Shown here: piece by piece, positions 1 to 64,000 of the stretch
Layout: every line of letters begins with the position of its first letter
Position numbering within the stretch: the stretch's first letter is position 1
Source of the DNA: Candidatus Ornithoclostridium excrementipullorum
GTDB taxonomy: Bacteria > Bacillota > Clostridia > Christensenellales > UBA3700
Reading direction: 5' to 3'
Length of the DNA: 64,000 nt
Assembly (NCBI GenBank): GCA_018716085.1
Contig: DVKK01000057.1
Span: 14,570 to 78,569 of the forward strand
Made by a program: the position numbers and the translations under genes
The notes under the pieces: generated by a model
Seen by the model: only the letters and a program-made list of their open reading frames with translations
Database searches by the model: none
Told to the model about the DNA's origin: nothing

Positions 1-1
1 G

Positions 2-3000
2 ACGGGCGTATCCGTCACCGGCAGCGGCATGATAAACCGCATATCCGTAGGCGGACTGATAGGTATGGTGTCCAACGAGGACAACGACACGTCCATCGAC
101 GGGCTCGCCGTCGAGATGAAGGCGTACGGGTTTATAGATATAGACGTCAGTCACAATTTTGCGGCGCTCGGCGGTATCGTAGGCGACCTTCGCGGCGTTA
201 TGTCGGGGGCAAGGTTCGAGACGGAGTATCTGTCCCGTATCCTTATCAACGGCACGCTGAGCGGCGGCACCGCCGCGCTCGGCGGATTAGCAGGCGTGAT
301 CAACGGCGCGACCGTCGGCACGAGCGTGGTCAAGGGTATCGGATATATGTACAACGGCGTGACGACCGACAGCGCTTCGGCAAGCGCTTCGCTCGACCTG
401 TATTCGGGCGGAGCGGTAGGATTGGGTGCGAACTACGCCGTCGATACTTCCACCGCCGCCGCGACTTACAGGCGCATCAATCCGTCCGTGATAGACAGCG
501 TTTACGTGGACTTCGAGGGATATCTGCGCGCGCTTGCGGGCACCAAGGTCGGCATAGTGACGGGCAGACTGTTCGACGGAGTGACCGCCGACGCGGTCGC
601 CGTCAACGCCGACGCGGTCAGAAACGTCGTGTGGAAAGTCAATTATTACGGCGACGTGCCGTGGGCGAGCAGCGAATACGTGGACAACGTATCCACGGCG
701 TTCAACGAAAGGGACAATCTCGCGGTGTTCGGATACGCTCCGCAGACCGTAGACGGCTATGACGCGGCGCGGGCGCAGATGGGTATGCGCCTCTGGGTGA
801 CCAACAACCGCTATTCGGGAGAGACCAACAACACGATCTCCGCAACGTGGCAGTCCTCGGGCAATCTGCGTATAACCGTGGACAACATCACGTCCGCGGA
901 GGATTACGAGGCTTTCACCGCATATTTCAACGGCAACGCTCAATCGGGCGAGGACGGCATAACCAGGATCTCGACCTATCATTCGCTCGGCAGCGGGGAT
1001 CCGGTCGCCGCGACCGCGACGGTGAACGTCGCCGACAGACTTGCGAGTTTCGCGTCCGCCGGCGGTATGGCTTCCGCCCACGGCGTATATGTCATAAGAT
1101 TCGTGTTCGACGAAGTGCTCATATATAATCAGGCGGAGCTTATGACCTTCATCTCCGGAGGCAAGAACAGCGTTTCCAAGACGACGGCGGGAGCGACTAA
1201 CGTGTCCGCGTATATGTTCGGACTTGCGACGACCGACGCCAGATATTCCGAACTCGCCAACGCCGATTACGGAGTCCTCGCGGGCGACATATCCGTCAAT
1301 TACGGAGCTACCGCGGTGACGATGCCGGCGGGCAAAACGCTGTTCGGCGACGGACACACGGTGACCCTGACCGCGTCGGGGACAGTAACTGCGTATCAGA
1401 TGTGGAGCAACCGCAGCGACGTGGACGACGAGGACGCGTCGATAGGCATATTGCAGGAAGGCGAAACGGTGCGCAGTTACATCAGCGGCGGGGAAAACGA
1501 GTCCGACGGCTCTCATTTCCTCAACGCCGATCTCAACGCCGTGACCGAGACCGATTCGAGAGTCGGCGCGGGCGCAGGCGGTCTGTTGATGGGACGCAAT
1601 CTCGGCACTATCAGCAGTATAAATTTCGTCCTGCAAAACAGCGTTACCATAAGCAATTCCGGCTACGGAGCGCTGATAGCCGGAGGCATAGTCACCGCGG
1701 TCAACGCGGGCACGATAGAAAATTGCTCTCTGACCTTGAACGAGGGAGTGGAGTTTACCGTGGCGAGGGAAGCCTGTTCCGACGAAGGAAGGACAAACGA
1801 GCTCGGCAACGACAGCGAAGGACAGATAAACACCGTCGTCGCGGCGGGCGGATATGCGGGCATGATGTTCTCCGACGGAGGCAACTCGGGGCTTATACGC
1901 AACAGTACTCTCGATATAAAGACGGAAGCCGTCATCGCCACGTCCAACGAGTTCTCTACGTTCTACTGGCTTGGAAGAAGAAGTTCGGTCATATCTTATG
2001 CCGGCGGTCTGGTCGGATGGATGCTCGAAGGGAGCGAGATCTACAACGTGATCCTCTCGGGCGAAGGCGACATAAGGGCTTGGGCGACGCTCGACACCTC
2101 TTCGGGCATCGACTGGAACGAAGAATTCGCGTTCGGTATCGGCGGCATCATCGCGGGACTCAATTCTCCGCACAATATGTTCAACCCGATCGCGGCGCAG
2201 TGGGCTCCCGACAACCACGGATACGTCAACGGCGTCATCTGCAACTGGAACGGAAACGTCGAATATTCCGCAATGTACACCGACGGTACTTTTACCGACA
2301 GCGGTACGATCTATTACGACGTAGACAGGCACAATTATAGCATAGGCGGTCAGATGATCGGCGTGTCCGAATCCGACGCGCTGCGGAACGTCTACTTCAT
2401 GTACGGCGTCGAGAACTATTCCACATATCACCGCGACAACTGGTATTACGGTACTACTGCCGCCGCGAGAGCGACCAACGCCGAATTCGAGGGTAAATAC
2501 GAATATCTGGTCTCGCAGTCGCTGAAACTGTTGGAGCTTCATCCCGAATGGGACGCGATCTACGCTCCCGTCGCGACGGGCGGCGAAAACGTAAATCCCC
2601 AGCTCGTACCCGTCGCTCTGCGCGAAGACGGCGAGGTCGTGCAGGGCGAACTGTTCACGTTCGAGAATTACAACAATTATACGAGCGCCGACCCCGAGGC
2701 GGACGGTTCGATATTCGGGGGCGTTCAGCATACGGTGGACAACACCTGGGGCTTCCAGGTGTATGCGACGACGCTCGGTTCGGACGGCAGACCGACTTCG
2801 TACACGGATATATTGAGGACGTATTACCATAAGATAACCGAGCCGAGCATATACACTTCGGGAGATACCAAAGACGAAGACAGGGTCGGAGCGAGGACTT
2901 CGGGAAAGATGACCACGGTCGAAGGCGACGGCGTCAATGCGCCGACGGTCTACCGCATAGAAGACTGGTCCTATCAGTATACGCCCAACAATATTTATCT

Positions 3001-6000
3001 GTACGAGATCCCGTTCGGCAGCAACGAAGAGGTGGAGCTGGATATGAACGATCCGGATACCGTCGTATCGCTGAGTTTCGAAACGGACGAAATAGATTCC
3101 GATATAAGGCTGGAATTCGAACTTTATACCGACGAGGCGCAGGCGGAGTTCATCTGGTCGATAACCGAGGAGTGGGATTATGCGGACGGATCCTCCACGT
3201 CCGACACGACCAATTATTACGAAACGGTCAATTCGCTCGAAGCGGCGCATCGCAACAACAGGTTCGACCGTACCATGCGCCGCGATAACGACGGCACCGA
3301 TCTGACGTTCATCTATACGATAGGCAGCGCGGTCGCGATCGCCCCCGACACCAACCGCTATACGGGAGTCGTCGAAACCGACGACGAGGGCGACATCACC
3401 GAATTGGTATATTACGACGGACAGCCTCAGCTCTACAACGCTCAGGCGCTGGTGCCGCCGACCATATATTACGTCAATTACGTCACCGGCGAGCAGATAC
3501 GCGAGGCGACGGTCAATCAGAGTATGTTCTCGTATTGGAGGATACCCGACGGCGGATCGCTCGATTCGGCGGTTTCGCTCGGTTCGTCCGCGCCTTACGA
3601 CGTCGGAGAATACTTTATAAGACTGTCTTTCGGCGGCGCGGGCGACGACAACCTCAAGGTGAATCTCACCGACCGCACGGTCATGTTCGGCGTGGATACC
3701 GACCATTACGATTTCTATACCGCGATAATGCCCAGAGGGCTCACTTCCACGCAGATATCCGAGATACGGAAGACGTACGACGGCACCGCCGATTCGACCG
3801 ATCTGACCAACTTCACCGTCAGCGGGCTCGTGGGCGGGGATTCGCTGCGGATACTCGGAACTTTCGAACAGGCGGACGTCGGCGACGATCTCGACTTCAC
3901 GGTCGATACTTCGGGCGTCGCCTATGTGCGCACCGTGTCCGGAGGCAAGGTAACGGTGAACACGATCGCGGTGATCACCTCCGTGACCGGGGATCTCACG
4001 AATTACGCATACGTAAGGACCGCTCTCGCCGATCCGTCGCAGGGAGTTGAGGTCAATCTCGGCAGATACTATTCGCCGGGAGCCGTCGCGCGCATAAGCG
4101 GCAGCGGTATAATAGTGCCTTACGAGATAAACAGAGGAGGGATATCTTTCCGCCTGACAAACGGCGACGGCGAGCTGATAGACTTCACGACCAATACCAA
4201 CGTGGAGTACCGCAACGGCTATTTTTATGACACGTCGTCGTTCGAAGGCTCCGTCGTCCCCGTGGGCGGAACGTCGCTCTATATGGACGAGAACGGCGCG
4301 ATAACCGAAGGGCTGTTCGCGGACGGGGATTCGCTGCAATTCTCGTTCACGTTCGGCGGAGCGGAGAGCGTTACGGATAAGGGAGATTATTCCGTGGGCG
4401 TTTCCATGACTTCCGCCAACGGCAACTACGTGCTCACCGGGTCGGGATCGATAGGTATGCTCCATATACTGGCGATCATTCTCGACAACACCGCGTATTT
4501 CAATTACGTGATGGACGATATCGAACGCGTCTACGACGGCACGGACGGGCTGCCCGATTTCGGCGGGACCATGATAGTGACCGACAAGAACGGGCATACG
4601 CTTTCCGCGGGATCGGACTATACCATAGTCCTCGGGTACTCTTCGGTCGAAGCCCCCGTAGACGTCGGGCAATACGAACTGCGCGTCAATATAGTTTCCT
4701 TCGACGGCAAGGGCAATTACGAGCTCGACGACGATATCGATTACAGATTCATTCCCGAGAACGGCGGCAGGGCGGCGTATCTGTTCGTAACGCCCCGCGA
4801 AGTGGTATTCGATTCCGTGATCAAACAATTCGACAATACGGGCGAGGCGGATCCGTCTTATACCGTATACAACTACGCCGACGGCGCGGGTCCGTTGGAG
4901 GCGGGCACGGAGTTCTCCGGTTCGTTCCCGATGCAGTCGGGCACGGCGGGATATTCCACCGTTGGATCGGGCAAGCAGTTCGCTTTCGATACCGAAACGC
5001 TCACGTTCGAAGATATCAACGGAGCGCGCAGGAGCTACAATACTCTCGAAGTGGCGGGCGACGCTTCCAACCGCAATTACTGCGTGGAGAGCGTGACCTC
5101 CGACATAGGAGGCATCACTCCGATAGAGGTCGAACTCACTTCCGCGACAAAGATATACGACAACCGCACCGCGATAGACTATACCGCGGAGGGAACGCAG
5201 GTGATCATCGTCAGGACGGACAACGGCGCGCAGGTCGATATAGAGCCGTCCGCGTCTTTCGATTCGCCGAGAACGGGCAGCAGCAAGACGGTGTCTTTCG
5301 ATACGGTCGCGACGAGCGTCTACGGCGAAACTTACGCTACTTTGGTCAACAGCGCTTATTCCGACGTCACCGCGACGTCCGGCTGGAATTATTCGGGCAA
5401 TTACTGCGTGGCGGAAGACCGCTTCATGTCGGTGGGACAGATAGTGCAGTACACTATCGAGTGGGAACATATCGGCAGTATATTCGAGGTGATACAGATC
5501 CTCGACGGCAGAGAGGGCGACAGCATAGGCTTCTCAAGGAGCGGCAGCGCGTCGGGTACGCTCGTATATATGAACGGATATACGGTCGAAGGCGTGCTCC
5601 GCGACGGGACGGTGGGAGGCTGGCCCGACGAAGATCCCGTGCAGGAGCTCATAGAGTTTGCGATCGAGACCGACGCCGCCGTGCTCGGATATGCGGGAGA
5701 TTACACGATCGTGCTCAGTATCGTTTCTCCCGACGGGTTGTCGGAACCCGACTACGTGTGGGGAGATTTCAACAACAAGAATTCGGACGGAGATATAGAA
5801 TTTACGTTCGAGGTGGAAAGACAGACGATCAACGCCTCCGCCTCCGCTTCCGCTTCGCCCGAGTCTTCGGTGTGGAGCGGCACGGCGTCGTCCCTTTCGT
5901 TCACGGCTTCGGTCACGGACAACAACGGAGTGACTCTGGATCTGAGCGCAGCCGAAGGAGCTCTCGTCAACGGTACTCTCGGAGGCAGTTACGAGAACGG

Positions 6001-9000
6001 TTCCGTACTGCCGATAGGCGATTACAGCTCGACCGTGGAGGTCGGACTGGTCGGCGACGACGCTCTCAATTACGTTTACGGCGGTGCCGATCCCGTTGCG
6101 GAGTTCTCGGTCCTTCCCGCGCAGCTCTCGGTCTATTCCGTCGAAAAGGAATACGACGACACCACTTCGCTGACCACTGCGGGCAACGAGGCGCAGATCA
6201 CCGCGTCCGTACCCGACGGGGAGGTGGATTTCGACGCGCAGTACGTATCGGCTCTGCCGCAGACTTCGGGCGGAGTTAGGTTCGCGGCGGCGTCTTACGT
6301 TATCGGCGGGACCCGCTATTACGTATTCGTCGGCAGCGACGGCGAAACGTCCAATTATGCTGCGCAGAACGTATCGTCCGCGAACGACGACAGCGTGGTC
6401 ATAAACGTCGGAGTCATCGAAAAGTACGTGATAACTCAGTCGGAACTGCGCGCGTATATCTACGGGTGGATGCGCGGGCAGACGGAAAAACAGCGTACGG
6501 AGATCACCGACGGCGACACGCATTTCGAATACAGAGATAACGGAGTATATTCCGCCGACGAGGTCGAATTCGAACTGACGCTGCGTTACGGCCTTACCGC
6601 CACGATCTCGTCCCGACCCGCTGTAAACGACGGCGCGGGATCCGTACTGGATTTCGCGGTCACGATCACGGGCGTGGGGGCGGACGTAAGCGAAGGCGCG
6701 GGCAGAGTGCTCGGCGTAGGCGAATACGATATAGAGATATCTCTGGACAACGCCTGCTTCGCTCTTGCCGAAGGCGTCGTTTCGGCGGGAGGATTTACGG
6801 TAGACAAACAGTCCGTGTCCGGAGGCAGCGAGGGAGAGGGCGGTTATTTCGGCGGCAACGTGCTGATCACGGCGGACGCGTTCTCATATGCTTACGGAGA
6901 GAGCGGCTTCAATACCCCTGCGGTGACCGATCCCAAAGTCGTGCTGACCGTCACGGTCTACGACACTTATTCCGGCGCAAGGTACGTATATTCCAAAGAA
7001 GTCGTGGGGCAGCTTCTCTACGGCGACGCGCAGACGGATACGCTGACGGGAGAAGTTCTCGTCGGAGAATATAAGGTATGGGCGACGCAGTTTGCCGACA
7101 GCCTCGAAAACTATATCATAGACACGCAGACGGTGCTGCCCGTATTCGTGACGGGAACGGTCTTGCCGGACGGAGCGGACGTGGGCGACGACGGCGTGCC
7201 CGTGGGAGCGGAGCACAGCGCTATCTATGCCGTTATCCCCGCCGAGGCGGCGATATCCTCCGTCACCAAGATATACGACGGGACCGTGTCGTTCGACGGC
7301 GCGACGATCGCGACGCTTCCCGCGGGGCTCGAATCCGCGGTACAGGGCAGATTCGTTTCGCCCGACGCGACGCACGGCAGCGACGGAACGGAAACGGGAG
7401 AAGGCAGCAGAAACGCGTATATCTCCGTCTACGATCTCACGTTGCAGGGAGTTACTTACCGTATGCTTGCGCAGAGCGGTACGGCTGCGAATTACTGCGT
7501 TATCGGCGAATATTCGGCGGGCGAAGTGCTCGTGACGGGAGTGGCGTCGATATATAAGCTGTCGATAACCGATCTCGGTATGCTTTCGCTGACGGCGCAG
7601 CCGTTCGGCAGAGAATACGACGGTACGTCTTCGATGGTCGTGCTGCCCGAAATGACGCTGACGGTCACGGTCGGAGAAAACGTCATCTCCGTGCCGTTCA
7701 CGCCCGACGCGGCGGCGCTCGTGCTGTCGCTGGACGGGGAGGAGGTCGCGGAAGCGGTGCGCGTCGGAGCTTACGGCGTTGCGGTGCTCCCCGACGGATT
7801 GGGCAATTTCGAAATACCCGAAGGGCTGGGCAACGTGCCCGTCAACGGCGGCGCGGCGGCGTATTATATCGAGCCCAAAGCGGTGACTTTGGACGAACTC
7901 GCCAAGACGTATGACGGAACGCCCGACGTCACCGATCAGACCGTCATCGTATTGACGGGGCTGCTCGACGGAGAAACGGCGTCGTTTGCGATAGCGTTCT
8001 CCGATGCCGCGGTCGGACTGAACAAGTCCGTGACGGTCGCGGTAACGGCGTTCGAAGGAGCAGACGGTACGGTATTCGACCGTATCGTGAGCACGGACGG
8101 CGCGGGGAGCGATTATTGTATAGTCGGAGGCGTTTCCGACGGTACGCAGGCGGTTTTGCAGGGAAGCGGCTACACTATCTCGCCCGCGGCGCTCGAAGCT
8201 ACGGGTTCGGCGATCAAGACCTATGACGGCACGGCGGATATCACGTCGGCGGCGTCGCAGGTGTTCTCGGGATTCGTATCGGGAGAGACCGTACAGCCCG
8301 ACTGGAACTACGACGGCAAGGATTCCGGCACGAGAGACGTTCTCGTCAGAGTGGACACGTCGGTCGTCTACAACGTGGGCGAAGCGGCGTATTACGCGCT
8401 GTACACCGCGGGCGAAGAGGGGTGGATCCCCGGCAATTACGGCATCGAATTCACGGGCGACAATATCGTGGAAGAGGAAGTGCAGATCGTCGGAGAAGAC
8501 GGCGAAACGACGACGGTCGTCTACTACTACGCGCTGTTCTCCGGCGCGGGCAGGATCGATCCCTACGCGATATCGGGATTCACGCAGGTACTCGTGGACG
8601 GAAGGGATATCTCGGTGCCGCGCGAGTACGACAGGACTTCGAGCTATTCGCTCTCAGACGTCAGACCGTCGTTCCTCGTGGACGGCGTAACGGTCACCGC
8701 CGCGTATTCAGCGGGCAGGATGAGCGCGGTCACGCCGTTCGGCGATACGCTGCAATTCAACGCTTCGTTCTCGCCGTCGTCGGTGCGCGACGCGGGTTCT
8801 TACGTGTTGTCGATATCTCTCGTCGCCAACGCCAACTATACAATGACGGCATATACGGGCGGTTTCGTGATCGAACCCAAGGAACTGGACGGACTGTTCG
8901 TAGTGGTGCCCGATATAATGAAGGAATACGACGGCACGCCCGATCTGCCTCAAACGGACACTTCTTTGTGGGAGGTCTACGGCGTGGACGGCGGCGTTAC

Positions 9001-12000
9001 GATAGCTTTGAGCGGCTCGGTCACGTTCGGCGAAAACGGCGGGATCGCCTTCGTCGACGCGGACGGCGACGAATATTTGCCCGTCAACGTAGTGCTCGCC
9101 GACGACGGAACGCTCGGAGGATACGTTTTCGAGCTGCGCGACGTCGTGTTTACGCACAATAACTATATCTGGGATTCCGGAGTCGTGACCGATATCCCGT
9201 CGTCCTATTCCGTCGAAGACGGCGCAAAGGGCGACCGCAGTCTGTATATCATAGAACCGAAAACCATTATCGTTTCCGCGGATTCGTTCTCGGATAAGAC
9301 TTTCGACGGGGCGTTCTCGCTCCGCGTGAACGACAGCGGCATTCAGGGCGAATACGTTTCGATCGGCGACTTGGGAGGACTCAACGCCTCGCTGGGCGGC
9401 GTTTACGGCCCCGCCTCGATAATCCCGTACGTGTCGGGAGTGACGTTCGATAAGACCGCGCTCAATCCCGATACCACCGCCGACAACTACAGAGTGGTCT
9501 GCGCCGACGGCGCGCAGGCGCTGGAACTGACGGGCTTCACGGTGAGCACGGGCAGCGTGTTCACGGCGGAGAGATCGGCGGGAGGATACAGGCTCGGATT
9601 CGGAAAACTCGCGGGATTCGATTTCCTGTTCGCGGCGAAGGGCATGACCGCCGAAAACAGAGCGGCGATCACCGCGGGACTTGCGGGAACGCTCGCGACG
9701 GGCGAGCCGTGGAGCGAAACGACATACGACGCGGCGGGCGCGTTTGCCGCGCTCAACGAAGCTCTCGCCTCGCTGTTCGATATACGGCTCAACAATTCCG
9801 CCGACGCTCTCGCGCTCGACGGCGAATACTTCTTCAACGACTTCCTGTGGTCCGAACAGACGGACGGTATGGGCAGAAAGTATTATGCGCTTACGTTCTC
9901 GTTCACGGGCGCGGCGGGCTACGACCGCGACTTCGCGACCGACAGATACTCTTTCACGCTCAAAGGCAAGACCCCCGACGTCGAGGGCGCGCAATATATA
10001 GCGTCGACCAATACTTCGCTGACGTCGTCCGAGCTGGGCGAAGGACAGCTTTCCGCCGAGAACTCGCAGACGGGCGTTGCTATCTCCGACGCCGAGGGAC
10101 TGCTCGATCTGCTGAGGTCGGGAGGCGAAGGCCATCTCACCGCAGATATCTACGGATTCGATCCCGCGGGAGAGGAGATATCCTTTGCGGGCACTCTGTA
10201 CGGCAACGGACATACCGTACAGCTTGCGCCGAGCGAGCTTGCGGGAGTTTCCGCAGGAGGGTATAAGGTATACGGCATGCTTGCCGCGGTCAACTCGGGC
10301 ACGATCCGCGATCTGACCGTAAAGGTGCTTGCAGACGGCGAGATGATCCTCGACGAGGGGTCGGTATTCGGCGCGGTCGGCTACAATTCGGGCACGATCG
10401 AAAACGTCGGGGTGGAAATAGTCGCGCCTCTCAGAGTATCGGGCGCCGCGTACGTCGGCGGTATCGTCGGATACAACGCCGCGGGAGGCACGATCTCTTC
10501 GAGCGGCGTCACCGTCTCAGCAGACGTATACCTGACGGACGGCGAAGGGGCGGTCTCCGGCGTGTTCGGAGGTATTGCGGGACTTGCGGCAGGCACATTG
10601 GAGCGCGTTTCGGTAAGAACGACCGAGGATTTGTATCTTGCGGGCGCAGGCGGCGCCGACGGCAGAACGCCCGTGACGATAACCGTTTCCGCCGCGGGAG
10701 GCGGCGGGGTGATCGGCTCCGGTTCGGGCGCAGTCGCAGACGGCGTTATCGCCGCGACGACGCGGCTCGACGGCGTCAACGGCGTTCTCGGTTCGGGCAG
10801 CGCTGCGGTGAGCGGCGTGTACGCCTACTCCGCCGAAGGGCTTGGTATAGACGGAGAGATCCTCGATTCGACCGAACTTACGATCCTTGCCCCGTACACC
10901 GACGGCTTCATTTCGTACAGGTTCACGGACAGATCGGATTACGAGACCGACGGAGCGAAGCACAACGAGATAGGTTCTTCCGAAGAGAGGAATATGTCGC
11001 TGTACAGGATATACGACGACTCCGACGGAGAGAAGATAGCAATAGAGGCGATAGCGCCGGCGGGCAGATTTGTCTGGGAGGGCTACGGACTCAGCTACCG
11101 CAGCGAACTTATCGACGGCAACGTGGGCACTTCCGCCAACAGGATAGTGGCGGTGTTCGCCGTCGGCGCGTCCGTTGCGCAGCAGTACGAGGGCACGGAC
11201 GCGTTCACGGGAGGAGTAGACGCGTATACGGCGGCGTTCGGCATCATAGGTTCGACCGTAGTCGCGGGTACCGCGTCCGGTGTCAAAGAAACGGTCTACA
11301 ACGGAGAGATACAGACATACACCGTTACGCTCACGGTCACCGAACCCGACGGTTCGACTCGTGAAGAGCAGCTCAGCGTGCAGGGCACGGACGCGGGATA
11401 TTATTCCAGGTCGTCGGTCGAAGGCGTCATCAGCGGCGACAGCGACACTTACGGAGACGTCACGTTCGATATCGACAACCGTACGGCGGTGACGGTCGTC
11501 GGAGGGGAGGGGACGGTGTCCGACGGCATAGCGTTGATAATATACCCGAAGGCGGCGGACGATCGTTCGGCAGTCAAATATTACGATACGACCGACGCGG
11601 CGACGCTCACGCTTACGGGCGCGGGAGATACGGATACGGTGTCCGGAGGCAGATATCTCGACGCGCAGGGCGCTTACGCTCACGACGTCGACACCGCGGT
11701 CGCGGCGGCGTTCGTCAATGCCGATACGGCGGTGAGAAACGTGATAGCCGACGCGGAAGGCCGCTTCTATACGCTCGTTGCCTCGGTAGAGGGCGACGGG
11801 CAGCAGACTCGCGTCGTATATAAACTGCAACCCGCGGAGATAGAAACCGAGGACGGCACGGCGCCGTTCGGACTCGATACCGATCTCACCGCTTACAGCG
11901 CCGCGCAGATCATGAGAGCTTATGCGAAACTCACCGACTGGGCAGAACTCGAGAACGCCGCGGCTCAGCCCGGATCCGATATCGATATCGGCGCATACGT

Positions 12001-13570
12001 TCCCGCGCGGGTGTTTGCCGTGACGGGCGCCGCCGACGAGAGCGGTTCCGCGGTGTTCTCCGAAACGGTCGGTACCCTTTACTTCGCGCCCACTGCGGCG
12101 GGCGGCAACCTGATCGCGGTCGATACGCTTTGGATAGCCGATATAACCACGTTGTCGGCGGAGGATTTCGACTGGACCGTTGCCGCGGGATACAAGGTGA
12201 CGGGAGAGAAAGTCGGGATACTGCCGATAGATCTCGACATATCCGCCGGACTCAAAGGTACGGATCAGTCTTACAATCACGCGCTTATCGCTCCTACGCC
12301 CGACGGGACCGTGGAGATAGGCATGACTTTCGAAACGGCGCAGAGCGTATACGGATTGGAGAGAGAGCTTTACGACGCGCTTATCGCCGAGGCGGCGGAC
12401 ATTTCCGTTCCCGCCGCGGGCGACCTGTTCGGGGCGCTGATCGAATCCGGCGACATAATATCCACCGCGGACGGCTATTTCGCAGCGGTAAAAGAGTATA
12501 AGAAGCTAACCGCGAGCGCGCAGACCGTCGACGCCGACGGCAACTTCCTCGTGAACGCGGGAGGACAGCTCACGCTCCGTTATTTCGAGGCGAGTATCGG
12601 CGCGGACGGCAGTACGACGTATCTGATATCCGATATCGACGATTGGCGGGCTCTGCAAAGCAATGAGAACGGCATCGCCGATTACAATACGCTCGACTAT
12701 CTTCTGACCGCGGATATCGATTTCGGGGGCACGGGCGCGATGCTGGCATGGACGAGCGCGGAAGGAGATATCGTCCACTTCGAAGGATCTCTCGACGGAG
12801 ACCGACACGTGCTGTCGGGCATCTTCGAGTTCAATGCGGGCGAGCGGGCGAGGTCGGCGCTCATAGAGAGCAATTACGGTATGGTAAAGGATCTTTCGGT
12901 AGTCAATTCCGTATTTGACGCTTACGGTACCGATTCCGCCGCCGCGGGCATAGCCGCGGACAATCACGGCACGATCGAAAACTGCACCTTCGAGGGCACC
13001 CTCGCGAGCGGCAATTCTCAGGCGACTTCCGCCGTGCTGGGCGGCATAGCCGCCAACAATTACGGAGTGATAATCGGAGGCGTATCCGTCGGCAGAGCGC
13101 ACGCCGAGACTTCCGCGGACGGCGCGGTATCCGCGGCGGGTGTGGCGGTCGGAGCGGCGGCAGGGGCGTCGGTAAGCGACAGCGTATCCGTACAGGTCCT
13201 CAACGTATACGGCGGCTCGAATGCGGAAGCGGGCGGCGCGGTCGTAGGAGAGGGCTCTTCGGACGGCAATGCGTTCCTTGCGGGACAGACGTTCATAAAC
13301 GGTACGGAGACCGCCGAGGCGGATACGTCGGGCGACGCCTCTTTGACATGGGACGGCGACGCGCGGTGCAAGGCGGTCATAGAGAACTATGTGTTCGACG
13401 AAACGCTGATATCCGTTTCTTCCGAGGGCAAACTCGTCACCGACAGCTTCCGCAAACTCATCGCGGCGATCCGTCTGTTCGGTTGGGTGGGCGCCGACGG
13501 AGTGACGGACACTTCCGTCGCGGCGTGGGGAAAATACGCCGCATGGCTGGCGGCGCATACGCTCCGATGA
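2..13570 (+). CDS. Giant surface/secreted repeat protein, 5'-truncated by the window edge (GLUG-like modules plus MBG-type YDGT repeats)
   Basis: The frame is open from nt 2 (no stop upstream of the track Met at 29) to TGA at 13568-13570, giving >4,513 aa. It has many GG[LI][IV]G / GGIAG strings and three GxGHTV/GDRHV module openers (nt ~1341, ~10196, ~12790). At least 13 'K-x-Y-D-G-T' repeats lie between nt ~3770 and ~11590. Composition is D/T/G/V/A-rich, unlike the Arg-rich antisense frames. Confidence 0.85.
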   Translation, partial: TGVSVTGSGMINRISVGGLIGMVSNEDNDTSIDGLAVEMKAYGFIDIDVSHNFAALGGIVGDLRGVMSGARFETEYLSRILINGTLSGGTAALGGLAGVINGATVGTSVVKGIGYMYNGVTTDSASASASLDLYSGGAVGLGANYAVDTSTAAATYRRINPSVIDSVYVDFEGYLRALAGTKVGIVTGRLFDGVTADAVAVNADAVRNVVWKVNYYGDVPWASSEYVDNVSTAFNERDNLAVFGYAPQTVDGYDAARAQMGMRLWVTNNRYSGETNNTISATWQSSGNLRITVDNITSAEDYEAFTAYFNGNAQSGEDGITRISTYHSLGSGDPVAATATVNVADRLASFASAGGMASAHGVYVIRFVFDEVLIYNQAELMTFISGGKNSVSKTTAGATNVSAYMFGLATTDARYSELANADYGVLAGDISVNYGATAVTMPAGKTLFGDGHTVTLTASGTVTAYQMWSNRSDVDDEDASIGILQEGETVRSYISGGENESDGSHFLNADLNAVTETDSRVGAGAGGLLMGRNLGTISSINFVLQNSVTISNSGYGALIAGGIVTAVNAGTIENCSLTLNEGVEFTVAREACSDEGRTNELGNDSEGQINTVVAAGGYAGMMFSDGGNSGLIRNSTLDIKTEAVIATSNEFSTFYWLGRRSSVISYAGGLVGWMLEGSEIYNVILSGEGDIRAWATLDTSSGIDWNEEFAFGIGGIIAGLNSPHNMFNPIAAQWAPDNHGYVNGVICNWNGNVEYSAMYTDGTFTDSGTIYYDVDRHNYSIGGQMIGVSESDALRNVYFMYGVENYSTYHRDNWYYGTTAAARATNAEFEGKYEYLVSQSLKLLELHPEWDAIYAPVATGGENVNPQLVPVALREDGEVVQGELFTFENYNNYTSADPEADGSIFGGVQHTVDNTWGFQVYATTLGSDGRPTSYTDILRTYYHKITEPSIYTSGDTKDEDRVGARTSGKMTTVEGDGVNAPTVYRIEDWSYQYTPNNIYLYEIPFGSNEEVELDMNDPDTVVSLSFETDEIDSDIRLEFELYTDEAQAEFIWSITEEWDYADGSSTSDTTNYYETVNSLEAAHRNNRFDRTMRRDNDGTDLTFIYTIGSAVAIAPDTNRYTGVVETDDEGDITELVYYDGQPQLYNAQALVPPTIYYVNYVTGEQIREATVNQSMFSYWRIPDGGSLDSAVSLGSSAPYDVGEYFIRLSFGGAGDDNLKVNLTDRTVMFGVDTDHYDFYTAIMPRGLTSTQISEIRKTYDGTADSTDLTNFTVSGLVGGDSLRILGTFEQADVGDDLDFTVDTSGVAYVRTVSGGKVTVNTIAVITSVTGDLTNYAYVRTALADPSQGVEVNLGRYYSPGAVARISGSGIIVPYEINRGGISFRLTNGDGELIDFTTNTNVEYRNGYFYDTSSFEGSVVPVGGTSLYMDENGAITEGLFADGDSLQFSFTFGGAESVTDKGDYSVGVSMTSANGNYVLTGSGSIGMLHILAIILDNTAYFNYVMDDIERVYDGTDGLPDFGGTMIVTDKNGHTLSAGSDYTIVLGYSSVEAPVDVGQYELRVNIVSFDGKGNYELDDDIDYRFIPENGGRAAYLFVTPREVVFDSVIKQFDNTGEADPSYTVYNYADGAGPLEAGTEFSGSFPMQSGTAGYSTVGSGKQFAFDTETLTFEDINGARRSYNTLEVAGDASNRNYCVESVTSDIGGITPIEVELTSATKIYDNRTAIDYTAEGTQVIIVRTDNGAQVDIEPSASFDSPRTGSSKTVSFDTVATSVYGETYATLVNSAYSDVTATSGWNYSGNYCVAEDRFMSVGQIVQYTIEWEHIGSIFEVIQILDGREGDSIGFSRSGSASGTLVYMNGYTVEGVLRDGTVGGWPDEDPVQELIEFAIETDAAVLGYAGDYTIVLSIVSPDGLSEPDYVWGDFNNKNSDGDIEFTFEVERQTINASASASASPESSVWSGTASSLSFTASVTDNNGVTLDLSAAEGALVNGTLGGSYENGSVLPIGDYSSTVEVGLVGDDALNYVYGGADPVAEFSVLPAQLSVYSVEKEYDDTTSLTTAGNEAQITASVPDGEVDFDAQYVSALPQTSGGVRFAAASYVIGGTRYYVFVGSDGETSNYAAQNVSSANDDSVVINVGVIEKYVITQSELRAYIYGWMRGQTEKQRTEITDGDTHFEYRDNGVYSADEVEFELTLRYGLTATISSRPAVNDGAGSVLDFAVTITGVGADVSEGAGRVLGVGEYDIEISLDNACFALAEGVVSAGGFTVDKQSVSGGSEGEGGYFGGNVLITADAFSYAYGESGFNTPAVTDPKVVLTVTVYDTYSGARYVYSKEVVGQLLYGDAQTDTLTGEVLVGEYKVWATQFADSLENYIIDTQTVLPVFVTGTVLPDGADVGDDGVPVGAEHSAIYAVIPAEAAISSVTKIYDGTVSFDGATIATLPAGLESAVQGRFVSPDATHGSDGTETGEGSRNAYISVYDLTLQGVTYRMLAQSGTAANYCVIGEYSAGEVLVTGVASIYKLSITDLGMLSLTAQPFGREYDGTSSMVVLPEMTLTVTVGENVISVPFTPDAAALVLSLDGEEVAEAVRVGAYGVAVLPDGLGNFEIPEGLGNVPVNGGAAAYYIEPKAVTLDELAKTYDGTPDVTDQTVIVLTGLLDGETASFAIAFSDAAVGLNKSVTVAVTAFEGADGTVFDRIVSTDGAGSDYCIVGGVSDGTQAVLQGSGYTISPAALEATGSAIKTYDGTADITSAASQVFSGFVSGETVQPDWNYDGKDSGTRDVLVRVDTSVVYNVGEAAYYALYTAGEEGWIPGNYGIEFTGDNIVEEEVQIVGEDGETTTVVYYYALFSGAGRIDPYAISGFTQVLVDGRDISVPREYDRTSSYSLSDVRPSFLVDGVTVTAAYSAGRMSAVTPFGDTLQFNASFSPSSVRDAGSYVLSISLVANANYTMTAYTGGFVIEPKELDGLFVVVPDIMKEYDGTPDLPQTDTSLWEVYGVDGGVTIALSGSVTFGENGGIAFVDADGDEYLPVNVVLADDGTLGGYVFELRDVVFTHNNYIWDSGVVTDIPSSYSVEDGAKGDRSLYIIEPKTIIVSADSFSDKTFDGAFSLRVNDSGIQGEYVSIGDLGGLNASLGGVYGPASIIPYVSGVTFDKTALNPDTTADNYRVVCADGAQALELTGFTVSTGSVFTAERSAGGYRLGFGKLAGFDFLFAAKGMTAENRAAITAGLAGTLATGEPWSETTYDAAGAFAALNEALASLFDIRLNNSADALALDGEYFFNDFLWSEQTDGMGRKYYALTFSFTGAAGYDRDFATDRYSFTLKGKTPDVEGAQYIASTNTSLTSSELGEGQLSAENSQTGVAISDAEGLLDLLRSGGEGHLTADIYGFDPAGEEISFAGTLYGNGHTVQLAPSELAGVSAGGYKVYGMLAAVNSGTIRDLTVKVLADGEMILDEGSVFGAVGYNSGTIENVGVEIVAPLRVSGAAYVGGIVGYNAAGGTISSSGVTVSADVYLTDGEGAVSGVFGGIAGLAAGTLERVSVRTTEDLYLAGAGGADGRTPVTITVSAAGGGGVIGSGSGAVADGVIAATTRLDGVNGVLGSGSAAVSGVYAYSAEGLGIDGEILDSTELTILAPYTDGFISYRFTDRSDYETDGAKHNEIGSSEERNMSLYRIYDDSDGEKIAIEAIAPAGRFVWEGYGLSYRSELIDGNVGTSANRIVAVFAVGASVAQQYEGTDAFTGGVDAYTAAFGIIGSTVVAGTASGVKETVYNGEIQTYTVTLTVTEPDGSTREEQLSVQGTDAGYYSRSSVEGVISGDSDTYGDVTFDIDNRTAVTVVGGEGTVSDGIALIIYPKAADDRSAVKYYDTTDAATLTLTGAGDTDTVSGGRYLDAQGAYAHDVDTAVAAAFVNADTAVRNVIADAEGRFYTLVASVEGDGQQTRVVYKLQPAEIETEDGTAPFGLDTDLTAYSAAQIMRAYAKLTDWAELENAAAQPGSDIDIGAYVPARVFAVTGAADESGSAVFSETVGTLYFAPTAAGGNLIAVDTLWIADITTLSAEDFDWTVAAGYKVTGEKVGILPIDLDISAGLKGTDQSYNHALIAPTPDGTVEIGMTFETAQSVYGLERELYDALIAEAADISVPAAGDLFGALIESGDIISTADGYFAAVKEYKKLTASAQTVDADGNFLVNAGGQLTLRYFEASIGADGSTTYLISDIDDWRALQSNENGIADYNTLDYLLTADIDFGGTGAMLAWTSAEGDIVHFEGSLDGDRHVLSGIFEFNAGERARSALIESNYGMVKDLSVVNSVFDAYGTDSAAAGIAADNHGTIENCTFEGTLASGNSQATSAVLGGIAANNYGVIIGGVSVGRAHAETSADGAVSAAGVAVGAAAGASVSDSVSVQVLNVYGGSNAEAGGAVVGEGSSDGNAFLAGQTFINGTETAEADTSGDASLTWDGDARCKAVIENYVFDETLISVSSEGKLVTDSFRKLIAAIRLFGWVGADGVTDTSVAAWGKYAAWLAAHTLR

Positions 13571-13625
13571 GCCCCCCGAAACGCGTCTGTGCGGACAAAA
13601 ACCGCGTTTTTGGTGCGAAAAACGC

Positions 13626-13654
13626 TTTACATCCGTCCGACCGTGTGATATATT
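13626..13654 (+). promoter_or_regulatory. Putative sigma-70 type promoter of rpsF-ssb-rpsR
   Basis: TTTACA (13626-13631), 17-nt spacer, TATATT (13649-13654). Confidence 0.45.
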
Positions 13655-13660
13655 AATTAG

Positions 13661-13730
13661 GCGATTTGAATGTATTTCGATCCTTGCTCCGTCCCGAGAG
13701 GCGGAGACACCAGACCAAAAGGAGGTTTTT
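13661..13730 (+). promoter_or_regulatory. rpsF 5' leader with hairpin (possible S6:S18 autoregulatory leader)
   Basis: Hairpin CTCCG-tcccgagagg-CGGAG at 13687-13706, just upstream of the GGAGG RBS. S6:S18-binding leaders are known upstream of rpsF, but I cannot verify a motif match by eye. Confidence 0.3.
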
Positions 13731-14012
13731 ATGAACAAGTACGAGCTTTTGTACATCATCGACAACGATCTGTCCGAAGAGGCGAAGCAGGCTGTCATCG
13801 ACAGGCTGAGCGCGGTCGTCACTTCCGCCGGCGGCGAAGTGGTCTCGCTCGACAAGTGGGGCACCCGCAAGTACGCTTACACGATAGACTTCAAGTCCGA
13901 AGGATACTATGTGTTGATGACGTTCACCGCTCCTGCGACCGTTCCCGCCGAGCTCACCAGGCTCAGCCGCATCATGGACGAGATCGTCAGGATCATGATC
14001 ATCAGAAAGTGA
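13731..14012 (+). CDS. rpsF: 30S ribosomal protein S6
   Basis: 93 aa beginning MNKYELLYII...KWGTRKYAYTI, typical of S6. GGAGG RBS. Sits in the rpsF-ssb-rpsR gene order. Confidence 0.95.
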   Translation: MNKYELLYIIDNDLSEEAKQAVIDRLSAVVTSAGGEVVSLDKWGTRKYAYTIDFKSEGYYVLMTFTAPATVPAELTRLSRIMDEIVRIMIIRK

Positions 14013-14019
14013 GGCGGAT

Positions 14020-14421
14020 ATGAACAAGATCATTCTGATTGGCAACCTTACCCGCGATCCCGAGAGCAATACCACCGCCAGCGGCGTAGCGTATTGCAGG
14101 TTTGCGATAGCGGTCAACCGCCGTTTCAGCAGGGACAACGAAGTCGATTACTTCAACGTCGTTGCGTGGAGAGGAGTTGCCGAATCCTGCGCCAAGGTCC
14201 TCACGAAGGGCAGAAAGGTGTGCGTGGTCGGCAGTTTGCAGACCCGTTCCTACGACGCGCAGGACGGAAGCAAGCGTACGGCGATCGAAGTCGTCGCCGA
14301 CGAAGTCGAGTTTTTGGGTTCGCCCATGAGGGAAGACGGAGCGGCAGCTCCCCAGTCCCGCAGGGAAGAAGCTCCCAAGCTCGAAAGGGTGGATACCTCC
14401 GAAGAGGATCTGCCGTTCTGA
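14020..14421 (+). CDS. ssb: Single-stranded DNA-binding protein
   Basis: MNKIILIGNLTRDPE OB-fold N-terminus and an acidic C-terminal tip ending EEDLPF. Confidence 0.95.
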   Translation: MNKIILIGNLTRDPESNTTASGVAYCRFAIAVNRRFSRDNEVDYFNVVAWRGVAESCAKVLTKGRKVCVVGSLQTRSYDAQDGSKRTAIEVVADEVEFLGSPMREDGAAAPQSRREEAPKLERVDTSEEDLPF

Positions 14422-14443
14422 TTACTTAAAGGAGATATAGAAA

Positions 14444-14695
14444 ATGAGCGAAGAAAAAACCGCGGTCAAAAGACCCGTCAAGAGAGTTCCGCGCAAGAAG
14501 GTCTGCAACTTCTGCGTAGACAAGGCAGAGGAGATCGACTACAAGGACGTAGCCAAACTCCGCAAGTTCATCACCGAAAAGGCCAAGATCATCCCCAAGC
14601 GCATGAGCGGCGTTTGCGCGAAGCATCAAAGACTGCTTGCGCAGGCGATCAAGAGAGCGAGATACATGGGGCTTCTTCCCTACGTAGCCGACTGA
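14444..14695 (+). CDS. rpsR: 30S ribosomal protein S18
   Basis: 83 aa containing CNFC...[26 protein letters not shown]...[20 protein letters not shown]. Confidence 0.95.
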
Positions 14696-14713
14696 GGCGA
14701 CTTACAGACGACG

Positions 14714-14747
14714 TGCGGCGACCGCGATACGGTCGCCGCTGTTTTTT
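14714..14747 (+). terminator. Intrinsic terminator of the rpsF operon
   Basis: GCGGCGACC-gcgatac-GGTCGCCGC stem-loop followed by TGTTTTTTATT. Confidence 0.8.
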
Positions 14748-14849
14748 ATTCGAAAGGCGTTTTTTCTCGCTCCACGGCATGGCAGAACGTGGTCGCCCGT
14801 TAAAAAACGAAGCAAAACGGAAATGTCGAAAAATCGTTGAGGGCAGCGC

Positions 14850-14879
14850 TTGACAGGCGGCGCGGCGTTGTGTAATAAT
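14850..14879 (+). promoter_or_regulatory. Orphan strong promoter (no downstream + strand CDS)
   Basis: TTGACA (14850-14855), 18-nt spacer, then an extended -10 TGtAATAAT (14871-14879). Confidence 0.4.
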
Positions 14880-14885
14880 AAAATT

Positions 14886-15008
14886 ACCGTTTTGTTATAT
14901 GGCGTTTTCTTATATGAACGTTGCGTATCGCGTCGGGACAAAGTTTGGCGGGACGGCAACGTCCCGCTCTCTCTGCAGAAGCGCGCTCCTTCGGGGGCGC
15001 GCGTTTTT
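14886..15008 (+). ncRNA. Candidate small RNA (~120 nt) between the orphan promoter and an intrinsic terminator
   Basis: Tandem CGTTTT[G/C]TTATATG repeats at 14888-14916. An 8-bp hairpin with GCAA loop at 14948-14967. Terminator GCGCGCTCC-ttcg-GGGGCGCGC plus TTTTT at 14981-15008. No RBS-preceded ORF. Confidence 0.3.
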
Positions 15009-15022
15009 ATCCCGTACGCGTT

Positions 15023-15586
15023 TTACCGCATATGAGGCGGATCTTCGCTTTTTCCTACGCGTATTTTCAGCGCTTTGCCCGACAGTTCGCACAGCGGTTT
15101 GAAGAGCAGGGGAAACACTATCGCGTTGCAGACGGTCTGAATGACGTAAAACACCGCTCCGCGGGCGTAATAGATCGCGAACCTCGCTCCGAAGTCGTCC
15201 CAGAATCCGCTGAAAAGTCCCACGTCCGTCAGAGAAGTGAGCACCCCGAACCATATCGTCATGACGACGGCGACGACAGTCGGGATCAGCCGCGAAGGTC
15301 GGATGAATTTTGAGAGAAAGAAAAACGCGAACGCCACGGACGGCCAATGTATATAATAAGATATTACCCACGTGCCGAATCCGTAAATGAGCGTTTCGCA
15401 GGTGACGAAAACGTAGACGGCGAATATTCCCGGAAGCCCCAGTACAAATCCGTAGACCGCGCTGAGAAGCGTGACTATTTCCACGTTGGGAACAGCCGAA
15501 AGCACGAACTTGCCCGCAGTAAGCGTTGCGGCGGCAAGTCCGGTGATCGCTATCGAGCGTGCTCCTTTTAACGCGGCTCCGCGCAT
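15023..15586 (-). CDS. ECF-type S-component-like membrane protein (putative corrinoid-specific)
   Basis: 187 aa with about 6 hydrophobic helices; N-terminal region IAITGLAAATLTAGKFVLSAVPNVEIVTLL resembles ECF S-components. Its ATG overlaps the upstream stop (ATGA). The gene lies under a cobalamin riboswitch. Confidence 0.55.
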   Translation of the reverse strand: MRGAALKGARSIAITGLAAATLTAGKFVLSAVPNVEIVTLLSAVYGFVLGLPGIFAVYVFVTCETLIYGFGTWVISYYIHWPSVAFAFFFLSKFIRPSRLIPTVVAVVMTIWFGVLTSLTDVGLFSGFWDDFGARFAIYYARGAVFYVIQTVCNAIVFPLLFKPLCELSGKALKIRVGKSEDPPHMR

Positions 15587-16050
15587 CAGTAGGTTATCGT
15601 TCCTATATAGATCGTGCAGCCGTCCTCGATAGTCATATCGAGAGCGCCTTTGCCCGAATTGTAAAGGGTCTTGCCGCCGTATTCCGTCGTCGTACCGTAT
15701 TGGGAAACGTCCTTATCGGCTTCTACCGAAGTGTAAAGATAGATGTACGTAGGCGCCTGAGGAGAGAGCGTCCCGACGGCATTGAGGAACGTCCCGTCCA
15801 ATTCGTAAGACACTCCGCATTTTTCGAGAACGTCGATGAGGTCCGAGTCTTTGTCCATTCCCGAAATATCTACCGTTATCTCGCGCACCGGATCTTCGGC
15901 GATAGCCAGAGTAATCGCCGCGCCTTGGGCGAAAACGTCGGAGTCGGAGCCGTCCGGATCCGTACAGGCAGTAAGTCCGAATACCGCGGCCGCCGCTATC
16001 GTTATCAGCAACAGGAGCGCGGCTGCGCGCTTAGATGCAAAAGTTTTCAT
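15586..16050 (-). CDS. Lipoprotein, DUF4430 (transcobalamin-like) type
   Basis: I place the start at MKTFASKRAAALLLLITIAAAAVFGLTAC (ATG at 16048-16050, GGAGG RBS), with a lipobox Cys. The short beta-rich C-terminal domain has a pattern I associate with DUF4430. The track ORF extends further 5' without an RBS. Confidence 0.6.
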   Translation of the reverse strand: MKTFASKRAAALLLLITIAAAAVFGLTACTDPDGSDSDVFAQGAAITLAIAEDPVREITVDISGMDKDSDLIDVLEKCGVSYELDGTFLNAVGTLSPQAPTYIYLYTSVEADKDVSQYGTTTEYGGKTLYNSGKGALDMTIEDGCTIYIGTITY

Positions 16051-16099
16051 TTTTATACCTCCGTGATGGTTATTTGCGTTTTTACAGACGAAGACAACA

Positions 16100-16325
16100 A
16101 ATAAGCCTTCCGCGGAGGAAGGCAAAAAAGACGCGCGCATACAAGCGCTTCGGTCTTGTCTTTCATTGCCCAAAGACTGTTTCCGATAAGCTGCGGGGCA
16201 GGTCTTCCGACTTACGACAGATACGTCTATCGATTACGGTAATGGCTGTTGCGACGGATTTTCACCGAGATTCCCACTGTTGACGGTTTGCCTTGCGGCT
16301 CCCGAACCGGGCAGCGTTATTCAGT
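16100..16325 (-). promoter_or_regulatory. Cobalamin (B12) riboswitch
   Basis: The minus strand reads ...CAGTGGGAATCTCGGTGAAAATCC...GCAACAGCC... followed by the B12-box-like AGTCGGAAGACCTGCC (plus-strand 16197-16212). A hairpin plus T-run expression platform lies before the lipoprotein RBS. Confidence 0.75.
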
Positions 16326-16333
16326 TCGTATAT

Positions 16334-16362
16334 ATGATACTTTTCCGCGCCGCGTTTGTCAA
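16334..16362 (-). promoter_or_regulatory. Promoter of the B12-riboswitch unit
   Basis: On the minus strand: TTGACA (16357-16362), 17 nt, TATCAT (16334-16339), immediately after the metH stop. Confidence 0.5.
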
Positions 16363-16375
16363 GCGGCGGAGCGCG

Positions 16376-18769
16376 TCAGACCGTTTCCGTCAGTCTGGGC
16401 AGATCGAGCGGCTCTCCCGCGAATACGTGTTTCGCTATCTTTACGTCCGCATTCGCGTCTTTGCAGTAGTAATCCGCGCCTATCTTGCGCGCGTAGTCTT
16501 CGTTGAGGACGGCGCCTCCGACCATCACCGTACAGTCCGGGCAGTCGCGGCGGAGCAGTCCTATCGTCTTTTGCATATTCGGTACGGTCGTCGTCATAAG
16601 CGCGGACAGTCCGCACAGCTTCGCGCCCGTTTTCGAAACTTCGGCGGCGACTTTCTCGCACGGCACGTTCTTGCCGAGATCGATCACGTTGTAACCGTAG
16701 TTTTCCAGGACGGTGCGGACGATGTTTTTGCCGATATCGTGTACGTCGCCTTCGACCGTGGCGAGCACTACGGTATCGCCGCTCTTCGCACTGCCCGCGG
16801 GCATACGCTTTTTCACTTCGTCGAAGCAGGCTTTCGCGCTGTCCGCCGCGGAGATGAGCTGAGGAAGAAAGAGTATCCCCTTTTCGTAGTCGTCTCCGAC
16901 CGAATTAAGCGCGGGTATCAGATATCCGTTGACGAGGTCGAGCGGAGCGATCCCCGAATCGAGCAGCTTTGCCGCGGCGTCTTTTGCGGACGGCAGCCCC
17001 TTGCGTATCGCGTATATAAGATCGTTGTCGCCCGCGTCGGCGCGATCGTGTTCCGCGCGGCGTATCTCTTTGGACGTCAGCTCGATCGCGGAATATTTTT
17101 CCGTATAAGCGGCGCAGTTGACGTCGGCTCCCGACAGCACGTTGTAGGCCGCCACCGTCTGCATGTTTTCCGGTATATTGGGATTGAGTATGGGTGCGTC
17201 GAGTCCCGCCCAGAGCGCCGCCGACAAAAAGCCGGTGTTGACTATCTTGCGATTGGGCAGACCGAACGATATATTGCTGACTCCGAGTACCGTTCTGACG
17301 TCGTATTCGCTCTTTATGCGCCGTATCGCTTCGAGCGTGCGCGCCGCCTGTTCCTGCTGCGCGCCCACTGTCAGCGTAAGACAGTCGATATAAACGTCCT
17401 GTTCGGGTATCCCGTATTCTTTTGCGCGCCCGATTATCCTCCGCGCGATCTCGAGGCGTCTTTCCACCGTGTCGGGGACGCCCTTCTCGTCGACGGTAAG
17501 ACCCACTACGGCGGCGCCGTATTTCGCCGCTATCGGCAATATGGAGGAGAGGGAGGACTCGTCTCCGTTGACGGAGTTTACTATGGCTTTGCCGTGGTAT
17601 GCCCTCAGCGCGCTCTCGACGGCATCGGGTTTGGTGCAGTCTATCTGAAGGGGTAGATCGGTCACCCTTTGCAACAGTCTGACCAATGAGGTGAGGACGG
17701 CGTTTTCGTCTATTTCGGGCAAGCCCGCATTCACGTCCAGTATATCCGCGCCCGCTTCCTCCTGTTCGAGCGCCTGTTTTACGATATAGCCTTCGTCGCC
17801 GTTTTTCAAAGCCTCTTTCATCGCTTTTTTGCCTGTGGGGTTGATGCGTTCTCCGATCACCCTCACGCCGTCCACGATCACGGATCTTCTTGCGGAACAT
17901 ACCGCCGAAAACGGCTTATATCCGCACGGGTACGGTTTTTCTCTGTCGGCTATCTTTCTGAGCAGAGCGATATGTTCCGGCGTTGTGCCGCAGCATCCCC
18001 CTATGATCCGAGCGCCCGTGCGCACGTATTTTTCGCAGTAAGAGGCGAATTCCTCGGGGCCGACCGAATAATTTCCGTCGGGATCGGGAAGTCCGGCGTT
18101 GGGTTGGACTATTATCGGCTTGTCCGTGAGAAGAACAAGCTTTTCGACTATCGGCACAAGCTTGTCGGGACCGAGCGAACAGTTGACTCCGATAGCGTCG
18201 GCAAGAGGCGCCGCGGTCAGGGCGAAAGACGTGACGTCGCACCCGGTAAACGTACGCATATTGTCGAAGAAGGTCATCGACGCGATCACCGGAAGATCGG
18301 AGTTTTCCTTTACCGCGAGCAGAGCCGCGCGCAGTTCCGCAAGATCGGACATCGTTTCGACGAGGACGAGATCCGCTCCGTCGGCGGCGAGTACGGCGCG
18401 CTTATATACGTCGTACGCCGTATCGAACGACATCGTGCCGAGAGGTTCGATAAGCTGTCCCGTAGGACCGAGATCGAGCGCGACGAATCTGTTTTCCGCC
18501 GCGGATCTAGCTATTTTTATCGCGGCGCGTATCAGATCGTCGGACATATCGCCCGCTTTGGCGGCGTTGGCTCCGAAGGTCGCGGCGGATATCACGTCGG
18601 CGCCCGCTTCCGCGTATTCGCGGTGTATCCGTGCGATGATATCGGGACGGGTCAGATTGAGTTTTTCGGGCAAAGTGCCGGCGCCCGGGTATCTGCGTTG
18701 AAGAGCGGTGCCGAACGCACCGTCGAACACGACGATATTGTCGCGCATGAATTTGCGGAAATCTTTCAT
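16376..18769 (-). CDS. metH: Cobalamin-dependent methionine synthase core (Hcy-, pterin- and B12-binding domains; no AdoMet reactivation domain)
   Basis: Start at MKDFRKF (ATG 18767-18769). Contains the homocysteine methyltransferase region ending GGCCGTTPEHI, the pterin-binding region and the DxHxxG motif (GDVHDIGKN). It ends after the B12 domain. Confidence 0.9.
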   Translation of the reverse strand: MKDFRKFMRDNIVVFDGAFGTALQRRYPGAGTLPEKLNLTRPDIIARIHREYAEAGADVISAATFGANAAKAGDMSDDLIRAAIKIARSAAENRFVALDLGPTGQLIEPLGTMSFDTAYDVYKRAVLAADGADLVLVETMSDLAELRAALLAVKENSDLPVIASMTFFDNMRTFTGCDVTSFALTAAPLADAIGVNCSLGPDKLVPIVEKLVLLTDKPIIVQPNAGLPDPDGNYSVGPEEFASYCEKYVRTGARIIGGCCGTTPEHIALLRKIADREKPYPCGYKPFSAVCSARRSVIVDGVRVIGERINPTGKKAMKEALKNGDEGYIVKQALEQEEAGADILDVNAGLPEIDENAVLTSLVRLLQRVTDLPLQIDCTKPDAVESALRAYHGKAIVNSVNGDESSLSSILPIAAKYGAAVVGLTVDEKGVPDTVERRLEIARRIIGRAKEYGIPEQDVYIDCLTLTVGAQQEQAARTLEAIRRIKSEYDVRTVLGVSNISFGLPNRKIVNTGFLSAALWAGLDAPILNPNIPENMQTVAAYNVLSGADVNCAAYTEKYSAIELTSKEIRRAEHDRADAGDNDLIYAIRKGLPSAKDAAAKLLDSGIAPLDLVNGYLIPALNSVGDDYEKGILFLPQLISAADSAKACFDEVKKRMPAGSAKSGDTVVLATVEGDVHDIGKNIVRTVLENYGYNVIDLGKNVPCEKVAAEVSKTGAKLCGLSALMTTTVPNMQKTIGLLRRDCPDCTVMVGGAVLNEDYARKIGADYYCKDANADVKIAKHVFAGEPLDLPRLTETV

Positions 18770-19410
18770 TTTTGCTCCGGTCCGCGTGCGGCGCAGGTCT
18801 TGTTCGCGCACCGCGCGCATTTATCGCTTTTCGTAAACGGAAAAGGTTTGCCTCCGTCCCTGACTCCGATCAGGGCGGTGACCGATTTGCGGGGGACGAG
18901 AGATCCTCCCGAATCTACGCATACTCCTATCGCGGTATCGGTGCGGAGCAGCGCGCATATGGTCCTTTGCGACGAGAGCGGGAAGTCTCCGTAGCCGCAG
19001 GAAAACCTTGCGGTAAAGGCTTTGCCGGTCTCGGATTGAAGGCGGGCGCACACCTCGTCGCAATAGCTTTCGATCGCGCACGACGCCGCGGTATCCAACA
19101 GGAGCCCGTCTCTTGCCGAAACGGCGAAAGTCCTGTCGAGTTCGCGCTCTATAGCCGCTCCCAGAGTCGCCGCGAACAAATATACTTCGCGGCATCCCGC
19201 AAGGTGTCTTGCGATATCTCTGCCTTGCGGAGCAAAGCCGCTTCCTTCGAGAACTCCGTCGGAAAAGGCGAACCTGCGCACCGTGTATTTGGGACGGGCG
19301 CATTCCAGACATTTTGCAGACATTCTGTCCATCGCCTCGTCGGTGGCGGGATCGATCTGCTGACCGCGCCATCCGAGATAGCGCAGCATCTCGCGTCTGT
19401 CTACGTTCAT
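18766..19410 (-). CDS. Methionine synthase activation (AdoMet-binding) domain protein, encoded separately
   Basis: 214 aa beginning MNVDRREMLRYLGW. The ATG overlaps the metF stop (ATGA) and its stop overlaps the metH start. The sequence resembles the stand-alone MetH activation-domain proteins of Clostridia and Thermotoga. Confidence 0.7.
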   Translation of the reverse strand: MNVDRREMLRYLGWRGQQIDPATDEAMDRMSAKCLECARPKYTVRRFAFSDGVLEGSGFAPQGRDIARHLAGCREVYLFAATLGAAIERELDRTFAVSARDGLLLDTAASCAIESYCDEVCARLQSETGKAFTARFSCGYGDFPLSSQRTICALLRTDTAIGVCVDSGGSLVPRKSVTALIGVRDGGKPFPFTKSDKCARCANKTCAARGPEQK

Positions 19411-20282
19411 CTGTTGACGCTGGCGAGCATGGACGACACGTTTTCGGTTATCCTGCGCGCGACGGTCGAGTTGTTCATCACGTAAAGGTGTATGCCTCTC
19501 ACTCCCGCCGAGATAAGATCGACTATCTGATCGGTGGCGTAGGCTATACCTGCTTCCATCAGCGAATCGGGATCGTCGTAGAAGCGGGAGATCATGCGCG
19601 ATATCTTGTTGGGGATCTTGGCTCCCGTAAGTCCGACTATCCTGTCCACGGTGCTTTTTTTGACAAGCGGCATTATGCCCGCCTGCACGGGAACGGTTAT
19701 TCCCGCGAGCGCGAGCCGTTCGGAAAAGCGGAAAAAGTCGTCGTTGTCGTAAAACAGCTGGGAGTTGAGATGGGTCACGCCCGCTTCCACTTTGCGTTTG
19801 AGGTTGTTGATATCTTCGACCGGATCCGCGCTTTCGGGATGTCCTTCGGGATAACACGCTCCCGCGATGTCGAAAGCATAGCCTTTGCCGCGGATATACC
19901 GCACCAGTTCGTCGGCGTGGCTGAAATCGGGCGAGGGCGCCGCTCCCGCGATCCTGTCGCCGCGCAGAGCGAGAACGTTGTCTATTCCTGCGGCGGACAG
20001 CTTCTCCAACGACGCGGAGATATCCTCCTTGGTGGAGTTTATGCAGGTGAGATGTGCGAGCGGCTCCACTCCGAAGTCGTCGCGGAGCATCTGCGCTATC
20101 TCTATCGTGCGCGAGTTGCCGGACCCTCCCGCGCTGCAAGTGACCGACACGTAGTCGGGACGCAGGTCGGCGAGCGCGCCTACCGTGCGTTTTATTCCGT
20201 CGATATCGGCGGTGGGCTTGGGCGGGAATATCTCGAAAGACCAGAGGGTCTTTTTGGTCCCGAACATATCGGAAATATACAT
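19407..20282 (-). CDS. metF: 5,10-methylenetetrahydrofolate reductase
   Basis: MYISDMFGTKKTLWSFEIFPPK...VSVTCSAGGS...AHLTC...LALRGD. I chose the start at the ATG preceded by GGAGG (20280-20282) rather than the track Met at 20312. Confidence 0.9.
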   Translation of the reverse strand: MYISDMFGTKKTLWSFEIFPPKPTADIDGIKRTVGALADLRPDYVSVTCSAGGSGNSRTIEIAQMLRDDFGVEPLAHLTCINSTKEDISASLEKLSAAGIDNVLALRGDRIAGAAPSPDFSHADELVRYIRGKGYAFDIAGACYPEGHPESADPVEDINNLKRKVEAGVTHLNSQLFYDNDDFFRFSERLALAGITVPVQAGIMPLVKKSTVDRIVGLTGAKIPNKISRMISRFYDDPDSLMEAGIAYATDQIVDLISAGVRGIHLYVMNNSTVARRITENVSSMLASVNR

Positions 20283-20317
20283 AACGTCCTCCGTCCGCGT
20301 TTCCGCGGTCAAAAAAA

Positions 20318-20346
20318 ATTATATCAAAAAACGCGCGTATTGGCAA
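20318..20346 (-). promoter_or_regulatory. metF operon promoter
   Basis: On the minus strand: TTGCCA (20341-20346), 17 nt, TATAAT (20318-20323). Only about 35 nt of leader remain, leaving no room for a riboswitch. Confidence 0.55.
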
Positions 20347-20549
20347 CTTATGGACGCTTTTCGCTCCTATATAAGTATTTTGTTTTCTTATACCCGCGCA
20401 TGACGCGCGCGAGTTATTTTATCATCAAATATATCGGATATACCGCGAAGCGTTCGTTTTGCCGTTATCGCGGTCAATAAGCGAGAGGATGTGGACCGGG
20501 AAAGGTGACGTGATAATGATAACGGGGTAAGACGGATAAGTCATTAAAT

Positions 20550-20691
20550 TGTAATTAAATTAAAATTACATCGCTTTTCGCCTAAAAGCCTCAAATCGGG
20601 GCGGAAATCGCTGTTTTTCAGAATACATGCGGCTAAAAGTGGTTAAATTTTTCGCGAAATCATCAAATTTAATATTAATGTAATATTGATG
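20550..20691. promoter_or_regulatory. AT-rich region with two inverted repeats (candidate operators) upstream of the 1,255-aa gene
   Basis: TGTAATT-N7-AATTACA at 20550-20570. AATATTA-atg-TAATATT at 20671-20687, nested in CATCAA...TTGATG (20661-20691). Local AT content is far above the surroundings. Confidence 0.35.
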
Positions 20692-20766
20692 AAATGGTGG
20701 GTTAATAAAATTTAAGTGACCATGGGGGCATAGTCCCCCCGAGGAAAAAAATTATGGAGGCAGATT

Positions 20767-23700
20767 ATGAAACGTAAAGTATCCGTCATTCTGGCATTGG
20801 CGCTCGTACTTTGCATGATCTGTTCCATGTTTGCGTTTGTCGCGTGCGACGAAGAATGCACGGAGCACGTGGACGCGGACGGGGACGGGATATGCGATAA
20901 CTGCGGCGAAACGATGCCCGAAGAGGAGTGTACGCAGCACGTCGACGCGGACGGCGACGGTAAGTGCGACAACTGCGGAACGGCTATGCCCGACGGCGGC
21001 GACGAGTGCACGGAGCACGTCGATTCGGACGGCGACGGTAAGTGCGACAACTGCGGCATATGCATGACCCACAAAGACGCAGACAGCGACGGCAAGTGCG
21101 ACAACTGCGGCGAGTGTATATCTCACAGGGACGCGAACGACGACGGCAAGTGCGACAACTGCGGCGAGAGCGTGATAATGAGTTATTATCCCGATTACGC
21201 GATGAACCGCATAATAGACAATCTCAGCGCGCAGTATTCCGAGCTTGCGGGATCGTACGTGTTCGGGGTCAGCTTCGAGGCGGCGATAGACGCGAAGAAG
21301 GGAGCGGCGCAGGCAACGCAATACGTATTGCGCGGGAAGGCGAGCATAGACCTTCGCGCGAACGAAGCGGACAGAGAAGACAGCGCGATATGGGTCGAGC
21401 TGGTAGAGAAGACGGCGGACGGCGAAGAAGTGGTGCTCGGACTCGCGTTGGAGAGCACGGACGGAGCGCCGTATCTGTATGCGAACGCGCTTAACGGCGG
21501 ATACAAGAAGATAAACGCGATCTCCATCTACGATCTTGCCGTGCTGACGGGCGCGGCGGAGCCGGGAAGCGGCGCGTTGGCGACGGCGGGAACGGACGAT
21601 ATGATCACGTCGGTGATCTATTCGCTGCTGTTCGGAGACAGCGTCGAGTACAACGTGCTGGACAACGATTACGAGTTTACGCTGAGCGTAGCGAATATGA
21701 TGACGGAGCTGTCCGACGTATTGCAGCTTGTGGATATCGGATCGTTGATAGGCATAAGCGAGAGCGACATAATCGCGATAGTGGAAACGGTATTCGGCGA
21801 TCTTACATACGAGAGCGGAGAAGAGACCGTAGAGGTAGAGACGCTGTCCGATCTGCTTGCGTGGGTGAGCGCGAACTACGGCGGATACGGCGGTATCGTG
21901 ACCGTGGACTTTGCGGCTGACAACACGTACGAGGGCGCGACTGCCGAACTGGTAGACGGAGAAGACGGAAACGCGAACGTGACATTGAACGAAGTAAACG
22001 TAGGCGTGGATACGGTCGCGGTCATGGACGAGTTCCCGCTGAGCGAGGCGCAGAGATCCGAGATGGAAGCGATAAATCTGCTCAACTTCAAACTCGAGGG
22101 AAGAGCGGAAGGTCGTGACGCCGCAGGCACTGCGCACAATTGGTATAATATCGTGGTCGAGGCGGATATCGATCCGTTCGTGTTCCTCGATTTCATCAAC
22201 GGTACGGATATCGACACGGTAAAGAACGTGGTCAAGAATCTCGGATATCTGAGAGTTACGGTAGACGAGGTCGACGCCGAAGGCGCGCACGTTTCCAACA
22301 TATTGACGCTCTTTGCCGATCTTGACGGAAGCGACAATCCCATTTTGGTCAATCTCAACGCCTACGATATAATGAGCGGCATAATAAAAGCCAACCTCGG
22401 CGGCGTATACGAAGTCGACGAATTTATCGACATGATCGCCGATCTTGCCGGCGGTACCGGTGAAGGCGGCGACGGCTCCGGCGAAGGAAGCGGAAGTGAA
22501 GGTGAAGGCGGCGACGGCTCCGGCGAAGAAGGCGGCGGTATCGATATCGTTGCGCTCATCGGCGATATATTCTCCGCAATAGACACCGAGAACATGACCG
22601 AGAGCGGCGTGACGATAGACGTCAACAAGCTCGGCGACGTAATTTGCGAGGCTCTCAACATCAACATGGAAGTCATGGGAATGAATATCGCCGATATCAT
22701 CAAGAGCGATCTGCTCAACGGCGAACAGAGCCCCTTCCTGAACATAAAACTGTCGACTCCTCAGTACGGAGCCTGCGAAAGGACTTTCGGCTACAAAGAC
22801 GTCGAGGCGGGATATAAGAACGGGCTCAACGGTTTCTTTGCCGAAGCTGAGTTCGCGTCGCTTCCCGATATGGTGGAAGAGGGCGCCGAGGATACGATCG
22901 GAGAGTCCGTTATAGATGCGTCCGGCAACGTGTCCATCAAAGGTAAAGACTTCAACGGCAACGATCTCAGCGCGAGCGCCTATGTCCTCGAAGAGAGATA
23001 TACGACCGTGGGCGATACGATCGAAGTCGAATACGTGGTATCCGTTATCGCGGACCTGCCCGGAAACGGTATCTTGGGCTCCGCGCTCGGCGACAGCGTC
23101 AATCTGAAGGAACTCCCGCTCAGCGGCGTGTTCACCATCAAAGGCAGCGTTCAGGTCAGACCCTATGACGAAGAGGCTCAGATCGACGTGAAGGTCAAGG
23201 TCAGTTACGGAGAAGCTCCCGCGATAGTGGATGAGGTCAACACCACGTACGGACTCACTTCCGACGCCGGCGTCTATGCGACCGTTGCGACCAGAAGCAG
23301 CAACAGCATCGTCGTTACGATCACTTCCGGCGGCAACGCTAAAGAATATACCTTCAATAAGAATTCGATGAAGGTATATGACGCCGAAGGCAACGACGTG
23401 ACCGCAGAGGTCTACGACGCCGCTGCCGATAAGATCACCGTCGCGGGTAAATATACGCTCGGTTTCGAGGTCGGAAGATATAAGATCGAAGTCGCCACCG
23501 CGTCCATCGATACGTTTGAACTGCGCAGAGCCGACGGAGGCGAAGCTCAGACCGAGATCGATATCGACGGAGGATTGCTCTACAACGATTATAAGATAAT
23601 CGAGACCACCGCCGAAGGCGAGACCAAGGAACTGCCCATCGTCGCAAAGGCGATAGACGGAGGTCTTGCCGAAGAAGACTTCACCGATTTCGTCATGACA

Positions 23701-24534
23701 ACGAAGGATCTGCAGGACGTCGGTAAGAAGGTCAATCTCGAGATAACGGTAACGTCCACCAATCACGGTGACGTCAAGATCACGACTCCCGAGGTCAACG
23801 TCGTCAGCGATAAGTGGGTCAGCGTCAACAACCTCCTGCTCGGACAGAGCGTCGACAACGTTGCGGTTATCCATGAAGGACCGGTCGATTATTACACCAG
23901 ATACGACGCAGAGAACGGATTCTCGCTTGTAGACGCCGAAGGCAACGCCTACGCGACCCAGACCTATCAGATACGTATGTACTGGGAAGATGCCGCGGGC
24001 AATGCGGATCTCACGTTCAACGAAGCGGGACAGGTGACCAATATTCCCGTAGGCACCAGTGCTTCGCTCGGTAAATACGACGCGGTGTTCAGGATAGAAT
24101 TCGCCGACGGCTTCTACTATCAGCTGACGCTCGACGTGAGCGGTCTTTATGCCGGTACAAGCGCGAGAAAACTCGTTGCGGGAGAGCAGTTCACGCTCGA
24201 AACGATCATCGGCGGCACTACCGGATCCGCGGTTTATCCCAATACGCTCGATAAGTGGTACTGGTACAACGCGGACGGAAGCAGAGCGGATCTCGAGTTC
24301 AAGTTTGTCGCGGGCAACGAATTCGCCATAGTAGTTGCGGGTACGGATACCGTAGTGGCGACGTTCACGCTCAACATCCTTGACGCGGAGAACGAATCCG
24401 TAGAACTCGTAAACGGCGCGATAGCCGCAGCGGGCTCCTACACGATGACGGTTGATGTCGAATTCCTCGGACAGACGTACACCCTGCAGAGGAACGCTTC
24501 TTCCGGATATCAGGTCACCGTATCTGAGGCCTGA
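20767..24534 (+). CDS. Large putative lipoprotein with N-terminal Cys/His/Asp tandem repeats; otherwise no recognisable domain
   Basis: 1,255 aa with GGAGG RBS. Signal peptide MKRKVSVILALALVLCMICSMFAFVAC (Cys codon at 20845-20847). Acidic, Arg-poor composition. The longer antisense ORF is Arg-rich and implausible. Confidence 0.85.
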   Translation: MKRKVSVILALALVLCMICSMFAFVACDEECTEHVDADGDGICDNCGETMPEEECTQHVDADGDGKCDNCGTAMPDGGDECTEHVDSDGDGKCDNCGICMTHKDADSDGKCDNCGECISHRDANDDGKCDNCGESVIMSYYPDYAMNRIIDNLSAQYSELAGSYVFGVSFEAAIDAKKGAAQATQYVLRGKASIDLRANEADREDSAIWVELVEKTADGEEVVLGLALESTDGAPYLYANALNGGYKKINAISIYDLAVLTGAAEPGSGALATAGTDDMITSVIYSLLFGDSVEYNVLDNDYEFTLSVANMMTELSDVLQLVDIGSLIGISESDIIAIVETVFGDLTYESGEETVEVETLSDLLAWVSANYGGYGGIVTVDFAADNTYEGATAELVDGEDGNANVTLNEVNVGVDTVAVMDEFPLSEAQRSEMEAINLLNFKLEGRAEGRDAAGTAHNWYNIVVEADIDPFVFLDFINGTDIDTVKNVVKNLGYLRVTVDEVDAEGAHVSNILTLFADLDGSDNPILVNLNAYDIMSGIIKANLGGVYEVDEFIDMIADLAGGTGEGGDGSGEGSGSEGEGGDGSGEEGGGIDIVALIGDIFSAIDTENMTESGVTIDVNKLGDVICEALNINMEVMGMNIADIIKSDLLNGEQSPFLNIKLSTPQYGACERTFGYKDVEAGYKNGLNGFFAEAEFASLPDMVEEGAEDTIGESVIDASGNVSIKGKDFNGNDLSASAYVLEERYTTVGDTIEVEYVVSVIADLPGNGILGSALGDSVNLKELPLSGVFTIKGSVQVRPYDEEAQIDVKVKVSYGEAPAIVDEVNTTYGLTSDAGVYATVATRSSNSIVVTITSGGNAKEYTFNKNSMKVYDAEGNDVTAEVYDAAADKITVAGKYTLGFEVGRYKIEVATASIDTFELRRADGGEAQTEIDIDGGLLYNDYKIIETTAEGETKELPIVAKAIDGGLAEEDFTDFVMTTKDLQDVGKKVNLEITVTSTNHGDVKITTPEVNVVSDKWVSVNNLLLGQSVDNVAVIHEGPVDYYTRYDAENGFSLVDAEGNAYATQTYQIRMYWEDAAGNADLTFNEAGQVTNIPVGTSASLGKYDAVFRIEFADGFYYQLTLDVSGLYAGTSARKLVAGEQFTLETIIGGTTGSAVYPNTLDKWYWYNADGSRADLEFKFVAGNEFAIVVAGTDTVVATFTLNILDAENESVELVNGAIAAAGSYTMTVDVEFLGQTYTLQRNASSGYQVTVSEA
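20857..21168 (+). repeat. Five tandem coding repeats of C-x2-H-x-D-x-D-x-D-G-x-C-D-N-C-G
   Basis: The units are CTEHVDADGDGICDNCG, CTQHVDADGDGKCDNCG, CTEHVDSDGDGKCDNCG, CMTHKDADSDGKCDNCG and CISHRDANDDGKCDNCG. Confidence 0.9.
22459..22528 (+). repeat. 28-nt perfect direct repeat (period 42 nt) encoding a GEGGDGSGE linker
   Basis: GGTGAAGGCGGCGACGGCTCCGGCGAAG occurs at 22459-22486 and again at 22501-22528. Confidence 0.85.
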
Positions 24535-24804
24535 TAAAGCTGCAAAGGAACAACGCAACAGAATACCCGAAAAGGTATATCTTTCCACCTCCTCCACACC
24601 CCGTGCCGTAAGGCGCGGGGGAGTGTGGGGAGAAGACAACGAAACCGACGCCCGAGACATCTTTGCGTTTCTATGGACAGACGGGCGCAGGTATAGCGGA
24701 GTTATCCGCACTCCCCGGCGGGCGCTCGCACCGCGGGCTCCCGCCGGCTCCTTTCGACTATAACGTCGCCATGCGGCGACTTCCCTAACCATACCTTATC
24801 ATAC

Positions 24805-24840
24805 GCACACGGGACGGATCGGAAGATCCGTCCCGTGTGC
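24805..24840. other. Perfect 16-bp GC-rich hairpin with GGAA loop, no U-tract
   Basis: GCACACGGGACGGATC-ggaa-GATCCGTCCCGTGTGC. Confidence 0.8.
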
Positions 24841-24940
24841 CATAGCTCATTCGCAGCTTCGCGGGAGAGGCTGTGATCGTCGGTCAAAGCGTTCAAGACG
24901 TCGTTTCCCGGAAGAGCCGTACCGCGGGCGAGGCGTACGG

Positions 24941-24974
24941 AAAAATAAACGGGGACCGCAGCGTTGCGGCCCCC
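24941..24974 (-). terminator. Intrinsic terminator of the dnaI-like operon
   Basis: On the minus strand: ACGGGGGCCGCA-acgc-TGCGGTCCCCGT followed by TTTATTTTT. Confidence 0.7.
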
Positions 24975-25008
24975 GTCGTCTTAGATATCCGCTCTCCCGG
25001 AGCGTTAT

Positions 25009-25959
25009 TCAGCGTTTTTGCCCGAAAACCAGCCTGAGATCGTCGCCGACGATCTCGCGCATGAGAGAGTAATTTTTGTTGACCATACGCGACACGGTGC
25101 GTTCGCCGTAACGGCGCATCAGCTCTTCCAGCGACAGATTGGTGGTCACCATCGTACGTTTGCCGTGGTTGATACGCGATTCGATTATGTTGTACAGGTA
25201 TTCGCAGGTCACGTTTTTCAGTATGTTCTCGGCGCCGAGATCGTCGATGACGAGGAAGTCGCTTTCGAGAAGGGGCGCCATGTATTTGCCTCTCGCTTCG
25301 AGCGGAGAGGTGTGATATTTCAGCAAAAGCGCATTCATGTCGAACGCCGACGTGCAGAATACGGGTACCCCCTGCGCCAGCAGTTCGTTGGCGACGGCGT
25401 ATGCGAGAGAAGATTTGCCTACGCCAGATTGCCCGGTAAGCAGTATGAACCTGATGCGGCTGTCGTAGAATTTGTCGCAGAATTTCTTCATCGCCGAATA
25501 CAGCTTGCCGAGGTCGTCTTTCTGCGCGCACCCGGAAGACGCGCTTTTGTCGTCCGCAAAGCCGAACTGCGGGATATGTTCCGCGCCGCACGAGGCTTTG
25601 AGAAGCTCCATATATTCCCTCTGCGCGCAGGAACACAGTTTTCCGTGCGCGAACCCCCTGTCTTCGCAGATCGGGCAGCGGCGGTGTGCCGCTACGTCCA
25701 GACCGTACTTTTTCAGTACGTCGGCGTAAGCGGCTTCGGCTTTTTCGAGATCTGTTTTCGCTTTTTCGGCGTTTTCGGTCTTTGCGGCGGCGGCTCTCGC
25801 ACAGGCTATCGCGGCAGAGTTCCTGTCCGCTTCCGCCCGTGCGAATTCGGGTATCGCGCGGGCTTTGTCCAGCCGTCTTTCGGCGTCCGCGTCTTCCGCC
25901 CGACGAACGGCGTCGCGCGACGCGCGTATCTGTGAGTATATCCTCTCGCGTTCGGTCAT
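25009..25959 (-). CDS. dnaI: DnaI/DnaC-type helicase loader (AAA+ ATPase)
   Basis: Walker A LTGQSGVGKSSLA, Walker B FLVIDDLG, and an N-terminal Cys cluster CPICEDRG...CSC. It lies directly downstream of a DnaD-domain gene. Confidence 0.8.
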   Translation of the reverse strand: MTERERIYSQIRASRDAVRRAEDADAERRLDKARAIPEFARAEADRNSAAIACARAAAAKTENAEKAKTDLEKAEAAYADVLKKYGLDVAAHRRCPICEDRGFAHGKLCSCAQREYMELLKASCGAEHIPQFGFADDKSASSGCAQKDDLGKLYSAMKKFCDKFYDSRIRFILLTGQSGVGKSSLAYAVANELLAQGVPVFCTSAFDMNALLLKYHTSPLEARGKYMAPLLESDFLVIDDLGAENILKNVTCEYLYNIIESRINHGKRTMVTTNLSLEELMRRYGERTVSRMVNKNYSLMREIVGDDLRLVFGQKR

Positions 25960-25960
25960 C

Positions 25961-27406
25961 TCATACCTCTATGTCGTCGAAGTCGTGTATATCGCCGAAG
26001 AACGAGGAAAGCTCCTCCTTCGTATACTTGCGTTCGAGATCGCCCTGTCGTCTGTCGTCGTTTTTGCGTTTTCCGACCTCGGCGCGGAATATCTTTTCCG
26101 CGGCTTCGACCGAAAAAGCTTTTGCGTCGCGGCAGGCGGTGAGAAGTTTCGTCACCGCGCCGAAAGCCATGGGCCTGCCCGCGCATTCCCGCGCGGCGGC
26201 AACTATGACGTCGTCGTCGAAGCCCCAATCTTTCCACAGTCCGTAGGCGTCGCGGTCGGACGCGGTGACGCTGCGGGAGCTGCCCGTCGCGGCGATCGCT
26301 TCCTTTACGCGCTTGTCGCGTTCGACGAGAGAGGCGAGGTATTCGTTGATGCTCTTGCAGTCGAGGCAGCCGTTTTTGCGGAAGCGTTCCGCCGCGGCGT
26401 TCATTCCTCCGAGAGTACGTATGCCGTTGGTCAGACAGTATTCGGCGATCAGTCTGAGCGCGTCGCCGTCGAAGCCCTGGTTCAGCCATACGTTTACGTA
26501 ATGGGATATGACGGTGTCGAGATTTTCGTAACGGACGCCTATCGTCGAGGTGACGTCTTTCGCGAGATCGTACATCTCCTGTTTGTGCGCGGCGTACTCT
26601 TCGATCTCCTTCGGATCTATGCGGTTGTTGACGAAGTATTCGTCGAGCAGTGCGTTCAGCCTTTCCATGCCTCCGCGCTTCTTGCACTGTTTGGCGGCGA
26701 GCAGTATCGCCTCGTCCGAAAAGCCCCAGCTCTTGGTCCACTTGACGTACAGCTGCCTGTCGTCCAGATCGATCGCCGACTTTTTGCCCAAGGCTTTGGC
26801 GATCCGACGCAGACTTTCTGTCGAGGAATCTTCCAGCTCGATATGTTTTTCCGCGTCCTCCACCGTGCGTATGCCGAGCGCATACCACGCTTTGGCGACC
26901 GCGAGCACGTAGTTGGATCGGATGTCTTCTCCTTTCATCCTCACGCAGTATCCCGCGACGAGCAGAAGCACTTCGTAGGGGAGGCGCGTTTCTTCAAGGA
27001 ATTCGTAATATTTGGTGTATTCTCCCGCAAGCAGCATTCGCGATCCGAAGATGCTTTGCAGCTGCGCGTTGAAATCGGTGAATTTGCCGGGTTTATAGAG
27101 CTTGATCTTCTGCCCGGGACGGTTGTATCGGACTTCGAGAGGGGACTGCGACACTATCGTGACAAGACCTTCGTCGCGCCAGTACGCAAAGGCGTCCGCC
27201 AGCGCGCTCTCGGTCATTCCGAGCACGTTGCAGACGCTCTCGACGGTGTTGTCGGCAAGTATCGGAGAGGAGCAAAGATAAAGCCCGTAAAGATAGACTT
27301 TGAGCTTGTCCCCGTCGGCGTCGGGCAGGTTTTCGCGGATAAATCTGTTGTCGATAACGGTCGAGCCTTCGTTCGCCGCGTCGACCGCCATTCTGCAAAG
27401 CGCCAT
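25961..27406 (-). CDS. DnaD-domain replication initiation/membrane attachment protein (Firmicute DnaB-like, not the helicase)
   Basis: 481 aa. The N-terminus FIRENLPDADGDKLKVYLYGLYL and repeated DnaD-like C-terminal segments (WG..DE.I..A) fit this family. Its stop is 1 nt from the dnaI-like start. Confidence 0.7.
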   Translation of the reverse strand: MALCRMAVDAANEGSTVIDNRFIRENLPDADGDKLKVYLYGLYLCSSPILADNTVESVCNVLGMTESALADAFAYWRDEGLVTIVSQSPLEVRYNRPGQKIKLYKPGKFTDFNAQLQSIFGSRMLLAGEYTKYYEFLEETRLPYEVLLLVAGYCVRMKGEDIRSNYVLAVAKAWYALGIRTVEDAEKHIELEDSSTESLRRIAKALGKKSAIDLDDRQLYVKWTKSWGFSDEAILLAAKQCKKRGGMERLNALLDEYFVNNRIDPKEIEEYAAHKQEMYDLAKDVTSTIGVRYENLDTVISHYVNVWLNQGFDGDALRLIAEYCLTNGIRTLGGMNAAAERFRKNGCLDCKSINEYLASLVERDKRVKEAIAATGSSRSVTASDRDAYGLWKDWGFDDDVIVAAARECAGRPMAFGAVTKLLTACRDAKAFSVEAAEKIFRAEVGKRKNDDRRQGDLERKYTKEELSSFFGDIHDFDDIEV

Positions 27407-27521
27407 TTTGACCCCTGTTGTTGAAAAATTCCGCCGGATGAGGTATAATTACCGTGCGGTGAAATAATAATAGCACAAAAACCGCGGCTTTGCAACACAA
27501 AGCCTCTGACGGAGAAAGACG

Positions 27522-27956
27522 ATGACGAAAAAAAGAACGGTCGCCGTCGTCGCTCTCGTCGTACTGACGGCAGCGGCGATATTTGCGTTTTCGGCGTGTT
27601 TGTCCGGCGAAGGAGCCTGGGCGGAGATGGGCGTGGATAAGGACAGTATAACGGGAATAACTCTCGTGTCGGGATCGGGAACGCTCAAACGGCTCGAGGG
27701 CGACAGGCTGACGGCTTTTATAGCCGACTTCGACGCTCTGACGCTGAGGAAAAGTTCGGAAGGGTTTCCCGACAACGGATACGATTACGCGGTGCGCGTG
27801 ACTTCGGAAGGGGAGGACGGATATCTCGAATACAGGCTCGGACAGCAGTTGATCCTGCACGACGGCTTCGGCGGAGCGGACGCGGCATTCTATTATCTGG
27901 ACGACGGATACGCCGCGGCGGCGGAAACGGTGAGAGCGTATTTTTACGCGATGTGA
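27522..27956 (+). CDS. Small lipoprotein, function unknown
   Basis: Signal peptide and lipobox (AAAIFAFSAC). GGAGAAAG RBS. Confidence 0.6.
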   Translation: MTKKRTVAVVALVVLTAAAIFAFSACLSGEGAWAEMGVDKDSITGITLVSGSGTLKRLEGDRLTAFIADFDALTLRKSSEGFPDNGYDYAVRVTSEGEDGYLEYRLGQQLILHDGFGGADAAFYYLDDGYAAAAETVRAYFYAM

Positions 27957-27960
27957 AGGG

Positions 27961-28212
27961 TCAGAACTGTTCGATGACCAGCGAATCGTGCCCCAGACTG
28001 TCCACGAAATCGTCGGGTTTGAACCTTACGTTTTTGAAGTCGGTGAAACGCGAAAAGTGAAGAGGGAGCAGGATCGGCGTGGAGCAGTCGAGAGTTTTGC
28101 ATATCTCGGCGACCCAACCGCAGAATCGGTCGTATGTGGCGGCGCTCTTGTCTTCGAACACGGTGTCGGAGCATATCCTGTCGCCGTCCATCAGTTTTGC
28201 CCATATCTTCAT
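27961..28212 (-). CDS. Hypothetical 83-aa protein
   Basis: An ORF with ordinary amino-acid composition. No motif recognised. Confidence 0.4.
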   Translation of the reverse strand: MKIWAKLMDGDRICSDTVFEDKSAATYDRFCGWVAEICKTLDCSTPILLPLHFSRFTDFKNVRFKPDDFVDSLGHDSLVIEQF

Positions 28213-28271
28213 ACGTTTATTATTTTACGGAAAACGGCGTTTTATGTCAACGAATTACTCCGCCCAAATGT

Positions 28272-28300
28272 TTGACAAAACACGCCTCATTTTATACAAT
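28272..28300 (+). promoter_or_regulatory. rex promoter
   Basis: TTGACA (28272-28277), 17 nt, TACAAT (28295-28300). Confidence 0.55.
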
Positions 28301-28335
28301 ATTATGTAATCGAAAGTACCTCAAGGGAGGCAAAT

Positions 28336-28965
28336 ATGGGCAATAAGGTTATTTCGGAGGCCGTAGTTAAAAGACTGCCGAGATATTACCGTTACCTCGA
28401 ACACCTCGAACAGGAGGGCGTTACGAAGGTGTCGTCCGGCTCGTTGGCCCGGCTTTTGGGGGTCACGGCGTCGCAGGTAAGGCAGGACTTCTGCAATTTC
28501 GGCGGATTCGGACAGCACGGTTACGGTTACGACGTGTCCTATCTCAAAGGCAAACTCGCCGAGATACTCGGACTGGACAGACAGTACGACATGATCATCA
28601 TCGGCGCGGGCAACATAGGCAGAGCGCTTGCCGGATACAAGAGTTTCGCGGCGGAAGGTTTTAAGGTCAGAGCGCTTTTCGACATCGAGGTAAGAGAGCC
28701 CAGGATAGGAGATATCCCGGTATACAACATCGAGAAGCTTTCAGATTACGTCAAGGAGAACGGCTGCGACATAGCGGTCATCGCCACTCAGAAGTCGGTC
28801 GCGTCCGATGTGGCGAACCAACTCGTAGCGCTCGGAGTCAAGAGTTTGTGGAACTTCGCTCCGATCGATCTGGAGGTCCCCGACGACGTATCGGTGGAGA
28901 ATATCGCGATGAGCGAAAGTCTGTACGTTCTGAGTTACAGAATGAAGAACAAGAACAAAAACTGA
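28336..28965 (+). CDS. rex: Redox-sensing transcriptional repressor Rex
   Basis: RLPRYYRYL...SS..LA...GVTASQVRQDF..FG.FG..G.GY, followed by the Rossmann motif IIGAGNIGRAL. Confidence 0.9.
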   Translation: MGNKVISEAVVKRLPRYYRYLEHLEQEGVTKVSSGSLARLLGVTASQVRQDFCNFGGFGQHGYGYDVSYLKGKLAEILGLDRQYDMIIIGAGNIGRALAGYKSFAAEGFKVRALFDIEVREPRIGDIPVYNIEKLSDYVKENGCDIAVIATQKSVASDVANQLVALGVKSLWNFAPIDLEVPDDVSVENIAMSESLYVLSYRMKNKNKN

Positions 28966-28974
28966 AACAAACGG

Positions 28975-28995
28975 GGACCGCGGAGCGGTCCTTTT
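28975..28995 (+). terminator. Hairpin/terminator between rex and greA
   Basis: GGACCGC-gga-GCGGTCC followed by TTTT. Confidence 0.5.
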
Positions 28996-29006
28996 CGGAG
29001 GGAGAA

Positions 29007-29468
29007 ATGGCAAAAGATTTCGTATTGACCCAGGAAGGTTACAACAAGCTCAAGGAACAGCTCGACTATCTCAAAAACGTCAGGAGAAAGGAAGCGTCCG
29101 AGAGGATAAAGCAGGCGCGCGAACTCGGCGACTTGTCCGAAAACGCCGAATACGATTCCGCAAAAGAGGAGCAGGGCATCATCGAGGCGGACATCAAACG
29201 CATCGAGGACGAGCTCGAGAGAGCAGTCATCATAGAGGATCCCAAGTCGTCCAACAAGGTGACGCTCGGCTGCACCGTGAGGATAAGAGAGGACGGAGAG
29301 GAAGAAGAATTCCAGATCGTCGGCACCGCGGAGGCGGACATCAAGCAGAACAAGATAAGCAACAACAGTCCGCTCGCCGAAGCTCTGCTCGGCAGAAAGA
29401 AAGGAGAAAAAATCATCGTTGCGGCGGTTGAGCCGTACGAAGTAGAGATAGTGGAGATACGCAAGTAA
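29007..29468 (+). CDS. greA: Transcription elongation factor GreA
   Basis: I place the start at [23 protein letters not shown] (ATG at 29007). Contains [16 protein letters not shown]. The track ORF begins upstream, inside rex. Confidence 0.9.
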
Positions 29469-29472
29469 CGGC

Positions 29473-30966
29473 ATGGAAGAACAACAGAATCTCGGAGAAC
29501 TGATAAAGATCAGGCGCGAAAAACTCGCCAAATTGATCGAAGAGGGGCACAATCCCTTCGAGGTCGTGCGTTTCGACAAGGACGCTTACGCCGACGCGAT
29601 AAAGAAAAGGTATGCCGACTACGAGGGCAAGACCGTGGCTTTGGCGGGAAGAATGGTGTCCAAACGCGTGATGGGCAAGGCGAGCTTCGCCAATCTGCTC
29701 GACGTAAGCGGCACGATACAGCTTTACGTCAGCCGCGACGATCTCGGCGACGAAAATTACGCCGCGTTCAAAAAAGCCGACATTGGCGACATCATCGGCG
29801 TGAAAGGTAAGGTCTTTACCACGAAAATGGGAGAGATATCCGTCCATTGCACCGAGGTCAAGCTGTTGTCCAAGTCGCTGCTGCCGCTTCCGGAGAAGTT
29901 CCACGGGCTCAAAGACGCCGATCTGCGCTACCGTCAGAGATATCTCGACCTCATATCCAACCCCGAGGTCAAGAACGTTTTCGTCACAAGGAGCCGCATC
30001 ATCACCGCGATAAGGAGCTATCTCGATTCGCAGGGATTCATCGAGGTCGAGACCCCGATCCTCAACACTATCGCGGGAGGAGCTTCGGCAAGACCGTTCG
30101 TCACGCATCACAATACGCTCGATCTCGGTATGTATATGCGCATAGCTCCCGAGCTGTATCTCAAACGCCTCATAGTCGGAGGTTTCGAGAAGGTGTACGA
30201 GCTGGGCAGGATGTTCCGCAACGAGGGCATGGACACCAAGCATAATCCCGAGTTCACCATGATCGAAATGTATCAGGCATACACCGATTACCACGGCATG
30301 ATGGACCTGACGGAGAAGATATTCGAGTACGTCGCCAAGACCGTCAAAGGTACGACCAAAATAACGTATCAGGGAACGGAGATAGACCTTACTCCGCCGT
30401 GGAGAAGGCTGTCGATGACGGAAGCGGTCAAGGAATACGTCGGTATCGATTTCGACGCCGGCACCGATATCGAAGAACTGCGCAGGGAAGCCAAGGCAAA
30501 GGGAGTGGAGTTCGAAGGCGAAATACCGTGGGGCAAACTGTTGTACGAGTGCTTCGATCAAAAGGTCGAAGAGAAACTGATACAGCCGGTGTTCGTCTAT
30601 GACTATCCGGTCGAGGTGTCGCCGCTTGCGAAGCGCAAGCCTTCCGATCCGAGAATGACCGAAAGGTTCGAGTTCTTTATCACCGCGAGGGAAATGGGCA
30701 ACGCGTTCTCCGAGCTCAACGACCCGATAGATCAGAAAGAAAGGTTCATGGCTCAGGTCAGACAGCGCGAGAACGGAGACGAAGAAGCGCAGATGATGGA
30801 CGAGGATTACATCAACGCTTTGATGTACGGACTTCCTCCCACGGGAGGCCTGGGTATAGGCGTCGACCGCCTCGTGATGCTGCTCACCGACCAGGCGAGC
30901 ATAAGAGACGTGCTTCTGTTCCCGACGATGAAGCCGATAGCGAAACAAAAAGGAGAGCAGTCGTAA
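29473..30966 (+). CDS. lysS: Lysine--tRNA ligase (class II)
   Basis: 497 aa containing [22 protein letters not shown] and [13 protein letters not shown]. Confidence 0.95.
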
Positions 30967-30982
30967 GACTGCTTTTTCGTAT

Positions 30983-32245
30983 ATGAAGAAATATCACGCT
31001 CCTCTGTACGACGCGGTATCCGCCGCGGCTGCCCGAGCCTCGGCGAGGTTCTGTATGCCCGGACATTCGGGCTCGGGCTCGGGACTTTACGCTTCCGCGC
31101 CGTTCGATCTCACCGAGATAGAGGGGCTTGACAATATGCTTTGTCCTACGGGAGTCATACGCGAGGCGGAAGACGCCGCGGCGAGGGCGTGGGGTTTTAA
31201 GAGAGCGTTGTTTTTCACCGCGGGCGCGACGTCGGCGATGCACACCGCGTTGGCGGCGGCGCGGGACAGAGGCTCCGTATATGCGGTGGGAGAACTGCAC
31301 AGGAGTTTTTGGGGAGGCTGCGCTCTGCTCGGGATATGCCCCGAAATATACGCGGACGAAGAGGCTTTTTTCCGCACCGATCCGCGCGGCGGCACGGCGT
31401 TCTTTACCGCGGTGGATTATTGCGGCGTAAAGTATCGGGAGGAAAGACTGCTTTCGTTCTGCGACGCGCACGGAGTGACGACGGTCGCGGACGAGGCTCA
31501 CGGGGCGCATTTCGCGTTTTCCGAACTGCTGCCGCAGCCTTCGCGCGCGGACGCCGTGATATACGGATTGCATAAGACGCTTCCCGTATATACCGCAGGA
31601 GCGCTGATGTGCCTGAGGTCGGACAGGGACGCGGACGCCTCCGCGTTTTACAGACAGCGCGTCCATACTACGTCGCCGTCCTATACGGTGATGGCGAGCA
31701 TCGATCTCGCAAGAGCCCGTTACGAATGCGAAGGCAGCGCAGTCTACCACATGATAAAAGAGAAAGTGAAAGAAGCGTTTCCTGCTCGCAGAGCGGGCGC
31801 GTTCGGGATATTGCAGAATGACGATTTTTCCAGACTTGTGTTGATAAACGAAGGTTACGCCGCGTCGGAATTCGTCTTGGCGCTGACGGAAAAAGGCATT
31901 TATCCCGAGGCTGCGATCGAAGACAAGGCGGTGTTCATCGTCACGGAAAACAACGCGGAAAAACTCCCCTTGCTCGCGGCGGAGGCGGAAAAATTCGTTC
32001 CTGCGCAAAAGCTTGTGCGTACCGAGCGGACCGCACGCGAGATAAGAACGGGAGGCATGCCGTGCATCGTCGACGCGGACGACTGCGCGGGATTCGCTTC
32101 CGTGGGAGAGATAGGAACGTATCCTCCCGGAGTGCCTTTCATAAAGACGGGAGAGGTGTTCACACCCGCCGACGCGGAGTTCATAAAGAAAAACGCGCAT
32201 ATGCTTTTCGGACTTGTAAACGGGCGCGTGGTTGTGTTAAAATAA
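30983..32245 (+). CDS. PLP-dependent Orn/Lys/Arg decarboxylase-family protein (YaaO-like)
   Basis: N-terminal F.MPGH motif (FCMPGHSGSG). Lies upstream of tmk, as in Bacillus yaaO-tmk. Confidence 0.65.
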   Translation: MKKYHAPLYDAVSAAAARASARFCMPGHSGSGSGLYASAPFDLTEIEGLDNMLCPTGVIREAEDAAARAWGFKRALFFTAGATSAMHTALAAARDRGSVYAVGELHRSFWGGCALLGICPEIYADEEAFFRTDPRGGTAFFTAVDYCGVKYREERLLSFCDAHGVTTVADEAHGAHFAFSELLPQPSRADAVIYGLHKTLPVYTAGALMCLRSDRDADASAFYRQRVHTTSPSYTVMASIDLARARYECEGSAVYHMIKEKVKEAFPARRAGAFGILQNDDFSRLVLINEGYAASEFVLALTEKGIYPEAAIEDKAVFIVTENNAEKLPLLAAEAEKFVPAQKLVRTERTAREIRTGGMPCIVDADDCAGFASVGEIGTYPPGVPFIKTGEVFTPADAEFIKKNAHMLFGLVNGRVVVLK

Positions 32246-32261
32246 TTAGCGGCGAGGAAAT

Positions 32262-32888
32262 ATGAAGGGAACATTCATCACGTTCGAAGGCTGTGAAGGA
32301 GTGGGCAAGACCACGCAGGTAGAAATGCTCAAAAGATATCTGTCCGAAAGGGGCAGAGATTTTCTCTTTTTGCGCGAACCGGGAGGCAACGCCGTTTCCG
32401 AAAAGATAAGAGAGCTTATACTGACTAAGGAAAACGGCGAGATGTGCGGCAGATGCGAGGCCCTGTTGTACAGCGCTGCCCGCGCGCAGCTGATCGAAAC
32501 CGTCATAAGACCCGCTCTCGACGCAGGCAGGCTCGTGATATGCGACAGATTTGCCGACTCCACTTACGCCTACCAGGGCGTGGCAAGGGGGTTGGGGGCG
32601 GATTATGTCGCAAAGCTCAACGCTCTCGCCTGCGGGGACGTCGTACCCGACCTTACGGTATTCCTCGATATGGCGCCGTCGGAAGCGTTCGCGCGAAAGG
32701 GCGGCGCGGACAGCTCCGACAGGCTGGAAAGCGCGGGCGCGCAGTTTCACGAGCGCGTTTACGAGGGTTATCTGCAAGCCGCCGACAAGTGGCCCGAAAG
32801 GATCAGGAAAGTAGACGCGAGACGGTCGCCGCAAGAGGTGTTCGCTTCGGTGCTCCGTGCGATCGCGGAAGCGGGGATAAGTCTGTGA
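32262..32888 (+). CDS. tmk: Thymidylate kinase
   Basis: FITFEGCEGVGKTTQ P-loop and DRF.DST.AYQG. Confidence 0.9.
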   Translation: MKGTFITFEGCEGVGKTTQVEMLKRYLSERGRDFLFLREPGGNAVSEKIRELILTKENGEMCGRCEALLYSAARAQLIETVIRPALDAGRLVICDRFADSTYAYQGVARGLGADYVAKLNALACGDVVPDLTVFLDMAPSEAFARKGGADSSDRLESAGAQFHERVYEGYLQAADKWPERIRKVDARRSPQEVFASVLRAIAEAGISL

Positions 32889-33874
32889 GCGCGTTTTCGG
32901 ATATACTGAGCAAGTCGCTTCCTTACCGAACGGCGAGGGAGGACAAACTCAAAGGCAGGCTCAATCACTGCTATCTGGTCCTGACCGAAGACGACGACGC
33001 GCGAAAGGAACTGTGCCGCATGATCGCCAAGGTCGCGCTGTGTCCGCACGGCGGGTGCGGGAAATGCCCGGTGTGCGAGAAGATCGACGACGGGGCGTAC
33101 GTCGCGCTTTCCGTCACCGACAAGGAAGATATGACCGTCGCGGACGTGGAAGAGATCGTTGAGGACAGTTTCTTCACCAGTTTCGACGGAGATCTGAAGG
33201 CCTACGTCGTCACCAATATGCAGGGGATGAAAGTCCAGGCGCAGAACAAGTTCCTTAAAACGTTGGAAGAACCGTCGGACGGGGTCGTTTTCATATTGGG
33301 CGCGACATCGCCGGGAGCGGTGCTGGATACTATACTTTCGCGGTGCAAAAAGCTTCCTTTCGAGGGATTCGGGACCGAGGAATTGCGTTCGGTACTCGAA
33401 GAGGAAGTCCCGACGGACATTGGAGGGCAGGATTCGGGACTGTCGCGCGGGGACATAATAAACAGGGCGGCGGTATGCGCTTTCGGAAGCTGTACGAGAG
33501 CGAGAGCTCTTGCGGCGGACGGAGAGTTCGCGAGACTGTTCTCTCTGGTCGCCGACGTGCTTGCAAAGATGACTTCGACCAAGAAACTGGACGAACAGCT
33601 GGCAAGGCTCGCGCCCGACAAAAATAATATAGGAAAGCTGCTCGACATGACCGAAACGGTGCTCACGCTTTTGTTGGGAACGGCGGAAGCGGACGGGGCG
33701 GCGTTCGGCGTGTTGAACGAACTGAAAGGGTCTTTTTCGACGGCGGCGCTGGTCAATTCGATCGGACTGGTGACGGAAGCCAAAAAGATGGCGGAGCGCA
33801 ACTGCAATCCGCTGTCCGTCGCGGACGAGCTCTTTATGGGAATTTTGGAGGTAAAATATTTATGCCGGAGATAA
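32885..33874 (+). CDS. holB: DNA polymerase III delta' subunit
   Basis: The GTG start overlaps the tmk stop (GTGA). Contains HCYL and the Zn module CPHGGCGKCPVCEKI, plus FLKTLEEP and ILSRC. Confidence 0.75.
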   Translation: MSAFSDILSKSLPYRTAREDKLKGRLNHCYLVLTEDDDARKELCRMIAKVALCPHGGCGKCPVCEKIDDGAYVALSVTDKEDMTVADVEEIVEDSFFTSFDGDLKAYVVTNMQGMKVQAQNKFLKTLEEPSDGVVFILGATSPGAVLDTILSRCKKLPFEGFGTEELRSVLEEEVPTDIGGQDSGLSRGDIINRAAVCAFGSCTRARALAADGEFARLFSLVADVLAKMTSTKKLDEQLARLAPDKNNIGKLLDMTETVLTLLLGTAEADGAAFGVLNELKGSFSTAALVNSIGLVTEAKKMAERNCNPLSVADELFMGILEVKYLCRR

Positions 33875-34752
33875 TCGGAGTTAAATTTGCCGGGAACGGG
33901 AAGTCGTACTATTTCGATCCTCAGGGCGAAGCGTTCGAGGTCGGCGACGGCGCGATCGTGGAGACCGTGCGCGGGGTCGAGTACGGAACGGTATCGATAG
34001 CAAATACCGACGTTGCGGAGTCGGAGATCAAAGGAACGCTCAAAAAGGCGATCCGCAAGGCCACGCCGGAGGACGATCTGCGCGCGAAAGAAAATACGGA
34101 ACTTGCCGAAAAGGCCATGGATATCTGCGCCGCGAAGATCGCAAAGCACGGATTGAAGATGAAACTGGTCGGTGCGGAATATACTTTCGACCGCGCCAAG
34201 GTCATATTCTCATTTACCGCGGACGGCAGGGTCGATTTCCGCGAATTGGTCAAGGACGTCGCGTCCGTCATGCACACGAGGATAGAACTGCGCCAGATAT
34301 ACGAGCGCGACGATATACGTATGCGCGGAGCGATGGGTATGTGCGGCAGACCGTGCTGCTGTATAGGATTCCTCGGAGATTACGAAAAGGTCACCGTGAA
34401 GATGGCGAAAAACCAGAATCTTTCGCTGAATCCCACCAAGGTCAGCGGTATGTGCGGCAAACTCATGTGCTGTCTTAAATACGAAAACGACTATTATGCC
34501 GAAACGCTCAGACTCCTGCCGAAACAGGGCGCGACGGTGCGGACTGCGGACGGCGTAGGCAGAGTGGACGACGTGGACGTGCTGCGCAGACGTGTCAGAG
34601 TCGCGATTGAGAACGACGACGGCGTTACCAAGACGTATTACGGCATAAGGGAATTCGAGCCTCTCGGCGCGCCTTCGCAAAAGCAGCAGCGCCGCTCCAA
34701 AGAAGAAGAGGAAGCGGAGGCCGAACTCGAAAAACTCGAAGACAAAGATTGA
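33862..34752 (+). CDS. yaaT: PSP1-domain protein YaaT/RicT
   Basis: IIGVKF...GKSYYFDP and the Cys-rich region GMCGRPCCC...GMCGKLMCCLKYE. Lies downstream of holB. Confidence 0.85.
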   Translation: MPEIIGVKFAGNGKSYYFDPQGEAFEVGDGAIVETVRGVEYGTVSIANTDVAESEIKGTLKKAIRKATPEDDLRAKENTELAEKAMDICAAKIAKHGLKMKLVGAEYTFDRAKVIFSFTADGRVDFRELVKDVASVMHTRIELRQIYERDDIRMRGAMGMCGRPCCCIGFLGDYEKVTVKMAKNQNLSLNPTKVSGMCGKLMCCLKYENDYYAETLRLLPKQGATVRTADGVGRVDDVDVLRRRVRVAIENDDGVTKTYYGIREFEPLGAPSQKQQRRSKEEEEAEAELEKLEDKD

Positions 34753-34784
34753 TCTCGCGCGGTCCGTTAGCTTTGACAAAAGTA

Positions 34785-34813
34785 TTTACAAACCGCGGAA
34801 CGTGTGATATAAT
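34785..34813 (+). promoter_or_regulatory. Ferredoxin promoter
   Basis: TTTACA (34785-34790), 17 nt, TATAAT (34808-34813). Confidence 0.55.
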
Positions 34814-34845
34814 CAAACTACAAAAACAAAAAGTGAGGTGCATTT

Positions 34846-35016
34846 ATGGCTTACGTTATCGGTGACGCTTGCATCAAATGCGGTTCCTGCGCGGAGACTT
34901 GCCCCGTCAGCGCTATCAGCGAGGGAGAGGACAAGTACGTTATCGACGCGGCTACCTGCATTTCCTGCGGCACTTGTGCGGCGGGCTGCCCGGTAGAGGC
35001 AATCAGCGAAGAGTAA
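34846..35016 (+). CDS. fdx: 2x[4Fe-4S] clostridial-type ferredoxin (56 aa; below the ORF-track length cutoff)
   Basis: My own translation is MAYVIGDACIKCGSCAETCPVSAISEGEDKYVIDAATCISCGTCAAGCPVEAISEE, with two CxxCxxCxxxCP motifs. GTGAGGTG RBS. A terminator follows. Confidence 0.9.
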   Translation: MAYVIGDACIKCGSCAETCPVSAISEGEDKYVIDAATCISCGTCAAGCPVEAISEE

Positions 35017-35030
35017 TCTTCAACCACACA

Positions 35031-35057
35031 CTCAAAGACGCTTTGAGCGTCTTTTTT
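35031..35057 (+). terminator. Ferredoxin terminator
   Basis: AAAGACGC-tttga-GCGTCTTT followed by TTTT. Confidence 0.8.
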
Positions 35058-35501
35058 GAGAAATGGTTAGCGTAAGACAACCGGCACGGAATAAAAAGTA
35101 AAAAAGGCGCGCGAATGCGTCTTTTTTCATTTATCCGCGCGCCGACATCCGTGCGGGGGGAGAATATCGTCGCCGTCCTGTCTGACTTTGCGCGGATGCC
35201 GGACTTTGCGTGCGCGACGGATCGCGGAAAACGCGACTTGCGGAAATACGGAAAAAGCGGGTACATATCGCAAAAATCCGCGCCGCGGCCGCAGAAACGC
35301 GTATTCGGAGGCGCCGCGGGGGCGGCGTAAGGAAGCGCTTCGGAATAAGACCTCGATCCGGGCGGAGCAATGTCGCGCGGTTGACCGCGCATTTATGCGG
35401 AGCGATGCGGCGGCGGTCAAAAAATGACGGAAGAGGCGGCAAGTTGCTTTATTTTTGCGCGCATATATGGTATTATATTACAAATGACATCGGAGAGGCG
35501 T

Positions 35502-36416
35502 ATGTTCAAAGATTTTTTGCAGATGAAAGGCGTGACGAAACGGCAGTTGGAAACGCTGCTCTCTTCCGCCGAGGAGATGAAACGGAGGATAAAGTCGAAA
35601 GACAAGTTCTCCGACGAACTGAAAGGGAAGATCGTCGCGACGCTTTTTTACGAAAACAGCACCAGGACGCGCACGTCTTTCGAAGACGCGTGCAAGTATC
35701 TGGGCGCGGCGGTGGCAAGTCTTGACGTCGCCACTTCCAGCGTTCAGAAAGGAGAGTCGCTCGTCGACACGGCAAAGACGATCGAGGCGATGGGGACCGA
35801 CGCGATAGTAATAAGGCATTCGGTGTCGGGCGCGCCGAAACTGGTCGCCGACAGCGTGGACATTCCCGTTATCAACGCGGGCGACGGTCTGCACGCTCAT
35901 CCTACGCAGGCGCTGCTCGATCTGTTCACCGTCAGGGAGCATTTCGGCAAGGTCGAAGGACTGACGGTCGCCATTATCGGGGATATCAAACACAGCCGCG
36001 TCGCGCGCAGCAATATGGAAAGTCTTACGACCATGGGCGCGACGGTCAAGGTGTTCGCGCCTCCGACGATGCTGCCGATGGGCATAGAGAGGATGAAGTG
36101 CGTCGTCTGCCGCACGATAGAGGAGGCGTTCGTCGGTACGGACGCCGTCATGGGACTGCGTATACAGCTCGAACGTCAGCAGACGGGGCTGTTCCCGAGT
36201 TACGGCGAGTACAGTCGGTTCTTCGGGATAAACGCCGAGCGCATGAAACTTGCGAACAAGAGCGCGATAATAATGCACCCGGGTCCCGTCAACAGAGGCG
36301 TTGAACTGGCTTACGACGTATTGGATGCGGACTGCTGTCGCAAGGACGAGCAGGTCGCCAACGGCGTGGCGGTGAGAATGGCGCTGCTCAAAGCGATATT
36401 GGAGGAGAAAAAGTGA
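35502..36416 (+). CDS. pyrB: Aspartate carbamoyltransferase catalytic subunit
   Basis: Start at MFKDFLQMKG (GGAGAGG RBS). Contains F.E.STRTR.SFE and HPTQALLD. Confidence 0.9.
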   Translation: MFKDFLQMKGVTKRQLETLLSSAEEMKRRIKSKDKFSDELKGKIVATLFYENSTRTRTSFEDACKYLGAAVASLDVATSSVQKGESLVDTAKTIEAMGTDAIVIRHSVSGAPKLVADSVDIPVINAGDGLHAHPTQALLDLFTVREHFGKVEGLTVAIIGDIKHSRVARSNMESLTTMGATVKVFAPPTMLPMGIERMKCVVCRTIEEAFVGTDAVMGLRIQLERQQTGLFPSYGEYSRFFGINAERMKLANKSAIIMHPGPVNRGVELAYDVLDADCCRKDEQVANGVAVRMALLKAILEEKK

Positions 36417-37678
36417 TAAAGATCACGGGAGCCGACGTATTCGGCAAAAAGACGGACGTTTTGGTTGACGGAGACAGGATAAAGGATATCGGCGACCTCG
36501 GCGGCAAGTACGCCGACGCGGAAGTCGTCGACGCCGACGGATTGGCGCTTCTTCCCGCCTTCGTGGATATGCACGTGCATCTGCGCGAGCCGGGGCAGGA
36601 ATACAAAGAGGACATAGAAAGCGGCAGCCGCGCGGCGGTCGCCGGAGGTTTCTCCGCGGTATGCTGTATGCCCAACACAAAGCCTGTGACGGACAACAAG
36701 TATATCGTAAAATACGTAAAGACCCGCGCGGAAGAGGTCGGACTTGCCAAGGTATATCCGATCGCCGCGGTGACCGTGGGGCAGGAAGGCAAGACGATCA
36801 CCGAGATGGGCAAGCTCAAAGAAGCGGGAGCCGTTGCGTTTTCGGACGACGGCAGACCGGTCGAAAACGCGCAGACGATGCGCGTTGCCATGGAGTACGC
36901 AAAGCAGTTCGACGCGCTGATCATCAGCCACTGCGAGGATATTTCTCTTGCGGCGGGAGGCGTGATGAACGAGGGCTACACGGCTTCGGAGGCGGGATAT
37001 CGCGGAATAACCCGTGCCGGCGAAGAGGTCATGGTTGCGCGCGAGATAGTGCTCGCCGACGCGCTCGACACAAAAGTACACATCGCCCATATCAGTACGA
37101 AAGGCAGCGTGCGGCTCATCGCCGACGCAAAGCGCGCGGGGATAAAGGTCAGCTGCGAGACCTGTCCGCATTACTTCGCCGCCACCGACGAGCTGTGCGC
37201 AGGGGGAGATCCCAACGCAAAGATGAATCCGCCTCTGCGCGAAGAAGAGGACAGAAAGGCGATCGTCGAGGCGATAAAAGACGGTACGGTCGACGCGATA
37301 GCGACCGATCATGCGCCGCACGCCGCGCACGAGAAACTCTCGTTTGCCGACGCGGCGAACGGTATCTGCGGATTGGAAACGTCGTTCGCGCTCGCATATA
37401 CGTATCTCGTCAGAAGCGGAGAGATAACTCTGGAAAGGCTGTCCGAATTGATGACCGCGGGACCCGCCGCGCTGGTCGGTATCCCGTGCGGCAAGATAGA
37501 AAAGGGCGGACTTGCGGATCTCGTGCTCGCGGATCTGAACGAGAAATATACGATAGATCCCGACAAGTTCTTCTCCAAGGGCAGGAACACGCCTTTCGGC
37601 GGAAGAGAAGTCTACGGCAAAGTCCGCATGACAATGGTAAACGGAAAGATCAAATACAAGGACGGAAAAATATGCTGA
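36413..37678 (+). CDS. pyrC: Dihydroorotase
   Basis: DMHVHLREPG, and DHAPH near the C-terminus. The start overlaps the pyrB stop. Confidence 0.9.
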   Translation: MIKITGADVFGKKTDVLVDGDRIKDIGDLGGKYADAEVVDADGLALLPAFVDMHVHLREPGQEYKEDIESGSRAAVAGGFSAVCCMPNTKPVTDNKYIVKYVKTRAEEVGLAKVYPIAAVTVGQEGKTITEMGKLKEAGAVAFSDDGRPVENAQTMRVAMEYAKQFDALIISHCEDISLAAGGVMNEGYTASEAGYRGITRAGEEVMVAREIVLADALDTKVHIAHISTKGSVRLIADAKRAGIKVSCETCPHYFAATDELCAGGDPNAKMNPPLREEEDRKAIVEAIKDGTVDAIATDHAPHAAHEKLSFADAANGICGLETSFALAYTYLVRSGEITLERLSELMTAGPAALVGIPCGKIEKGGLADLVLADLNEKYTIDPDKFFSKGRNTPFGGREVYGKVRMTMVNGKIKYKDGKIC

Positions 37679-38574
37679 TCGACAGACTTATCGACAAGAT
37701 CAAAGAGACGGACAACCCGTCCGTTGCGGGACTGGATACCTGCGTGGACTATCTTCCCGACGAAACGCGGGAGAAGTGCGAGACGCTTTACGACGCGGCG
37801 AAGTATATAACGGATTTCAACTTCGCGCTGATCGACGCGCTCAAAGACGTGGTCCCCGCCGTCAAGGTCCAGGTGGCTTATTACGAGATGTACGGCGTGG
37901 AGGGCATGAGAGCGTTTTCGGATACGCTCGCTTACGCGCGTCAGCACGGGCTGTTCACGATAGCCGACGTCAAGAGGAACGATATCGGAAGCACGGCTTC
38001 GGCTTACAGCAACGCCTATTTGGGCGAGACGGTGCTCGAAGGAAGCGCGGTCACGCCGTTCGAGAGCGACTTCATAACGGTCAACGGCTATCTCGGGACG
38101 GACGGAGTGAAACCGTTCGTAGAGGATTGCAAAAAGAACGACCGCGGGATATTCGTCCTGGTCAAGACTTCCAACCCCAGCGGAGGAGAATTGCAGGACA
38201 GGCTGATGGACAACGGCAAGCCGCTGTACGAAAACATGGCGGAATTGGTTGACGGATGGGGCGAAGCTCTGCGCGGAAAATACGGATATTCGAGCGTCGG
38301 CGCCGTCGTCGGCGCCACTCACAGAGCGCAGGCGGAGGCTATCCGCAAAGCGCATCCGCATCTGTTCTTCCTGATACCCGGATACGGCGCTCAGGGAGGC
38401 AAGGCGGACGACCTGGCGGTCTGTTTCCGCGACGGCATCGGCGGCATAGTCAATTCCTCGCGCGCCATTCTCACCGCTTACAGAAAACCGCAGTATGCGG
38501 GCAAGGCGTTTGACGAGGCGGCAAGGCTTGCGGCGATCGCGATGAGAGAGGATATCAACAAGTGCATAAAATGA
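37672..38574 (+). CDS. pyrF: Orotidine-5'-phosphate decarboxylase (long, type 2)
   Basis: Start at MLIDRLIDKIKE (ATG at 37672, overlapping the pyrC end). Contains FTIADVKRNDIGSTA. The upstream part of the track ORF is an out-of-frame overlap with pyrC. Confidence 0.85.
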   Translation: MLIDRLIDKIKETDNPSVAGLDTCVDYLPDETREKCETLYDAAKYITDFNFALIDALKDVVPAVKVQVAYYEMYGVEGMRAFSDTLAYARQHGLFTIADVKRNDIGSTASAYSNAYLGETVLEGSAVTPFESDFITVNGYLGTDGVKPFVEDCKKNDRGIFVLVKTSNPSGGELQDRLMDNGKPLYENMAELVDGWGEALRGKYGYSSVGAVVGATHRAQAEAIRKAHPHLFFLIPGYGAQGGKADDLAVCFRDGIGGIVNSSRAILTAYRKPQYAGKAFDEAARLAAIAMREDINKCIK

Positions 38575-39335
38575 AGGACCGCAAAGCCGAGGTCGTCCGC
38601 AACGAACGCGTCGCCGCGGACGTGATGAAGATGACTTTGAAGTTCGGCGATCTGCCCCCGATCATAGGAGGACAGTTCGCGCACGTCAGACTGCCCGACG
38701 GCGCGCACGTATTGCGCAGACCGTTCTGCATATGCGATTTCGACGCGGAGAAAAAGACCGTCGATCTGTGTTATGCCGTCGTGGGCGGCGGTACGAGAGT
38801 GCTGGCGGACGTCAAAGAGGGCGAAAAGCTCGACGTGCTGCTTCCTCTCGGCAACGGATACGTACCGGTCGGAAAGAAGATAATGCTTATCGGCGGAGGT
38901 ATGGGCAGCGCCGTACTGCCCGCCGTGATCACCGCTTTCCCCGACAGAGAATATTCCGTGTTTCTTGGCTTTTCGGACGCGTCCAAAGTCGTGCTTGCCG
39001 ACGAGCTGAGAGCAAAGGGTGCGAAGGTCACGCTTGCTACGGACAACGGGAGCGCGGGAGTCAAGGGCTACGTCGCCGATATAGCCGAAGCCGCCGTCGC
39101 CGCGTTCGGACCCGACGAGATATTCTGCTGCGGGCCCGAGATAGTCTACAAGATATTGGCGAAGAAATTTGCGGATTCGGACGTTCCCGTCAAGATATCG
39201 CTCGAACAGCGCATGGGGTGCGGGATAGGGGCTTGCCTCGTCTGCAACTGCCGCGTAAAGCGCGGTGACGGCGAAGAATATCTGCGCGTATGCAAGGACG
39301 GTCCCGTATTCGGGCTGAAGGAGGTCGTGCTGTGA
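38571..39335 (+). CDS. pyrK: Dihydroorotate dehydrogenase electron-transfer subunit
   Basis: FAD/NAD-binding fold with the C-terminal 2Fe-2S motif CGIGACLVC...C. The ATG overlaps the pyrF stop. Confidence 0.85.
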   Translation: MKDRKAEVVRNERVAADVMKMTLKFGDLPPIIGGQFAHVRLPDGAHVLRRPFCICDFDAEKKTVDLCYAVVGGGTRVLADVKEGEKLDVLLPLGNGYVPVGKKIMLIGGGMGSAVLPAVITAFPDREYSVFLGFSDASKVVLADELRAKGAKVTLATDNGSAGVKGYVADIAEAAVAAFGPDEIFCCGPEIVYKILAKKFADSDVPVKISLEQRMGCGIGACLVCNCRVKRGDGEEYLRVCKDGPVFGLKEVVL

Positions 39336-40240
39336 ACTTATCGGTGGAGATAGCGGGAGTCAAATTCAAGAATCCGATCATCGCCGCGAGCGGCACTTTC
39401 GGATTCGGCGCGGAGTATTCGGAGTTTTATCCTCTGTCGTCGCTCGGAGGCATCTGCACGAAGGGACTTACGATCGCAAAAAAAGAGGGCAATCCTCCGC
39501 CGAGAGCCACGGAAACGTACGGCGGGATGCTCAACGCCGTGGGTTTGCAGAACCCGGGGATAGAACACTTCCTTGCGACCGATGACAAGACGCTCGCGAA
39601 CGAGGACGTCGTCGTGATCGCAAACGTGGCGGGCTCGACTACGGAAGATTACATAGCGATAGGCGAGAGGATCAACGACGCCAACGCGCAGATGGTGGAA
39701 CTGAATATCTCGTGCCCCAACGTAAAGGAGGGCGGCATGGCGTTCGGAGTGCTGCCCGAGAGCGTGGAGCGCATCACCGCGGCGGTGACCAAGGTGTGCA
39801 GGAAGCCCGTCATCACCAAACTGTCGCCCAACGTCGCCTGTATCGCGGACAACGCCCGCGCCGCGGAGGCGGGAGGCGCGGCTGCGGTCTCTCTGATAAA
39901 TACGCTGTCCGGAATGGCGGTCAACTGGAAGACGCGCCGACCGATACTCGCCAACAACAACGGCGGACTCAGCGGACCGTGCGTTAAGCCCGTCGCGCTG
40001 AAAATGGTCTGGGACTGTTACAATGCGGTCAAGATCCCCATCATCGGACTGGGCGGGATCGCGAGCTGGACGGACGCTTTGGAATTCATTATCTGCGGCG
40101 CACGCGCCGTGCAGGTAGGGACCGCGAATTTCGCGACGCCGACTGCCGCTTACGATATAGCGCGCGGTTTGGAAGAGTACGTTCGCGGCAACGATATCGA
40201 TATCAACGACCTGGTCGGCACGCTGATCCTCAACGGCTGA
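39332..40240 (+). CDS. pyrD: Dihydroorotate dehydrogenase B catalytic subunit
   Basis: The GTG start overlaps the pyrK stop. Contains VEIAGVKFKNPIIAASGTFGFG, NISCPN and GGLSG. Confidence 0.9.
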   Translation: MNLSVEIAGVKFKNPIIAASGTFGFGAEYSEFYPLSSLGGICTKGLTIAKKEGNPPPRATETYGGMLNAVGLQNPGIEHFLATDDKTLANEDVVVIANVAGSTTEDYIAIGERINDANAQMVELNISCPNVKEGGMAFGVLPESVERITAAVTKVCRKPVITKLSPNVACIADNARAAEAGGAAAVSLINTLSGMAVNWKTRRPILANNNGGLSGPCVKPVALKMVWDCYNAVKIPIIGLGGIASWTDALEFIICGARAVQVGTANFATPTAAYDIARGLEEYVRGNDIDINDLVGTLILNG

Positions 40241-40263
40241 CGGGCGAAAAAGGAGTTTACATT

Positions 40264-40854
40264 ATGATGACAACGGAAGAGGCTTTGGAGTATTACCGCA
40301 AGAGCGGGGCTATCCTCAAAGGGCATTTCAGACTGACTTCGGGCAGACACGCCGACACCTATATGCAGAGCGCGAAAGTGTTCGTCGATCCCGCTTGCAG
40401 CGAAAAGCTGTGCGCGGCTCTGGTCGAGAAACTCAACGCCGCGGGCGTAGAAGCAGACATGGTCATATCGCCTGCCATCGGCGGTATACTGATGGGATAC
40501 GAAGTGGCGCGCCAGATGGGCAAACCCAATATTTTCGCCGAGAGAGAAAACGGCGAGATGACTCTGCGCCGCGGCTTTTCTTTCCCCGCAGGGACCCGCT
40601 TCGTGGTCACCGAGGACGTGGTCACGACGGGAGGTTCGGTCAAAGAGGTCGTCGCGCTCGTCCAAAGACTGGGCGGCAAGGTAGCCGCCGTGGCTTCGCT
40701 GGTGGACAGGAGCAACGGCAAGGTGGATTTCGGCGTGAAGTTCGTCAATCTCATAAGTATGGACATCGTTTCTTACGAACCCGACGACTGCCCGCTGTGC
40801 AAAGAGGGTAAACTCGAACTGGTCAAGCCCGGTTCGAGAGTATTTGCCAAATAA
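40264..40854 (+). CDS. pyrE: Orotate phosphoribosyltransferase
   Basis: GHF.LTSGRH and the PRPP loop VVTEDVVTTGGS. Confidence 0.9.
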   Translation: MMTTEEALEYYRKSGAILKGHFRLTSGRHADTYMQSAKVFVDPACSEKLCAALVEKLNAAGVEADMVISPAIGGILMGYEVARQMGKPNIFAERENGEMTLRRGFSFPAGTRFVVTEDVVTTGGSVKEVVALVQRLGGKVAAVASLVDRSNGKVDFGVKFVNLISMDIVSYEPDDCPLCKEGKLELVKPGSRVFAK

Positions 40855-41669
40855 TGTACGCTTTGCTCGACAGGGCATATTCGTCGCTGCGCGGCATGAC
40901 CGACTTCGAGCCCGACTTCGGGATAGTTTTGGGCAGCGGTCTTTCCTCCGTCGCGGACAGAATGGACGTGAGATGCCGCATACCGTATGCGGAGATAGAC
41001 GGAATGCCTGTCTCCACGGTGCAGGGGCATACGGGCGTATTGCTTCTCGGCACGTTCGGCGGGGCAAAGGTCGCCGTCATGCAGGGCAGAGTCCATTATT
41101 ACGAAACGGGGAACGCGGCGCTGTCCGTACTTCCCGTAAGGCTTCTGATACGTATGGGGGCGAAAGCGGTGATCCTGACCAACGCCGCGGGCGGAGTGGA
41201 TCCGTCCTACGATACGGGCGATATCATGCTCATCCGCGATCATATCTCGCTTGCGCCCAACCCTCTCGTCGGAGCCAACGACGACAGATACGGTCCGCGT
41301 TTCCCCGATATGACGGACGCATACGATCCGCAGCTCCGTAAGACCGCGGAAAGCGCGGCGCAGGATCTGGGGATCGCGCTCAAAGAGGGCGTGTACATAC
41401 AGTTTACCGGACCGAGTTTCGAGACTGCGGCGGAAGTCGCGATGGCGCGCGCTCTCGGCGCGGACGCCGTCGGTATGAGCACTGCGATAGAAGCGGTCGC
41501 GGCAAGACATATGGGAGCAAAGGTGCTGGGGTTTTCGTTTATAAGCAACAAGGCCTGCGGATTGAACGACGAACCGCTCTCGCATCTGGACGTACAGAAA
41601 GAGAGCGCGCGGGTCGCCGACAAACTCGCCTCGCTCATAGAAGAGACCGTGCGGCGCGCGGAGGTGTGA
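40854..41669 (+). CDS. punA: Purine nucleoside phosphorylase (PunA/PNP family 1)
   Basis: GIVLGSGL, STVQGHTG, GR.HYYE and MSTA.E. The ATG overlaps the pyrE TAA by 1 nt. Confidence 0.85.
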   Translation: MYALLDRAYSSLRGMTDFEPDFGIVLGSGLSSVADRMDVRCRIPYAEIDGMPVSTVQGHTGVLLLGTFGGAKVAVMQGRVHYYETGNAALSVLPVRLLIRMGAKAVILTNAAGGVDPSYDTGDIMLIRDHISLAPNPLVGANDDRYGPRFPDMTDAYDPQLRKTAESAAQDLGIALKEGVYIQFTGPSFETAAEVAMARALGADAVGMSTAIEAVAARHMGAKVLGFSFISNKACGLNDEPLSHLDVQKESARVADKLASLIEETVRRAEV

Positions 41670-41671
41670 AG

Positions 41672-42955
41672 ATGGAACTCAGGTTTTGCAACGCGCTGAT
41701 ATGGGACGGAGAGAAACTCTTTCACGGGGAACTGCGCACGGAAGGCGACAGGATAAGTTACGTTTCGCCGGTGTCCACTCTCGATTACCGCAACTGGGAT
41801 CGGGAGATAGACTGCAAGGGGAATCTGCTGATGCCGTCTTTCAAGAACGGGCATACGCATTCTCCTATGACGTTCCTGCGCTCGTTCGCCGAGGATCTTC
41901 CGCTGAAAGAGTGGCTGCACGAAAAGGTCTTTCCCGCCGAGGATAAGCTGACCGACGAAGACTGCTACAAACTGACCAAGCTGGCGGTCGCCGAGTATTA
42001 TTCGGGAGGAACGACCTGCTGCTGCGAGATGTACGGACATACCCGCGCGGTGGCAAAGGCGCTCGCCGACAGCGGTATGGCGGCGGTGGTCACGGACGGG
42101 ATACTCGACTTCGACGGCACGCCCGAGGAGATCGAGAGAAAGATAGATTCAAGCGTGGAATTTTATAAAAATTTCCCTGCCCGTGTGCGTTACGGACTGT
42201 CTATACACGCGCAGTACACTTGCTCGGAAGCCACGCTGAGAGCGGTGAAGCGCGCAGCGGACAAGTACGGATTCCCTCTGCTAGCGCATATGAGCGAAAC
42301 GAGAGTAGAGGTCGAGTCGTGTATCGGACAGACGGGGAAAACTCCCGTGGAATACCTATACGGGCTCGGGCTGTTCGAGAACGGCGGCGCGGGGTTCCAC
42401 TGCGTACACGTGACCGATCGTGAGATCGACCTCATGGCGGAGAACGGGGTGGCGGCGGTCACCTGCCCTTGCAGCAATCTCAAATTGGCAAGCGGCGTCG
42501 CGCCCGTTGCGAAAATGGCTGCGCGCGGCGTAAAGATAGGGATAGGTACGGACGGCGCGGCGAGCAACAACGCTCTCGATATGTTCCGAGAAACGTATCT
42601 GGCGTCCGTTTTGCAGAAGTACCGCGAAAACGACGCCGCGGCATTCGGCGCCGAACAGGCTCTGCGGGCGGCGACTTCGGCGGCATCGTTCGGTTTTTGC
42701 GGCGCGGAAGGCTTGAAAAGGGGCGCTTATGCGGATATGGTGATGATCGACCTCGGGGCTCCCAACATGAGACCTCGCAACGACGTGATAAACAACGTCG
42801 TTTACGCCGCGGGCAGACAAAACGTGCTCATGACGGTGTCGGGGGGCAGGATAGTTTACGAGAACGGCGTACCCGACGTGGGCGAAGATCTGAACGCGCT
42901 GTACGCCGACTGCGAGGATATCGCCGAGAGGATAGCACGTGAGACCGCAGGATAA
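41672..42955 (+). CDS. Amidohydrolase, MTA/SAH deaminase-like (MtaD family)
   Basis: NGHTHSPMT metal motif, and HMSET/GTDG patterns of the chlorohydrolase/deaminase family. An alternative GTG start at 41666 overlaps the punA stop. Confidence 0.7.
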   Translation: MELRFCNALIWDGEKLFHGELRTEGDRISYVSPVSTLDYRNWDREIDCKGNLLMPSFKNGHTHSPMTFLRSFAEDLPLKEWLHEKVFPAEDKLTDEDCYKLTKLAVAEYYSGGTTCCCEMYGHTRAVAKALADSGMAAVVTDGILDFDGTPEEIERKIDSSVEFYKNFPARVRYGLSIHAQYTCSEATLRAVKRAADKYGFPLLAHMSETRVEVESCIGQTGKTPVEYLYGLGLFENGGAGFHCVHVTDREIDLMAENGVAAVTCPCSNLKLASGVAPVAKMAARGVKIGIGTDGAASNNALDMFRETYLASVLQKYRENDAAAFGAEQALRAATSAASFGFCGAEGLKRGAYADMVMIDLGAPNMRPRNDVINNVVYAAGRQNVLMTVSGGRIVYENGVPDVGEDLNALYADCEDIAERIARETAG

Positions 42956-43394
42956 GAAGGCGAAAAGACTGCGCTTCGGAGGATTGATATTGCTCACTCT
43001 GATCGTTATCGGTACGGTCATAGGAGTCATGTTCGCGGCGCAAAGCTGCGGCGAAGAGATCACGGAGCTCGATATGCGGCAGACGTATACCGCGGGCGGA
43101 GTTTCTGTCACGCCGACTTCTCTGCGCTGCGTCGAATACGGCGGAGATATCTACGTGTTCGTCTACGTGGAAGCGAAAGGCCGCGTGTATACGGACGATT
43201 TCGATCTGGACGGGCAGGCTCCGTCCGACGAGTGCGACGCCGCGGCGGATCGCGCGGGAGTGTCGCCTCTCGCCGACGGCACGATCGAGGACGGCGGAGC
43301 GTGGATAGCGTTCAGGACCGAAGGCAGGACGGGAGAGAGCCGTCTCGGATACGGCTCGGCAAGTTACAGACTGGGCGTACTGACTCCGGAATAA
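42939..43394 (+). CDS. Membrane-anchored/lipoprotein-like hypothetical protein
   Basis: A GTG start overlaps the end of the mtaD-like gene. Has an N-terminal TM segment followed by Cys (VMFAAQSC). No known motif. Confidence 0.5.
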   Translation: MRPQDKKAKRLRFGGLILLTLIVIGTVIGVMFAAQSCGEEITELDMRQTYTAGGVSVTPTSLRCVEYGGDIYVFVYVEAKGRVYTDDFDLDGQAPSDECDAAADRAGVSPLADGTIEDGGAWIAFRTEGRTGESRLGYGSASYRLGVLTPE

Positions 43395-43434
43395 AAAGAA
43401 AGACAACGACGGCGGAAGACCGCAAGGAGAATAA

Positions 43435-45009
43435 ATGATACAGGTCAACGATCTTACGCTTCAATTCGGCGGAAGAAAACTGTTCGAGGACGTAAACCTC
43501 AAATTTACGGAAGGGAACTGCTACGGGATAATCGGCGCCAACGGAGCCGGCAAGTCCACGTTCCTCAAAGTGCTGTCCGGCGAGATCGAGCCGACTAAGG
43601 GGCACGTTTCCGTAGGCAAAGGGCAGCGCATAAGCGTGCTCAACCAGAATCAGAACGATTTCGACGACTGCACGGTGATGCGCACGGTATTGCTCGGGCA
43701 CAAGCGCCTTATGCAGATATGGGACGAGAAAGACGCGCTGTACGCAAAGCCGGATTTCAGCGACGAGGACGGCGTGCGCGCGGGCGAACTGGAAAACGAG
43801 TTTGCCGAGCTGGGAGGCTGGGAAGCTGAGAGCGAAGCTGCTTCGCTGCTCAACGAACTCAAATTCGGCGAAGAATACCACGACAAGCTGATGGGCGAGC
43901 TGGACGGAAAGCAGAAAGTAAAGATACTTCTCGCTCAGGCGTTGTTCGGCAATCCCGACATACTGATACTCGACGAGCCTACCAACAACCTCGACGCAAA
44001 GAGCGTGATGTGGCTGGAAAAGTTTTTGCTCGACTTCAAGAACACGCTCATCATCGTGTCGCACAACAGGCATTTCCTCAACAGGGTGTGCACGCATATC
44101 TGCGACGTCGATTACGGCAAGATAAATATGTACGTGGGCAACTACGATTTCTGGTACGAAACCAATCAGCTTCTGCAAAGGCAGGCGAGAGAGGCGAACA
44201 AGAAGGCGGAGGCCCGCGCAAAGGAATTGCAGGACTTCATAGCGAGATTCGCCGCCAACGCGTCCAAGTCCAGGCAGGCGACGTCGCGCAAGAAAGAGCT
44301 GGAAAAACTCACTCTCGAAGACATAAAGCCGTCTATGCGCAAATATCCTTATATCAACTTCGAGTTCACGCAGGAGCTCGGCAAGGAGATCCTGACCGTA
44401 GAAGGGCTTACAAAAAAGGGGTATTTCGAAGACGTAAGCTTTACCGTGCAAAAGGGCGAAAAGATAGCGTTTCTGAGCGACAGGTCGGTGGAAGTGTCGA
44501 TGTTGTTCGACATACTGTGCGGCGAGGAAGAGGCGGATTCGGGCAAGGTCGTATGGGGCAAGACGGTCACGACGGGGTATCTGCCGCAGAATTTCGATTC
44601 TTTCTTCGACGGGTGCAAGCTCAACCTCGTGCAGTGGATAGACCGCTGGTCCAAGGATCACGACGAGACCTATCTGCGCAGCTGGCTGGGCAGGATGCTC
44701 TTCTCGGGCGACGAGGTCAAAAAGAGCGCAAACGTTCTGAGCGGAGGCGAAAAGGTGCGCTGTATGCTCGCGCGGGCGATGCTGACCGCGGGCAACGTGC
44801 TCATCCTGGACGAGCCGACCAACCATCTCGATCTCGAATCGATCACCGCACTCAACAAGGGAATGATCAATTTCAAGGGCTGTATACTGTTTTCGTCGCA
44901 TGACCAGGAACTCATGCAGACTACGGCGAACAGGATAATAGAGATCAACGGCAAAAAGACGTTCGACAAACTCACCACATACGAGGACTACCTCGAATCC
45001 ATCGACTAA
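43435..45009 (+). CDS. ABC-F family ATPase (two ABC domains, no TM domain)
   Basis: Two Walker A sites, two signature motifs (LSGG-type) and an inter-domain linker. 524 aa. Confidence 0.85.
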   Translation: MIQVNDLTLQFGGRKLFEDVNLKFTEGNCYGIIGANGAGKSTFLKVLSGEIEPTKGHVSVGKGQRISVLNQNQNDFDDCTVMRTVLLGHKRLMQIWDEKDALYAKPDFSDEDGVRAGELENEFAELGGWEAESEAASLLNELKFGEEYHDKLMGELDGKQKVKILLAQALFGNPDILILDEPTNNLDAKSVMWLEKFLLDFKNTLIIVSHNRHFLNRVCTHICDVDYGKINMYVGNYDFWYETNQLLQRQAREANKKAEARAKELQDFIARFAANASKSRQATSRKKELEKLTLEDIKPSMRKYPYINFEFTQELGKEILTVEGLTKKGYFEDVSFTVQKGEKIAFLSDRSVEVSMLFDILCGEEEADSGKVVWGKTVTTGYLPQNFDSFFDGCKLNLVQWIDRWSKDHDETYLRSWLGRMLFSGDEVKKSANVLSGGEKVRCMLARAMLTAGNVLILDEPTNHLDLESITALNKGMINFKGCILFSSHDQELMQTTANRIIEINGKKTFDKLTTYEDYLESID

Positions 45010-45019
45010 GGAGGCGGAT

Positions 45020-45505
45020 ATGGATAAGGACAACGAGAAGATATTGCGGATACTCAAAGAGGACAGCCGTTTTTCCGCGGCGCAGATAGCCGCCGCGACG
45101 GGCATAGCCGAAGCGGAAGTGAAAAGACGGATCGCCGCCATGGAAGAGGACGGAGCGATAGCGGGATACACAGTGCTCACCGATATCGAAAAGACCGACG
45201 AGGACGCGGTCGTCGCGTTGATAGAGGTAAAGGTCACGCCGATGATGAGCGCGGGCTTCGATTCGATCGCGCGCAGCATCTGCCGTCACGAAGAGGTAAA
45301 AGACCTCTATCTAATGAGCGGAAGTTACGACCTTGCGCTCATCGTAGAGGGCCGCAATCTGCGCGAGGTGTCGCGCTTCGTGTCCGAGAAGCTGTCCGTT
45401 CTCAAAGACGTCACGTCCACGTCCACGCATTTCATACTCAAAAAGTATAAGAACGAAGGCGTGATAATGGACAGAGCGGAAGAGAAAAGAGAAGAACTGG
45501 TATGA
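45020..45505 (+). CDS. Lrp/AsnC family transcriptional regulator
   Basis: N-terminal HTH (ILRILKEDSRFSAAQIAAATGIAEAEVKRRI) followed by an AsnC-type ligand-binding domain. Confidence 0.8.
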   Translation: MDKDNEKILRILKEDSRFSAAQIAAATGIAEAEVKRRIAAMEEDGAIAGYTVLTDIEKTDEDAVVALIEVKVTPMMSAGFDSIARSICRHEEVKDLYLMSGSYDLALIVEGRNLREVSRFVSEKLSVLKDVTSTSTHFILKKYKNEGVIMDRAEEKREELV

Positions 45506-46710
45506 ATTACGACAGGTATTTTACCGATACGGTCAAAAAGATCAAGCCGTCGGGGATAAGAAAGTTTTTCGACGCCGCCGCCATATACAAAGACGTGGTA
45601 TCGCTCGGCGTGGGCGAGCCGGATTTCGACACGCCGTGGACGGCGCGCGAAGCCGCGATCCGCAGCATAAGGAGCGGATTTACCCATTACACCGCCAACA
45701 GCGGACTGCTCAAACTGCGCGAGGCGATCTCCGAGTACATGAAGCGCCGTTTCGGTCTTGAATACGACCCGAAAGACGAAGTGGTCGTCACGGTAGGCGC
45801 GAGCGAGCCTATCTATCTGATGCTGCGTACTTTCGTCGGCGAGGGCGACGAAGTCGTCGTCCCCGATCCGTCTTACGTTTCTTACGCTCCGAGCGTAGAG
45901 TTGTGCGGCGGCAGAGCGGTGCCCGTAGGCTGTAAGGCGGAAAATTCCTTTGCGCTCGAACCCGAGGCTCTGGAAGCCGCGATCACCGACAGGACCAAGG
46001 TGCTGATCCTGCCGTATCCGAACAATCCCACCGGCGCCATCATGACCAAGCGGCAGCTCGAAGCCGTCGCCGACGTGGTGAAAAGACACGATCTGTTCGT
46101 ATTGTCGGACGAGATATATGCCGAACTCACTTACGGGGACGAAAGACACGTGAGCATAGCTTCGGTTGACGGAATGCGCGAGCGCACAGTCGTTATCAAC
46201 GGTTTCAGCAAGGCGTTCGCGATGACCGGTTGGCGGCTGGGCTATGTCTGCGCTCCGCGCGAGGTCGAAAAGCAGATACTCAAACTGCATCAGTACGTGA
46301 TCATGTGCGCTCCGACGAGCGCGCAGTACGCGGGATTGCAGATGTTGAAGACCTGCTTCGAGGACGACTTCGCTTCCGTGGAGGAGATGAGGGAAGAATA
46401 CGACGTGCGCCGCCGTTTTCTCGTGAACAGGCTCAACGGCATGGGGCTGGATTGTTTCGAACCGAAGGGCGCGTTTTACGTATTCCCGTGCGTACGGTCG
46501 ACGGGCATGGACGGAGAGGAGTTTGCCGAAAAGCTGCTCGGCAGCAAAAAAGTCGCCGTCGTGCCGGGCGGAGCGTTCGGGGAGAGCGGAAAAGATTTCG
46601 TCAGGATAAGTTACGCGTATTCGCTGTCCGATCTTAAAAAGGCGATGGACAGGATAGAGGAGTTCGTCGGAGAGATACGCGCCGAACGTGCGAAGAACGC
46701 CGACATCTGA
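45502..46710 (+). CDS. PLP-dependent aminotransferase, class I/II
   Basis: Y....G...LR, and the SKAFAMTGWRLGY Lys motif. Overlaps the stop of the Lrp gene. Confidence 0.85.
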   Translation: MNYDRYFTDTVKKIKPSGIRKFFDAAAIYKDVVSLGVGEPDFDTPWTAREAAIRSIRSGFTHYTANSGLLKLREAISEYMKRRFGLEYDPKDEVVVTVGASEPIYLMLRTFVGEGDEVVVPDPSYVSYAPSVELCGGRAVPVGCKAENSFALEPEALEAAITDRTKVLILPYPNNPTGAIMTKRQLEAVADVVKRHDLFVLSDEIYAELTYGDERHVSIASVDGMRERTVVINGFSKAFAMTGWRLGYVCAPREVEKQILKLHQYVIMCAPTSAQYAGLQMLKTCFEDDFASVEEMREEYDVRRRFLVNRLNGMGLDCFEPKGAFYVFPCVRSTGMDGEEFAEKLLGSKKVAVVPGGAFGESGKDFVRISYAYSLSDLKKAMDRIEEFVGEIRAERAKNADI

Positions 46711-46768
46711 CCTTGTTTTTCGGGATGAGAAAAAAGAAAAATTTTTTTGAAATTTTTCGAAAAAACAG

Positions 46769-46797
46769 TTGACAACCCGAAAGATCGATGATATAAT
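46769..46797 (+). promoter_or_regulatory. Consensus sigma-70 promoter with A/T-rich UP-like element, not followed by a credible CDS
   Basis: TTGACA (46769-46774), exactly 17 nt, TATAAT (46792-46797). About 40 nt of A/T runs precede it (46728-46768). Confidence 0.6.
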
Positions 46798-46803
46798 GCG
46801 ACT

Positions 46804-46887
46804 GTAAATCAAAGAGCTCATAATTTTCCCCCTTATCATATAAAGGAAGGGAGATGCTTACGAAAGTGAGTATCTCCCTTTCTTTTT
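46804..46887 (+). ncRNA. Candidate ~85-nt small RNA ending in a strong intrinsic terminator
   Basis: A C-rich tract UUUUCCCCCUU at 46824-46834. A 15-bp stem with GAAA loop (46847-46880) followed by TCTTTTT. The transcript would be convergent with the 3' end of birA. Confidence 0.4.
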
Positions 46888-47098
46888 GCCTGAAAACGAA
46901 TATTTTCAACAAAAACGGCATTTTCGCGGCATATTTACCGCTACGATCGGATCTGAGTAAGAGCTTTTTTCGGCGGGAAACGGAAAATCGGGCGCCTGAG
47001 CGTCCGTAAGATAAAGATCGTCGTTATCAGCAGATTAAGAACATAAGAAAGCGGGATGGTCGACGCGATGCGTTCGCGCGCAGCGCAGGGCGAATCGG

Positions 47099-48076
47099 TC
47101 AAAGAGGGCGTACGGAAATCTCTTCGCCTTTGAGAGCGCGTACGATACCGCCGTCCGTTTCCACGATCAGCGCGCCGTCGTCGCCCACCGTCTTTGCGAC
47201 GGCGGTCTCGGGCGCTCCTTCGTAGACGTAACTTACGCGCCTGCCTATGACGAAACAGCGGCTGCGGTATTCGTCGAGAAAAGCCGCGTTTTCCAGATCG
47301 GCTGACAGATCGAGCAATTCCGAAACGATATCCGCCACGAGTTCGTTGCGTTTGGGAGGGGCGCTTCCGTCGCCGTATATCGTACCCGCTATATTGCGGA
47401 GCTCTTCGGGGAAAGCGGACTGCGGCGTGGAATAGTTTATACCTATTCCCACTACCACGCTGCGAAGCGCGGCGGAAGAAAAGAAGTCCGTCTGAGCCTG
47501 CGCCGAGATGCCGCATATCTTTTTGCCGTTCAGGAACACGTCGTTGACCCACTTCACGGACGCGTCTATGCCCAACACGCGTTTCAGCGACCGCATTACG
47601 GCGACGGCGGCGGCGAGAGTGATCAGCGGCGCGCGTTCTATCCCGCTGCCGAGCCTGAGCACGATGCTGAAATATATCCCGCCGTCCGGCGAACAGAACG
47701 ACTTTCCGACTCGTCCCTGTCCCGCGGACTGCCTGACCGCCGCGACGACCGTGCCGTGCGGAGCGCCTTCGGACGCCGCCTGCTGGGCAAGGATATTGGT
47801 GGAGGATACCTCCTGCGCTACGGTGACGGGCAGAGAAGAATATCTTTCGGGCAGGCACGCGCGGATAGACGTCGCCGACAGCGCGTCGGTGTCCTCGGAC
47901 AAGGTATAGCCTCCTCCGCGGACCGCCTCTATGCGGCATCCGCCCGCGACGAGAGCTTTGACAGCCTTCCATACCGCGGCGCGCGTAACGCCCGTCTTTT
48001 CGGCGAGCTGTTCGCCCGAAAAGACTTTGCCTCTGTTGCGTTCCAATATCTGCAATATACGGGTTTTGGTGTCCAT
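47099..48076 (-). CDS. birA: Bifunctional biotin-protein ligase / biotin operon repressor
   Basis: N-terminal HTH (ILQILERNRGKVFSGEQLAEKTGVTRAAVWKAVKAL) and the ligase motif GQGRVGKSF. Confidence 0.9.
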   Translation of the reverse strand: MDTKTRILQILERNRGKVFSGEQLAEKTGVTRAAVWKAVKALVAGGCRIEAVRGGGYTLSEDTDALSATSIRACLPERYSSLPVTVAQEVSSTNILAQQAASEGAPHGTVVAAVRQSAGQGRVGKSFCSPDGGIYFSIVLRLGSGIERAPLITLAAAVAVMRSLKRVLGIDASVKWVNDVFLNGKKICGISAQAQTDFFSSAALRSVVVGIGINYSTPQSAFPEELRNIAGTIYGDGSAPPKRNELVADIVSELLDLSADLENAAFLDEYRSRCFVIGRRVSYVYEGAPETAVAKTVGDDGALIVETDGGIVRALKGEEISVRPL

Positions 48077-48149
48077 AGGTGTTCCTGTAATATATACGAT
48101 ATCCTATTAATATGTTATCGCGCGCGCGTATGCGGCGACGTACCGTATA

Positions 48150-48704
48150 TCATTCGTCGAAATCGTCGTAGTGAGTGCGGTATTCGGTATCGAACGTTTC
48201 TATAAAGCCCTTTGCCGCGCACATCAGTTCCTCTTTTCGAAAATCGCTGTCCGCTTTGGCAAGATCGACCGTAATGCCCAGCATCCTTTCTTTGAGCACG
48301 GAGTAGACGTCGTTGCCCGTGAGTTTATCGACAAACGCCACTGTCAGCAGGAATTCCCCTTTGAACGCTTCGAGCGCCGAATCTGCCAGCGAACAAGCCT
48401 GTTCTTTCGAAATATCGGCAAGGTCTTTCCATTCGATATCGAGAGGAAGAAGCAGGTCGCCGAAGTCGGTGAGAGTGCCGATGAAGAGCAGTTCCTCGGC
48501 GGAAGGTTCGCCGTCCGCGACGGCTATTTTGAGCAGGAATGCCTGCAAAGAAACGTCGAATTTTGCAAGAAACGCGTTTTCGTCCATCTCTTCCGCAAGT
48601 TCTTCCGCGTTCTTTTTCGCCACTTTGAACACGGCTTTGAGCAGCTCCACGCAATCCGCATAGTCGCCGCACGCGTCGGTAAAATGTTTAACGGGTGAGT
48701 CCAT
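48150..48704 (-). CDS. Hypothetical acidic cytoplasmic protein (weak TerB-like ADGxxxxEE pattern)
   Basis: 184 aa of plausible composition. The only resemblance is weak: IAVADGEPSAEELLFI. Confidence 0.5.
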   Translation of the reverse strand: MDSPVKHFTDACGDYADCVELLKAVFKVAKKNAEELAEEMDENAFLAKFDVSLQAFLLKIAVADGEPSAEELLFIGTLTDFGDLLLPLDIEWKDLADISKEQACSLADSALEAFKGEFLLTVAFVDKLTGNDVYSVLKERMLGITVDLAKADSDFRKEELMCAAKGFIETFDTEYRTHYDDFDE

Positions 48705-48871
48705 ATATACTCCTTATAAATATATGATATAGCCGCGGCGGGCTTATGTCAAGAATTATTCGGGGAAGACGGGGGTCCCCGACGCCGAGATACTTACGGA
48801 AAGAAACGTTTTCGGAGCGCGTTCGTGAGGCATAATCGAATACGGCGCGAAAAACAGAACTTGCGATATTG

Positions 48872-48900
48872 TTGCATTAGACTGCTCGGCGTGATAAAAT
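48872..48900 (+). promoter_or_regulatory. Promoter of the GPH transporter gene
   Basis: TTGCAT (48872-48877), 17 nt, TAAAAT (48895-48900). Confidence 0.45.
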
Positions 48901-48917
48901 AACTTGACGGCATTGAC

Positions 48918-50534
48918 ATGGAAAATACTGTAACCGGAAAAACCTATATAGGCAAGGTCGAAAAGACGGGATTCGTGTTCGCCGCGCTCGGACAGGGCGC
49001 GATGTACGCGATGATGACGTCCTGGCTCAATCGGTTCTATACCGACGTGCTGGGGCTGGAACTTCTTTTCGTCATGGGGCTTATGTGGGGCGCGAGGATC
49101 GTCTTCGCGCTCGGCGATCCGATAATGGGAGCGCTCGTTGACAGGACCCGCACCCGTTTCGGCAAGATGAGGCAGTATCTTCTGTTCTCGCCGTTCATAG
49201 TTTCCGTGCTCAGCGTGTTCCTTTTCGCGGATTTCGGTCTCGATATGACGGGAAAGATGATCTACGCCGCGGTGACGTACATCGTATGGGGTATAGCGTA
49301 TGCCATCTGCGACGTCCCGTTCTGGGGACTGCCGTACGCGATGACTCCCAACGTCGAAGAGAGGAACAAGTTCCTCTCGCTCGCCCGCACTCTCAACAGC
49401 ATAGGCGGCGCATTGCCGATAGCCGTCGTGGCGCTGCTGATATCGGACAGCATACTCGGGCTGCGAAACGGACTTCTGGCGGGCGCGATCATATTCGCGG
49501 CGGTAGCCGTGGTGCCTTTTTCACTCACCGCTTTTTATACCAGGGAGAGGATAGAACCTCAGAAAGAACGGCTTCCGGTCAAGGATTCGCTCGGGCTGAT
49601 GTTCAAATGCAAACCGCTCATCTTCGTCATGCTGTTCGGCGTGCTCAGTTTCGGCAGATACATGATACAGGCTTCCTACACTTATGCAGCGGATTATGTT
49701 TTCGATTACAACGAAACGGTGAGCGGATTTACGGCGTTCGTCTACGACTCGCGGCAGATATTCGGCGCGGCGCTCATAGGACTCGGAATGTTCCCGTCTA
49801 TGATACTCATGCCCAGACTGCTGCGCAGATTCGGTACGCGTACGCTTTCCATTGCCGCCGGCGTGGGATCGGGCGTCATATTGGGACTGTTCTATCTCGT
49901 CGGACGGCTGACCGATTACAACTTTTACGTTGCGATACCGTTTCTGTTCCTGGGAGGTATGCCTCTCGGACTGTATAATATCATAACTTTCTCGCTTGCG
50001 GGAGAGTGTATAGATTATATAGAGTATAAGTTCAGTATACGCTCGGAGGGCGTCGTGTCGTCGGCGATCTCTTTCGTGGGAAAGGTGGCGTCCGCGACGG
50101 CGGCGGGCGTGATACCGCTCGTGCTGGAGCTGTCCGATTACGTTCAGCCCGAGACCGTTGACGGAGTGACCGTGATAATGGAGCAGAGCGATTCGGCAAA
50201 GAACGCCATATTCATGCTCATGTCGGCTATCCCCGCGATAAGTCTTGCGCTGTCGGCGATCCCCATGGTCGCGTATTCGCTCGTCGGAAGAAAAAAGGCG
50301 GAGATGGAAAAGGTCCTCGAAGAGCAGCATATCGCAAAACTCGAAATGTCGGGAGCGCTCCCCGAAGGCGGGACAGAGGCGGACGCCGCGGCATTGTCCG
50401 ACGAAGCGTCCGATAAGTCGGGATCCGAAGCCGAAAACGCTCTTAACGAACACGGGCGGGAAGATCCTCCTCACGGACAAAGCGACGGAGAGGCGTCGGA
50501 GAGCACCCCGTCGCAAGGCGAAGACGGCGAATGA
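48918..50534 (+). CDS. Glycoside-pentoside-hexuronide (GPH/MFS) family sugar:cation symporter with acidic C-terminal tail
   Basis: About 12 TM segments. The N-terminus KTGFVFAALGQGAMYAMMTSWLNRFYTDVLG and D..M..LVDRT are typical of MelB/YicJ-like carriers. Confidence 0.75.
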   Translation: MENTVTGKTYIGKVEKTGFVFAALGQGAMYAMMTSWLNRFYTDVLGLELLFVMGLMWGARIVFALGDPIMGALVDRTRTRFGKMRQYLLFSPFIVSVLSVFLFADFGLDMTGKMIYAAVTYIVWGIAYAICDVPFWGLPYAMTPNVEERNKFLSLARTLNSIGGALPIAVVALLISDSILGLRNGLLAGAIIFAAVAVVPFSLTAFYTRERIEPQKERLPVKDSLGLMFKCKPLIFVMLFGVLSFGRYMIQASYTYAADYVFDYNETVSGFTAFVYDSRQIFGAALIGLGMFPSMILMPRLLRRFGTRTLSIAAGVGSGVILGLFYLVGRLTDYNFYVAIPFLFLGGMPLGLYNIITFSLAGECIDYIEYKFSIRSEGVVSSAISFVGKVASATAAGVIPLVLELSDYVQPETVDGVTVIMEQSDSAKNAIFMLMSAIPAISLALSAIPMVAYSLVGRKKAEMEKVLEEQHIAKLEMSGALPEGGTEADAAALSDEASDKSGSEAENALNEHGREDPPHGQSDGEASESTPSQGEDGE

Positions 50535-50541
50535 AAACGAA

Positions 50542-50565
50542 ACGGCGCGCCCTCGGGCGCGCCGT
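50542..50565 (-). terminator. GC hairpin terminator shared by the convergent transporter and TetR genes
   Basis: ACGGCGCGCC(c)-tc-(g)GGCGCGCCGT. The U-rich tail (TTTCGTTTTC) is on the minus-strand side. Confidence 0.6.
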
Positions 50566-50577
50566 CGTCGCAAAAAT

Positions 50578-51138
50578 TTATTTGACGTTGAAACCGCTCT
50601 TTATGTGCGTCGTAAGAGAGCGCAGCAGCAATTCCCTTTTGGACGGATTGCCTATGTCCTGCAGATTGTCGCATATCGTTTCCACAAGTCCGCTGATAAG
50701 AAAACAGACCGAGTATTCGAACATCGTTCTGTCGCGGTAGCGATACGAATTTTCGTGCAGTATCTTGTTTTCGAGCATACCTTTCAGACGGCGGCGGAAA
50801 TCGGAGTGGAAGTTGTTTTGCAGCAAACTCACGTAAAGTTCGAGATCGCCCGAAACGAAGTCGAAGATCTGTCTGAGGAACGGCTCGGGGTTGACCAGTA
50901 TGGTCGCATAATCGAATTTGTCCAGAACGTTCGATATGCTGGCGATGATCTCGTTGTGCACCTGGTCTATGACGTCCGTCGCGTCGTAGTAGTGCAGATA
51001 AAAAGTGGATCGGCTGACGTCGGCAAGCGAGCATATCTCGTTTATCGTCAGTTTGTTTATCGGCACGGTGTCGAGCAGCTTTACCGTCGCCTTTATAATG
51101 GCTCTCTGAGTCTTCCTTATCCGTCTGTCTTCGGGCAT
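50578..51138 (-). CDS. TetR/AcrR family transcriptional regulator
   Basis: RIRKTQRAIIKATVKLL....INKLTINEICSLADVSRSTFYLHY. Confidence 0.85.
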   Translation of the reverse strand: MPEDRRIRKTQRAIIKATVKLLDTVPINKLTINEICSLADVSRSTFYLHYYDATDVIDQVHNEIIASISNVLDKFDYATILVNPEPFLRQIFDFVSGDLELYVSLLQNNFHSDFRRRLKGMLENKILHENSYRYRDRTMFEYSVCFLISGLVETICDNLQDIGNPSKRELLLRSLTTHIKSGFNVK

Positions 51139-51156
51139 TTTCGGTCACCTCGTTTG

Positions 51157-51196
51157 ATATTGTACATAAGCGTGTTTTTATGTAGTATATTGTACA
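51157..51196. promoter_or_regulatory. Candidate TetR operator: two ATATTGTACA copies 30 bp apart
   Basis: ATATTGTACA occurs at 51157-51166 and 51187-51196, in the divergent TetR/DegV intergenic region. The TGTACA core is palindromic. Confidence 0.35.
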
Positions 51197-51317
51197 ATTT
51201 TTGCTCAAAGATGTAAAGAGATTTAATGCAAATTCGCAATCGGTAATCTATAATTATATTGAAAAAACAATATTTTCGGACAAACGTCCATTTTCGGACG
51301 TCCGGACGGAGGTAAGT

Positions 51318-52211
51318 ATGGTATATGTATTGACCGAAGCTACTGCCGATTTTCCCAAGCAGTGTTACAAAGAAGATTTTGCCGTAATGCCGATGCATTA
51401 CATGCTCGACGACGAAGATTTCGACGGCGTCGAGAAAAAGCTCTCCGCGGAGGAATTTTACAACAGGATGAAGGCTGGCGCCAAGTCCAATACTTCGATG
51501 ATAGACGAGGCGACCTTGCGCAAGTATATGGAGCCGCTCCTGCAACAGAAGAGAGAGATACTCTATATCGTGTTCTCGTCGGGACTTTCGGGTTCTTACG
51601 ATAACGCGGTCAGAGTCGTCGCCGATCTCAAAAAGGAATATCCCGGCTGCAAACTCGAGATCGTCGACAGCCGCAACGCGAGCATAGGAGAGGGATTGCT
51701 GGTGTGGTACGTTCTCGAAAAGAGAAGCGAGGGCGTCGGTTTCGACGAACTCGTCGAATACGCGCGCGGGCTCGTCGATCACGTCTGCTCGTATTTCACG
51801 GTGGACGACCTCAACCATCTCGCGAGATTGGGCAGAGTGACCAAGACGGCGGCGTTTATCGGTACGATCGCCAATATCAAGCCCGTGCTGTTCGTCAACA
51901 CTCCCGGAAAGCTGATCCCCATCGGGAAGGTGGTCTCGCGCAAGAAATCGCTGAAAGCGCTCGTGGATAAGATGGGCGAGAAGATGCTTCCCGCGTCCGA
52001 ACAACGCAGGATATTCATCGGACACGGTCTTTGCCGCGAAGACGCCGAATTCGTCAAGGGGCTTATAACCGAAAGATTCGGGATCGCCGCCGACAAGATA
52101 ATCATAGACGATATCGGACCGGTGATAGGCGCGCATACGTCCGCGGGCGTCGTGGCGCTGTTCTTCCTCGGTACGGACAAGGTGGAGAAAAACGATACTT
52201 CGGAGCAGTGA
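51318..52211 (+). CDS. DegV family fatty-acid-binding protein
   Basis: Start at MVYVLTEATADFP (GGAGG RBS). Contains ..S.GLSGSY and other DegV patterns. Confidence 0.8.
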   Translation: MVYVLTEATADFPKQCYKEDFAVMPMHYMLDDEDFDGVEKKLSAEEFYNRMKAGAKSNTSMIDEATLRKYMEPLLQQKREILYIVFSSGLSGSYDNAVRVVADLKKEYPGCKLEIVDSRNASIGEGLLVWYVLEKRSEGVGFDELVEYARGLVDHVCSYFTVDDLNHLARLGRVTKTAAFIGTIANIKPVLFVNTPGKLIPIGKVVSRKKSLKALVDKMGEKMLPASEQRRIFIGHGLCREDAEFVKGLITERFGIAADKIIIDDIGPVIGAHTSAGVVALFFLGTDKVEKNDTSEQ

Positions 52212-52253
52212 TCCAAATGGCGCGCTGCGTCGTAATATAACTTTCCTGAGAAG

Positions 52254-52286
52254 AGGGAGAGCCGTCAAAGGCTCTCCCTGCTTTTT
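52254..52286 (+). terminator. DegV terminator
   Basis: AGGGAGAGCC-gtcaaa-GGCTCTCCCT followed by GCTTTTT. Confidence 0.8.
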
Positions 52287-52311
52287 CGGGCATATGCGAT
52301 GAATGAGCGTG

Positions 52312-52335
52312 AAAAAAGCGACGGGTCTCCGCCGC
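52312..52335 (-). terminator. queT terminator
   Basis: On the minus strand: GCGGCGG-agac-CCGTCGC followed by TTTTTT. Confidence 0.6.
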
Positions 52336-52351
52336 TTTTGCGCGATCGTGT

Positions 52352-52963
52352 TTACAGATCGCCTTTACCGTCGTCTTGCGTACGGGACGCGTTTCCGTCC
52401 TCGGACAGGGACGTCGTATCGTGCGCCGATCCCTGCTCGGACGCCGTCGCGGTCTGCCTGCGCATTCCGAAACGGTTCAGATAAGCCTTCGCGGCGACGG
52501 TGAGAGGTACGCCGAGAGGATAGATCACGATGGATTGCGAGGCGATCAGAAACGCTACGTTGAGCATATATACGTATTCCTGCTGTCCGTATGCGAGCCG
52601 CCATATCCCGGGCAGAAGAAAGGCGTTGAGCAAGACCGGGAACAGACCTCCCACGAACAGCGACAGTTTGAAATTCCTGACCGTTTTTCCGACGAGCAGG
52701 GTGAGCGCTGCCGCCGCGAGAGTGACCAGACTGCCCAGGATTATGTCCAGAATGGCGCCTCCCGCCAGCCAGTTGGCGATAAGGCATCCGATAAACAGAG
52801 CGGGGACCGCTTCGGGGAATACGAGCGGAAGCATCGTCAAAGCTTCCGACGGACGGAATTGGATCTCGGAGATCGCCACGGAAGCCGTGACGTAGGTGAG
52901 CGCTACGTAGAGCGCCGCGAAAACGCCCGCGCGGCAGAGCCGCACGACATGTTGCCTCTTCAT
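52352..52963 (-). CDS. queT: Queuosine-precursor transporter QueT (ECF S-component type) with acidic C-terminal tail
   Basis: Start at MKRQHVVRLCRAGVFAALYVALTYV (ATG at 52961-52963). About 5-6 TM segments. A preQ1-I-like element lies directly upstream. Confidence 0.7.
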   Translation of the reverse strand: MKRQHVVRLCRAGVFAALYVALTYVTASVAISEIQFRPSEALTMLPLVFPEAVPALFIGCLIANWLAGGAILDIILGSLVTLAAAALTLLVGKTVRNFKLSLFVGGLFPVLLNAFLLPGIWRLAYGQQEYVYMLNVAFLIASQSIVIYPLGVPLTVAAKAYLNRFGMRRQTATASEQGSAHDTTSLSEDGNASRTQDDGKGDL

Positions 52964-52971
52964 AAAATGTA

Positions 52972-53012
52972 CCTCGGTTTTTTTATTCGGAAGTGTTTGC
53001 CGAAAACCTTCC
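52972..53012 (-). promoter_or_regulatory. preQ1 class I-like riboswitch (translational, masks the SD)
   Basis: On the minus strand: GGAAG-GUUUUCGGCAAACA-CUUCC-GAAUAAAAAAACCGAGG. That is a 5-bp P1, a loop with UUC...ACA, and an A-rich tail. The tail CCGA can pair with loop UCGG (pseudoknot) and abuts the GAGG SD. Compare B. subtilis AGAGG-UUCUAGCUACAC-CCUCU-AUAAAAAACUAAGG. Confidence 0.6.
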
Positions 53013-53018
53013 TTGCCA

Positions 53019-53047
53019 AGGATATCACATCGTATCGGGAATTGCAA
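53019..53047 (-). promoter_or_regulatory. queT promoter
   Basis: On the minus strand: TTGCAA (53042-53047), 17 nt, TATCCT (53019-53024). The predicted TSS coincides with the 5' end of the riboswitch. Confidence 0.45.
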
Positions 53048-53153
53048 CAAAACGTCGTCGGTTTTTGCGGCGGGAGCGTTTCCGCGCGGCGGAAAAAGCC
53101 TCGATCATAAGGTAAAATCAATGTAAACATTGCGCGGCGGGGCGGTTTTAATA

Positions 53154-53182
53154 TGGACACCGCGGCGGCGCTGTGTTATACT
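53154..53182 (+). promoter_or_regulatory. Promoter of the SCP2-like / ADH-like / queH operon
   Basis: TGGACA (53154-53159), 17 nt, extended -10 TGtTATACT (53174-53182). The palindrome AATGT-aa-ACATT at 53120-53131 lies upstream. Confidence 0.45.
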
Positions 53183-53204
53183 GAGAACGGATCGGAGAAT
53201 AATC

Positions 53205-53705
53205 ATGAATGCGGAAAACAACAAGAAACTGAAAAACGCCGTGCTGTCTTTGCTCATCTACTATGTGGGCAGGGCGTGCAGGAGCTGTTACAAATACGAC
53301 GAAACGCTTGCCGCGACTTTCGGCGCGCTTCCCGACGGGTTCGTGTTCAGGATAGGCGCTTTGCCCGCCGGAGCAGGCCTTACCATACGCAAGGACGCCG
53401 ACGGGATAACCGTGCTCGACCGAAGCGACGCGCACGCTTCTCCCGATCTCGATATCCGTTTCAAAAACGTGGGGACCGCAAAGATGTTCTTCAACGGCTC
53501 CAAGTCGCTGGCGGCGTGTTTTTCCCAGTCGCAGACGGTGACGGAAGGCGACACTTCGCATATAATGACGCTGTCGCGCATATTCGACGCGGTAGCTTCT
53601 TATATTTTGACCAAAGGGATACTGAAACGCAACGGCAGAGAACTTCTGCCGCGCAGAGTCAGCGCGCACAAGATGCGTTTCAAGACGTTGATCGGGAGGA
53701 TATGA
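53205..53705 (+). CDS. Small SCP2-like (sterol/lipid-carrier fold-like) protein, function unknown
   Basis: 166 aa. The segment DLDIRFKNVGTAKMFFNGSKSLAACFSQSQTVTEGDTSHIMTLSRIF resembles the SCP2 pattern (..A...G.l...GD......l..lf). Its stop overlaps the next start. Confidence 0.45.
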   Translation: MNAENNKKLKNAVLSLLIYYVGRACRSCYKYDETLAATFGALPDGFVFRIGALPAGAGLTIRKDADGITVLDRSDAHASPDLDIRFKNVGTAKMFFNGSKSLAACFSQSQTVTEGDTSHIMTLSRIFDAVASYILTKGILKRNGRELLPRRVSAHKMRFKTLIGRI

Positions 53706-54892
53706 TGAAAGGCGACAATCTCTATTACGAGGTGCCCGTCGCTCCCAAGATAGTGGGGGGCGAGGGTTGTTTCGAAGCGATGGGCGAGGAACTGCGCGCG
53801 ATCGGAGCCGTATCGGCGATCCTGCTGTGCGACGAAGCGGCGGAGAAGGCGCTCACCGCCGAGAAAGTCCGAATAGCGCTCACCGCGGCGGGAGTCAGAA
53901 CGGGCGCCAATTATATGGTCGCCGACGGCAACGCCGCGTTTTCTTCGGTATACGAACTCCGCGATATTTACAGGATCAACAACTGCGACTCGATAGTCGC
54001 CTGCGGCGGCGAGGACACGGTCAATACCGCGAAGGCTCTAAGGATGCTGCTTTCTTCGCAGGCGGTCACGTTGGACGAGATCGCAGGCGTCGACGTCGCC
54101 AAATCCAAAGTCACGGTGCCGTTTGCCGTTATCCCCGCAGGCGTGGATACGTCTTCCAGCGTTACGCGCAGCGCCTTTCTGAAAAAAGAGGACGGAGAGG
54201 GACGCGAATTCCGTTCGTCGCTCGGCAAAGCGGACGTATGCGTCGTGGATGCGGGTACCGATCTCGGCGCAAGTTTCCGCAGTATCGCGGTCGGAGCGGT
54301 GGAGGTGCTTGCGGGAAGTATCGAAAGTTTCGTGTCGCTCAATGCGGGCAAACTGACCAAGTGTATGGATCTTTTCGCGATGCGTGCGATCAGGGACAGC
54401 CTCGACAAGGCTTTGGAGGATCCGGGCGACGCGACCGCTATGTGGCAGCTCAGGCAGGCGGGACTGTTGTCCGGACTTGCTTACGATACCGCGGGAGCGG
54501 GACTCGTGCGCGCCATGACCAACGCTTTGACGGTCGTCTGCGGAGGCAGACGCGAGGAATACTCGGGCATAGTGCTGCCCGAGGTGCTCAGGTTCAATCT
54601 CGAAAGCCGTAAAGACGATTATGCCGAGGCTCTGTATTACGTCGTGGGCGACGACAGGTTCGCTTCCACTGCCGCGGACATGCGCGCGGAGACGTTTGTG
54701 TCCACGGTATCCGATCTGACCGCAAGGCTTTATAAAGAGGCGGGCGTAGCCCGCACTCTCGGGGAGCGAGGCTTGAAGGAGGAGGACGTTTCTTCCGTGG
54801 CGGCATCCGCCGCGGGGGACTATTCCCTGATGACGAATCCCGTCCGCGCTACGGCGGAAGACATAGCCGAAATATTGAGGAGATTGCTGTAA
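53702..54892 (+). CDS. Iron-containing alcohol dehydrogenase-fold protein, apparently lacking the metal-ligand residues (paralog 1)
   Basis: Gly-rich loop CGGEDTVNTAK (compare GGGSxxDxxK). The regions aligning by eye to FucO MDALTHAIE and HGMAH...PHG read VEVLAGSIE and RAMTN...EYS. Confidence 0.65.
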   Translation: MMKGDNLYYEVPVAPKIVGGEGCFEAMGEELRAIGAVSAILLCDEAAEKALTAEKVRIALTAAGVRTGANYMVADGNAAFSSVYELRDIYRINNCDSIVACGGEDTVNTAKALRMLLSSQAVTLDEIAGVDVAKSKVTVPFAVIPAGVDTSSSVTRSAFLKKEDGEGREFRSSLGKADVCVVDAGTDLGASFRSIAVGAVEVLAGSIESFVSLNAGKLTKCMDLFAMRAIRDSLDKALEDPGDATAMWQLRQAGLLSGLAYDTAGAGLVRAMTNALTVVCGGRREEYSGIVLPEVLRFNLESRKDDYAEALYYVVGDDRFASTAADMRAETFVSTVSDLTARLYKEAGVARTLGERGLKEEDVSSVAASAAGDYSLMTNPVRATAEDIAEILRRLL

Positions 54893-54893
54893 T

Positions 54894-56096
54894 ATGAACA
54901 CGGAGATCAAAAAATTGCCGAAGACGTTCACGTTCTCCTGCCCTACGAAACTGCTCGGCGGGAGCAACGCTCTGGACAATCTTCCATTCGAGATGAAAGA
55001 AAAGGGCGCCGCGCGTCCGCTCGTCGTAATGGACGAATACGCGCTTCGCCTCGGATATTACCGCGAACTCAAACGGGTGATGAAAAACGACGACGTGGTC
55101 ATAGTCGGCACATACGCCAAGGCGACGGGCGAGCCGAAGGACTGCGACGCCGTGGTCAAGCGATTCAAGGAACTGGACTGCGACTGCATAGTCGGGCTCG
55201 GAGGCGGCGGAGTCATAAACGTGGCTAAGGCCGCGAAGCTGATGTTGGGGCAGAACAGAAGCGCTTTCGCGTCGTTCGAGGGCGACAGCGTGGCAAGACA
55301 ACAGCATTACGGCAACGAGAACATACCTCTGTTTTTGTTGCCGTGCGATATGCCGGGAGGTACGGAGGCTACGACGAGGGCGAGGATCGTGGACGAAGGA
55401 GCCAATCTGTTCTACAATTTCGATTCGCGCCGCACCTGCGCGACTGCCGTGATACTGGACAAGAGGCTGACCGACAGGATGCCCGCTACTGCCATGGCGG
55501 TTTCCGGATTGGGCGCGCTGGCAATGGGCATAGAGGGATTTGTAGACAACCCCGACAACATGATAGCCCAGTCCTACGCCACAGCCGCCATAAATTCCGT
55601 CATGACCATGTTGCTGCCGGCGATGCTGCACAACGGCAACGTGCGGTACAAACTGACGCTTTATACCGCGATAATCAATGCGGGGGTGGCGTATTATAAC
55701 GTAAAAGGCAGCATAGTCCGCGATATCGCGACCGAGCTGAGCATGCGTTACAAGATAGATTCGCAGCAGGCGTTGCAGATAGTGTTCCCGTATTATTACG
55801 AAACGAGAATGAGCGACGAACGCATATTCAAAGGGATACTCATGCCGCTCGCGGGCGAGGACGTATACGCTTCCACGAATTTCAACGCGAGAGACAAAGT
55901 TGCTCTGGACAGGATCAAAGAGTTCTGGGAAAAGGTGACCGCGCTCGCGGATATCCCGACCAAGCTGTCCAAAGTGGGAGCCAAACAATCCGACTTCCCG
56001 TCGATCGCTCAGGCGGTCATAGAAAGATACAGAGGTTCGGCGAAAGAGTTCAGCAATTATACTTACATCACCGAACTGTTGGAGAAGGCGTTTTGA
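54894..56096 (+). CDS. Iron-containing alcohol dehydrogenase-fold protein, apparently lacking the metal-ligand residues (paralog 2)
   Basis: GLGGGGVINVAKAAK loop. SGLGALAMGIEGF sits where TGMDALTHAIEGY is expected (D to G, H to M). No HxxxH motif. Starts 1 nt after paralog 1. Confidence 0.65.
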   Translation: MNTEIKKLPKTFTFSCPTKLLGGSNALDNLPFEMKEKGAARPLVVMDEYALRLGYYRELKRVMKNDDVVIVGTYAKATGEPKDCDAVVKRFKELDCDCIVGLGGGGVINVAKAAKLMLGQNRSAFASFEGDSVARQQHYGNENIPLFLLPCDMPGGTEATTRARIVDEGANLFYNFDSRRTCATAVILDKRLTDRMPATAMAVSGLGALAMGIEGFVDNPDNMIAQSYATAAINSVMTMLLPAMLHNGNVRYKLTLYTAIINAGVAYYNVKGSIVRDIATELSMRYKIDSQQALQIVFPYYYETRMSDERIFKGILMPLAGEDVYASTNFNARDKVALDRIKEFWEKVTALADIPTKLSKVGAKQSDFPSIAQAVIERYRGSAKEFSNYTYITELLEKAF

Positions 56097-56740
56097 ACGC
56101 GGTGAATTACGACGCGCTCGGCGCGAAGATCACGAAAGCTTTTGCCGAGGCGGGGCTGAGACCCCGTCTTCTTTTGCACAGCTGCTGCGCGCCGTGCAGC
56201 ACGCATTGTATCGAGGCGCTCCGAAACTCGTACGAACTCACCGTATTTTATTACAATCCGAACATATTCCCCGAAGCGGAATACGAGAAGCGAGCTTCCG
56301 AACAGCGCCGTTATATTGCGGAGAATATGCCCGGGATCGGGTGCGAGATCGCCGATTACCGTCATTCGGAATTTTCCGAAGCCGTCCGCGGATACGAAAA
56401 CGAGAGGGAGGGCGGCGCGCGTTGCGCAGAATGTTTCCGCCTGCGGCTGCACGCCGCCGCGGAATACGCCGCGCGGCACGGCTTCGAGCTGTACTGTACG
56501 ACGCTGACGGTAAGCCCGTACAAAAACGCCGCCGTGATAAACGCGATCGGCGAGGAGGAGGGAAAACGCGCGGGCGTTAAGTTTTTGCCGTCCGACTTCA
56601 AGAAAAAGGACGGCTATCGGGATTCCGTCGCAAGGAGCGTCGCCGCGGGGCTGTACAGGCAGAACTACTGCGGGTGCGAGTATTCTCTCGCGGAAAGAGC
56701 GTCGGCGGAAAAAGGGAAACGGGCGTCGGAAGGAGTTTGA
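56093..56740 (+). CDS. queH: Epoxyqueuosine reductase QueH (DUF208 family)
   Basis: LLHSCCAPCS...YYNPNI.P..EY..R motifs. The TTG start at 56093 overlaps the upstream stop (TTGA); a GTG at 56102 is an alternative start. Confidence 0.8.
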   Translation: MNAVNYDALGAKITKAFAEAGLRPRLLLHSCCAPCSTHCIEALRNSYELTVFYYNPNIFPEAEYEKRASEQRRYIAENMPGIGCEIADYRHSEFSEAVRGYENEREGGARCAECFRLRLHAAAEYAARHGFELYCTTLTVSPYKNAAVINAIGEEEGKRAGVKFLPSDFKKKDGYRDSVARSVAAGLYRQNYCGCEYSLAERASAEKGKRASEGV

Positions 56741-56749
56741 ATCATCGGA

Positions 56750-56815
56750 ACGCGCGGGATCGCGCTTGTTTTTGCGTTTTTTGAGAAGAATGCGCCGGCT
56801 TTTGCCTCGGCGCGC
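56750..56815 (+). terminator. Two tandem intrinsic terminators after queH
   Basis: GCGCG-ggat-CGCGC followed by TTGTTTTT, then GCGCCG-gcttttgcct-CGGCGC followed by GCTGTTTTTT. Confidence 0.7.
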
Positions 56816-56834
56816 TGTTTTTTGCGTAAAATCG

Positions 56835-56863
56835 TTGGCAAAACGCTCCTTATGATTTATAAT
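56835..56863 (+). promoter_or_regulatory. Promoter of the Wzz-like gene
   Basis: TTGGCA (56835-56840), 17 nt, TATAAT (56858-56863). Confidence 0.5.
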
Positions 56864-56900
56864 AAAGAAAAGCGCGTGCATATTAACAACGGAGGCCGCA

Positions 56901-58322
56901 ATGCAGGAAGAAAACGGTATGACCGTAAAACAGTTCGTAGACATACTCAAAAAAAGCTGGGTGACGATCCTCGTCAGCGTGCTGATCGTGGCGATCGTAT
57001 TCGGATCTTTTCTCGCGATAGTCAAGACCGTCGCGACCGATAGCTATTACCGCGGTACGCTCTATTTCGCCGGCAGCGATTCCAACGATAACAGAGCGAC
57101 GGACATCTCGGGGATAGTTTCGGCGGACAATATTTCCAAGGCTCTCAGAGCTACGGGATATTCCGAGGACGAGATCGCGGGACTTACCGAAACGGTAAGA
57201 GGCGCGATAACCGTTACGCCCGTGGTCCCCGCCGGCGCGCAGGGCAGCGATACCGAATACGTGCCCTCCACTTACACGGTCACGATGAATCCGATCGACG
57301 GCCTTACGGAGAGCGAATGCATATCGGTAGTCAACGCGGTCATGAACCAGTTCGTCAGCGACTACGCGCAATCGGACGGTGCGGTCGGGTCGTCGTTGGT
57401 GATGGTCACTTTCGATTACGACAGTTACGACTATATCCATATAGCGGGAGAGCTGATCGATATCACGACCAACAATATGGAAGTGGTGTCGGACGTGGTT
57501 TCGAGGACGTCGGCGGCAAGCGACAGCTCGCAGAACGCGGTCTTCTCCGCTATACAGGCGAGATTGGAAGGCGAACTTGCCAGACTTCGTACTCTGCAAT
57601 CGTCCATCGCTTATAACGGGACGACCAAGGAGAGCCCTTCGCTTTCCAACGAACAGTACCTCGATCAGGCGGTCACGTCGGCGCAGGCGAAAGTCACGGC
57701 GCTCGAATCAGAGATCGAAAGTTACGAAACTCTTCTCGCTAAGCTTGCTGCGGGCGGTTCGACCGGCGGCGTCGATACGGGAAGCGGTTCGATAATCATC
57801 GACAACAGCGCCCTTTACAATTTCCTCAACCAGAATTATTCCCGTACTCTCGGCGAACTGACAGAGGCGAGAGAGGCTCTTGCGTTGGTGCAGCAGGTGC
57901 AGACGGTATACGGGGAGGCGACCGCATTCGAGAACGCCGACGCAGATACCAAAGCTGCTATGAGGCAGAGCGCGGAAACGCAGCTGAACGCGGCGATCGA
58001 GAACCTTAATTCTCTGTTCGAGGAACTGCGCACGCTACTCAACGATTACAACGGTTATACGGGCTCTTCGACCAAGTCGATATCCGTACTCGCGCCGGCT
58101 TCGCTGATCACGGAAAGCGTACTCGGTACGACGACGATGCTTCTGGTCCTGGTCATAGTAGTGGTGCTGACGGTGTTCTTCGCGTTCATGCACGGAAGAA
58201 AGAAGTATATGCTCGCTCTCGAAGCCGCAAAGGATCGCGAAGATCCTTCCGACGGTACTCCTACCGACGGAAACGGCGGAGATGCGACGGAGGAAACGGC
58301 CGCCGAGCCCGAAAACGCATGA
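56901..58322 (+). CDS. Bitopic two-TM protein with large coiled-coil ectodomain, Wzz/polysaccharide co-polymerase-like
   Basis: The N-terminus VKQFVDILKKSWVTILVSVLIVAIVF resembles the Wzz motif. A second TM segment lies near the C-terminus (TTMLLVLVIVVVLTVFFAF), followed by an acidic tail. Confidence 0.4.
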   Translation: MQEENGMTVKQFVDILKKSWVTILVSVLIVAIVFGSFLAIVKTVATDSYYRGTLYFAGSDSNDNRATDISGIVSADNISKALRATGYSEDEIAGLTETVRGAITVTPVVPAGAQGSDTEYVPSTYTVTMNPIDGLTESECISVVNAVMNQFVSDYAQSDGAVGSSLVMVTFDYDSYDYIHIAGELIDITTNNMEVVSDVVSRTSAASDSSQNAVFSAIQARLEGELARLRTLQSSIAYNGTTKESPSLSNEQYLDQAVTSAQAKVTALESEIESYETLLAKLAAGGSTGGVDTGSGSIIIDNSALYNFLNQNYSRTLGELTEAREALALVQQVQTVYGEATAFENADADTKAAMRQSAETQLNAAIENLNSLFEELRTLLNDYNGYTGSSTKSISVLAPASLITESVLGTTTMLLVLVIVVVLTVFFAFMHGRKKYMLALEAAKDREDPSDGTPTDGNGGDATEETAAEPENA

Positions 58323-58334
58323 CATAATAAAATC

Positions 58335-58359
58335 GACCGCCGCACGGCGGTCTTTTTTT
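58335..58359 (+). terminator. Intrinsic terminator
   Basis: GACCGCC-gcac-GGCGGTC followed by TTTTTTT. Confidence 0.85.
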
Positions 58360-58578
58360 ATGCCCCGTATCGACGCAAAAATGCCGATATCGGCGAAAAA
58401 CGCCGCTGTTTAACATTTGATTAAGGTCTTTTTTACAGTTCTCTTACCGTACAGTTCTTGACTAATTACGATAAATATAATAATATTATATATACTATAT
58501 CCGTATTCCCGCCGCCGCATCGGAGCGAGCGTTCCGTGCGGAAGATCGAAACGGAGGGATGCGGTTTTCGGAGGAAAA

Positions 58579-60777
58579 ATGTCAAAAAAGACAAGCGCTA
58601 TTCTCAAATATACGGTACTTGCCGTCGCCATCATAGCGATAATAGTTCTGCTTTGGCTCATGCTCGATACCGGGCGTGAACCGGAGACGATACCGTATTC
58701 CGGCGATCAGGTGCAGAGCCTTACCTCGCTCATAGAAAACGGCGACGTCAGGTCGATATATATCGTCAACGGTTCGGAGGCGTACGTACTTCTCAACAAT
58801 TCGCAGATAAATTACGACGCGTTCAAATCGAATCCGACGGGCAACGCCGATTATTACGTCGAACTTCCGGGTTATTCGATATTCTTCAATTATCTCGAGA
58901 GCCTGAGAACCGCGAATGCCGACTTCGTCTCTCCGGAAGTGGTTACGCACTATTACACAGGGGTCAGCTGGACTTCGTTCATTTTCCCCGCGATAATGCT
59001 CGTGGTCATGGGTATCGTGCTGTTCATCATATTCCGTCAGAGTGCGGGCGCCAACAAGCAGGCGATGAACTTCGGCAAGACCAAGGCGAGAGTCAACATG
59101 AACGTTCCCGTGCGTTTCAGCGACGTCGCGGGCGCGGAAGAGGAGAAAGAGGAACTCAAAGAGATAGTAGACTTCCTTAAAAATCCGCAGAAATTCAGCG
59201 CGCTCGGCGCAAGGATACCCAAGGGCGTACTGCTCGTAGGTCCTCCCGGTACAGGTAAAACGCTGTTCGCAAAGGCGGTCGCGGGCGAGAGCAACGTTCC
59301 GTTCTTCTCGATCAGCGGTTCCGACTTTGTCGAAATGTTCGTCGGTACGGGCGCCGCGAGAGTCAGGGATCTGTTCGACCAGGCGAAGCGCAATATGCCG
59401 TGTATAGTGTTCATCGACGAGATAGACGCCGTCGGACGTCAGAGAGGCACGGGCCTCGGCGGCGGACACGACGAGAGAGAGCAGACTCTCAACCAGTTGC
59501 TCGTACAGATGGACGGTTTCGAGAAAAACGACGGCATCATCATAATGGCGGCGACCAACAGAGCGGACATCCTCGACCCCGCGCTTCTGCGTCCGGGCAG
59601 ATTCGACAGACAGATATACGTCAACATTCCCGACGTCAAGGGCAGAGAGGCGATCCTCAAAGTCCACAGCCGCAACAAACCCCTCGCTCCCGATGTGTCG
59701 TTCAAGATACTCGCCCGTATGACGAGCGGATTCAGCGGCGCCGACCTCGAAAACCTTCTCAACGAAGCCGCGATCCTCGCCGCCAGGGCGAACCGCAAAG
59801 TCATCGTCATGGAGGACATCCTCGAGGGCATCAACAAGGTCATCGCGGGACCGCAGAAAAAGAGCCGCGTCGTGACCGATTCCGACAAGCGTATCACCGC
59901 GTATCACGAGTCGGGGCACGCGATCATCGCCAAGGTGTTGGAAAACTGCGACGAAGTGCAGGAAGTGTCGATAATCCCGAGAGGTCAGGCGGCGGGTTAC
60001 ACGCTTACCAGACCCGAGACCGACGACAGCCATATAACAAAAGGCAAACTCATAGACATGATCACGATGATGCTCGGAGGCAGAGCTGCCGAAGAGATCG
60101 TGATACACGACATCTCCACCGGCGCGAGCAACGACATACAGCGCGCAAGCACGATCGCGAGGAAGATGGTCACCGAATGGGGCATGAGCAAAGCGGTGGG
60201 CAATATGTATCTCGGAGGGGACAAAGAGGTGTTCCTCGGCAGGGATTACGGCACCACGCACAGTTACAGCGAACAGCTCGGCGGAGTGATCGACGACGAG
60301 ATAAAGACCATTCTCGACAAGTGTTACGCAAGAGCGCTCGAATTGCTCAACAAATATCGCAGCGTCATGGACAACATGGTCAAGGTGCTGTTTGCGAAAG
60401 ACACCATCTACACCGACGAAGTGGAGATGCTCTTCGAAGGCAGATCCGCGGAAGAGGTGATAAAGGCGATAGACGAGCGTCAGGCGAAAAAGGACAGCTA
60501 TAAGCGCGACGCCGCTCCCTCCGCGGGACGTACCGGAGCGCGGGTCGAGATCATATCCGAAGCCGAACTTAACCGTATGAAAGAGCGCAGAGCCGCCGAA
60601 GAGACGAGAGCGGCGGAGGACAAGGGATCGGAGGCCGCCGACGGATCGCCTGCGGCAAAACCGTCCGAAGCCGACGGCGACGCGAAAGAAGCTGCTCCCG
60701 ACAAAGGCGCCGAGCCGGACGGCAACGCGAAAGAAGATCCGGAGAATAAGGACGGAAACGGATCCGACGGTCAATGA
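58579..60777 (+). CDS. ftsH: ATP-dependent zinc metalloprotease FtsH with long K/E/A/D-rich C-terminal extension
   Basis: Two N-terminal TM segments, Walker [13 protein letters not shown] region, and the HESGHAI zinc motif. Confidence 0.95.
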
Positions 60778-60792
60778 CCGACACAGGAAAAT

Positions 60793-60814
60793 AAGCGCCT
60801 TCGGGCGCTTTTTT
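60793..60814. terminator. Bidirectional terminator (ftsH and the convergent gene)
   Basis: AAGCGCC-ttcg-GGCGCTT, flanked by T-runs on both strands. Confidence 0.8.
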
Positions 60815-60823
60815 CATGCCCTG

Positions 60824-61483
60824 TTACGGTTTTTCCACGTAAACTTTTATCGTGTCCGAAAAAAAACAGGATGTCTTTTTGTGCGTCACGAAAGTCATTC
60901 TGCGCGACAGCCCGTATTCCGTATCGTCGCATTTTCCGAAACAGTTGTAACGGTGCGATAGGTCGCAGAAGTGCGCATATACGGTCAGTCCGCAGCAGTA
61001 CGACATACTTTGCAGAAAAGCGTTGTCCCGCGTTTCGTCGAAGACCTTTTCGTCGAAGGCGAAAATGAAGTCGCTCTTTGCTTTGGAAAGCGCGTGCCAA
61101 AGCTGAGGACGGCGTATATCGTCGGATACTATGAGCCCCATAAGCCCCGCCGACGTGCGGTAACAGCGCATACACGCTCCGTTCTGCAAGCCTTTTTGAG
61201 GAAACATCTGATCGCTCACGCCCAACACCTTGCCTTTGTCTATGACAATGGCGCTGTTGAATTCTCCTCCGTCTACGGCGGCGCGTACCGCGGCGACGAC
61301 CAAGGCGCCGTATCTTGCCGAATAGCGCATCAGAGGAAGTATCGTATCCGAATCGCCGCGCAGTTCCGCACGCAGGTCGACTCTGCCCGCGACGCTGCGG
61401 TGCAGACACAGTATCTCGGGACGGCTGTCCTCTGCGTATTCGAGCGCGACGGACAGCGGCATTGCCGCTAAACATTGGAGCAT
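60824..61483 (-). CDS. Hypothetical protein; faint carbon-nitrogen hydrolase-like pattern without the catalytic Cys
   Basis: GLMGLIVSDDIRRPQLW resembles G..ICYD..FPE, but with Ser in place of Cys. Otherwise unrecognised. Confidence 0.35.
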   Translation of the reverse strand: MLQCLAAMPLSVALEYAEDSRPEILCLHRSVAGRVDLRAELRGDSDTILPLMRYSARYGALVVAAVRAAVDGGEFNSAIVIDKGKVLGVSDQMFPQKGLQNGACMRCYRTSAGLMGLIVSDDIRRPQLWHALSKAKSDFIFAFDEKVFDETRDNAFLQSMSYCCGLTVYAHFCDLSHRYNCFGKCDDTEYGLSRRMTFVTHKKTSCFFSDTIKVYVEKP

Positions 61484-61612
61484 ACTTTATATTATGACGC
61501 TCCGGGGGTCTTTGTGCAGAACATTTGCCTCGCGGCGCAGGACGGCGCGGAGTTCGCCGCGACAGGCGGACGATACGGGTAAAAATGCGCGATAATAAAA
61601 AACCGTTCGCGC

Positions 61613-61641
61613 TTTACAAACGAAATTATATACGATACAAT
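61613..61641 (+). promoter_or_regulatory. Promoter of the GH36-like gene
   Basis: TTTACA (61613-61618), 17 nt, TACAAT (61636-61641). Leaves a 5' UTR of about 120 nt. Confidence 0.45.
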
Positions 61642-61763
61642 TTAAGTGTGACGATACGGAATAAGGCAATGGATCGGCGCGGCGGCGCCCGTCTTACGGC
61701 TTTATCCGTTCTCGGCAAAAACGCGCGGGGAAAAGGTCAGGGCTCCCGCAGTCGGAGGTTGAT

Positions 61764-63662
61764 ATGAAGAGGATATCCTACGCTTCTGCCAAGGTAAGAA
61801 AGACGCTGCTGTTCGGCGAAGGAAAACTTATCGAAGATTACGAAAATCTGCTGACGGGGAGAAGATATACGTCCTGCGGCGGCAACGTAGTCATAGGCAG
61901 CACCAGGTTCGGTTCGAGAAAGAAACTGCCGTTTTCTGATATGGAGGTTTTTTCCGCGGACGAGTCGGGTTATACGCTCCGCGACGACGGCTTCGGGATC
62001 ACGGTCAGGGTGGACTGCGACGAGGCGGAATGCGGCGCGCTGCGCGAAAAACTGACCGTAACTGCGGAAGAGGACGTGTTCGTTCATTCCGTATGTCTGG
62101 GAGGCATGATCATCGCGGACAGTTCGTTCACATGGCAGGCGCCTCTCGGCAAAAGAGTCTTCGTGCCGTCCAAAATAGCCAGATTCGGACAGCCGGTATA
62201 CGTAGGCGACGTGTTTATCGGAGCGGAAACTCCCGTGGCGGAAAACGGTATCGTCAAGGGTACGGCGAGAAGCGTCTACCATACCGCGCGCAAATTTTCC
62301 GAGCTTGCGGAAGACGGGGACGCTTACAGTCCTCCCGCTTTTATCGTAGGCGCGGCAAAGGAGAGCGGTTTCGACGCGGTGTCGGACGCGTTTTTGCGTT
62401 ACGTTTCGGAAATGGCTCTGTCCGATTCCTTCCGCGTGCAGTTCAACAGCTGGTACGACAATATGCTCGACATAGATCCGGAAAAGATCGAAAAGTCTTT
62501 CACCGCCGTCGGCGATGGGATGAAAAAAGCGGGTTTCCGTCCGCTGGACTGTTACGTGGTCGACGACGGATGGACCGAGTACGACAAGCCGCTCTTCTGG
62601 GAATTCAATTCCAAGTTCGCGGACGGATTCGTCAAAGAGAGCAGACTGACCGAGAAATTGGGCGGAAAATTCGGAGTATGGTTCGGTCCCCGAGGCGGGT
62701 ACACTTCGCAAACTCCCGTTTACGCGGGACTGCTCGAAAAAATAGGCTACCACTCCAACAGATATTCGAGAGATATCTGTACCGCCGACCCGAAGTACGT
62801 TTCCGATCTGACGGACAGAATGGCGGAGTTCTGCGAGAAATTCAACGTCGATTATTTCAAGATAGACGGCTTTGCGATATGTTCCTGTCCTTCCGCGGGG
62901 CACGGACACCCGAGCGCGCTGTGCAACGTAAAGGGCTTTTACGTATATCTTTGGGAGCAGTGGCTCAAAGGTTTCGAGAAGATCCGCCGCGTATGCCCCG
63001 GCGTATGTCTAAACGTAACGTCTTACGCGCATTGCTCGCCCTGGTTTTTGAAATGGGCGGATTTCATATGGATGAACAACGCTTCCGACATGGGTTACGT
63101 CGGCGAGGGCGACAGCCTTTCACGCTGTTTGAATTACAGGGACAGCCGTTACCGCGCGCTGTTCCTGGACGACGAACGGCAGTTCCCCGCGGGGAATCTG
63201 TACAATCACGAACCGTGTTACGCAAAGCGCAATTTCGACCCCAAGTTCTCGAAAAGCAGTCCCGTCGTATATACCGACGGACAGTTCGAACTTTATATGT
63301 ATTGCTGCATGATGAGGGGCAGCGGTCTGGCGGAACTGTATTTCTCTCCCGAGATGATGAACGACGCCAAGTGGAACATAGCGGCGCGCGTGCTGGAATG
63401 GGCGGAGAGCAGACACGGGATACTCAAATATTCGCGTTTCTTCGGTTCCGATCCCGCGAAAGGCGGCGCGTACGGATATCTGGCAGTGGGCGACAACGGG
63501 GACCGCGTGACTATGCTGCGCAATTCTTCGGGCGAAGTTTCCGAATACGAACTGACCATGCCGGACGGGAAGAAGGCGAGCGGCACGCTCGCCCCGTTCG
63601 AGACCGTGATCACGGAGACCGTCGGAGGGCAGACGCGGGAGATAATACGCGCAAAGAGCTGA
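61764..63662 (+). CDS. Glycoside hydrolase, clan GH-D (GH36/GH27 alpha-galactosidase-like)
   Basis: FNSWYDNMLDIDPEKI...GFRPLDCYVVDDGW and DYFKIDGF resemble the NSWea.yfd...G.e.fvlDDGW and KxD motifs of GH36 enzymes. Confidence 0.5.
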   Translation: MKRISYASAKVRKTLLFGEGKLIEDYENLLTGRRYTSCGGNVVIGSTRFGSRKKLPFSDMEVFSADESGYTLRDDGFGITVRVDCDEAECGALREKLTVTAEEDVFVHSVCLGGMIIADSSFTWQAPLGKRVFVPSKIARFGQPVYVGDVFIGAETPVAENGIVKGTARSVYHTARKFSELAEDGDAYSPPAFIVGAAKESGFDAVSDAFLRYVSEMALSDSFRVQFNSWYDNMLDIDPEKIEKSFTAVGDGMKKAGFRPLDCYVVDDGWTEYDKPLFWEFNSKFADGFVKESRLTEKLGGKFGVWFGPRGGYTSQTPVYAGLLEKIGYHSNRYSRDICTADPKYVSDLTDRMAEFCEKFNVDYFKIDGFAICSCPSAGHGHPSALCNVKGFYVYLWEQWLKGFEKIRRVCPGVCLNVTSYAHCSPWFLKWADFIWMNNASDMGYVGEGDSLSRCLNYRDSRYRALFLDDERQFPAGNLYNHEPCYAKRNFDPKFSKSSPVVYTDGQFELYMYCCMMRGSGLAELYFSPEMMNDAKWNIAARVLEWAESRHGILKYSRFFGSDPAKGGAYGYLAVGDNGDRVTMLRNSSGEVSEYELTMPDGKKASGTLAPFETVITETVGGQTREIIRAKS

Positions 63663-63695
63663 AAAACGAATACGTATCGGCAAAAGGAGAAGATC

Positions 63696-64000
63696 ATGAG
63701 CAAAGCGAAAAAAGTCGCGATCGGCGTATCCGCCGCGGTATTGGTATTGCTGACCGTGGTGCTGATAGTGTTCTGTCCCAGAAGAGGCGCGGACGAAACG
63801 TACATATGGGCGGTTTCCGACGACTATTCGTCCGAAAACGCGGCGTCGTTGGAGAAGACGGCGGGAGAGGATTTCACGATACTGCTGTTTACGGATATCC
63901 AACTCTGGACGCTGGTGTCCGACAATCGGAGAGCGTTTGCGATCATGGACGAACTCGTCGAAAGGACCGATCCCGATCTCATAGTGCTGCCCGGGGATAA
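63696..64000 (+). CDS. Membrane-anchored metallophosphoesterase-like protein, 3'-truncated by the window edge
   Basis: N-terminal TM segment (VAIGVSAAVLVLLTVVLIVF), then ILLFTDIQL...DLIVLPGD, which resembles calcineurin-like phosphoesterase motifs I/II. Confidence 0.45.
   Translation, partial: MSKAKKVAIGVSAAVLVLLTVVLIVFCPRRGADETYIWAVSDDYSSENAASLEKTAGEDFTILLFTDIQLWTLVSDNRRAFAIMDELVERTDPDLIVLPGD

Follow-up and report, generated by a model that had tools for sequence, protein, structure and literature searches.

Tandem Cys/His/Asp units in a gut clostridial lipoprotein: a candidate metal-stiffened spacer module

Described modules closest to the repeat unit

The linear motif Dx[DN]xDG binds calcium in a near-identical manner in at least twelve fold contexts, none of which is the context described here; cysteine is absent from that survey, and zinc occurs solely in a cited title (Rigden and Galperin; PMC3123361). 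We analyzed a 64-kb stretch of DNA (the window) that encodes a 1,255-aa lipoprotein with five tandem Cys/His/Asp units. The unit shares D1, [DN]3, D5, G6 and an acidic position 9 with the Dx[DN]xDG class, of which the EF-hand loop is one context, but it lacks flanking helices, carries Gly instead of Glu at position 12 and has Cys/His pairs at the loop ends. It does not qualify as an EF-hand (PF00036), as its model contains no helix, position 12 is Gly in 57% of the units, and EF-hand_1 aligned with the loop in register only at E 0.71 (10 bits, below the cut-off of 25.4). Since this Gly replaces the bidentate Glu of EF-hands, calcium affinity may be low.

Thrombospondin type-3 repeats (TSP_3, PF02412) are likewise extracellular, tandem, short and acidic, with DxDxDG loops and Cys, including the string C-D-N-C, and the structural role in both is likely calcium dependent. 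The unit has three Cys and one His rather than paired Cys, has no counterpart of the second acidic cluster to which TSP3 owes its paired calcium sites, and is far shorter, closing within 18 aa. The earlier note on this DNA had likened the loop to the thrombospondin type-3 pattern. This comparison survives as an analogy only: the acidic loop is present, but by counting the Cys do not appear to be paired and a His is present, and the TSP_3 profile gave no match at E <= 10 with either the 148-aa N-terminus or the whole protein, and membership was rejected. As a control, true TSP_3 proteins from our hit list scored E 1e-5 to 3e-13 in the same library.

In Excalibur (PF05901, DxDxDGxxCE), also bacterial and extracellular, a conserved Cys likewise comes after the DxDxDG loop, but this Cys occupies register 9 instead of 8, and the unit has three further ligands and is repeated in tandem. 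DUF6802 (PF20615) contains tandem repeats of V-H-x-D-x-D-G-D-G, whose His has the same placement, two residues ahead of the first Asp, and two of its members (P0109 and P0124) were retrieved by phmmer with the array; its repeats lack any Cys, are longer and have beta-strand spacers. Neither Excalibur nor dockerin (PF00404) was listed at E <= 10, and the DUF6802 profile did not match the window protein. The best Pfam resemblance was to ADK_lid (PF05191), the zinc lid of Gram-positive-type adenylate kinases, which matched four stretches at E 2.7e-4 with 21.2 bits, under the curated cut-off of 26.6. Both have two x2-spaced ligand pairs, G-x-C-D-x-C-G forms the second knuckle of the lid, and the octapeptide DGKCDNCG is identical in Rhodobacteraceae adenylate kinase lids. 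In contrast to the lid, the unit has C-x2-H as its first knuckle, a calcium loop as the eight residues between the knuckles, and an extracellular, tandem setting. Zinc-ribbon families appeared in the Pfam scan at E 0.03-5 throughout.

The earlier note had held that assignment to a characterised family would overturn its reading. The repeat unit found no match above threshold in Pfam-A (2025 copy, without the PF27309 model), NCBIfam 20.0 or PDB, and a PHROG scan of the whole protein and of the N-terminus returned nothing above threshold. PDB sequence searches with the protein and with a repeat profile yielded just linker-like or C2H2-finger periodicity matches and no thrombospondin. The repeat may already be covered by a newer Pfam entry, PF27309, which is precomputed on three carriers (P0006, P0018 and P0045), and the sole region common to them is the signal peptide plus repeats. 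No description of this unit turned up in literature searches that covered DxDxDG, zinc ribbon with lipoprotein, surface proteins of Christensenellaceae, and PF27309.

An AlphaFold2 (AF2) model of the repeats was of medium confidence (mean pLDDT 69.6, pTM 0.34), with pLDDT of about 76-80 in the units and lower values in the spacers. It contained a beta-bridge hairpin around every C-D-N-C-G, almost no other regular secondary structure and no helix. The fold search with this model produced no match at E < 0.8, and the non-significant matches were almost all small zinc modules, with no thrombospondin among them. Several other classes were dismissed: c-type haem attachment (the unit has C-x2-H instead of C-x2-C-H), a CDGSH/mitoNEET-type 2Fe-2S site (different ligand order and no Pfam hit), a ferredoxin-like C-x2-C-x2-C (it arises only where units abut and is gone when a spacer intervenes), a RiPP precursor (the protein is a 1,255-aa lipoprotein) and dockerin (no profile match and no helix).

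The lipoprotein and its five-unit array

The anatomy of the gene was read directly from the DNA (Table 1). The N-terminus of the protein, MKRKVSVILALALVLCMICSMFAFVAC, has a basic K/R n-region (MKRK...), a hydrophobic stretch at aa 5-26 and then F-V-A-C27, the make-up of a signal peptidase II substrate, and the same signal peptide is present in the orthologs P0001-P0006 and L083. By these features, the product is a predicted lipid-anchored surface lipoprotein modified at Cys27. The gene is flanked by metF and a dnaC/istB-like gene, both on the minus strand (neighbors identified by Pfam), and appears monocistronic; this gene order is kept in L083. An antisense ORF of 1,346 aa (20752..24792) was rejected as a codon-bias artefact.

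Table 1. Coordinates of the lipoprotein gene and its features in the window
Feature	Residues	Nucleotides	Strand	Basis or remark
Ribosome-binding site GGAGG		20756..20760	+	6 nt upstream of ATG, read from sequence
Whole gene, 1,255-aa lipoprotein		20767..24534	+	ORF list; includes stop codon
Predicted lipoprotein signal peptide and lipid-modified Cys27	1-26 and Cys27	20767..20847	+	Lipobox A-F-V-A-C in sequence
Unit 1, CTEHVDADGDGICDNCG	31-47	20857..20907	+	Pattern match
Unit 2, CTQHVDADGDGKCDNCG	55-71	20929..20979	+	Pattern match
Unit 3, CTEHVDSDGDGKCDNCG	81-97	21007..21057	+	Pattern match
Unit 4, CMTHKDADSDGKCDNCG	99-115	21061..21111	+	Abuts unit 3, 18-aa period
Unit 5, CISHRDANDDGKCDNCG	117-133	21115..21165	+	Abuts unit 4
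Body	134-1255	21166..24531	+	Acidic, 2 Cys in 1,122 aa, mixed beta/alpha content
Internal low-complexity linker, GGTGEGGDGSGEGSGSEGEGGDGSGEEGGG	562-591	22450..22539	+	Alignment; Tandem Repeats Finder, 21-nt repeat

The earlier note had described five tandem Cys/His/Asp units near the N-terminus of this lipoprotein, and all five fit C-x2-H-x-D-x-[DN]-x-D-G-x-C-D-N-C-G exactly, over aa 31-133 (nt 20857-21165). The range it gave, 20767-21180, covers the signal peptide and the array but is slightly generous at the 3' end. It was also right that each unit pairs an acidic Dx[DN]xDG loop with a Cys/His tetrad: C-x2-H plus C-D-x-C-G, which makes two ligand pairs of x2 spacing, the second followed by Gly, is present in every window unit. 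A six-frame search of the window with the strict peptide pattern returned these five copies and no other. Successive units are spaced by periods of 24, 26, 18 and 18 aa. Residues 28-133 hold 15 Cys and 5 His per 106 residues, compared with 2 Cys and 4 His in the other 1,122. Tandem Repeats Finder detected a 72-nt array (score 222) and a 54-nt array (score 182), and these tandem DNA repeats are a sign of recent amplification.

We compared the array with that of a syntenic Christensenellaceae ortholog (L083; 60% identity), which has seven N-terminal units versus five in the window protein. All Cys (15/15) and all His (5/5) were kept, with 4 synonymous codon changes, and Asp was kept at 21 of 24 positions, whereas only 39 of the 79 other residues were. 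Loss of the Cys, His and Asp positions in orthologs would have counted against the earlier reading, which this result leaves standing. The note had also proposed that repeat number be compared among relatives, and the orthologs contain either five or seven N-terminal units.

Ligand conservation and the proposed metal sites

Conservation and ligand counts were observed directly in the collected units, with positions numbered from the first Asp of the loop. Among 399 distinct units, D1 was kept in 96%, [DN]3 in 95%, [DN]5 in 99% (D 80%, N 19%), G6 in 75% and D9 in 96%; the Dx[DN]xDG linear motif is thus present, and all five window units conform to it. Across about 965 distinct units, position -2 was His in 85% and Cys in 9%. 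The upstream Cys stood at -5 in 57% and at -4 in 19%, with His at -4 or -5 in a further 5%, and about 17% of the His-type units had no Cys or His within six residues upstream. These results fit two metal sites, a Dx[DN]xDG calcium loop with Asp9 and a four-ligand Cys3His clamp.

The sum of Cys and His was exactly four per unit in 290 of 440 arrays (66%) and deviated in 34%. An extra Cys at loop position 4 was found beside units without an upstream Cys (26/189 vs 2/589), and one variant (P0148) carries His(-2), His6, Cys8 and Cys11. A ligand at -2 was associated both with Cys11 (odds ratio 6.7) and with a ligand upstream (odds ratio 6.3); the p-values are inflated because the statistics are drawn from related sequences. 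By counting, the hallmarks of a zinc knuckle are present, namely four ligands kept per site, interchange of Cys and His, and compensation by Cys4 or His6. Moreover, Firmicutes reportedly tend to exclude Cys from exported proteins, so a Cys-dense exported module points to metal ligation. Two observations pull the other way. A His stands at -2, ahead of DxDGDG, in the DUF6802 repeats as well, although these have no Cys, so it could be a feature of the loop rather than a zinc ligand. Cys8, in turn, is retained in small secreted proteins lacking the other ligands, so it could represent the hydrophobic position 8 of an EF-type loop.

The earlier note had left the tetrad as either a zinc knuckle or disulfides, and the family-wide statistics favor the former and speak against the latter. 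A thrombospondin type-3-like calcium repeat, in which the Asp loops bind calcium, the Cys form disulfides inside a unit or from one unit to the next and the His plays no part in metal binding, would account for the shared DxDxDG loop and C-D-N-C string, for the true TSP_3 proteins among the weaker phmmer hits (P0199, P0213 and P0233) and for the His of the Cys-free DUF6802 repeats. However, with three Cys per unit the Cys count was even in 226 and odd in 214 of the 440 arrays, and such random parity argues against disulfides; the 15 Cys of the window array would leave at least one unpaired. Swaps of His to Cys and Cys to His hold the count at four, the carriers are strict gut and rumen anaerobes, and the profile, PDB sequence and fold searches described above detected no thrombospondin. 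We consider this alternative unlikely.

From the conserved positions we infer both the identity of the metals and their stoichiometry. In the proposed model, each unit would be a self-contained mini-domain of 17-18 residues held by two metal ions. Cys(-5), His(-2), Cys8 and Cys11 would create a tetrahedral Cys3His site, with zinc as its most likely metal, in which the C-x2-H and C-D-x-C-G knuckles pinch both ends of the eight-residue loop, and D1-x-[DN]3-x-D5-G6 together with Asp9 would constitute the calcium loop. The metal clamps would do the job of the disulfides in thrombospondin type-3, LDL-A or EGF-type calcium repeats. That this is an autonomous, previously undescribed two-metal fold of about 18 residues, in which a Cys3His zinc clamp closes a Dx[DN]xDG loop and strings of which make metal-dependent rigid stalks or connectors, is a tentative proposal that we hold with some doubt.

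Carriers, linker interchange and the spacer role

The distribution of the unit was determined by sequence searches. A phmmer search retrieved 806 clusters (50% identity), with true units in about three quarters of the best hits. Carriers were almost all gut or rumen Clostridia among the matches listed, the taxon counts being a sample from a DNA pattern scan. Of 210 unit-bearing proteins, 148 (~70%) had a lipobox, scored by the PROSITE-like pattern [LVI..][ASTVI..][GAS]-C within about 35 residues, and in 106 of these 148 the first unit lay no more than 30 aa from the lipid-modified Cys. Copy number among the 210 carriers ranged from 1 to 18 per protein. The cargo is unrelated from carrier to carrier and includes peptidoglycan hydrolases, a starch-binding module, pectinesterase, peroxiredoxin-type domains, solute-binding proteins and leucine-rich repeats. 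Single units were found between domains, units also occur at C-termini, far from the anchor, and in one protein (P0010) they are located between Flg_new, Big_3 and CBM26 domains. The shortest period is 18 aa, never under 17-18, and the spacers are rich in D/E/G/P/A. The earlier note had called such an array unusual; although the module is indeed uncharacterised, it is widespread among surface proteins of gut and rumen Clostridia, with hundreds of clusters, and typically lies in just this membrane-proximal position. Judged from these searches, the unit is an uncharacterised building block common in the surface proteins of these bacteria.

Alignment of the window protein with four orthologs (P0002-P0005) placed four to eight Cys/His/Asp units exactly where the window protein has its Gly/Glu/Ser linker. 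The repeat array is thus shown by alignment to be interchangeable with a low-complexity acidic Gly/Glu/Ser linker. This interchange is in keeping with an acidic, largely disordered linker whose Cys/His pattern was inherited from repeat amplification and has no metal role, as are the medium confidence and near lack of regular secondary structure of the model and the recently amplified DNA repeats. Against it, 10 positions stay conserved throughout about 965 distinct units, drawn from hundreds of unrelated proteins, and also between orthologs of 60% identity that differ at half of the remaining positions, and the period does not drop below 17-18 aa. We regard a linker of this kind as very improbable.

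The position of the units and their interchange with the linker bear on two further readings. A metal-handling device, in which the arrays capture, buffer or store zinc and/or calcium at the surface, for example against metal withholding by the host, could draw on the exposure of the array and on how densely its potential sites are packed (as many as 5 Zn and 5 Ca over 106 residues; arrays elsewhere reach 18 units). Closed Cys3His sites, however, usually bind zinc too tightly for handing it on. In addition, the units ride on unrelated cargo and occur as single copies between domains, a plain acidic linker can take the place of the array, and no metal transporter adjoins the gene, its neighbors being metF and replication genes. 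Such a role is quite unlikely. The beads might alternatively serve as a binding module that attaches to cell-wall polymers or zips proteins or cells together via metals shared in trans, with parallels in the calcium-dependent dockerins and the zinc-dependent G5-E repeats of staphylococcal Aap/SasG. The array lies within the wall zone right after the lipid anchor, some three-ligand units would leave a site open for a partner, and the acidic calcium loops could bridge to anionic polymers. Yet the four-ligand sets are complete in most arrays, units also sit between domains and at C-termini distant from the anchor, there is neither a dockerin profile match nor a helix, and interchange with the Gly/Glu/Ser linker argues against a specific partner. 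We give binding a slim chance.

The reading that we favor, and which we hold to have about an even chance of being correct, is that the units are metal-stiffened spacer beads, mini-domains of 17-18 residues with a zinc clamp and a calcium loop that build the stalk of this lipoprotein and serve elsewhere as a generic module. Following Cys27, the beads, abutting or joined by short Pro/Glu/Asp/Gly spacers, would form a compact, probably stiff stalk of variable copy number that keeps the 1,100-aa acidic body off the membrane. The same module would be reused as an N-terminal tether and inter-domain connector in hundreds of unrelated surface proteins of gut Clostridia. Position and interchangeability are what make a spacer role seem the likely function.

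Gut Clostridia like the Christensenellaceae, Oscillospiraceae and Lachnospiraceae occur in abundance, are associated with health and are for the most part uncultured, and their surface proteins are poorly annotated. Hundreds of their lipoproteins and multidomain surface enzymes carry this short, recognisable module, and spotting the beads would aid annotation and domain parsing, as they show where the real functional domains start and end. If the two-metal reading is true, the beads would offer strict anaerobes a way to build stiff extracellular spacers without disulfides, would provide a very small metal-dependent scaffold for protein engineering and would tie surface display to the zinc and calcium supply of the gut. 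Such a fold would be among the smallest bimetallic domains known and an anaerobe's disulfide-free counterpart of the thrombospondin type-3, LDL-A or EGF calcium modules.

Finally, we investigated the body, in which the earlier note had found nothing to assign over about 1,100 aa, and this description stands. The body had no match in Pfam, NCBIfam, PHROG or PDB, and its AF2 model was poor (mean pLDDT 43.7); porin-like fold matches (TM 0.06, rmsd 28 A) were discarded as meaningless. Only six homologs were detected among 5.8 billion proteins, and a body-only search returned the same six relatives. By homology search, the 1,100-aa body is a lineage-restricted orphan.

The lipoprotein gene and its array

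A pattern scan, Tandem Repeats Finder and Cys/His counts confirmed the earlier note's five tandem Cys/His/Asp units behind the lipobox Cys. All five match C-x2-H-x-D-x-[DN]-x-D-G-x-C-D-N-C-G, which we number from the first loop Asp (D1), with the His at -2 and the upstream Cys at -5. Only three residues (DEE) separate the lipobox Cys from unit 1; short Pro/Glu/Asp/Gly spacers lie between units 1-3, and units 3-5 stand back to back with a period of 18 aa. Tandem Repeats Finder detected 72-nt and 54-nt DNA repeats under the array. The array contains 15 Cys and 5 His in 106 residues, versus 2 and 4, respectively, in the 1,122-residue body that follows, and the strict peptide pattern did not recur outside it in six frames of the whole window. 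Firmicutes reportedly tend to avoid Cys in exported proteins, so a Cys-dense exported module is hard to explain except by metal ligation.

Features of the lipoprotein gene and its neighbors
Feature	Position	Strand	Basis or remark
Methylenetetrahydrofolate reductase (metF)	19407..20312	-	neighbor
Lipoprotein ORF, 1,255 aa	20767..24534	+	ORF list
GGAGG	6 nt 5' of the ATG of the lipoprotein ORF	+	sequence
Lipoprotein signal, lipobox Cys27	N-terminus MKRKVSVILALALVLCMICSMFAFVAC	+	sequence; textbook signal
Units 1-5	aa 31-47, 55-71, 81-97, 99-115, 117-133	+	5/5 match the pattern
Gly/Glu/Ser/Asp low-complexity linker GGTGEGGDGSGEGSGSEGEGGDGSGEEGGG	22450..22539 (aa 562-591)	+	degenerate 21-nt repeat; internal-array site of P0002-P0005
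Antisense ORF, 1,346 aa, spanning the whole lipoprotein gene	20752..24792	-	ORF list
IstB/DnaC-like ATPase	25009..25959	-	neighbor
DnaB_2 (DnaD-like) replication protein	25961..27406	-	neighbor

The gene appears monocistronic, between oppositely oriented neighbors. The antisense ORF was rejected as a gene; its product is Arg/Val-rich nonsense, and it is stop-free through codon bias. The body of the lipoprotein (aa 134-1255) is acidic (188 Asp+Glu versus 60 Lys+Arg) and nearly without Cys. Nothing had been assignable in these ~1,100 aa, and this still held with database and structure tools: no family matched in Pfam-A, NCBIfam or PHROGs, six homologues in total were found among 5.8 billion proteins, and the AF2 model was poor (mean pLDDT 43.7), its fold matches being judged meaningless. 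Elsewhere in the window, a 4,513-aa ORF (29..13570, + strand) has a Gly/Ala/Val/Thr/Ser-rich product with just 11 Cys. It gave no Pfam-A match at E <= 1e-5 and has the look of a giant surface protein, of no assigned family.

Anatomy of the unit

We collected 399 distinct units with a regular expression that required C8 and C11. H(-2) was present in 88%, D1 in 96%, [DN]3 in 95%, [DN]5 in 99%, G6 in 75%, K7 in 58%, D9 in 96% and G12 in 57%. Judged by sequence, the acidic part corresponds exactly to the Dx[DN]xDG linear motif, whose mode of calcium binding is near-identical across twelve or more structural contexts (PMC3123361).

The Cys/His part behaves, in residue statistics, like a four-ligand site. 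Of about 965 units, 85% had His at position -2 and 9% had Cys there. For the upstream ligand, the figures were 57% Cys at -5, 19% Cys at -4 and 5% His at -4/-5. Exactly four Cys+His per unit were found in 290 of 440 distinct arrays; one third of arrays depart from this number, and 17% of His-type units contain no upstream ligand within six residues. Units lacking the upstream Cys lie preferentially beside units that carry an additional Cys at position 4 of the loop (26/189 versus 2/589), and ligands at -2 tend to occur together with Cys11 and likewise with the upstream ligand (odds ratios 6-7); these statistics come from related sequences and their p-values overstate independence, with a consistent direction throughout. 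Between the zinc knuckle and the disulfides proposed earlier, the four-ligand counts and His/Cys swaps favor the former, and of the 440 arrays 226 had an even and 214 an odd number of Cys, indicating no preference for Cys pairing. We consider it improbable that the units are disulfide-stabilised calcium repeats. Adjacent units were never under 17-18 residues apart, with 18 the commonest period, which makes C(-5) to G12 the indivisible element.

The data best support reading each unit as a mini-domain that contains two metal sites, where we infer both metal binding and stoichiometry. A Cys3His clamp, most likely binding zinc, would shut the Dx[DN]xDG calcium loop at its ends, and Asp9 would also contribute to this loop. 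Counting against a clamp, small proteins that lack the other ligands also have Cys8, and Cys-free DUF6802 proteins have His(-2).

Comparison with known families and folds

No characterised domain family matched the lipoprotein above threshold in Pfam-A (2025), NCBIfam 20.0, PHROGs or PDB sequences. The nearest Pfam resemblance of the N-terminus was the adenylate kinase zinc-binding lid (E 2.7e-4; 21.2 bits versus a cut-off of 26.6; four stretches), followed by assorted zinc-ribbon families and then EF-hand_1 (E 0.71), all below threshold. The profile scan listed no TSP_3, Excalibur or dockerin even at E <= 10, and the thrombospondin type-3 likeness raised earlier did not hold up as membership. 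Searched against PDB sequences, the protein and the array profile hit nothing but Gly-rich linkers and C2H2 zinc-finger arrays, with periodicity as the basis of the match; thrombospondin and adenylate kinase were both absent. Because one defining feature each of TSP_3, EF-hand, Excalibur and dockerin was tested and found missing, the unit is not a member of these families; what it has in common with the zinc-knuckle pattern and the Dx[DN]xDG motif class is limited to sequence features. In its proposed function the unit resembles thrombospondin type-3, EGF-Ca and LDL-A modules, with a metal clamp where those have disulfides.

AF2 modeling of the array (aa 26-148, 22-row alignment) gave a mean pLDDT of 69.6 (about 76-80 inside units, lower in spacers) and a pTM of 0.34, with no helix and an isolated beta-bridge around every C-D-N-C-G, the knuckle hairpin. 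Foldseek found no significant match in the PDB (best E 0.84). The weak list comprised almost entirely small zinc modules (ribosomal/RNA-polymerase zinc ribbons, RanBP2 fingers, LIM domains, the NrdD ribbon), without thrombospondin; this zinc-module flavor of the model is a hint only.

A precomputed Pfam accession, PF27309.1, which is not in our Pfam-A 2025 copy, is attached to three unit-bearing proteins (P0006, P0018, P0045). Since these share only signal peptide and repeats, it may be the Pfam entry for the unit, which may thus already be catalogued in a newer release. We found no literature on the unit or PF27309.

Spread, variants and interchange with linkers

The repeat is real, strongly conserved, widely reused and not previously characterised. 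Its residue pattern is best captured by a Dx[DN]xDG calcium loop in a new structural context, with a Cys3His knuckle pair as its clamp. When 5.8 billion proteins were searched from word seeds, 103 matches came back, of which the six homologues were whole-protein relatives and the others shared the repeat alone. Exhaustive phmmer with the 115-aa array against 1.84 billion representatives gave 806 clusters at E <= 1e-3 (169 at E <= 1e-10); among the best 150 of the 806, 99 of 136 newly returned proteins contained the unit in its strict form, H-x-D-x-[DN]-x-[DN]-x-x-C-[DN]-x-C, and other matches included genuine TSP_3 proteins, DUF6802 repeats and small secreted proteins with the motif [FY]-V-D-A-D-G-D-G-V-C-D-N.

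The membrane-proximal array, earlier thought unusual, is thus widespread. A lipobox was present in 148 of 210 unit-bearing proteins (1 to 18 copies), with the first unit <=30 residues from the lipid-modified Cys in 106 of the 148. The downstream domains are mutually unrelated (NlpC/P60 with DUF11, Flg_new, leucine-rich repeats, Big_3 with pectinesterase, AhpC/redoxin, SBP_bac_5, CBM26, 5'-nucleotidase), and in P0010 units lie between recognised Flg_new, Big_3 and CBM26 domains. Such arrays would serve as probably stiff, copy-number-variable tethers and inter-domain connectors in surface proteins of strict anaerobes. We give little credence to metal capture or buffering, and it is similarly doubtful that the arrays bind the wall or zip together through metal.

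Scanning one genome per GTDB species for DNA encoding DGKCDNCG gave at least 119 loci. Among the matches listed, 72 of 119 contained a His-type unit, 70 of these 72 in genomes labelled as gut or rumen Clostridia (Christensenellaceae, Oscillospiraceae/Ruminococcaceae, Lachnospiraceae, Eubacteriales, Clostridia MAGs); the octapeptide also occurred in adenylate kinase lids, in a small secreted Bacteroidales family with Phe replacing His and, by eye, in a class II tRNA-synthetase-like context and at the C-termini of ~336-aa, radical-SAM-like proteins. The unit-bearing lipoprotein of one bin labelled Coriobacteriaceae (L001, CAVEOF010000002.1) is almost identical to its counterpart in a Eubacteriales MAG (L015), and the bin's label may be a binning error.

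Variants differ in their ligands. P0148 (4,197 aa) contains back-to-back 19-aa units, S-[ED]-H-A-D-x-D-N-D-H-N-C-D-[IV]-C-G-E-K-I, at aa 3850-3980, with two His (-2 and 6) and two Cys (8 and 11) and no upstream Cys. The DUF6802 proteins P0109 (aa 150-520) and P0124 carry V-H-x-D-x-D-G-D-G repeats, sharing His(-2) but lacking Cys. Two uncharacterised secreted families (L023, L024, L035, L037, L085, L087, L091, L098, L104, L107, L109, L112; P0159, P0173, P0183, P0190) have an aromatic residue in place of the His and often Cys8 alone of the Cys ligands: ~140-170-aa Bacteroidales/Draconibacterium proteins with one F-V-D-K-N-G-D-G-K-C-D-N-C-G each, and small Gly/Arg-rich proteins with 3-5 copies of [FY]-V-D-A-D-G-D-G-V-C-D-N. 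The four P-numbered members matched no significant Pfam family, with sub-threshold DUF6802 for P0173 only.

An uncultured Christensenellaceae MAG (L083) encodes a 1,300-aa orthologue (60% identity, same signal peptide), flanked in the same order by metF (78% identity) and a dnaC/istB-like gene (65% identity); most likely, then, the window derives from a gut bacterium related to this one. The earlier note had looked to relatives for repeat number and Cys/His/Asp conservation: the orthologue has seven N-terminal units versus five, and aligned array columns retained 15/15 Cys, 5/5 His (four of these Cys/His positions through synonymous codon changes) and 21/24 Asp, versus only 39/79 other residues. 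That the array is a plain disordered linker therefore seems quite unlikely to us. Four homologues contain a second, internal array (about eight units each in P0002, P0003 and P0005, four in P0004) bounded by conserved flanks LGGVY..D and GGIDIV, where P0001, like the window protein, has a low-complexity stretch, suggesting that unit array and flexible acidic linker are evolutionarily interchangeable. In P0227, an 85-aa fragment listed with P0106, the window protein's units 1 and 3 are joined without unit 2 and a frameshift follows, reflecting either a lower unit number in that strain or collapse of the repeat during short-read assembly.

Follow-up and report, generated by a model that had tools for sequence, protein, structure and literature searches.

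Reduction of oQ-tRNA to Q-tRNA is carried out by QueH (DUF208), a [4Fe-4S] epoxyqueuosine reductase. Known QueHs are described as stand-alone proteins, and in the literature on its discovery and structure QueH reportedly works alone, both in Thermotoga maritima and on expression in E. coli. In the 64,000-nt stretch of DNA analysed here (the window), from a gut Clostridia bacterium, queH is instead the last of four coupled genes, the other three encoding an SCP2-fold protein, similar to lipid carriers, and two proteins with the fold of iron-containing alcohol dehydrogenases (Fe-ADH), p1 and p2; these three partner genes accompany queH in every locus in which we found the cassette, across three diverged clades (A, B and C; the window is in clade A). 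The enzyme itself belongs to the known family: the window QueH is covered from end to end by Pfam QueH (217 bits), and its alignment to T. maritima QueH (7lc5, 1e-31) shows the motifs CCxP, CxxC and CGC in both, while the Asp that follows CCAP in T. maritima is a Cys in the window. Every cassette QueH has HxCCxPC, RCxxC and YCGC unchanged.

Gene layout and expression signals

Our re-reading of the sequence recovered all three gene junctions described in the earlier note: the SCP2-like gene and p1 share an ATGA overlap at 53702-53705, the p1 stop and the p2 ATG are 1 nt apart, and the TTG start of queH overlaps the p2 TGA at 56093-56096 (Table 1). The promoter-like site named there was also recovered by a signal scan, and the double terminator was found after queH as two terminator-like hairpins, each with a T run. 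Because stops and starts overlap or abut, and because there is one promoter and one terminator pair, the four + strand genes (53205-56740) form one coupled operon. Past the terminators, ahead of the next gene, lies a strong promoter-like site (TTGGCA-17-TATAAT, 56835-56863). Translational coupling of p2 and queH is seen elsewhere, with a called overlap of 4 nt in seven of nine other loci compared (clades A, B and C) and a TTG start of queH read in all seven; in L018 and L023 the called queH starts leave a gap to p2.

Table 1. Features of the queT-queH region, in window positions
Feature	Position	Strand	Remarks
queT	52352-52963	-	Pfam QueT 8.2e-31, above cut-off; S component of an ECF-type preQ1/Q-precursor transporter; divergent from cassette
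queT leader element, 41 nt	52972-53012	-	GGAAGGUUUUCGGnnAACACUUCCGAAUAAAAAAACCGAGG; conserved in six loci; preQ1-I resemblance
Direct repeat GGTAAA-ATCAA-TGTAAA	53111-53127	+	Candidate OmpR/WalR-type operator, upstream of -35
Cassette promoter TGGACA-17-TATACT	53154-53182	+	Extended -10 TG; consensus scan
SCP2-fold gene (cassette gene 1)	53205-53705	+	166 aa; no Pfam or NCBIfam match
p1	53702-54892	+	Fe-ADH fold (Pfam Fe-ADH 3e-20, ADH_Fe_C 3e-24); predicted pseudoenzyme
p2	54894-56096	+	Fe-ADH fold (Pfam Fe-ADH 1e-22, ADH_Fe_C 3e-12); predicted pseudoenzyme
queH	56093-56740	+	Epoxyqueuosine reductase, DUF208; Pfam QueH 1.8e-64; TTG start
Two terminator-like hairpins with T runs	56752-56824	+	Operon end; stems 56752-56765 and 56791-56814

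The cassette promoter stays in register in an alignment of 11 loci from clades A and B and gives an mRNA leader of ~15-20 nt, which therefore has no room for a riboswitch. The direct repeat is the sole match within the 64-kb window at up to one mismatch (expected 0.06). All QueH cassettes, whether of clade A, B or C, have it at -93 to -100 relative to the ATG, and the relatives L021, L027 and L028, which have no QueH, lack it. Promoter and operator travel with the QueH cassette. WalR sites usually control cell-envelope genes. The pattern seen across cassettes, (T/G)GTAAA-N5-TGTAA(A/T), fits the WalR consensus TGTWAH-N5-TGTWAH (PMC9210968, PMC4168254), making the repeat a candidate operator for a response regulator of the OmpR/WalR type.

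The description of this region as a divergent queuosine locus does not extend to the cassette in general, as queT adjoins it solely in one clade A synteny block (the window, L001, L002 and L011-13). At the same time, the chance of such adjacency is ~0.1% (an estimate at ~1800 genes, from the 1.8-Mb chromosome of L013), and we therefore argue that the cassette QueH serves queuosine. The 41-nt queT leader is identical in the six loci save for two loop positions, with diverging flanks, and ends at a GAGG Shine-Dalgarno sequence 7-9 nt ahead of the queT ATG. It resembles type II preQ1-I in several ways: it lies at the 5' terminus of the queT transcript, its short P1 stem has 'AC' ahead of the 3' strand, its tail is A-rich, and its loop UCGG could pair with CCGA beside the Shine-Dalgarno sequence as a potential P2; short P1 stem, 'AC', A-rich tail and P2 pairing to the Shine-Dalgarno sequence are among the listed features of preQ1-I (PMC11625349). 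Its loop, however, exceeds those of the Bsu and Tte aptamers in length. Searches of Rfam gave no model at gathering score and none at E<=10, RF00522 (preQ1-I) gave no match at E<=10 even in a search of no more than 81 nt, and the nested fold was not significant (z = -0.96); the six copies offer no covariation because they are almost identical. Of the proposed preQ1-I-like riboswitch there remains a conserved candidate element with a resemblance to that class and without an Rfam match.

Folds and catalytic residues of the partner proteins

Although undetectable with Pfam (or NCBIfam), the 'SCP2-like' label given earlier to the 166-aa protein is backed by several approaches. SCP2 chains were the only PDB matches of its family profile (E 0.008), hhalign against human SCP2 gave a probability of 87%, and Foldseek with an AF2 model (pLDDT 94.4) returned UbiJ-SCP2 structures (6h6p, 6h6o, 6h6n) at the top, together with SCP2 proteins. 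The protein is thus assigned an SCP2 fold. Its family, with 214 representatives, is new to Pfam.

For p1 and p2 we aligned both paralogues with HMMER and MAFFT to methanol dehydrogenase 8zrl, whose metal ligands are D196, H200, H265 and H279. The loss of ligands suspected by eye proved real, with the list of substituted residues (E/G, G/M, R/Y, Y/Q) corrected to E/G/R/R in p1 and G/M/R/S in p2. The D/H/H/H ligands are substituted in every p1 and p2 and kept in canonical relatives. The Gly-rich dinucleotide loop, said to be kept, is partly so in the window, where p1 has GGED and p2 GGGG in place of GGGS (p1 also has AGVDTSSS in place of TTAGTGSE), but is unconserved among orthologues (GMSG, GNYK, GDYK, GRRN); neither GGGS nor TTxGTGSE is conserved even within p1 or within p2. 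Across clades, p1 shows E/L/K/Q/N/G at D196 and R/H/A at H265, and the pocket residues of both proteins vary between clades, the one exception being a Met in place of H200 that all p2 orthologues and L027_a2 share. Judged by these alignments, p1 and p2 are pseudoenzymes without the metal ligands and nucleotide motifs needed for alcohol oxidation.

The two proteins share ~20% identity. In a tree, the p1 orthologues from the three clades form one branch, and in L027 a protein of the p2 lineage has a canonical ADH as its partner. Purifying selection acts on both p1 and p2, with dN/dS of 0.19 for p1 and 0.10 for p2 (0.11 for the SCP2-fold protein); the range across the partner proteins, 0.10-0.19, is the same as for queH.

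Recurrence of the cassette and its relatives

This ADH-like subfamily stays linked to queH across genomes of uncultured Christensenellales/Clostridia; the cassette occurs in three diverged clades and has at least five neighbourhoods: beside queT/DegV/TetR (L001, L002, L011-13), LuxS/RecD2 (L003/4) or a CDP-OH phosphatidyltransferase gene (L005) in clade A, DUF2804/MFS (L015-20, L023/24) in clade B, and TrpA and a P-type ATPase (L025/26) in clade C. Identity of clade C to the window is down to ~26% for the small protein, 26% for p1 and 32% for p2, with gene order intact. An envelope-type membrane protein is conserved downstream of the cassette in clades A and B. In the literature searched we found no description of the SCP2-like/p1/p2/queH set and, as the earlier note had stated, no described queuosine role for Fe-ADH-fold or SCP2-like proteins.

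In all relatives examined the SCP2-like gene is followed by an Fe-ADH gene, for the most part canonical, in the orders small-ADH-AOR (L021/22; AOR is aldehyde:ferredoxin oxidoreductase), AOR-small-pseudoADH-ADH (L028), small-ADH-p2-like (L027) or small-ADH alone (L029/30), and in P0229 and P0204 the SCP2-like domain is fused to the AOR C-terminus. queH was seen with just 3 of ~214 SCP2-like family clusters, and among the loci compared both ADH paralogues are dead solely where QueH is present. Because SCP2-like relatives precede Fe-ADH genes and sometimes adjoin or fuse to AOR, the QueH cassette seems to have branched off from an older SCP2/Fe-ADH(/AOR) module; the pairing with canonical Fe-ADHs and AOR suggests that the partners arose in aldehyde/alcohol redox modules rather than in a dedicated queuosine step.

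Possible roles and comparison with known systems

We propose, at a probability of roughly 45%, that QueH is the sole catalyst of the cassette and its partners are binding or scaffold subunits. The four products would most likely act as one assembly in which QueH, the lone member with an intact active site, reduces oQ-tRNA to Q-tRNA. The SCP2-fold and two Fe-ADH-fold proteins, perhaps recruited from a module with an SCP2-like gene before a working Fe-ADH and sometimes a dead ADH paralogue and/or AOR (a [4Fe-4S]/tungstopterin enzyme), would be kept by selection in a non-catalytic role, to hold or present something to QueH (a substrate, reductant partner or regulatory ligand) or to stabilise it. 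Expression would start from the conserved sigma-70-type promoter, probably activated via the direct-repeat operator and without riboswitch control. The earlier note had suggested an uncharacterised queuosine step or non-catalytic binding; a binding role is also what we favour, while the relatives suggest the redox origin above. Against the assembly, an obligatory partner is unexpected since QueH is said to work alone; the ligand to be expected of an SCP2 fold is small and hydrophobic, unlike tRNA-bound oQ; the operator resembles WalR sites, with their usual link to envelope genes; and queT adjoins the cassette in no more than one synteny block.

Some of these points would suit a small-molecule pathway that recruited or shares a QueH-family enzyme for the reduction of a free substrate that is hydrophobic or carries a diol (salvaged epoxyqueuine or epoxyqueuosine, a quinone epoxide or a lipid epoxide), with the SCP2-like protein carrying it and the pseudo-ADH pair binding it, by analogy with SCP2/Fe-ADH/AOR modules on aldehydes or alcohols. 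The SCP2 fold is closest to lipid-binding UbiJ, diols and alcohols are natural ligands of the Fe-ADH fold, all other family members examined adjoin small-molecule oxidoreductases or are AOR-fused, and a WalR-like operator is combined with the downstream envelope-type protein in clades A and B. We nevertheless find such a pathway unlikely, given a fully canonical QueH (217 bits, all motifs), a queT with preQ1-like leader beside the clade A cassette and p1/p2 pockets that vary between clades save for the p2 Met; we also know of no free-substrate activity of QueH. It is doubtful, too, that queH is a housekeeping passenger on the promoter of partners with their own role, for instance as sensors or buffers of aldehydes, alcohols or NAD(H). 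The SCP2-like/Fe-ADH pairing does predate the queH link and is independent of it, queH being beside so few family clusters, and the best NCBIfam match of p1/p2 is a regulatory protein, ErcA, far below cut-off. However, gene order is kept in three clades and at least five contexts, with partners at 26-32% identity in the farthest; passengers usually show far less than a 4-nt overlap in 7/9 loci with TTG in all seven; and dual loss of ADH catalysis is restricted to loci with QueH. A further reading, which takes up the earlier note's idea of a step on the cyclopentenediol/epoxide moiety, is that p1 and/or p2 are still enzymes, using metal-independent or unusual chemistry on this part of oQ/Q to make or remove a Q derivative. 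Metal-independent superfamily members exist, such as maleylacetate reductases, and the adenosine-ribose-binding Asp of Fe-ADHs and the loop GG are mostly kept; but the clades differ in their residues at each of the four ligand positions, and with GGGS/TTxGTGSE unconserved within p1 or p2 no common active site is kept, which makes this quite improbable.

Parts of the cassette have counterparts among known systems. With group III Fe-ADHs (FucO; methanol dehydrogenase 8zrl, 8zwd; DhaT), p1 and p2 share the full two-domain fold by Pfam and PDB sequence search, but not the four metal ligands or the nucleotide motifs. ErcA, a regulatory ADH-like protein, is their top NCBIfam match (157 and 96 bits), with scores far under every curated cut-off (e.g. 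157 vs 550 for ErcA). The SCP2-like/Fe-ADH/AOR modules of Christensenellales and other anaerobes, of which we found no literature description, also have the SCP2-like gene first and an Fe-ADH-family gene directly next, some with a dead ADH paralogue (L027, L028), but keep at least one canonical ADH, have AOR or nothing where the cassette has QueH, and are without the direct-repeat operator. UbiJ and UbiT, SCP2-domain accessory factors of ubiquinone biosynthesis, differ from the 166-aa protein in sequence (13-15% identity, no Pfam SCP2 match), in its extra helices (query-normalised TM-score ~0.47) and in partners, which in the SCP2-like family are Fe-ADH-fold proteins, AOR or QueH rather than Ubi enzymes; ubiquinone synthesis is not expected in the host lineage, an anaerobic Clostridia group. 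At the same time, UbiJ provides the closest structures, one family member carries the JGI name UbiJ, and in both cases a small non-enzymatic partner is encoded beside oxidoreductases, some with Fe-S clusters.

Gene order, coupling and recurrence of the queH cassette

The earlier note had described a queT gene facing four tightly packed genes: a small gene for a 166-aa protein, two genes (p1 and p2) for proteins with an iron-dependent alcohol dehydrogenase (Fe-ADH) fold, and queH. The ORF list and profile searches bear out this gene map, and the promoter-like site and double terminator proposed there were both recovered at the operon ends (see the table below). The junctions are also as described: the small gene and p1 overlap at ATGA, p2 starts 1 nt past the p1 stop, and the queH TTG lies within the p2 end ...TTTTGA. 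At this last junction a single sequence, ...GGAGAAGGCGTTTTGAAC, forms both the C-terminal end of p2 and the start of queH, with the queH SD sitting within the last p2 codons and the TTG start overlapping the p2 TGA. An SD-like GGAG followed by TTGA is found at the p2/queH junction in L001, L002, L003, L005, L015, L020 and L025, loci which cover all three clades of the cassette (A, B and C). The called overlap is 4 nt in 7 of the 9 other loci compared, again from clades A, B and C, and TTG was read in 7 of 7. Matches to the promoter consensus inside the small gene and p2 could allow some independent queH expression.

Features of the queuosine locus and its surroundings, in window coordinates
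Feature	Position	Strand	Evidence or remark
queT	52352-52963	-	Pfam QueT 8e-31
Direct repeat GGTAAA-N5-TGTAAA	53111-53127		
Sigma-70-type site TGGACA-17-TATACT, TG before -10	53154-53182		upstream of operon
Small gene, 166 aa	53205-53705	+	ORF list
Promoter-like match inside small gene	53538-53566	+	
p1	53702-54892	+	matches PF00465 and PF25137
p2	54894-56096	+	matches PF00465 and PF25137
Promoter-like match inside p2	55390-55418	+	
p2/queH shared sequence	56085-56098		
queH	56093-56740	+	Pfam QueH 2e-64
Two hairpin and T-run sites	56752-56765, 56791-56814		downstream of operon
Promoter-like TTGGCA-17-TATAAT	56835-56863		in front of 473-aa gene, past cassette terminators
473-aa protein	56901-58322	+	transmembrane segments, coiled coil
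Pyrimidine-related gene run	35424-42955	+	
4513-aa ORF	29-13570	+	no Pfam match at 1e-5

The linkage of the ADH-like genes to queH, on which the earlier note had made its reading depend, recurs in other genomes, where the order small/ADH-like/ADH-like/queH was found in three clades, in differing neighbourhoods. In clade A, where identity to the window proteins is 52-57% for the small protein, 57-62% for p1 and 64-70% for p2, the cassette occurs in three settings: next to queT, DegV and TetR genes as in the window, next to LuxS and RecD2, or next to a CDP-alcohol phosphatidyltransferase gene. The clade B cassette (about 41-44%, 34-40% and about 50%, respectively) adjoins DUF2804 and MFS genes, and that of clade C (about 26%, about 26% and about 32%) is flanked by TrpA and a 1772-aa ORF on one side and a P-type ATPase on the other. 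A profile search of genome contigs with the small-protein alignment returned only four species, all of clade A, with locus L013 lying on the complete MAG chromosome OZ006985.1; the public-assembly collection lists the clade C small-protein cluster in 326 of its blocks. The host lineages are uncultured yet abundant gut Clostridia. That order, overlap and promoter are conserved over such divergence argues for a shared function.

After queH, clades A and B (31% identity) have a gene for a 473-aa protein that carries transmembrane segments at both termini and a long coiled coil between them. We rejected it as a fifth cassette member, since a strong promoter of its own lies past the terminators and clade C lacks it. 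The protein has no significant Pfam match, and its clade B orthologue gave a faint match to Wzz (E 1.5). PADLOC returned no defence-system match for any of six proteins. A single 4513-aa ORF lies near the start of the window, and very large ORFs with no recorded Pfam match are also seen upstream of the clade B (3059 aa, off the start of L015 and L016) and clade C (L025:1408-6726, 1772 aa) cassette loci.

QueH and its cassette partners

The queH product matches PF02677 over its full length with 217.5 bits (cut-off 23.5) and the solved QueH of T. maritima (7lc5) at 1e-31. The Cys motifs CCxP, CxxC and CGC, which belong to the [4Fe-4S] cluster and the adjacent iron, are invariant in 8 of 8 cassette QueHs and in the T. 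maritima protein, whose HxCCxPC, RCxxC and YCGC are kept in all cassette copies. We saw neither tgt nor queA among the ORFs scanned in the 64-kb window, relatives being read +/-10 kb around each locus. The queT adjacency in clade A, which amounts to one synteny block, supports a predicted role in queuosine (Q) metabolism for the cassette QueH. Elsewhere in the window, a run of pyrimidine-related genes encodes aspartate/ornithine carbamoyltransferase, OMP decarboxylase, a phosphoribosyltransferase, a nucleoside phosphorylase, an amidohydrolase, and dihydroorotate dehydrogenase B with its Fe-S subunit.

Both p1 (72.8 and 86.4 bits against PF00465 and PF25137) and p2 (80.9 and 47.2 bits) match the two-domain Fe-ADH fold, all scores being above the Pfam cut-offs. 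The metal ligands were located by reference to methanol dehydrogenase 8zrl/8zwd (HMMER) and in a 31-sequence MAFFT alignment, the ligand set being Asp196/His200/His263(265)/His277(279). At positions D196/H200/H265/H279, p1 reads E/G/R/R and p2 reads G/M/R/S, so that the ligand loss claimed in the earlier note is confirmed by alignment, although its list of replacing residues was partly wrong. No p1 or p2 in any of the three clades has the full Asp/His/His/His set, clade B p1 retaining the third-position His; all four ligands are present in the canonical relatives L021_a1, L027_a1, L028_a2 and P0079. The replacements vary freely among orthologues, except that p2 always has Met at the H200 position. 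Similarly, the nucleotide-binding motifs GGGSxxD and TTxGTGSE are degenerate in p1 and p2 and differ among orthologues. For example, the GGGS position reads GGED in window p1 and GGGG in window p2, and GMSG, GNYK or GRRN in orthologues, while the TTAGTGSE position reads AGVDTSSS in p1 and CDMPGGTE in p2, leaving only GG, plus G.E in p2, as remnants. No new active site common to the orthologues has taken the place of the old one.

At the same time, these genes are not decaying, as indicated by dN/dS ratios of 0.19 for both p1 and queH, 0.10 for p2 and 0.11 for the small gene, computed between L001 and L003, the least saturated pair (dS about 0.7-0.85). The two ADH-fold proteins share only about 20% identity, and in a neighbour-joining tree they form separate branches, each with orthologues of all three clades. 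To judge from these sequences, QueH is the sole intact catalyst of the cassette, with partners that are selected yet catalytically disabled.

The label 'SCP2-like' that the earlier note gave to the small protein is supported by three agreeing lines of evidence. An AF2 model built from an alignment of 49 distant relatives has the SCP2 alpha/beta fold with a pLDDT of 94.4 (six close sequences gave a pLDDT of 44 and no usable model), and Foldseek against the PDB returned 22 matches at E<=1e-3, nearly all of them SCP2 folds. The best were UbiJ-SCP2 6h6p, 6h6o and 6h6n, with E as low as 4e-5, and TT1886 and AF1534, both annotated as putative SCP2s, were among the 22. The family profile matched SCP2 chains as sole PDB matches (E 0.008), and hhalign against human SCP2 gave 87% probability. 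The curated Pfam SCP2 models matched none of three cassette small proteins (window and clade B) at E<=10 and none of eight stand-alone relatives at E<=0.01; Pfam and NCBIfam together gave zero matches to the window protein and the eight relatives. An exhaustive profile search at E<=1e-3 yielded 214 representatives, mostly of 150-190 aa, making this a previously unannotated SCP2-fold family of about 214 clusters at 50% identity, without a Pfam model among those tested. We also considered the CxxC of the small protein as a possible Fe-S or redox site and dropped the idea because the cysteines vary across the wider family.

Candidate regulatory elements

A 41-nt element in the queT leader, GGAAGGUUUUCGGnnAACACUUCCGAAUAAAAAAACCGAGG, ends at the SD and is identical in six loci bar two loop positions. 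Type II preQ1-I riboswitches controlling queT have a short stem, an 'AC' before the P1 3' strand, an A-rich tail and a P2 reaching the SD (PMC11625349), all of which the sequence of this element permits. The H-type pseudoknot is compatible with the sequence, the six near-invariant copies being without covariation and the nested fold not significant. Rfam gave no preQ1-I (RF00522) match, whether at the gathering score or at E<=10 with segments of 601 nt and 81 nt; searches of the whole window, these two segments and nine related loci matched neither preQ1 nor any other family, apart from a chance RnaG hit (E 0.98). We regard the preQ1-I-like riboswitch proposed at queT in the earlier note as a plausible candidate. 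For the cassette itself, riboswitch control was rejected because only about 15-20 nt of leader follow the -10.

Every QueH cassette has a direct repeat, (T/G)GTAAA-N5-TGTAA(A/T), 93-100 nt before the ATG and upstream of a conserved -35 and extended -10. It reads GGTAAA-N5-TGTAAA in the window, where it occurs a single time in 64 kb (0.06 expected), TGTAAA-N5-TGTAAA in L001, L003, L011, L012 and L013, and has 1-2 mismatches in the remaining cassettes, the distance being fixed in all; it is absent in front of the relatives without QueH. The repeat fits the WalR/VicR consensus TGTWAH-N5-TGTWAH (PMC9210968, PMC4168254), direct-repeat type and position upstream of the promoter included, which provides a lead to a candidate operator of this type. 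Clade C has a second copy (L025:10716-10732) about 84 nt before the P-type ATPase gene, a possible sign of a small regulon.

Relatives without QueH and the possible role of the partners

In every other stand-alone family context read, a Fe-ADH gene directly follows the SCP2-like gene, which suggests that the SCP2-like/Fe-ADH pair is the older unit. In L021/22 (Christensenellales; L021:6001-9619) the order is small gene, canonical ADH, AOR, ThiS and ThiF; in L028 (4831-10107) it is AOR, small gene, pseudo-ADH and canonical ADH; and in L027, on contig JAVVQS010000015.1 of GCA_036655115.1, the small gene is followed by a canonical ADH, a p2-type pseudo-ADH and the contig end. MEG1509406.1 and MEG1964450.1 fall in the same cluster as L027. 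L029/30, the only two loci given by a metagenome scan, have the small gene and a canonical ADH alone (L030:6989-8678). Two proteins, P0229 and P0204, are fusions with the SCP2-like domain at the C-terminus of AOR, one of them being 'Aor7' of Desulfosarcina variabilis. The canonical partners retain all ligands and motifs. Since both L027 (7498-9425) and L028 (7627-10107) pair a canonical Fe-ADH with a ligand-less one (L027_a2, Y/M at the first two ligand positions; L028_a1, G/R/H/S), pairs of catalytic and dead ADHs seem to be recurrent in this subfamily outside QueH cassettes. The p2-type dead paralogue is older than the queH association, and, among the loci compared, both ADH-fold proteins are dead only in queH cassettes. 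At the loci examined, the SCP2-fold family accompanies Fe-ADH and tungsten AOR in anaerobes, an association of relevance to how gut and sediment bacteria metabolise acids, aldehydes and alcohols.

The most economical reading, to which we give a probability of roughly 45%, is a QueH-centred assembly in which the partners, taken over from the SCP2/Fe-ADH(/AOR) module, would serve as scaffold or binding subunits without catalysis of their own. A rival, in which the cassette handles a free hydrophobic or diol substrate, draws some support from the SCP2 fold and from the small-molecule setting of every relative; with QueH intact, we consider it unlikely. Co-transcription without a shared pathway is similarly doubtful given the conserved order, overlap and promoter. 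Cryptic catalysis by p1 or p2 is less probable still, as the replacements at the old active site share no pattern beyond the one Met of p2.

Beyond a QueH-centred assembly as such, one may speculate, with rather low expectation, about a new QueH system, in which an SCP2-fold carrier and a dead Fe-ADH-fold heterodimer would bring QueH a free, non-tRNA substrate, perhaps salvaged epoxyqueuine, epoxyqueuosine (oQ) or another hydrophobic epoxide, or would couple it to its physiological electron source. One adaptor module would then serve different [4Fe-4S] reductases, AOR in the relatives and QueH in the cassette. We know of no physiological reductant and no partners of QueH, and a conserved, translationally coupled partner set offers an experimental handle on this question. 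The cassette is also a clean natural case of two pseudoenzymes under strong purifying selection beside a real enzyme.

Our literature searches returned no paper joining QueH with Fe-ADH-fold or SCP2-fold proteins or describing the SCP2-like family, no description of the SCP2-like/Fe-ADH(/AOR) module, and nothing relevant on SCP2 with AOR or on Aor7.
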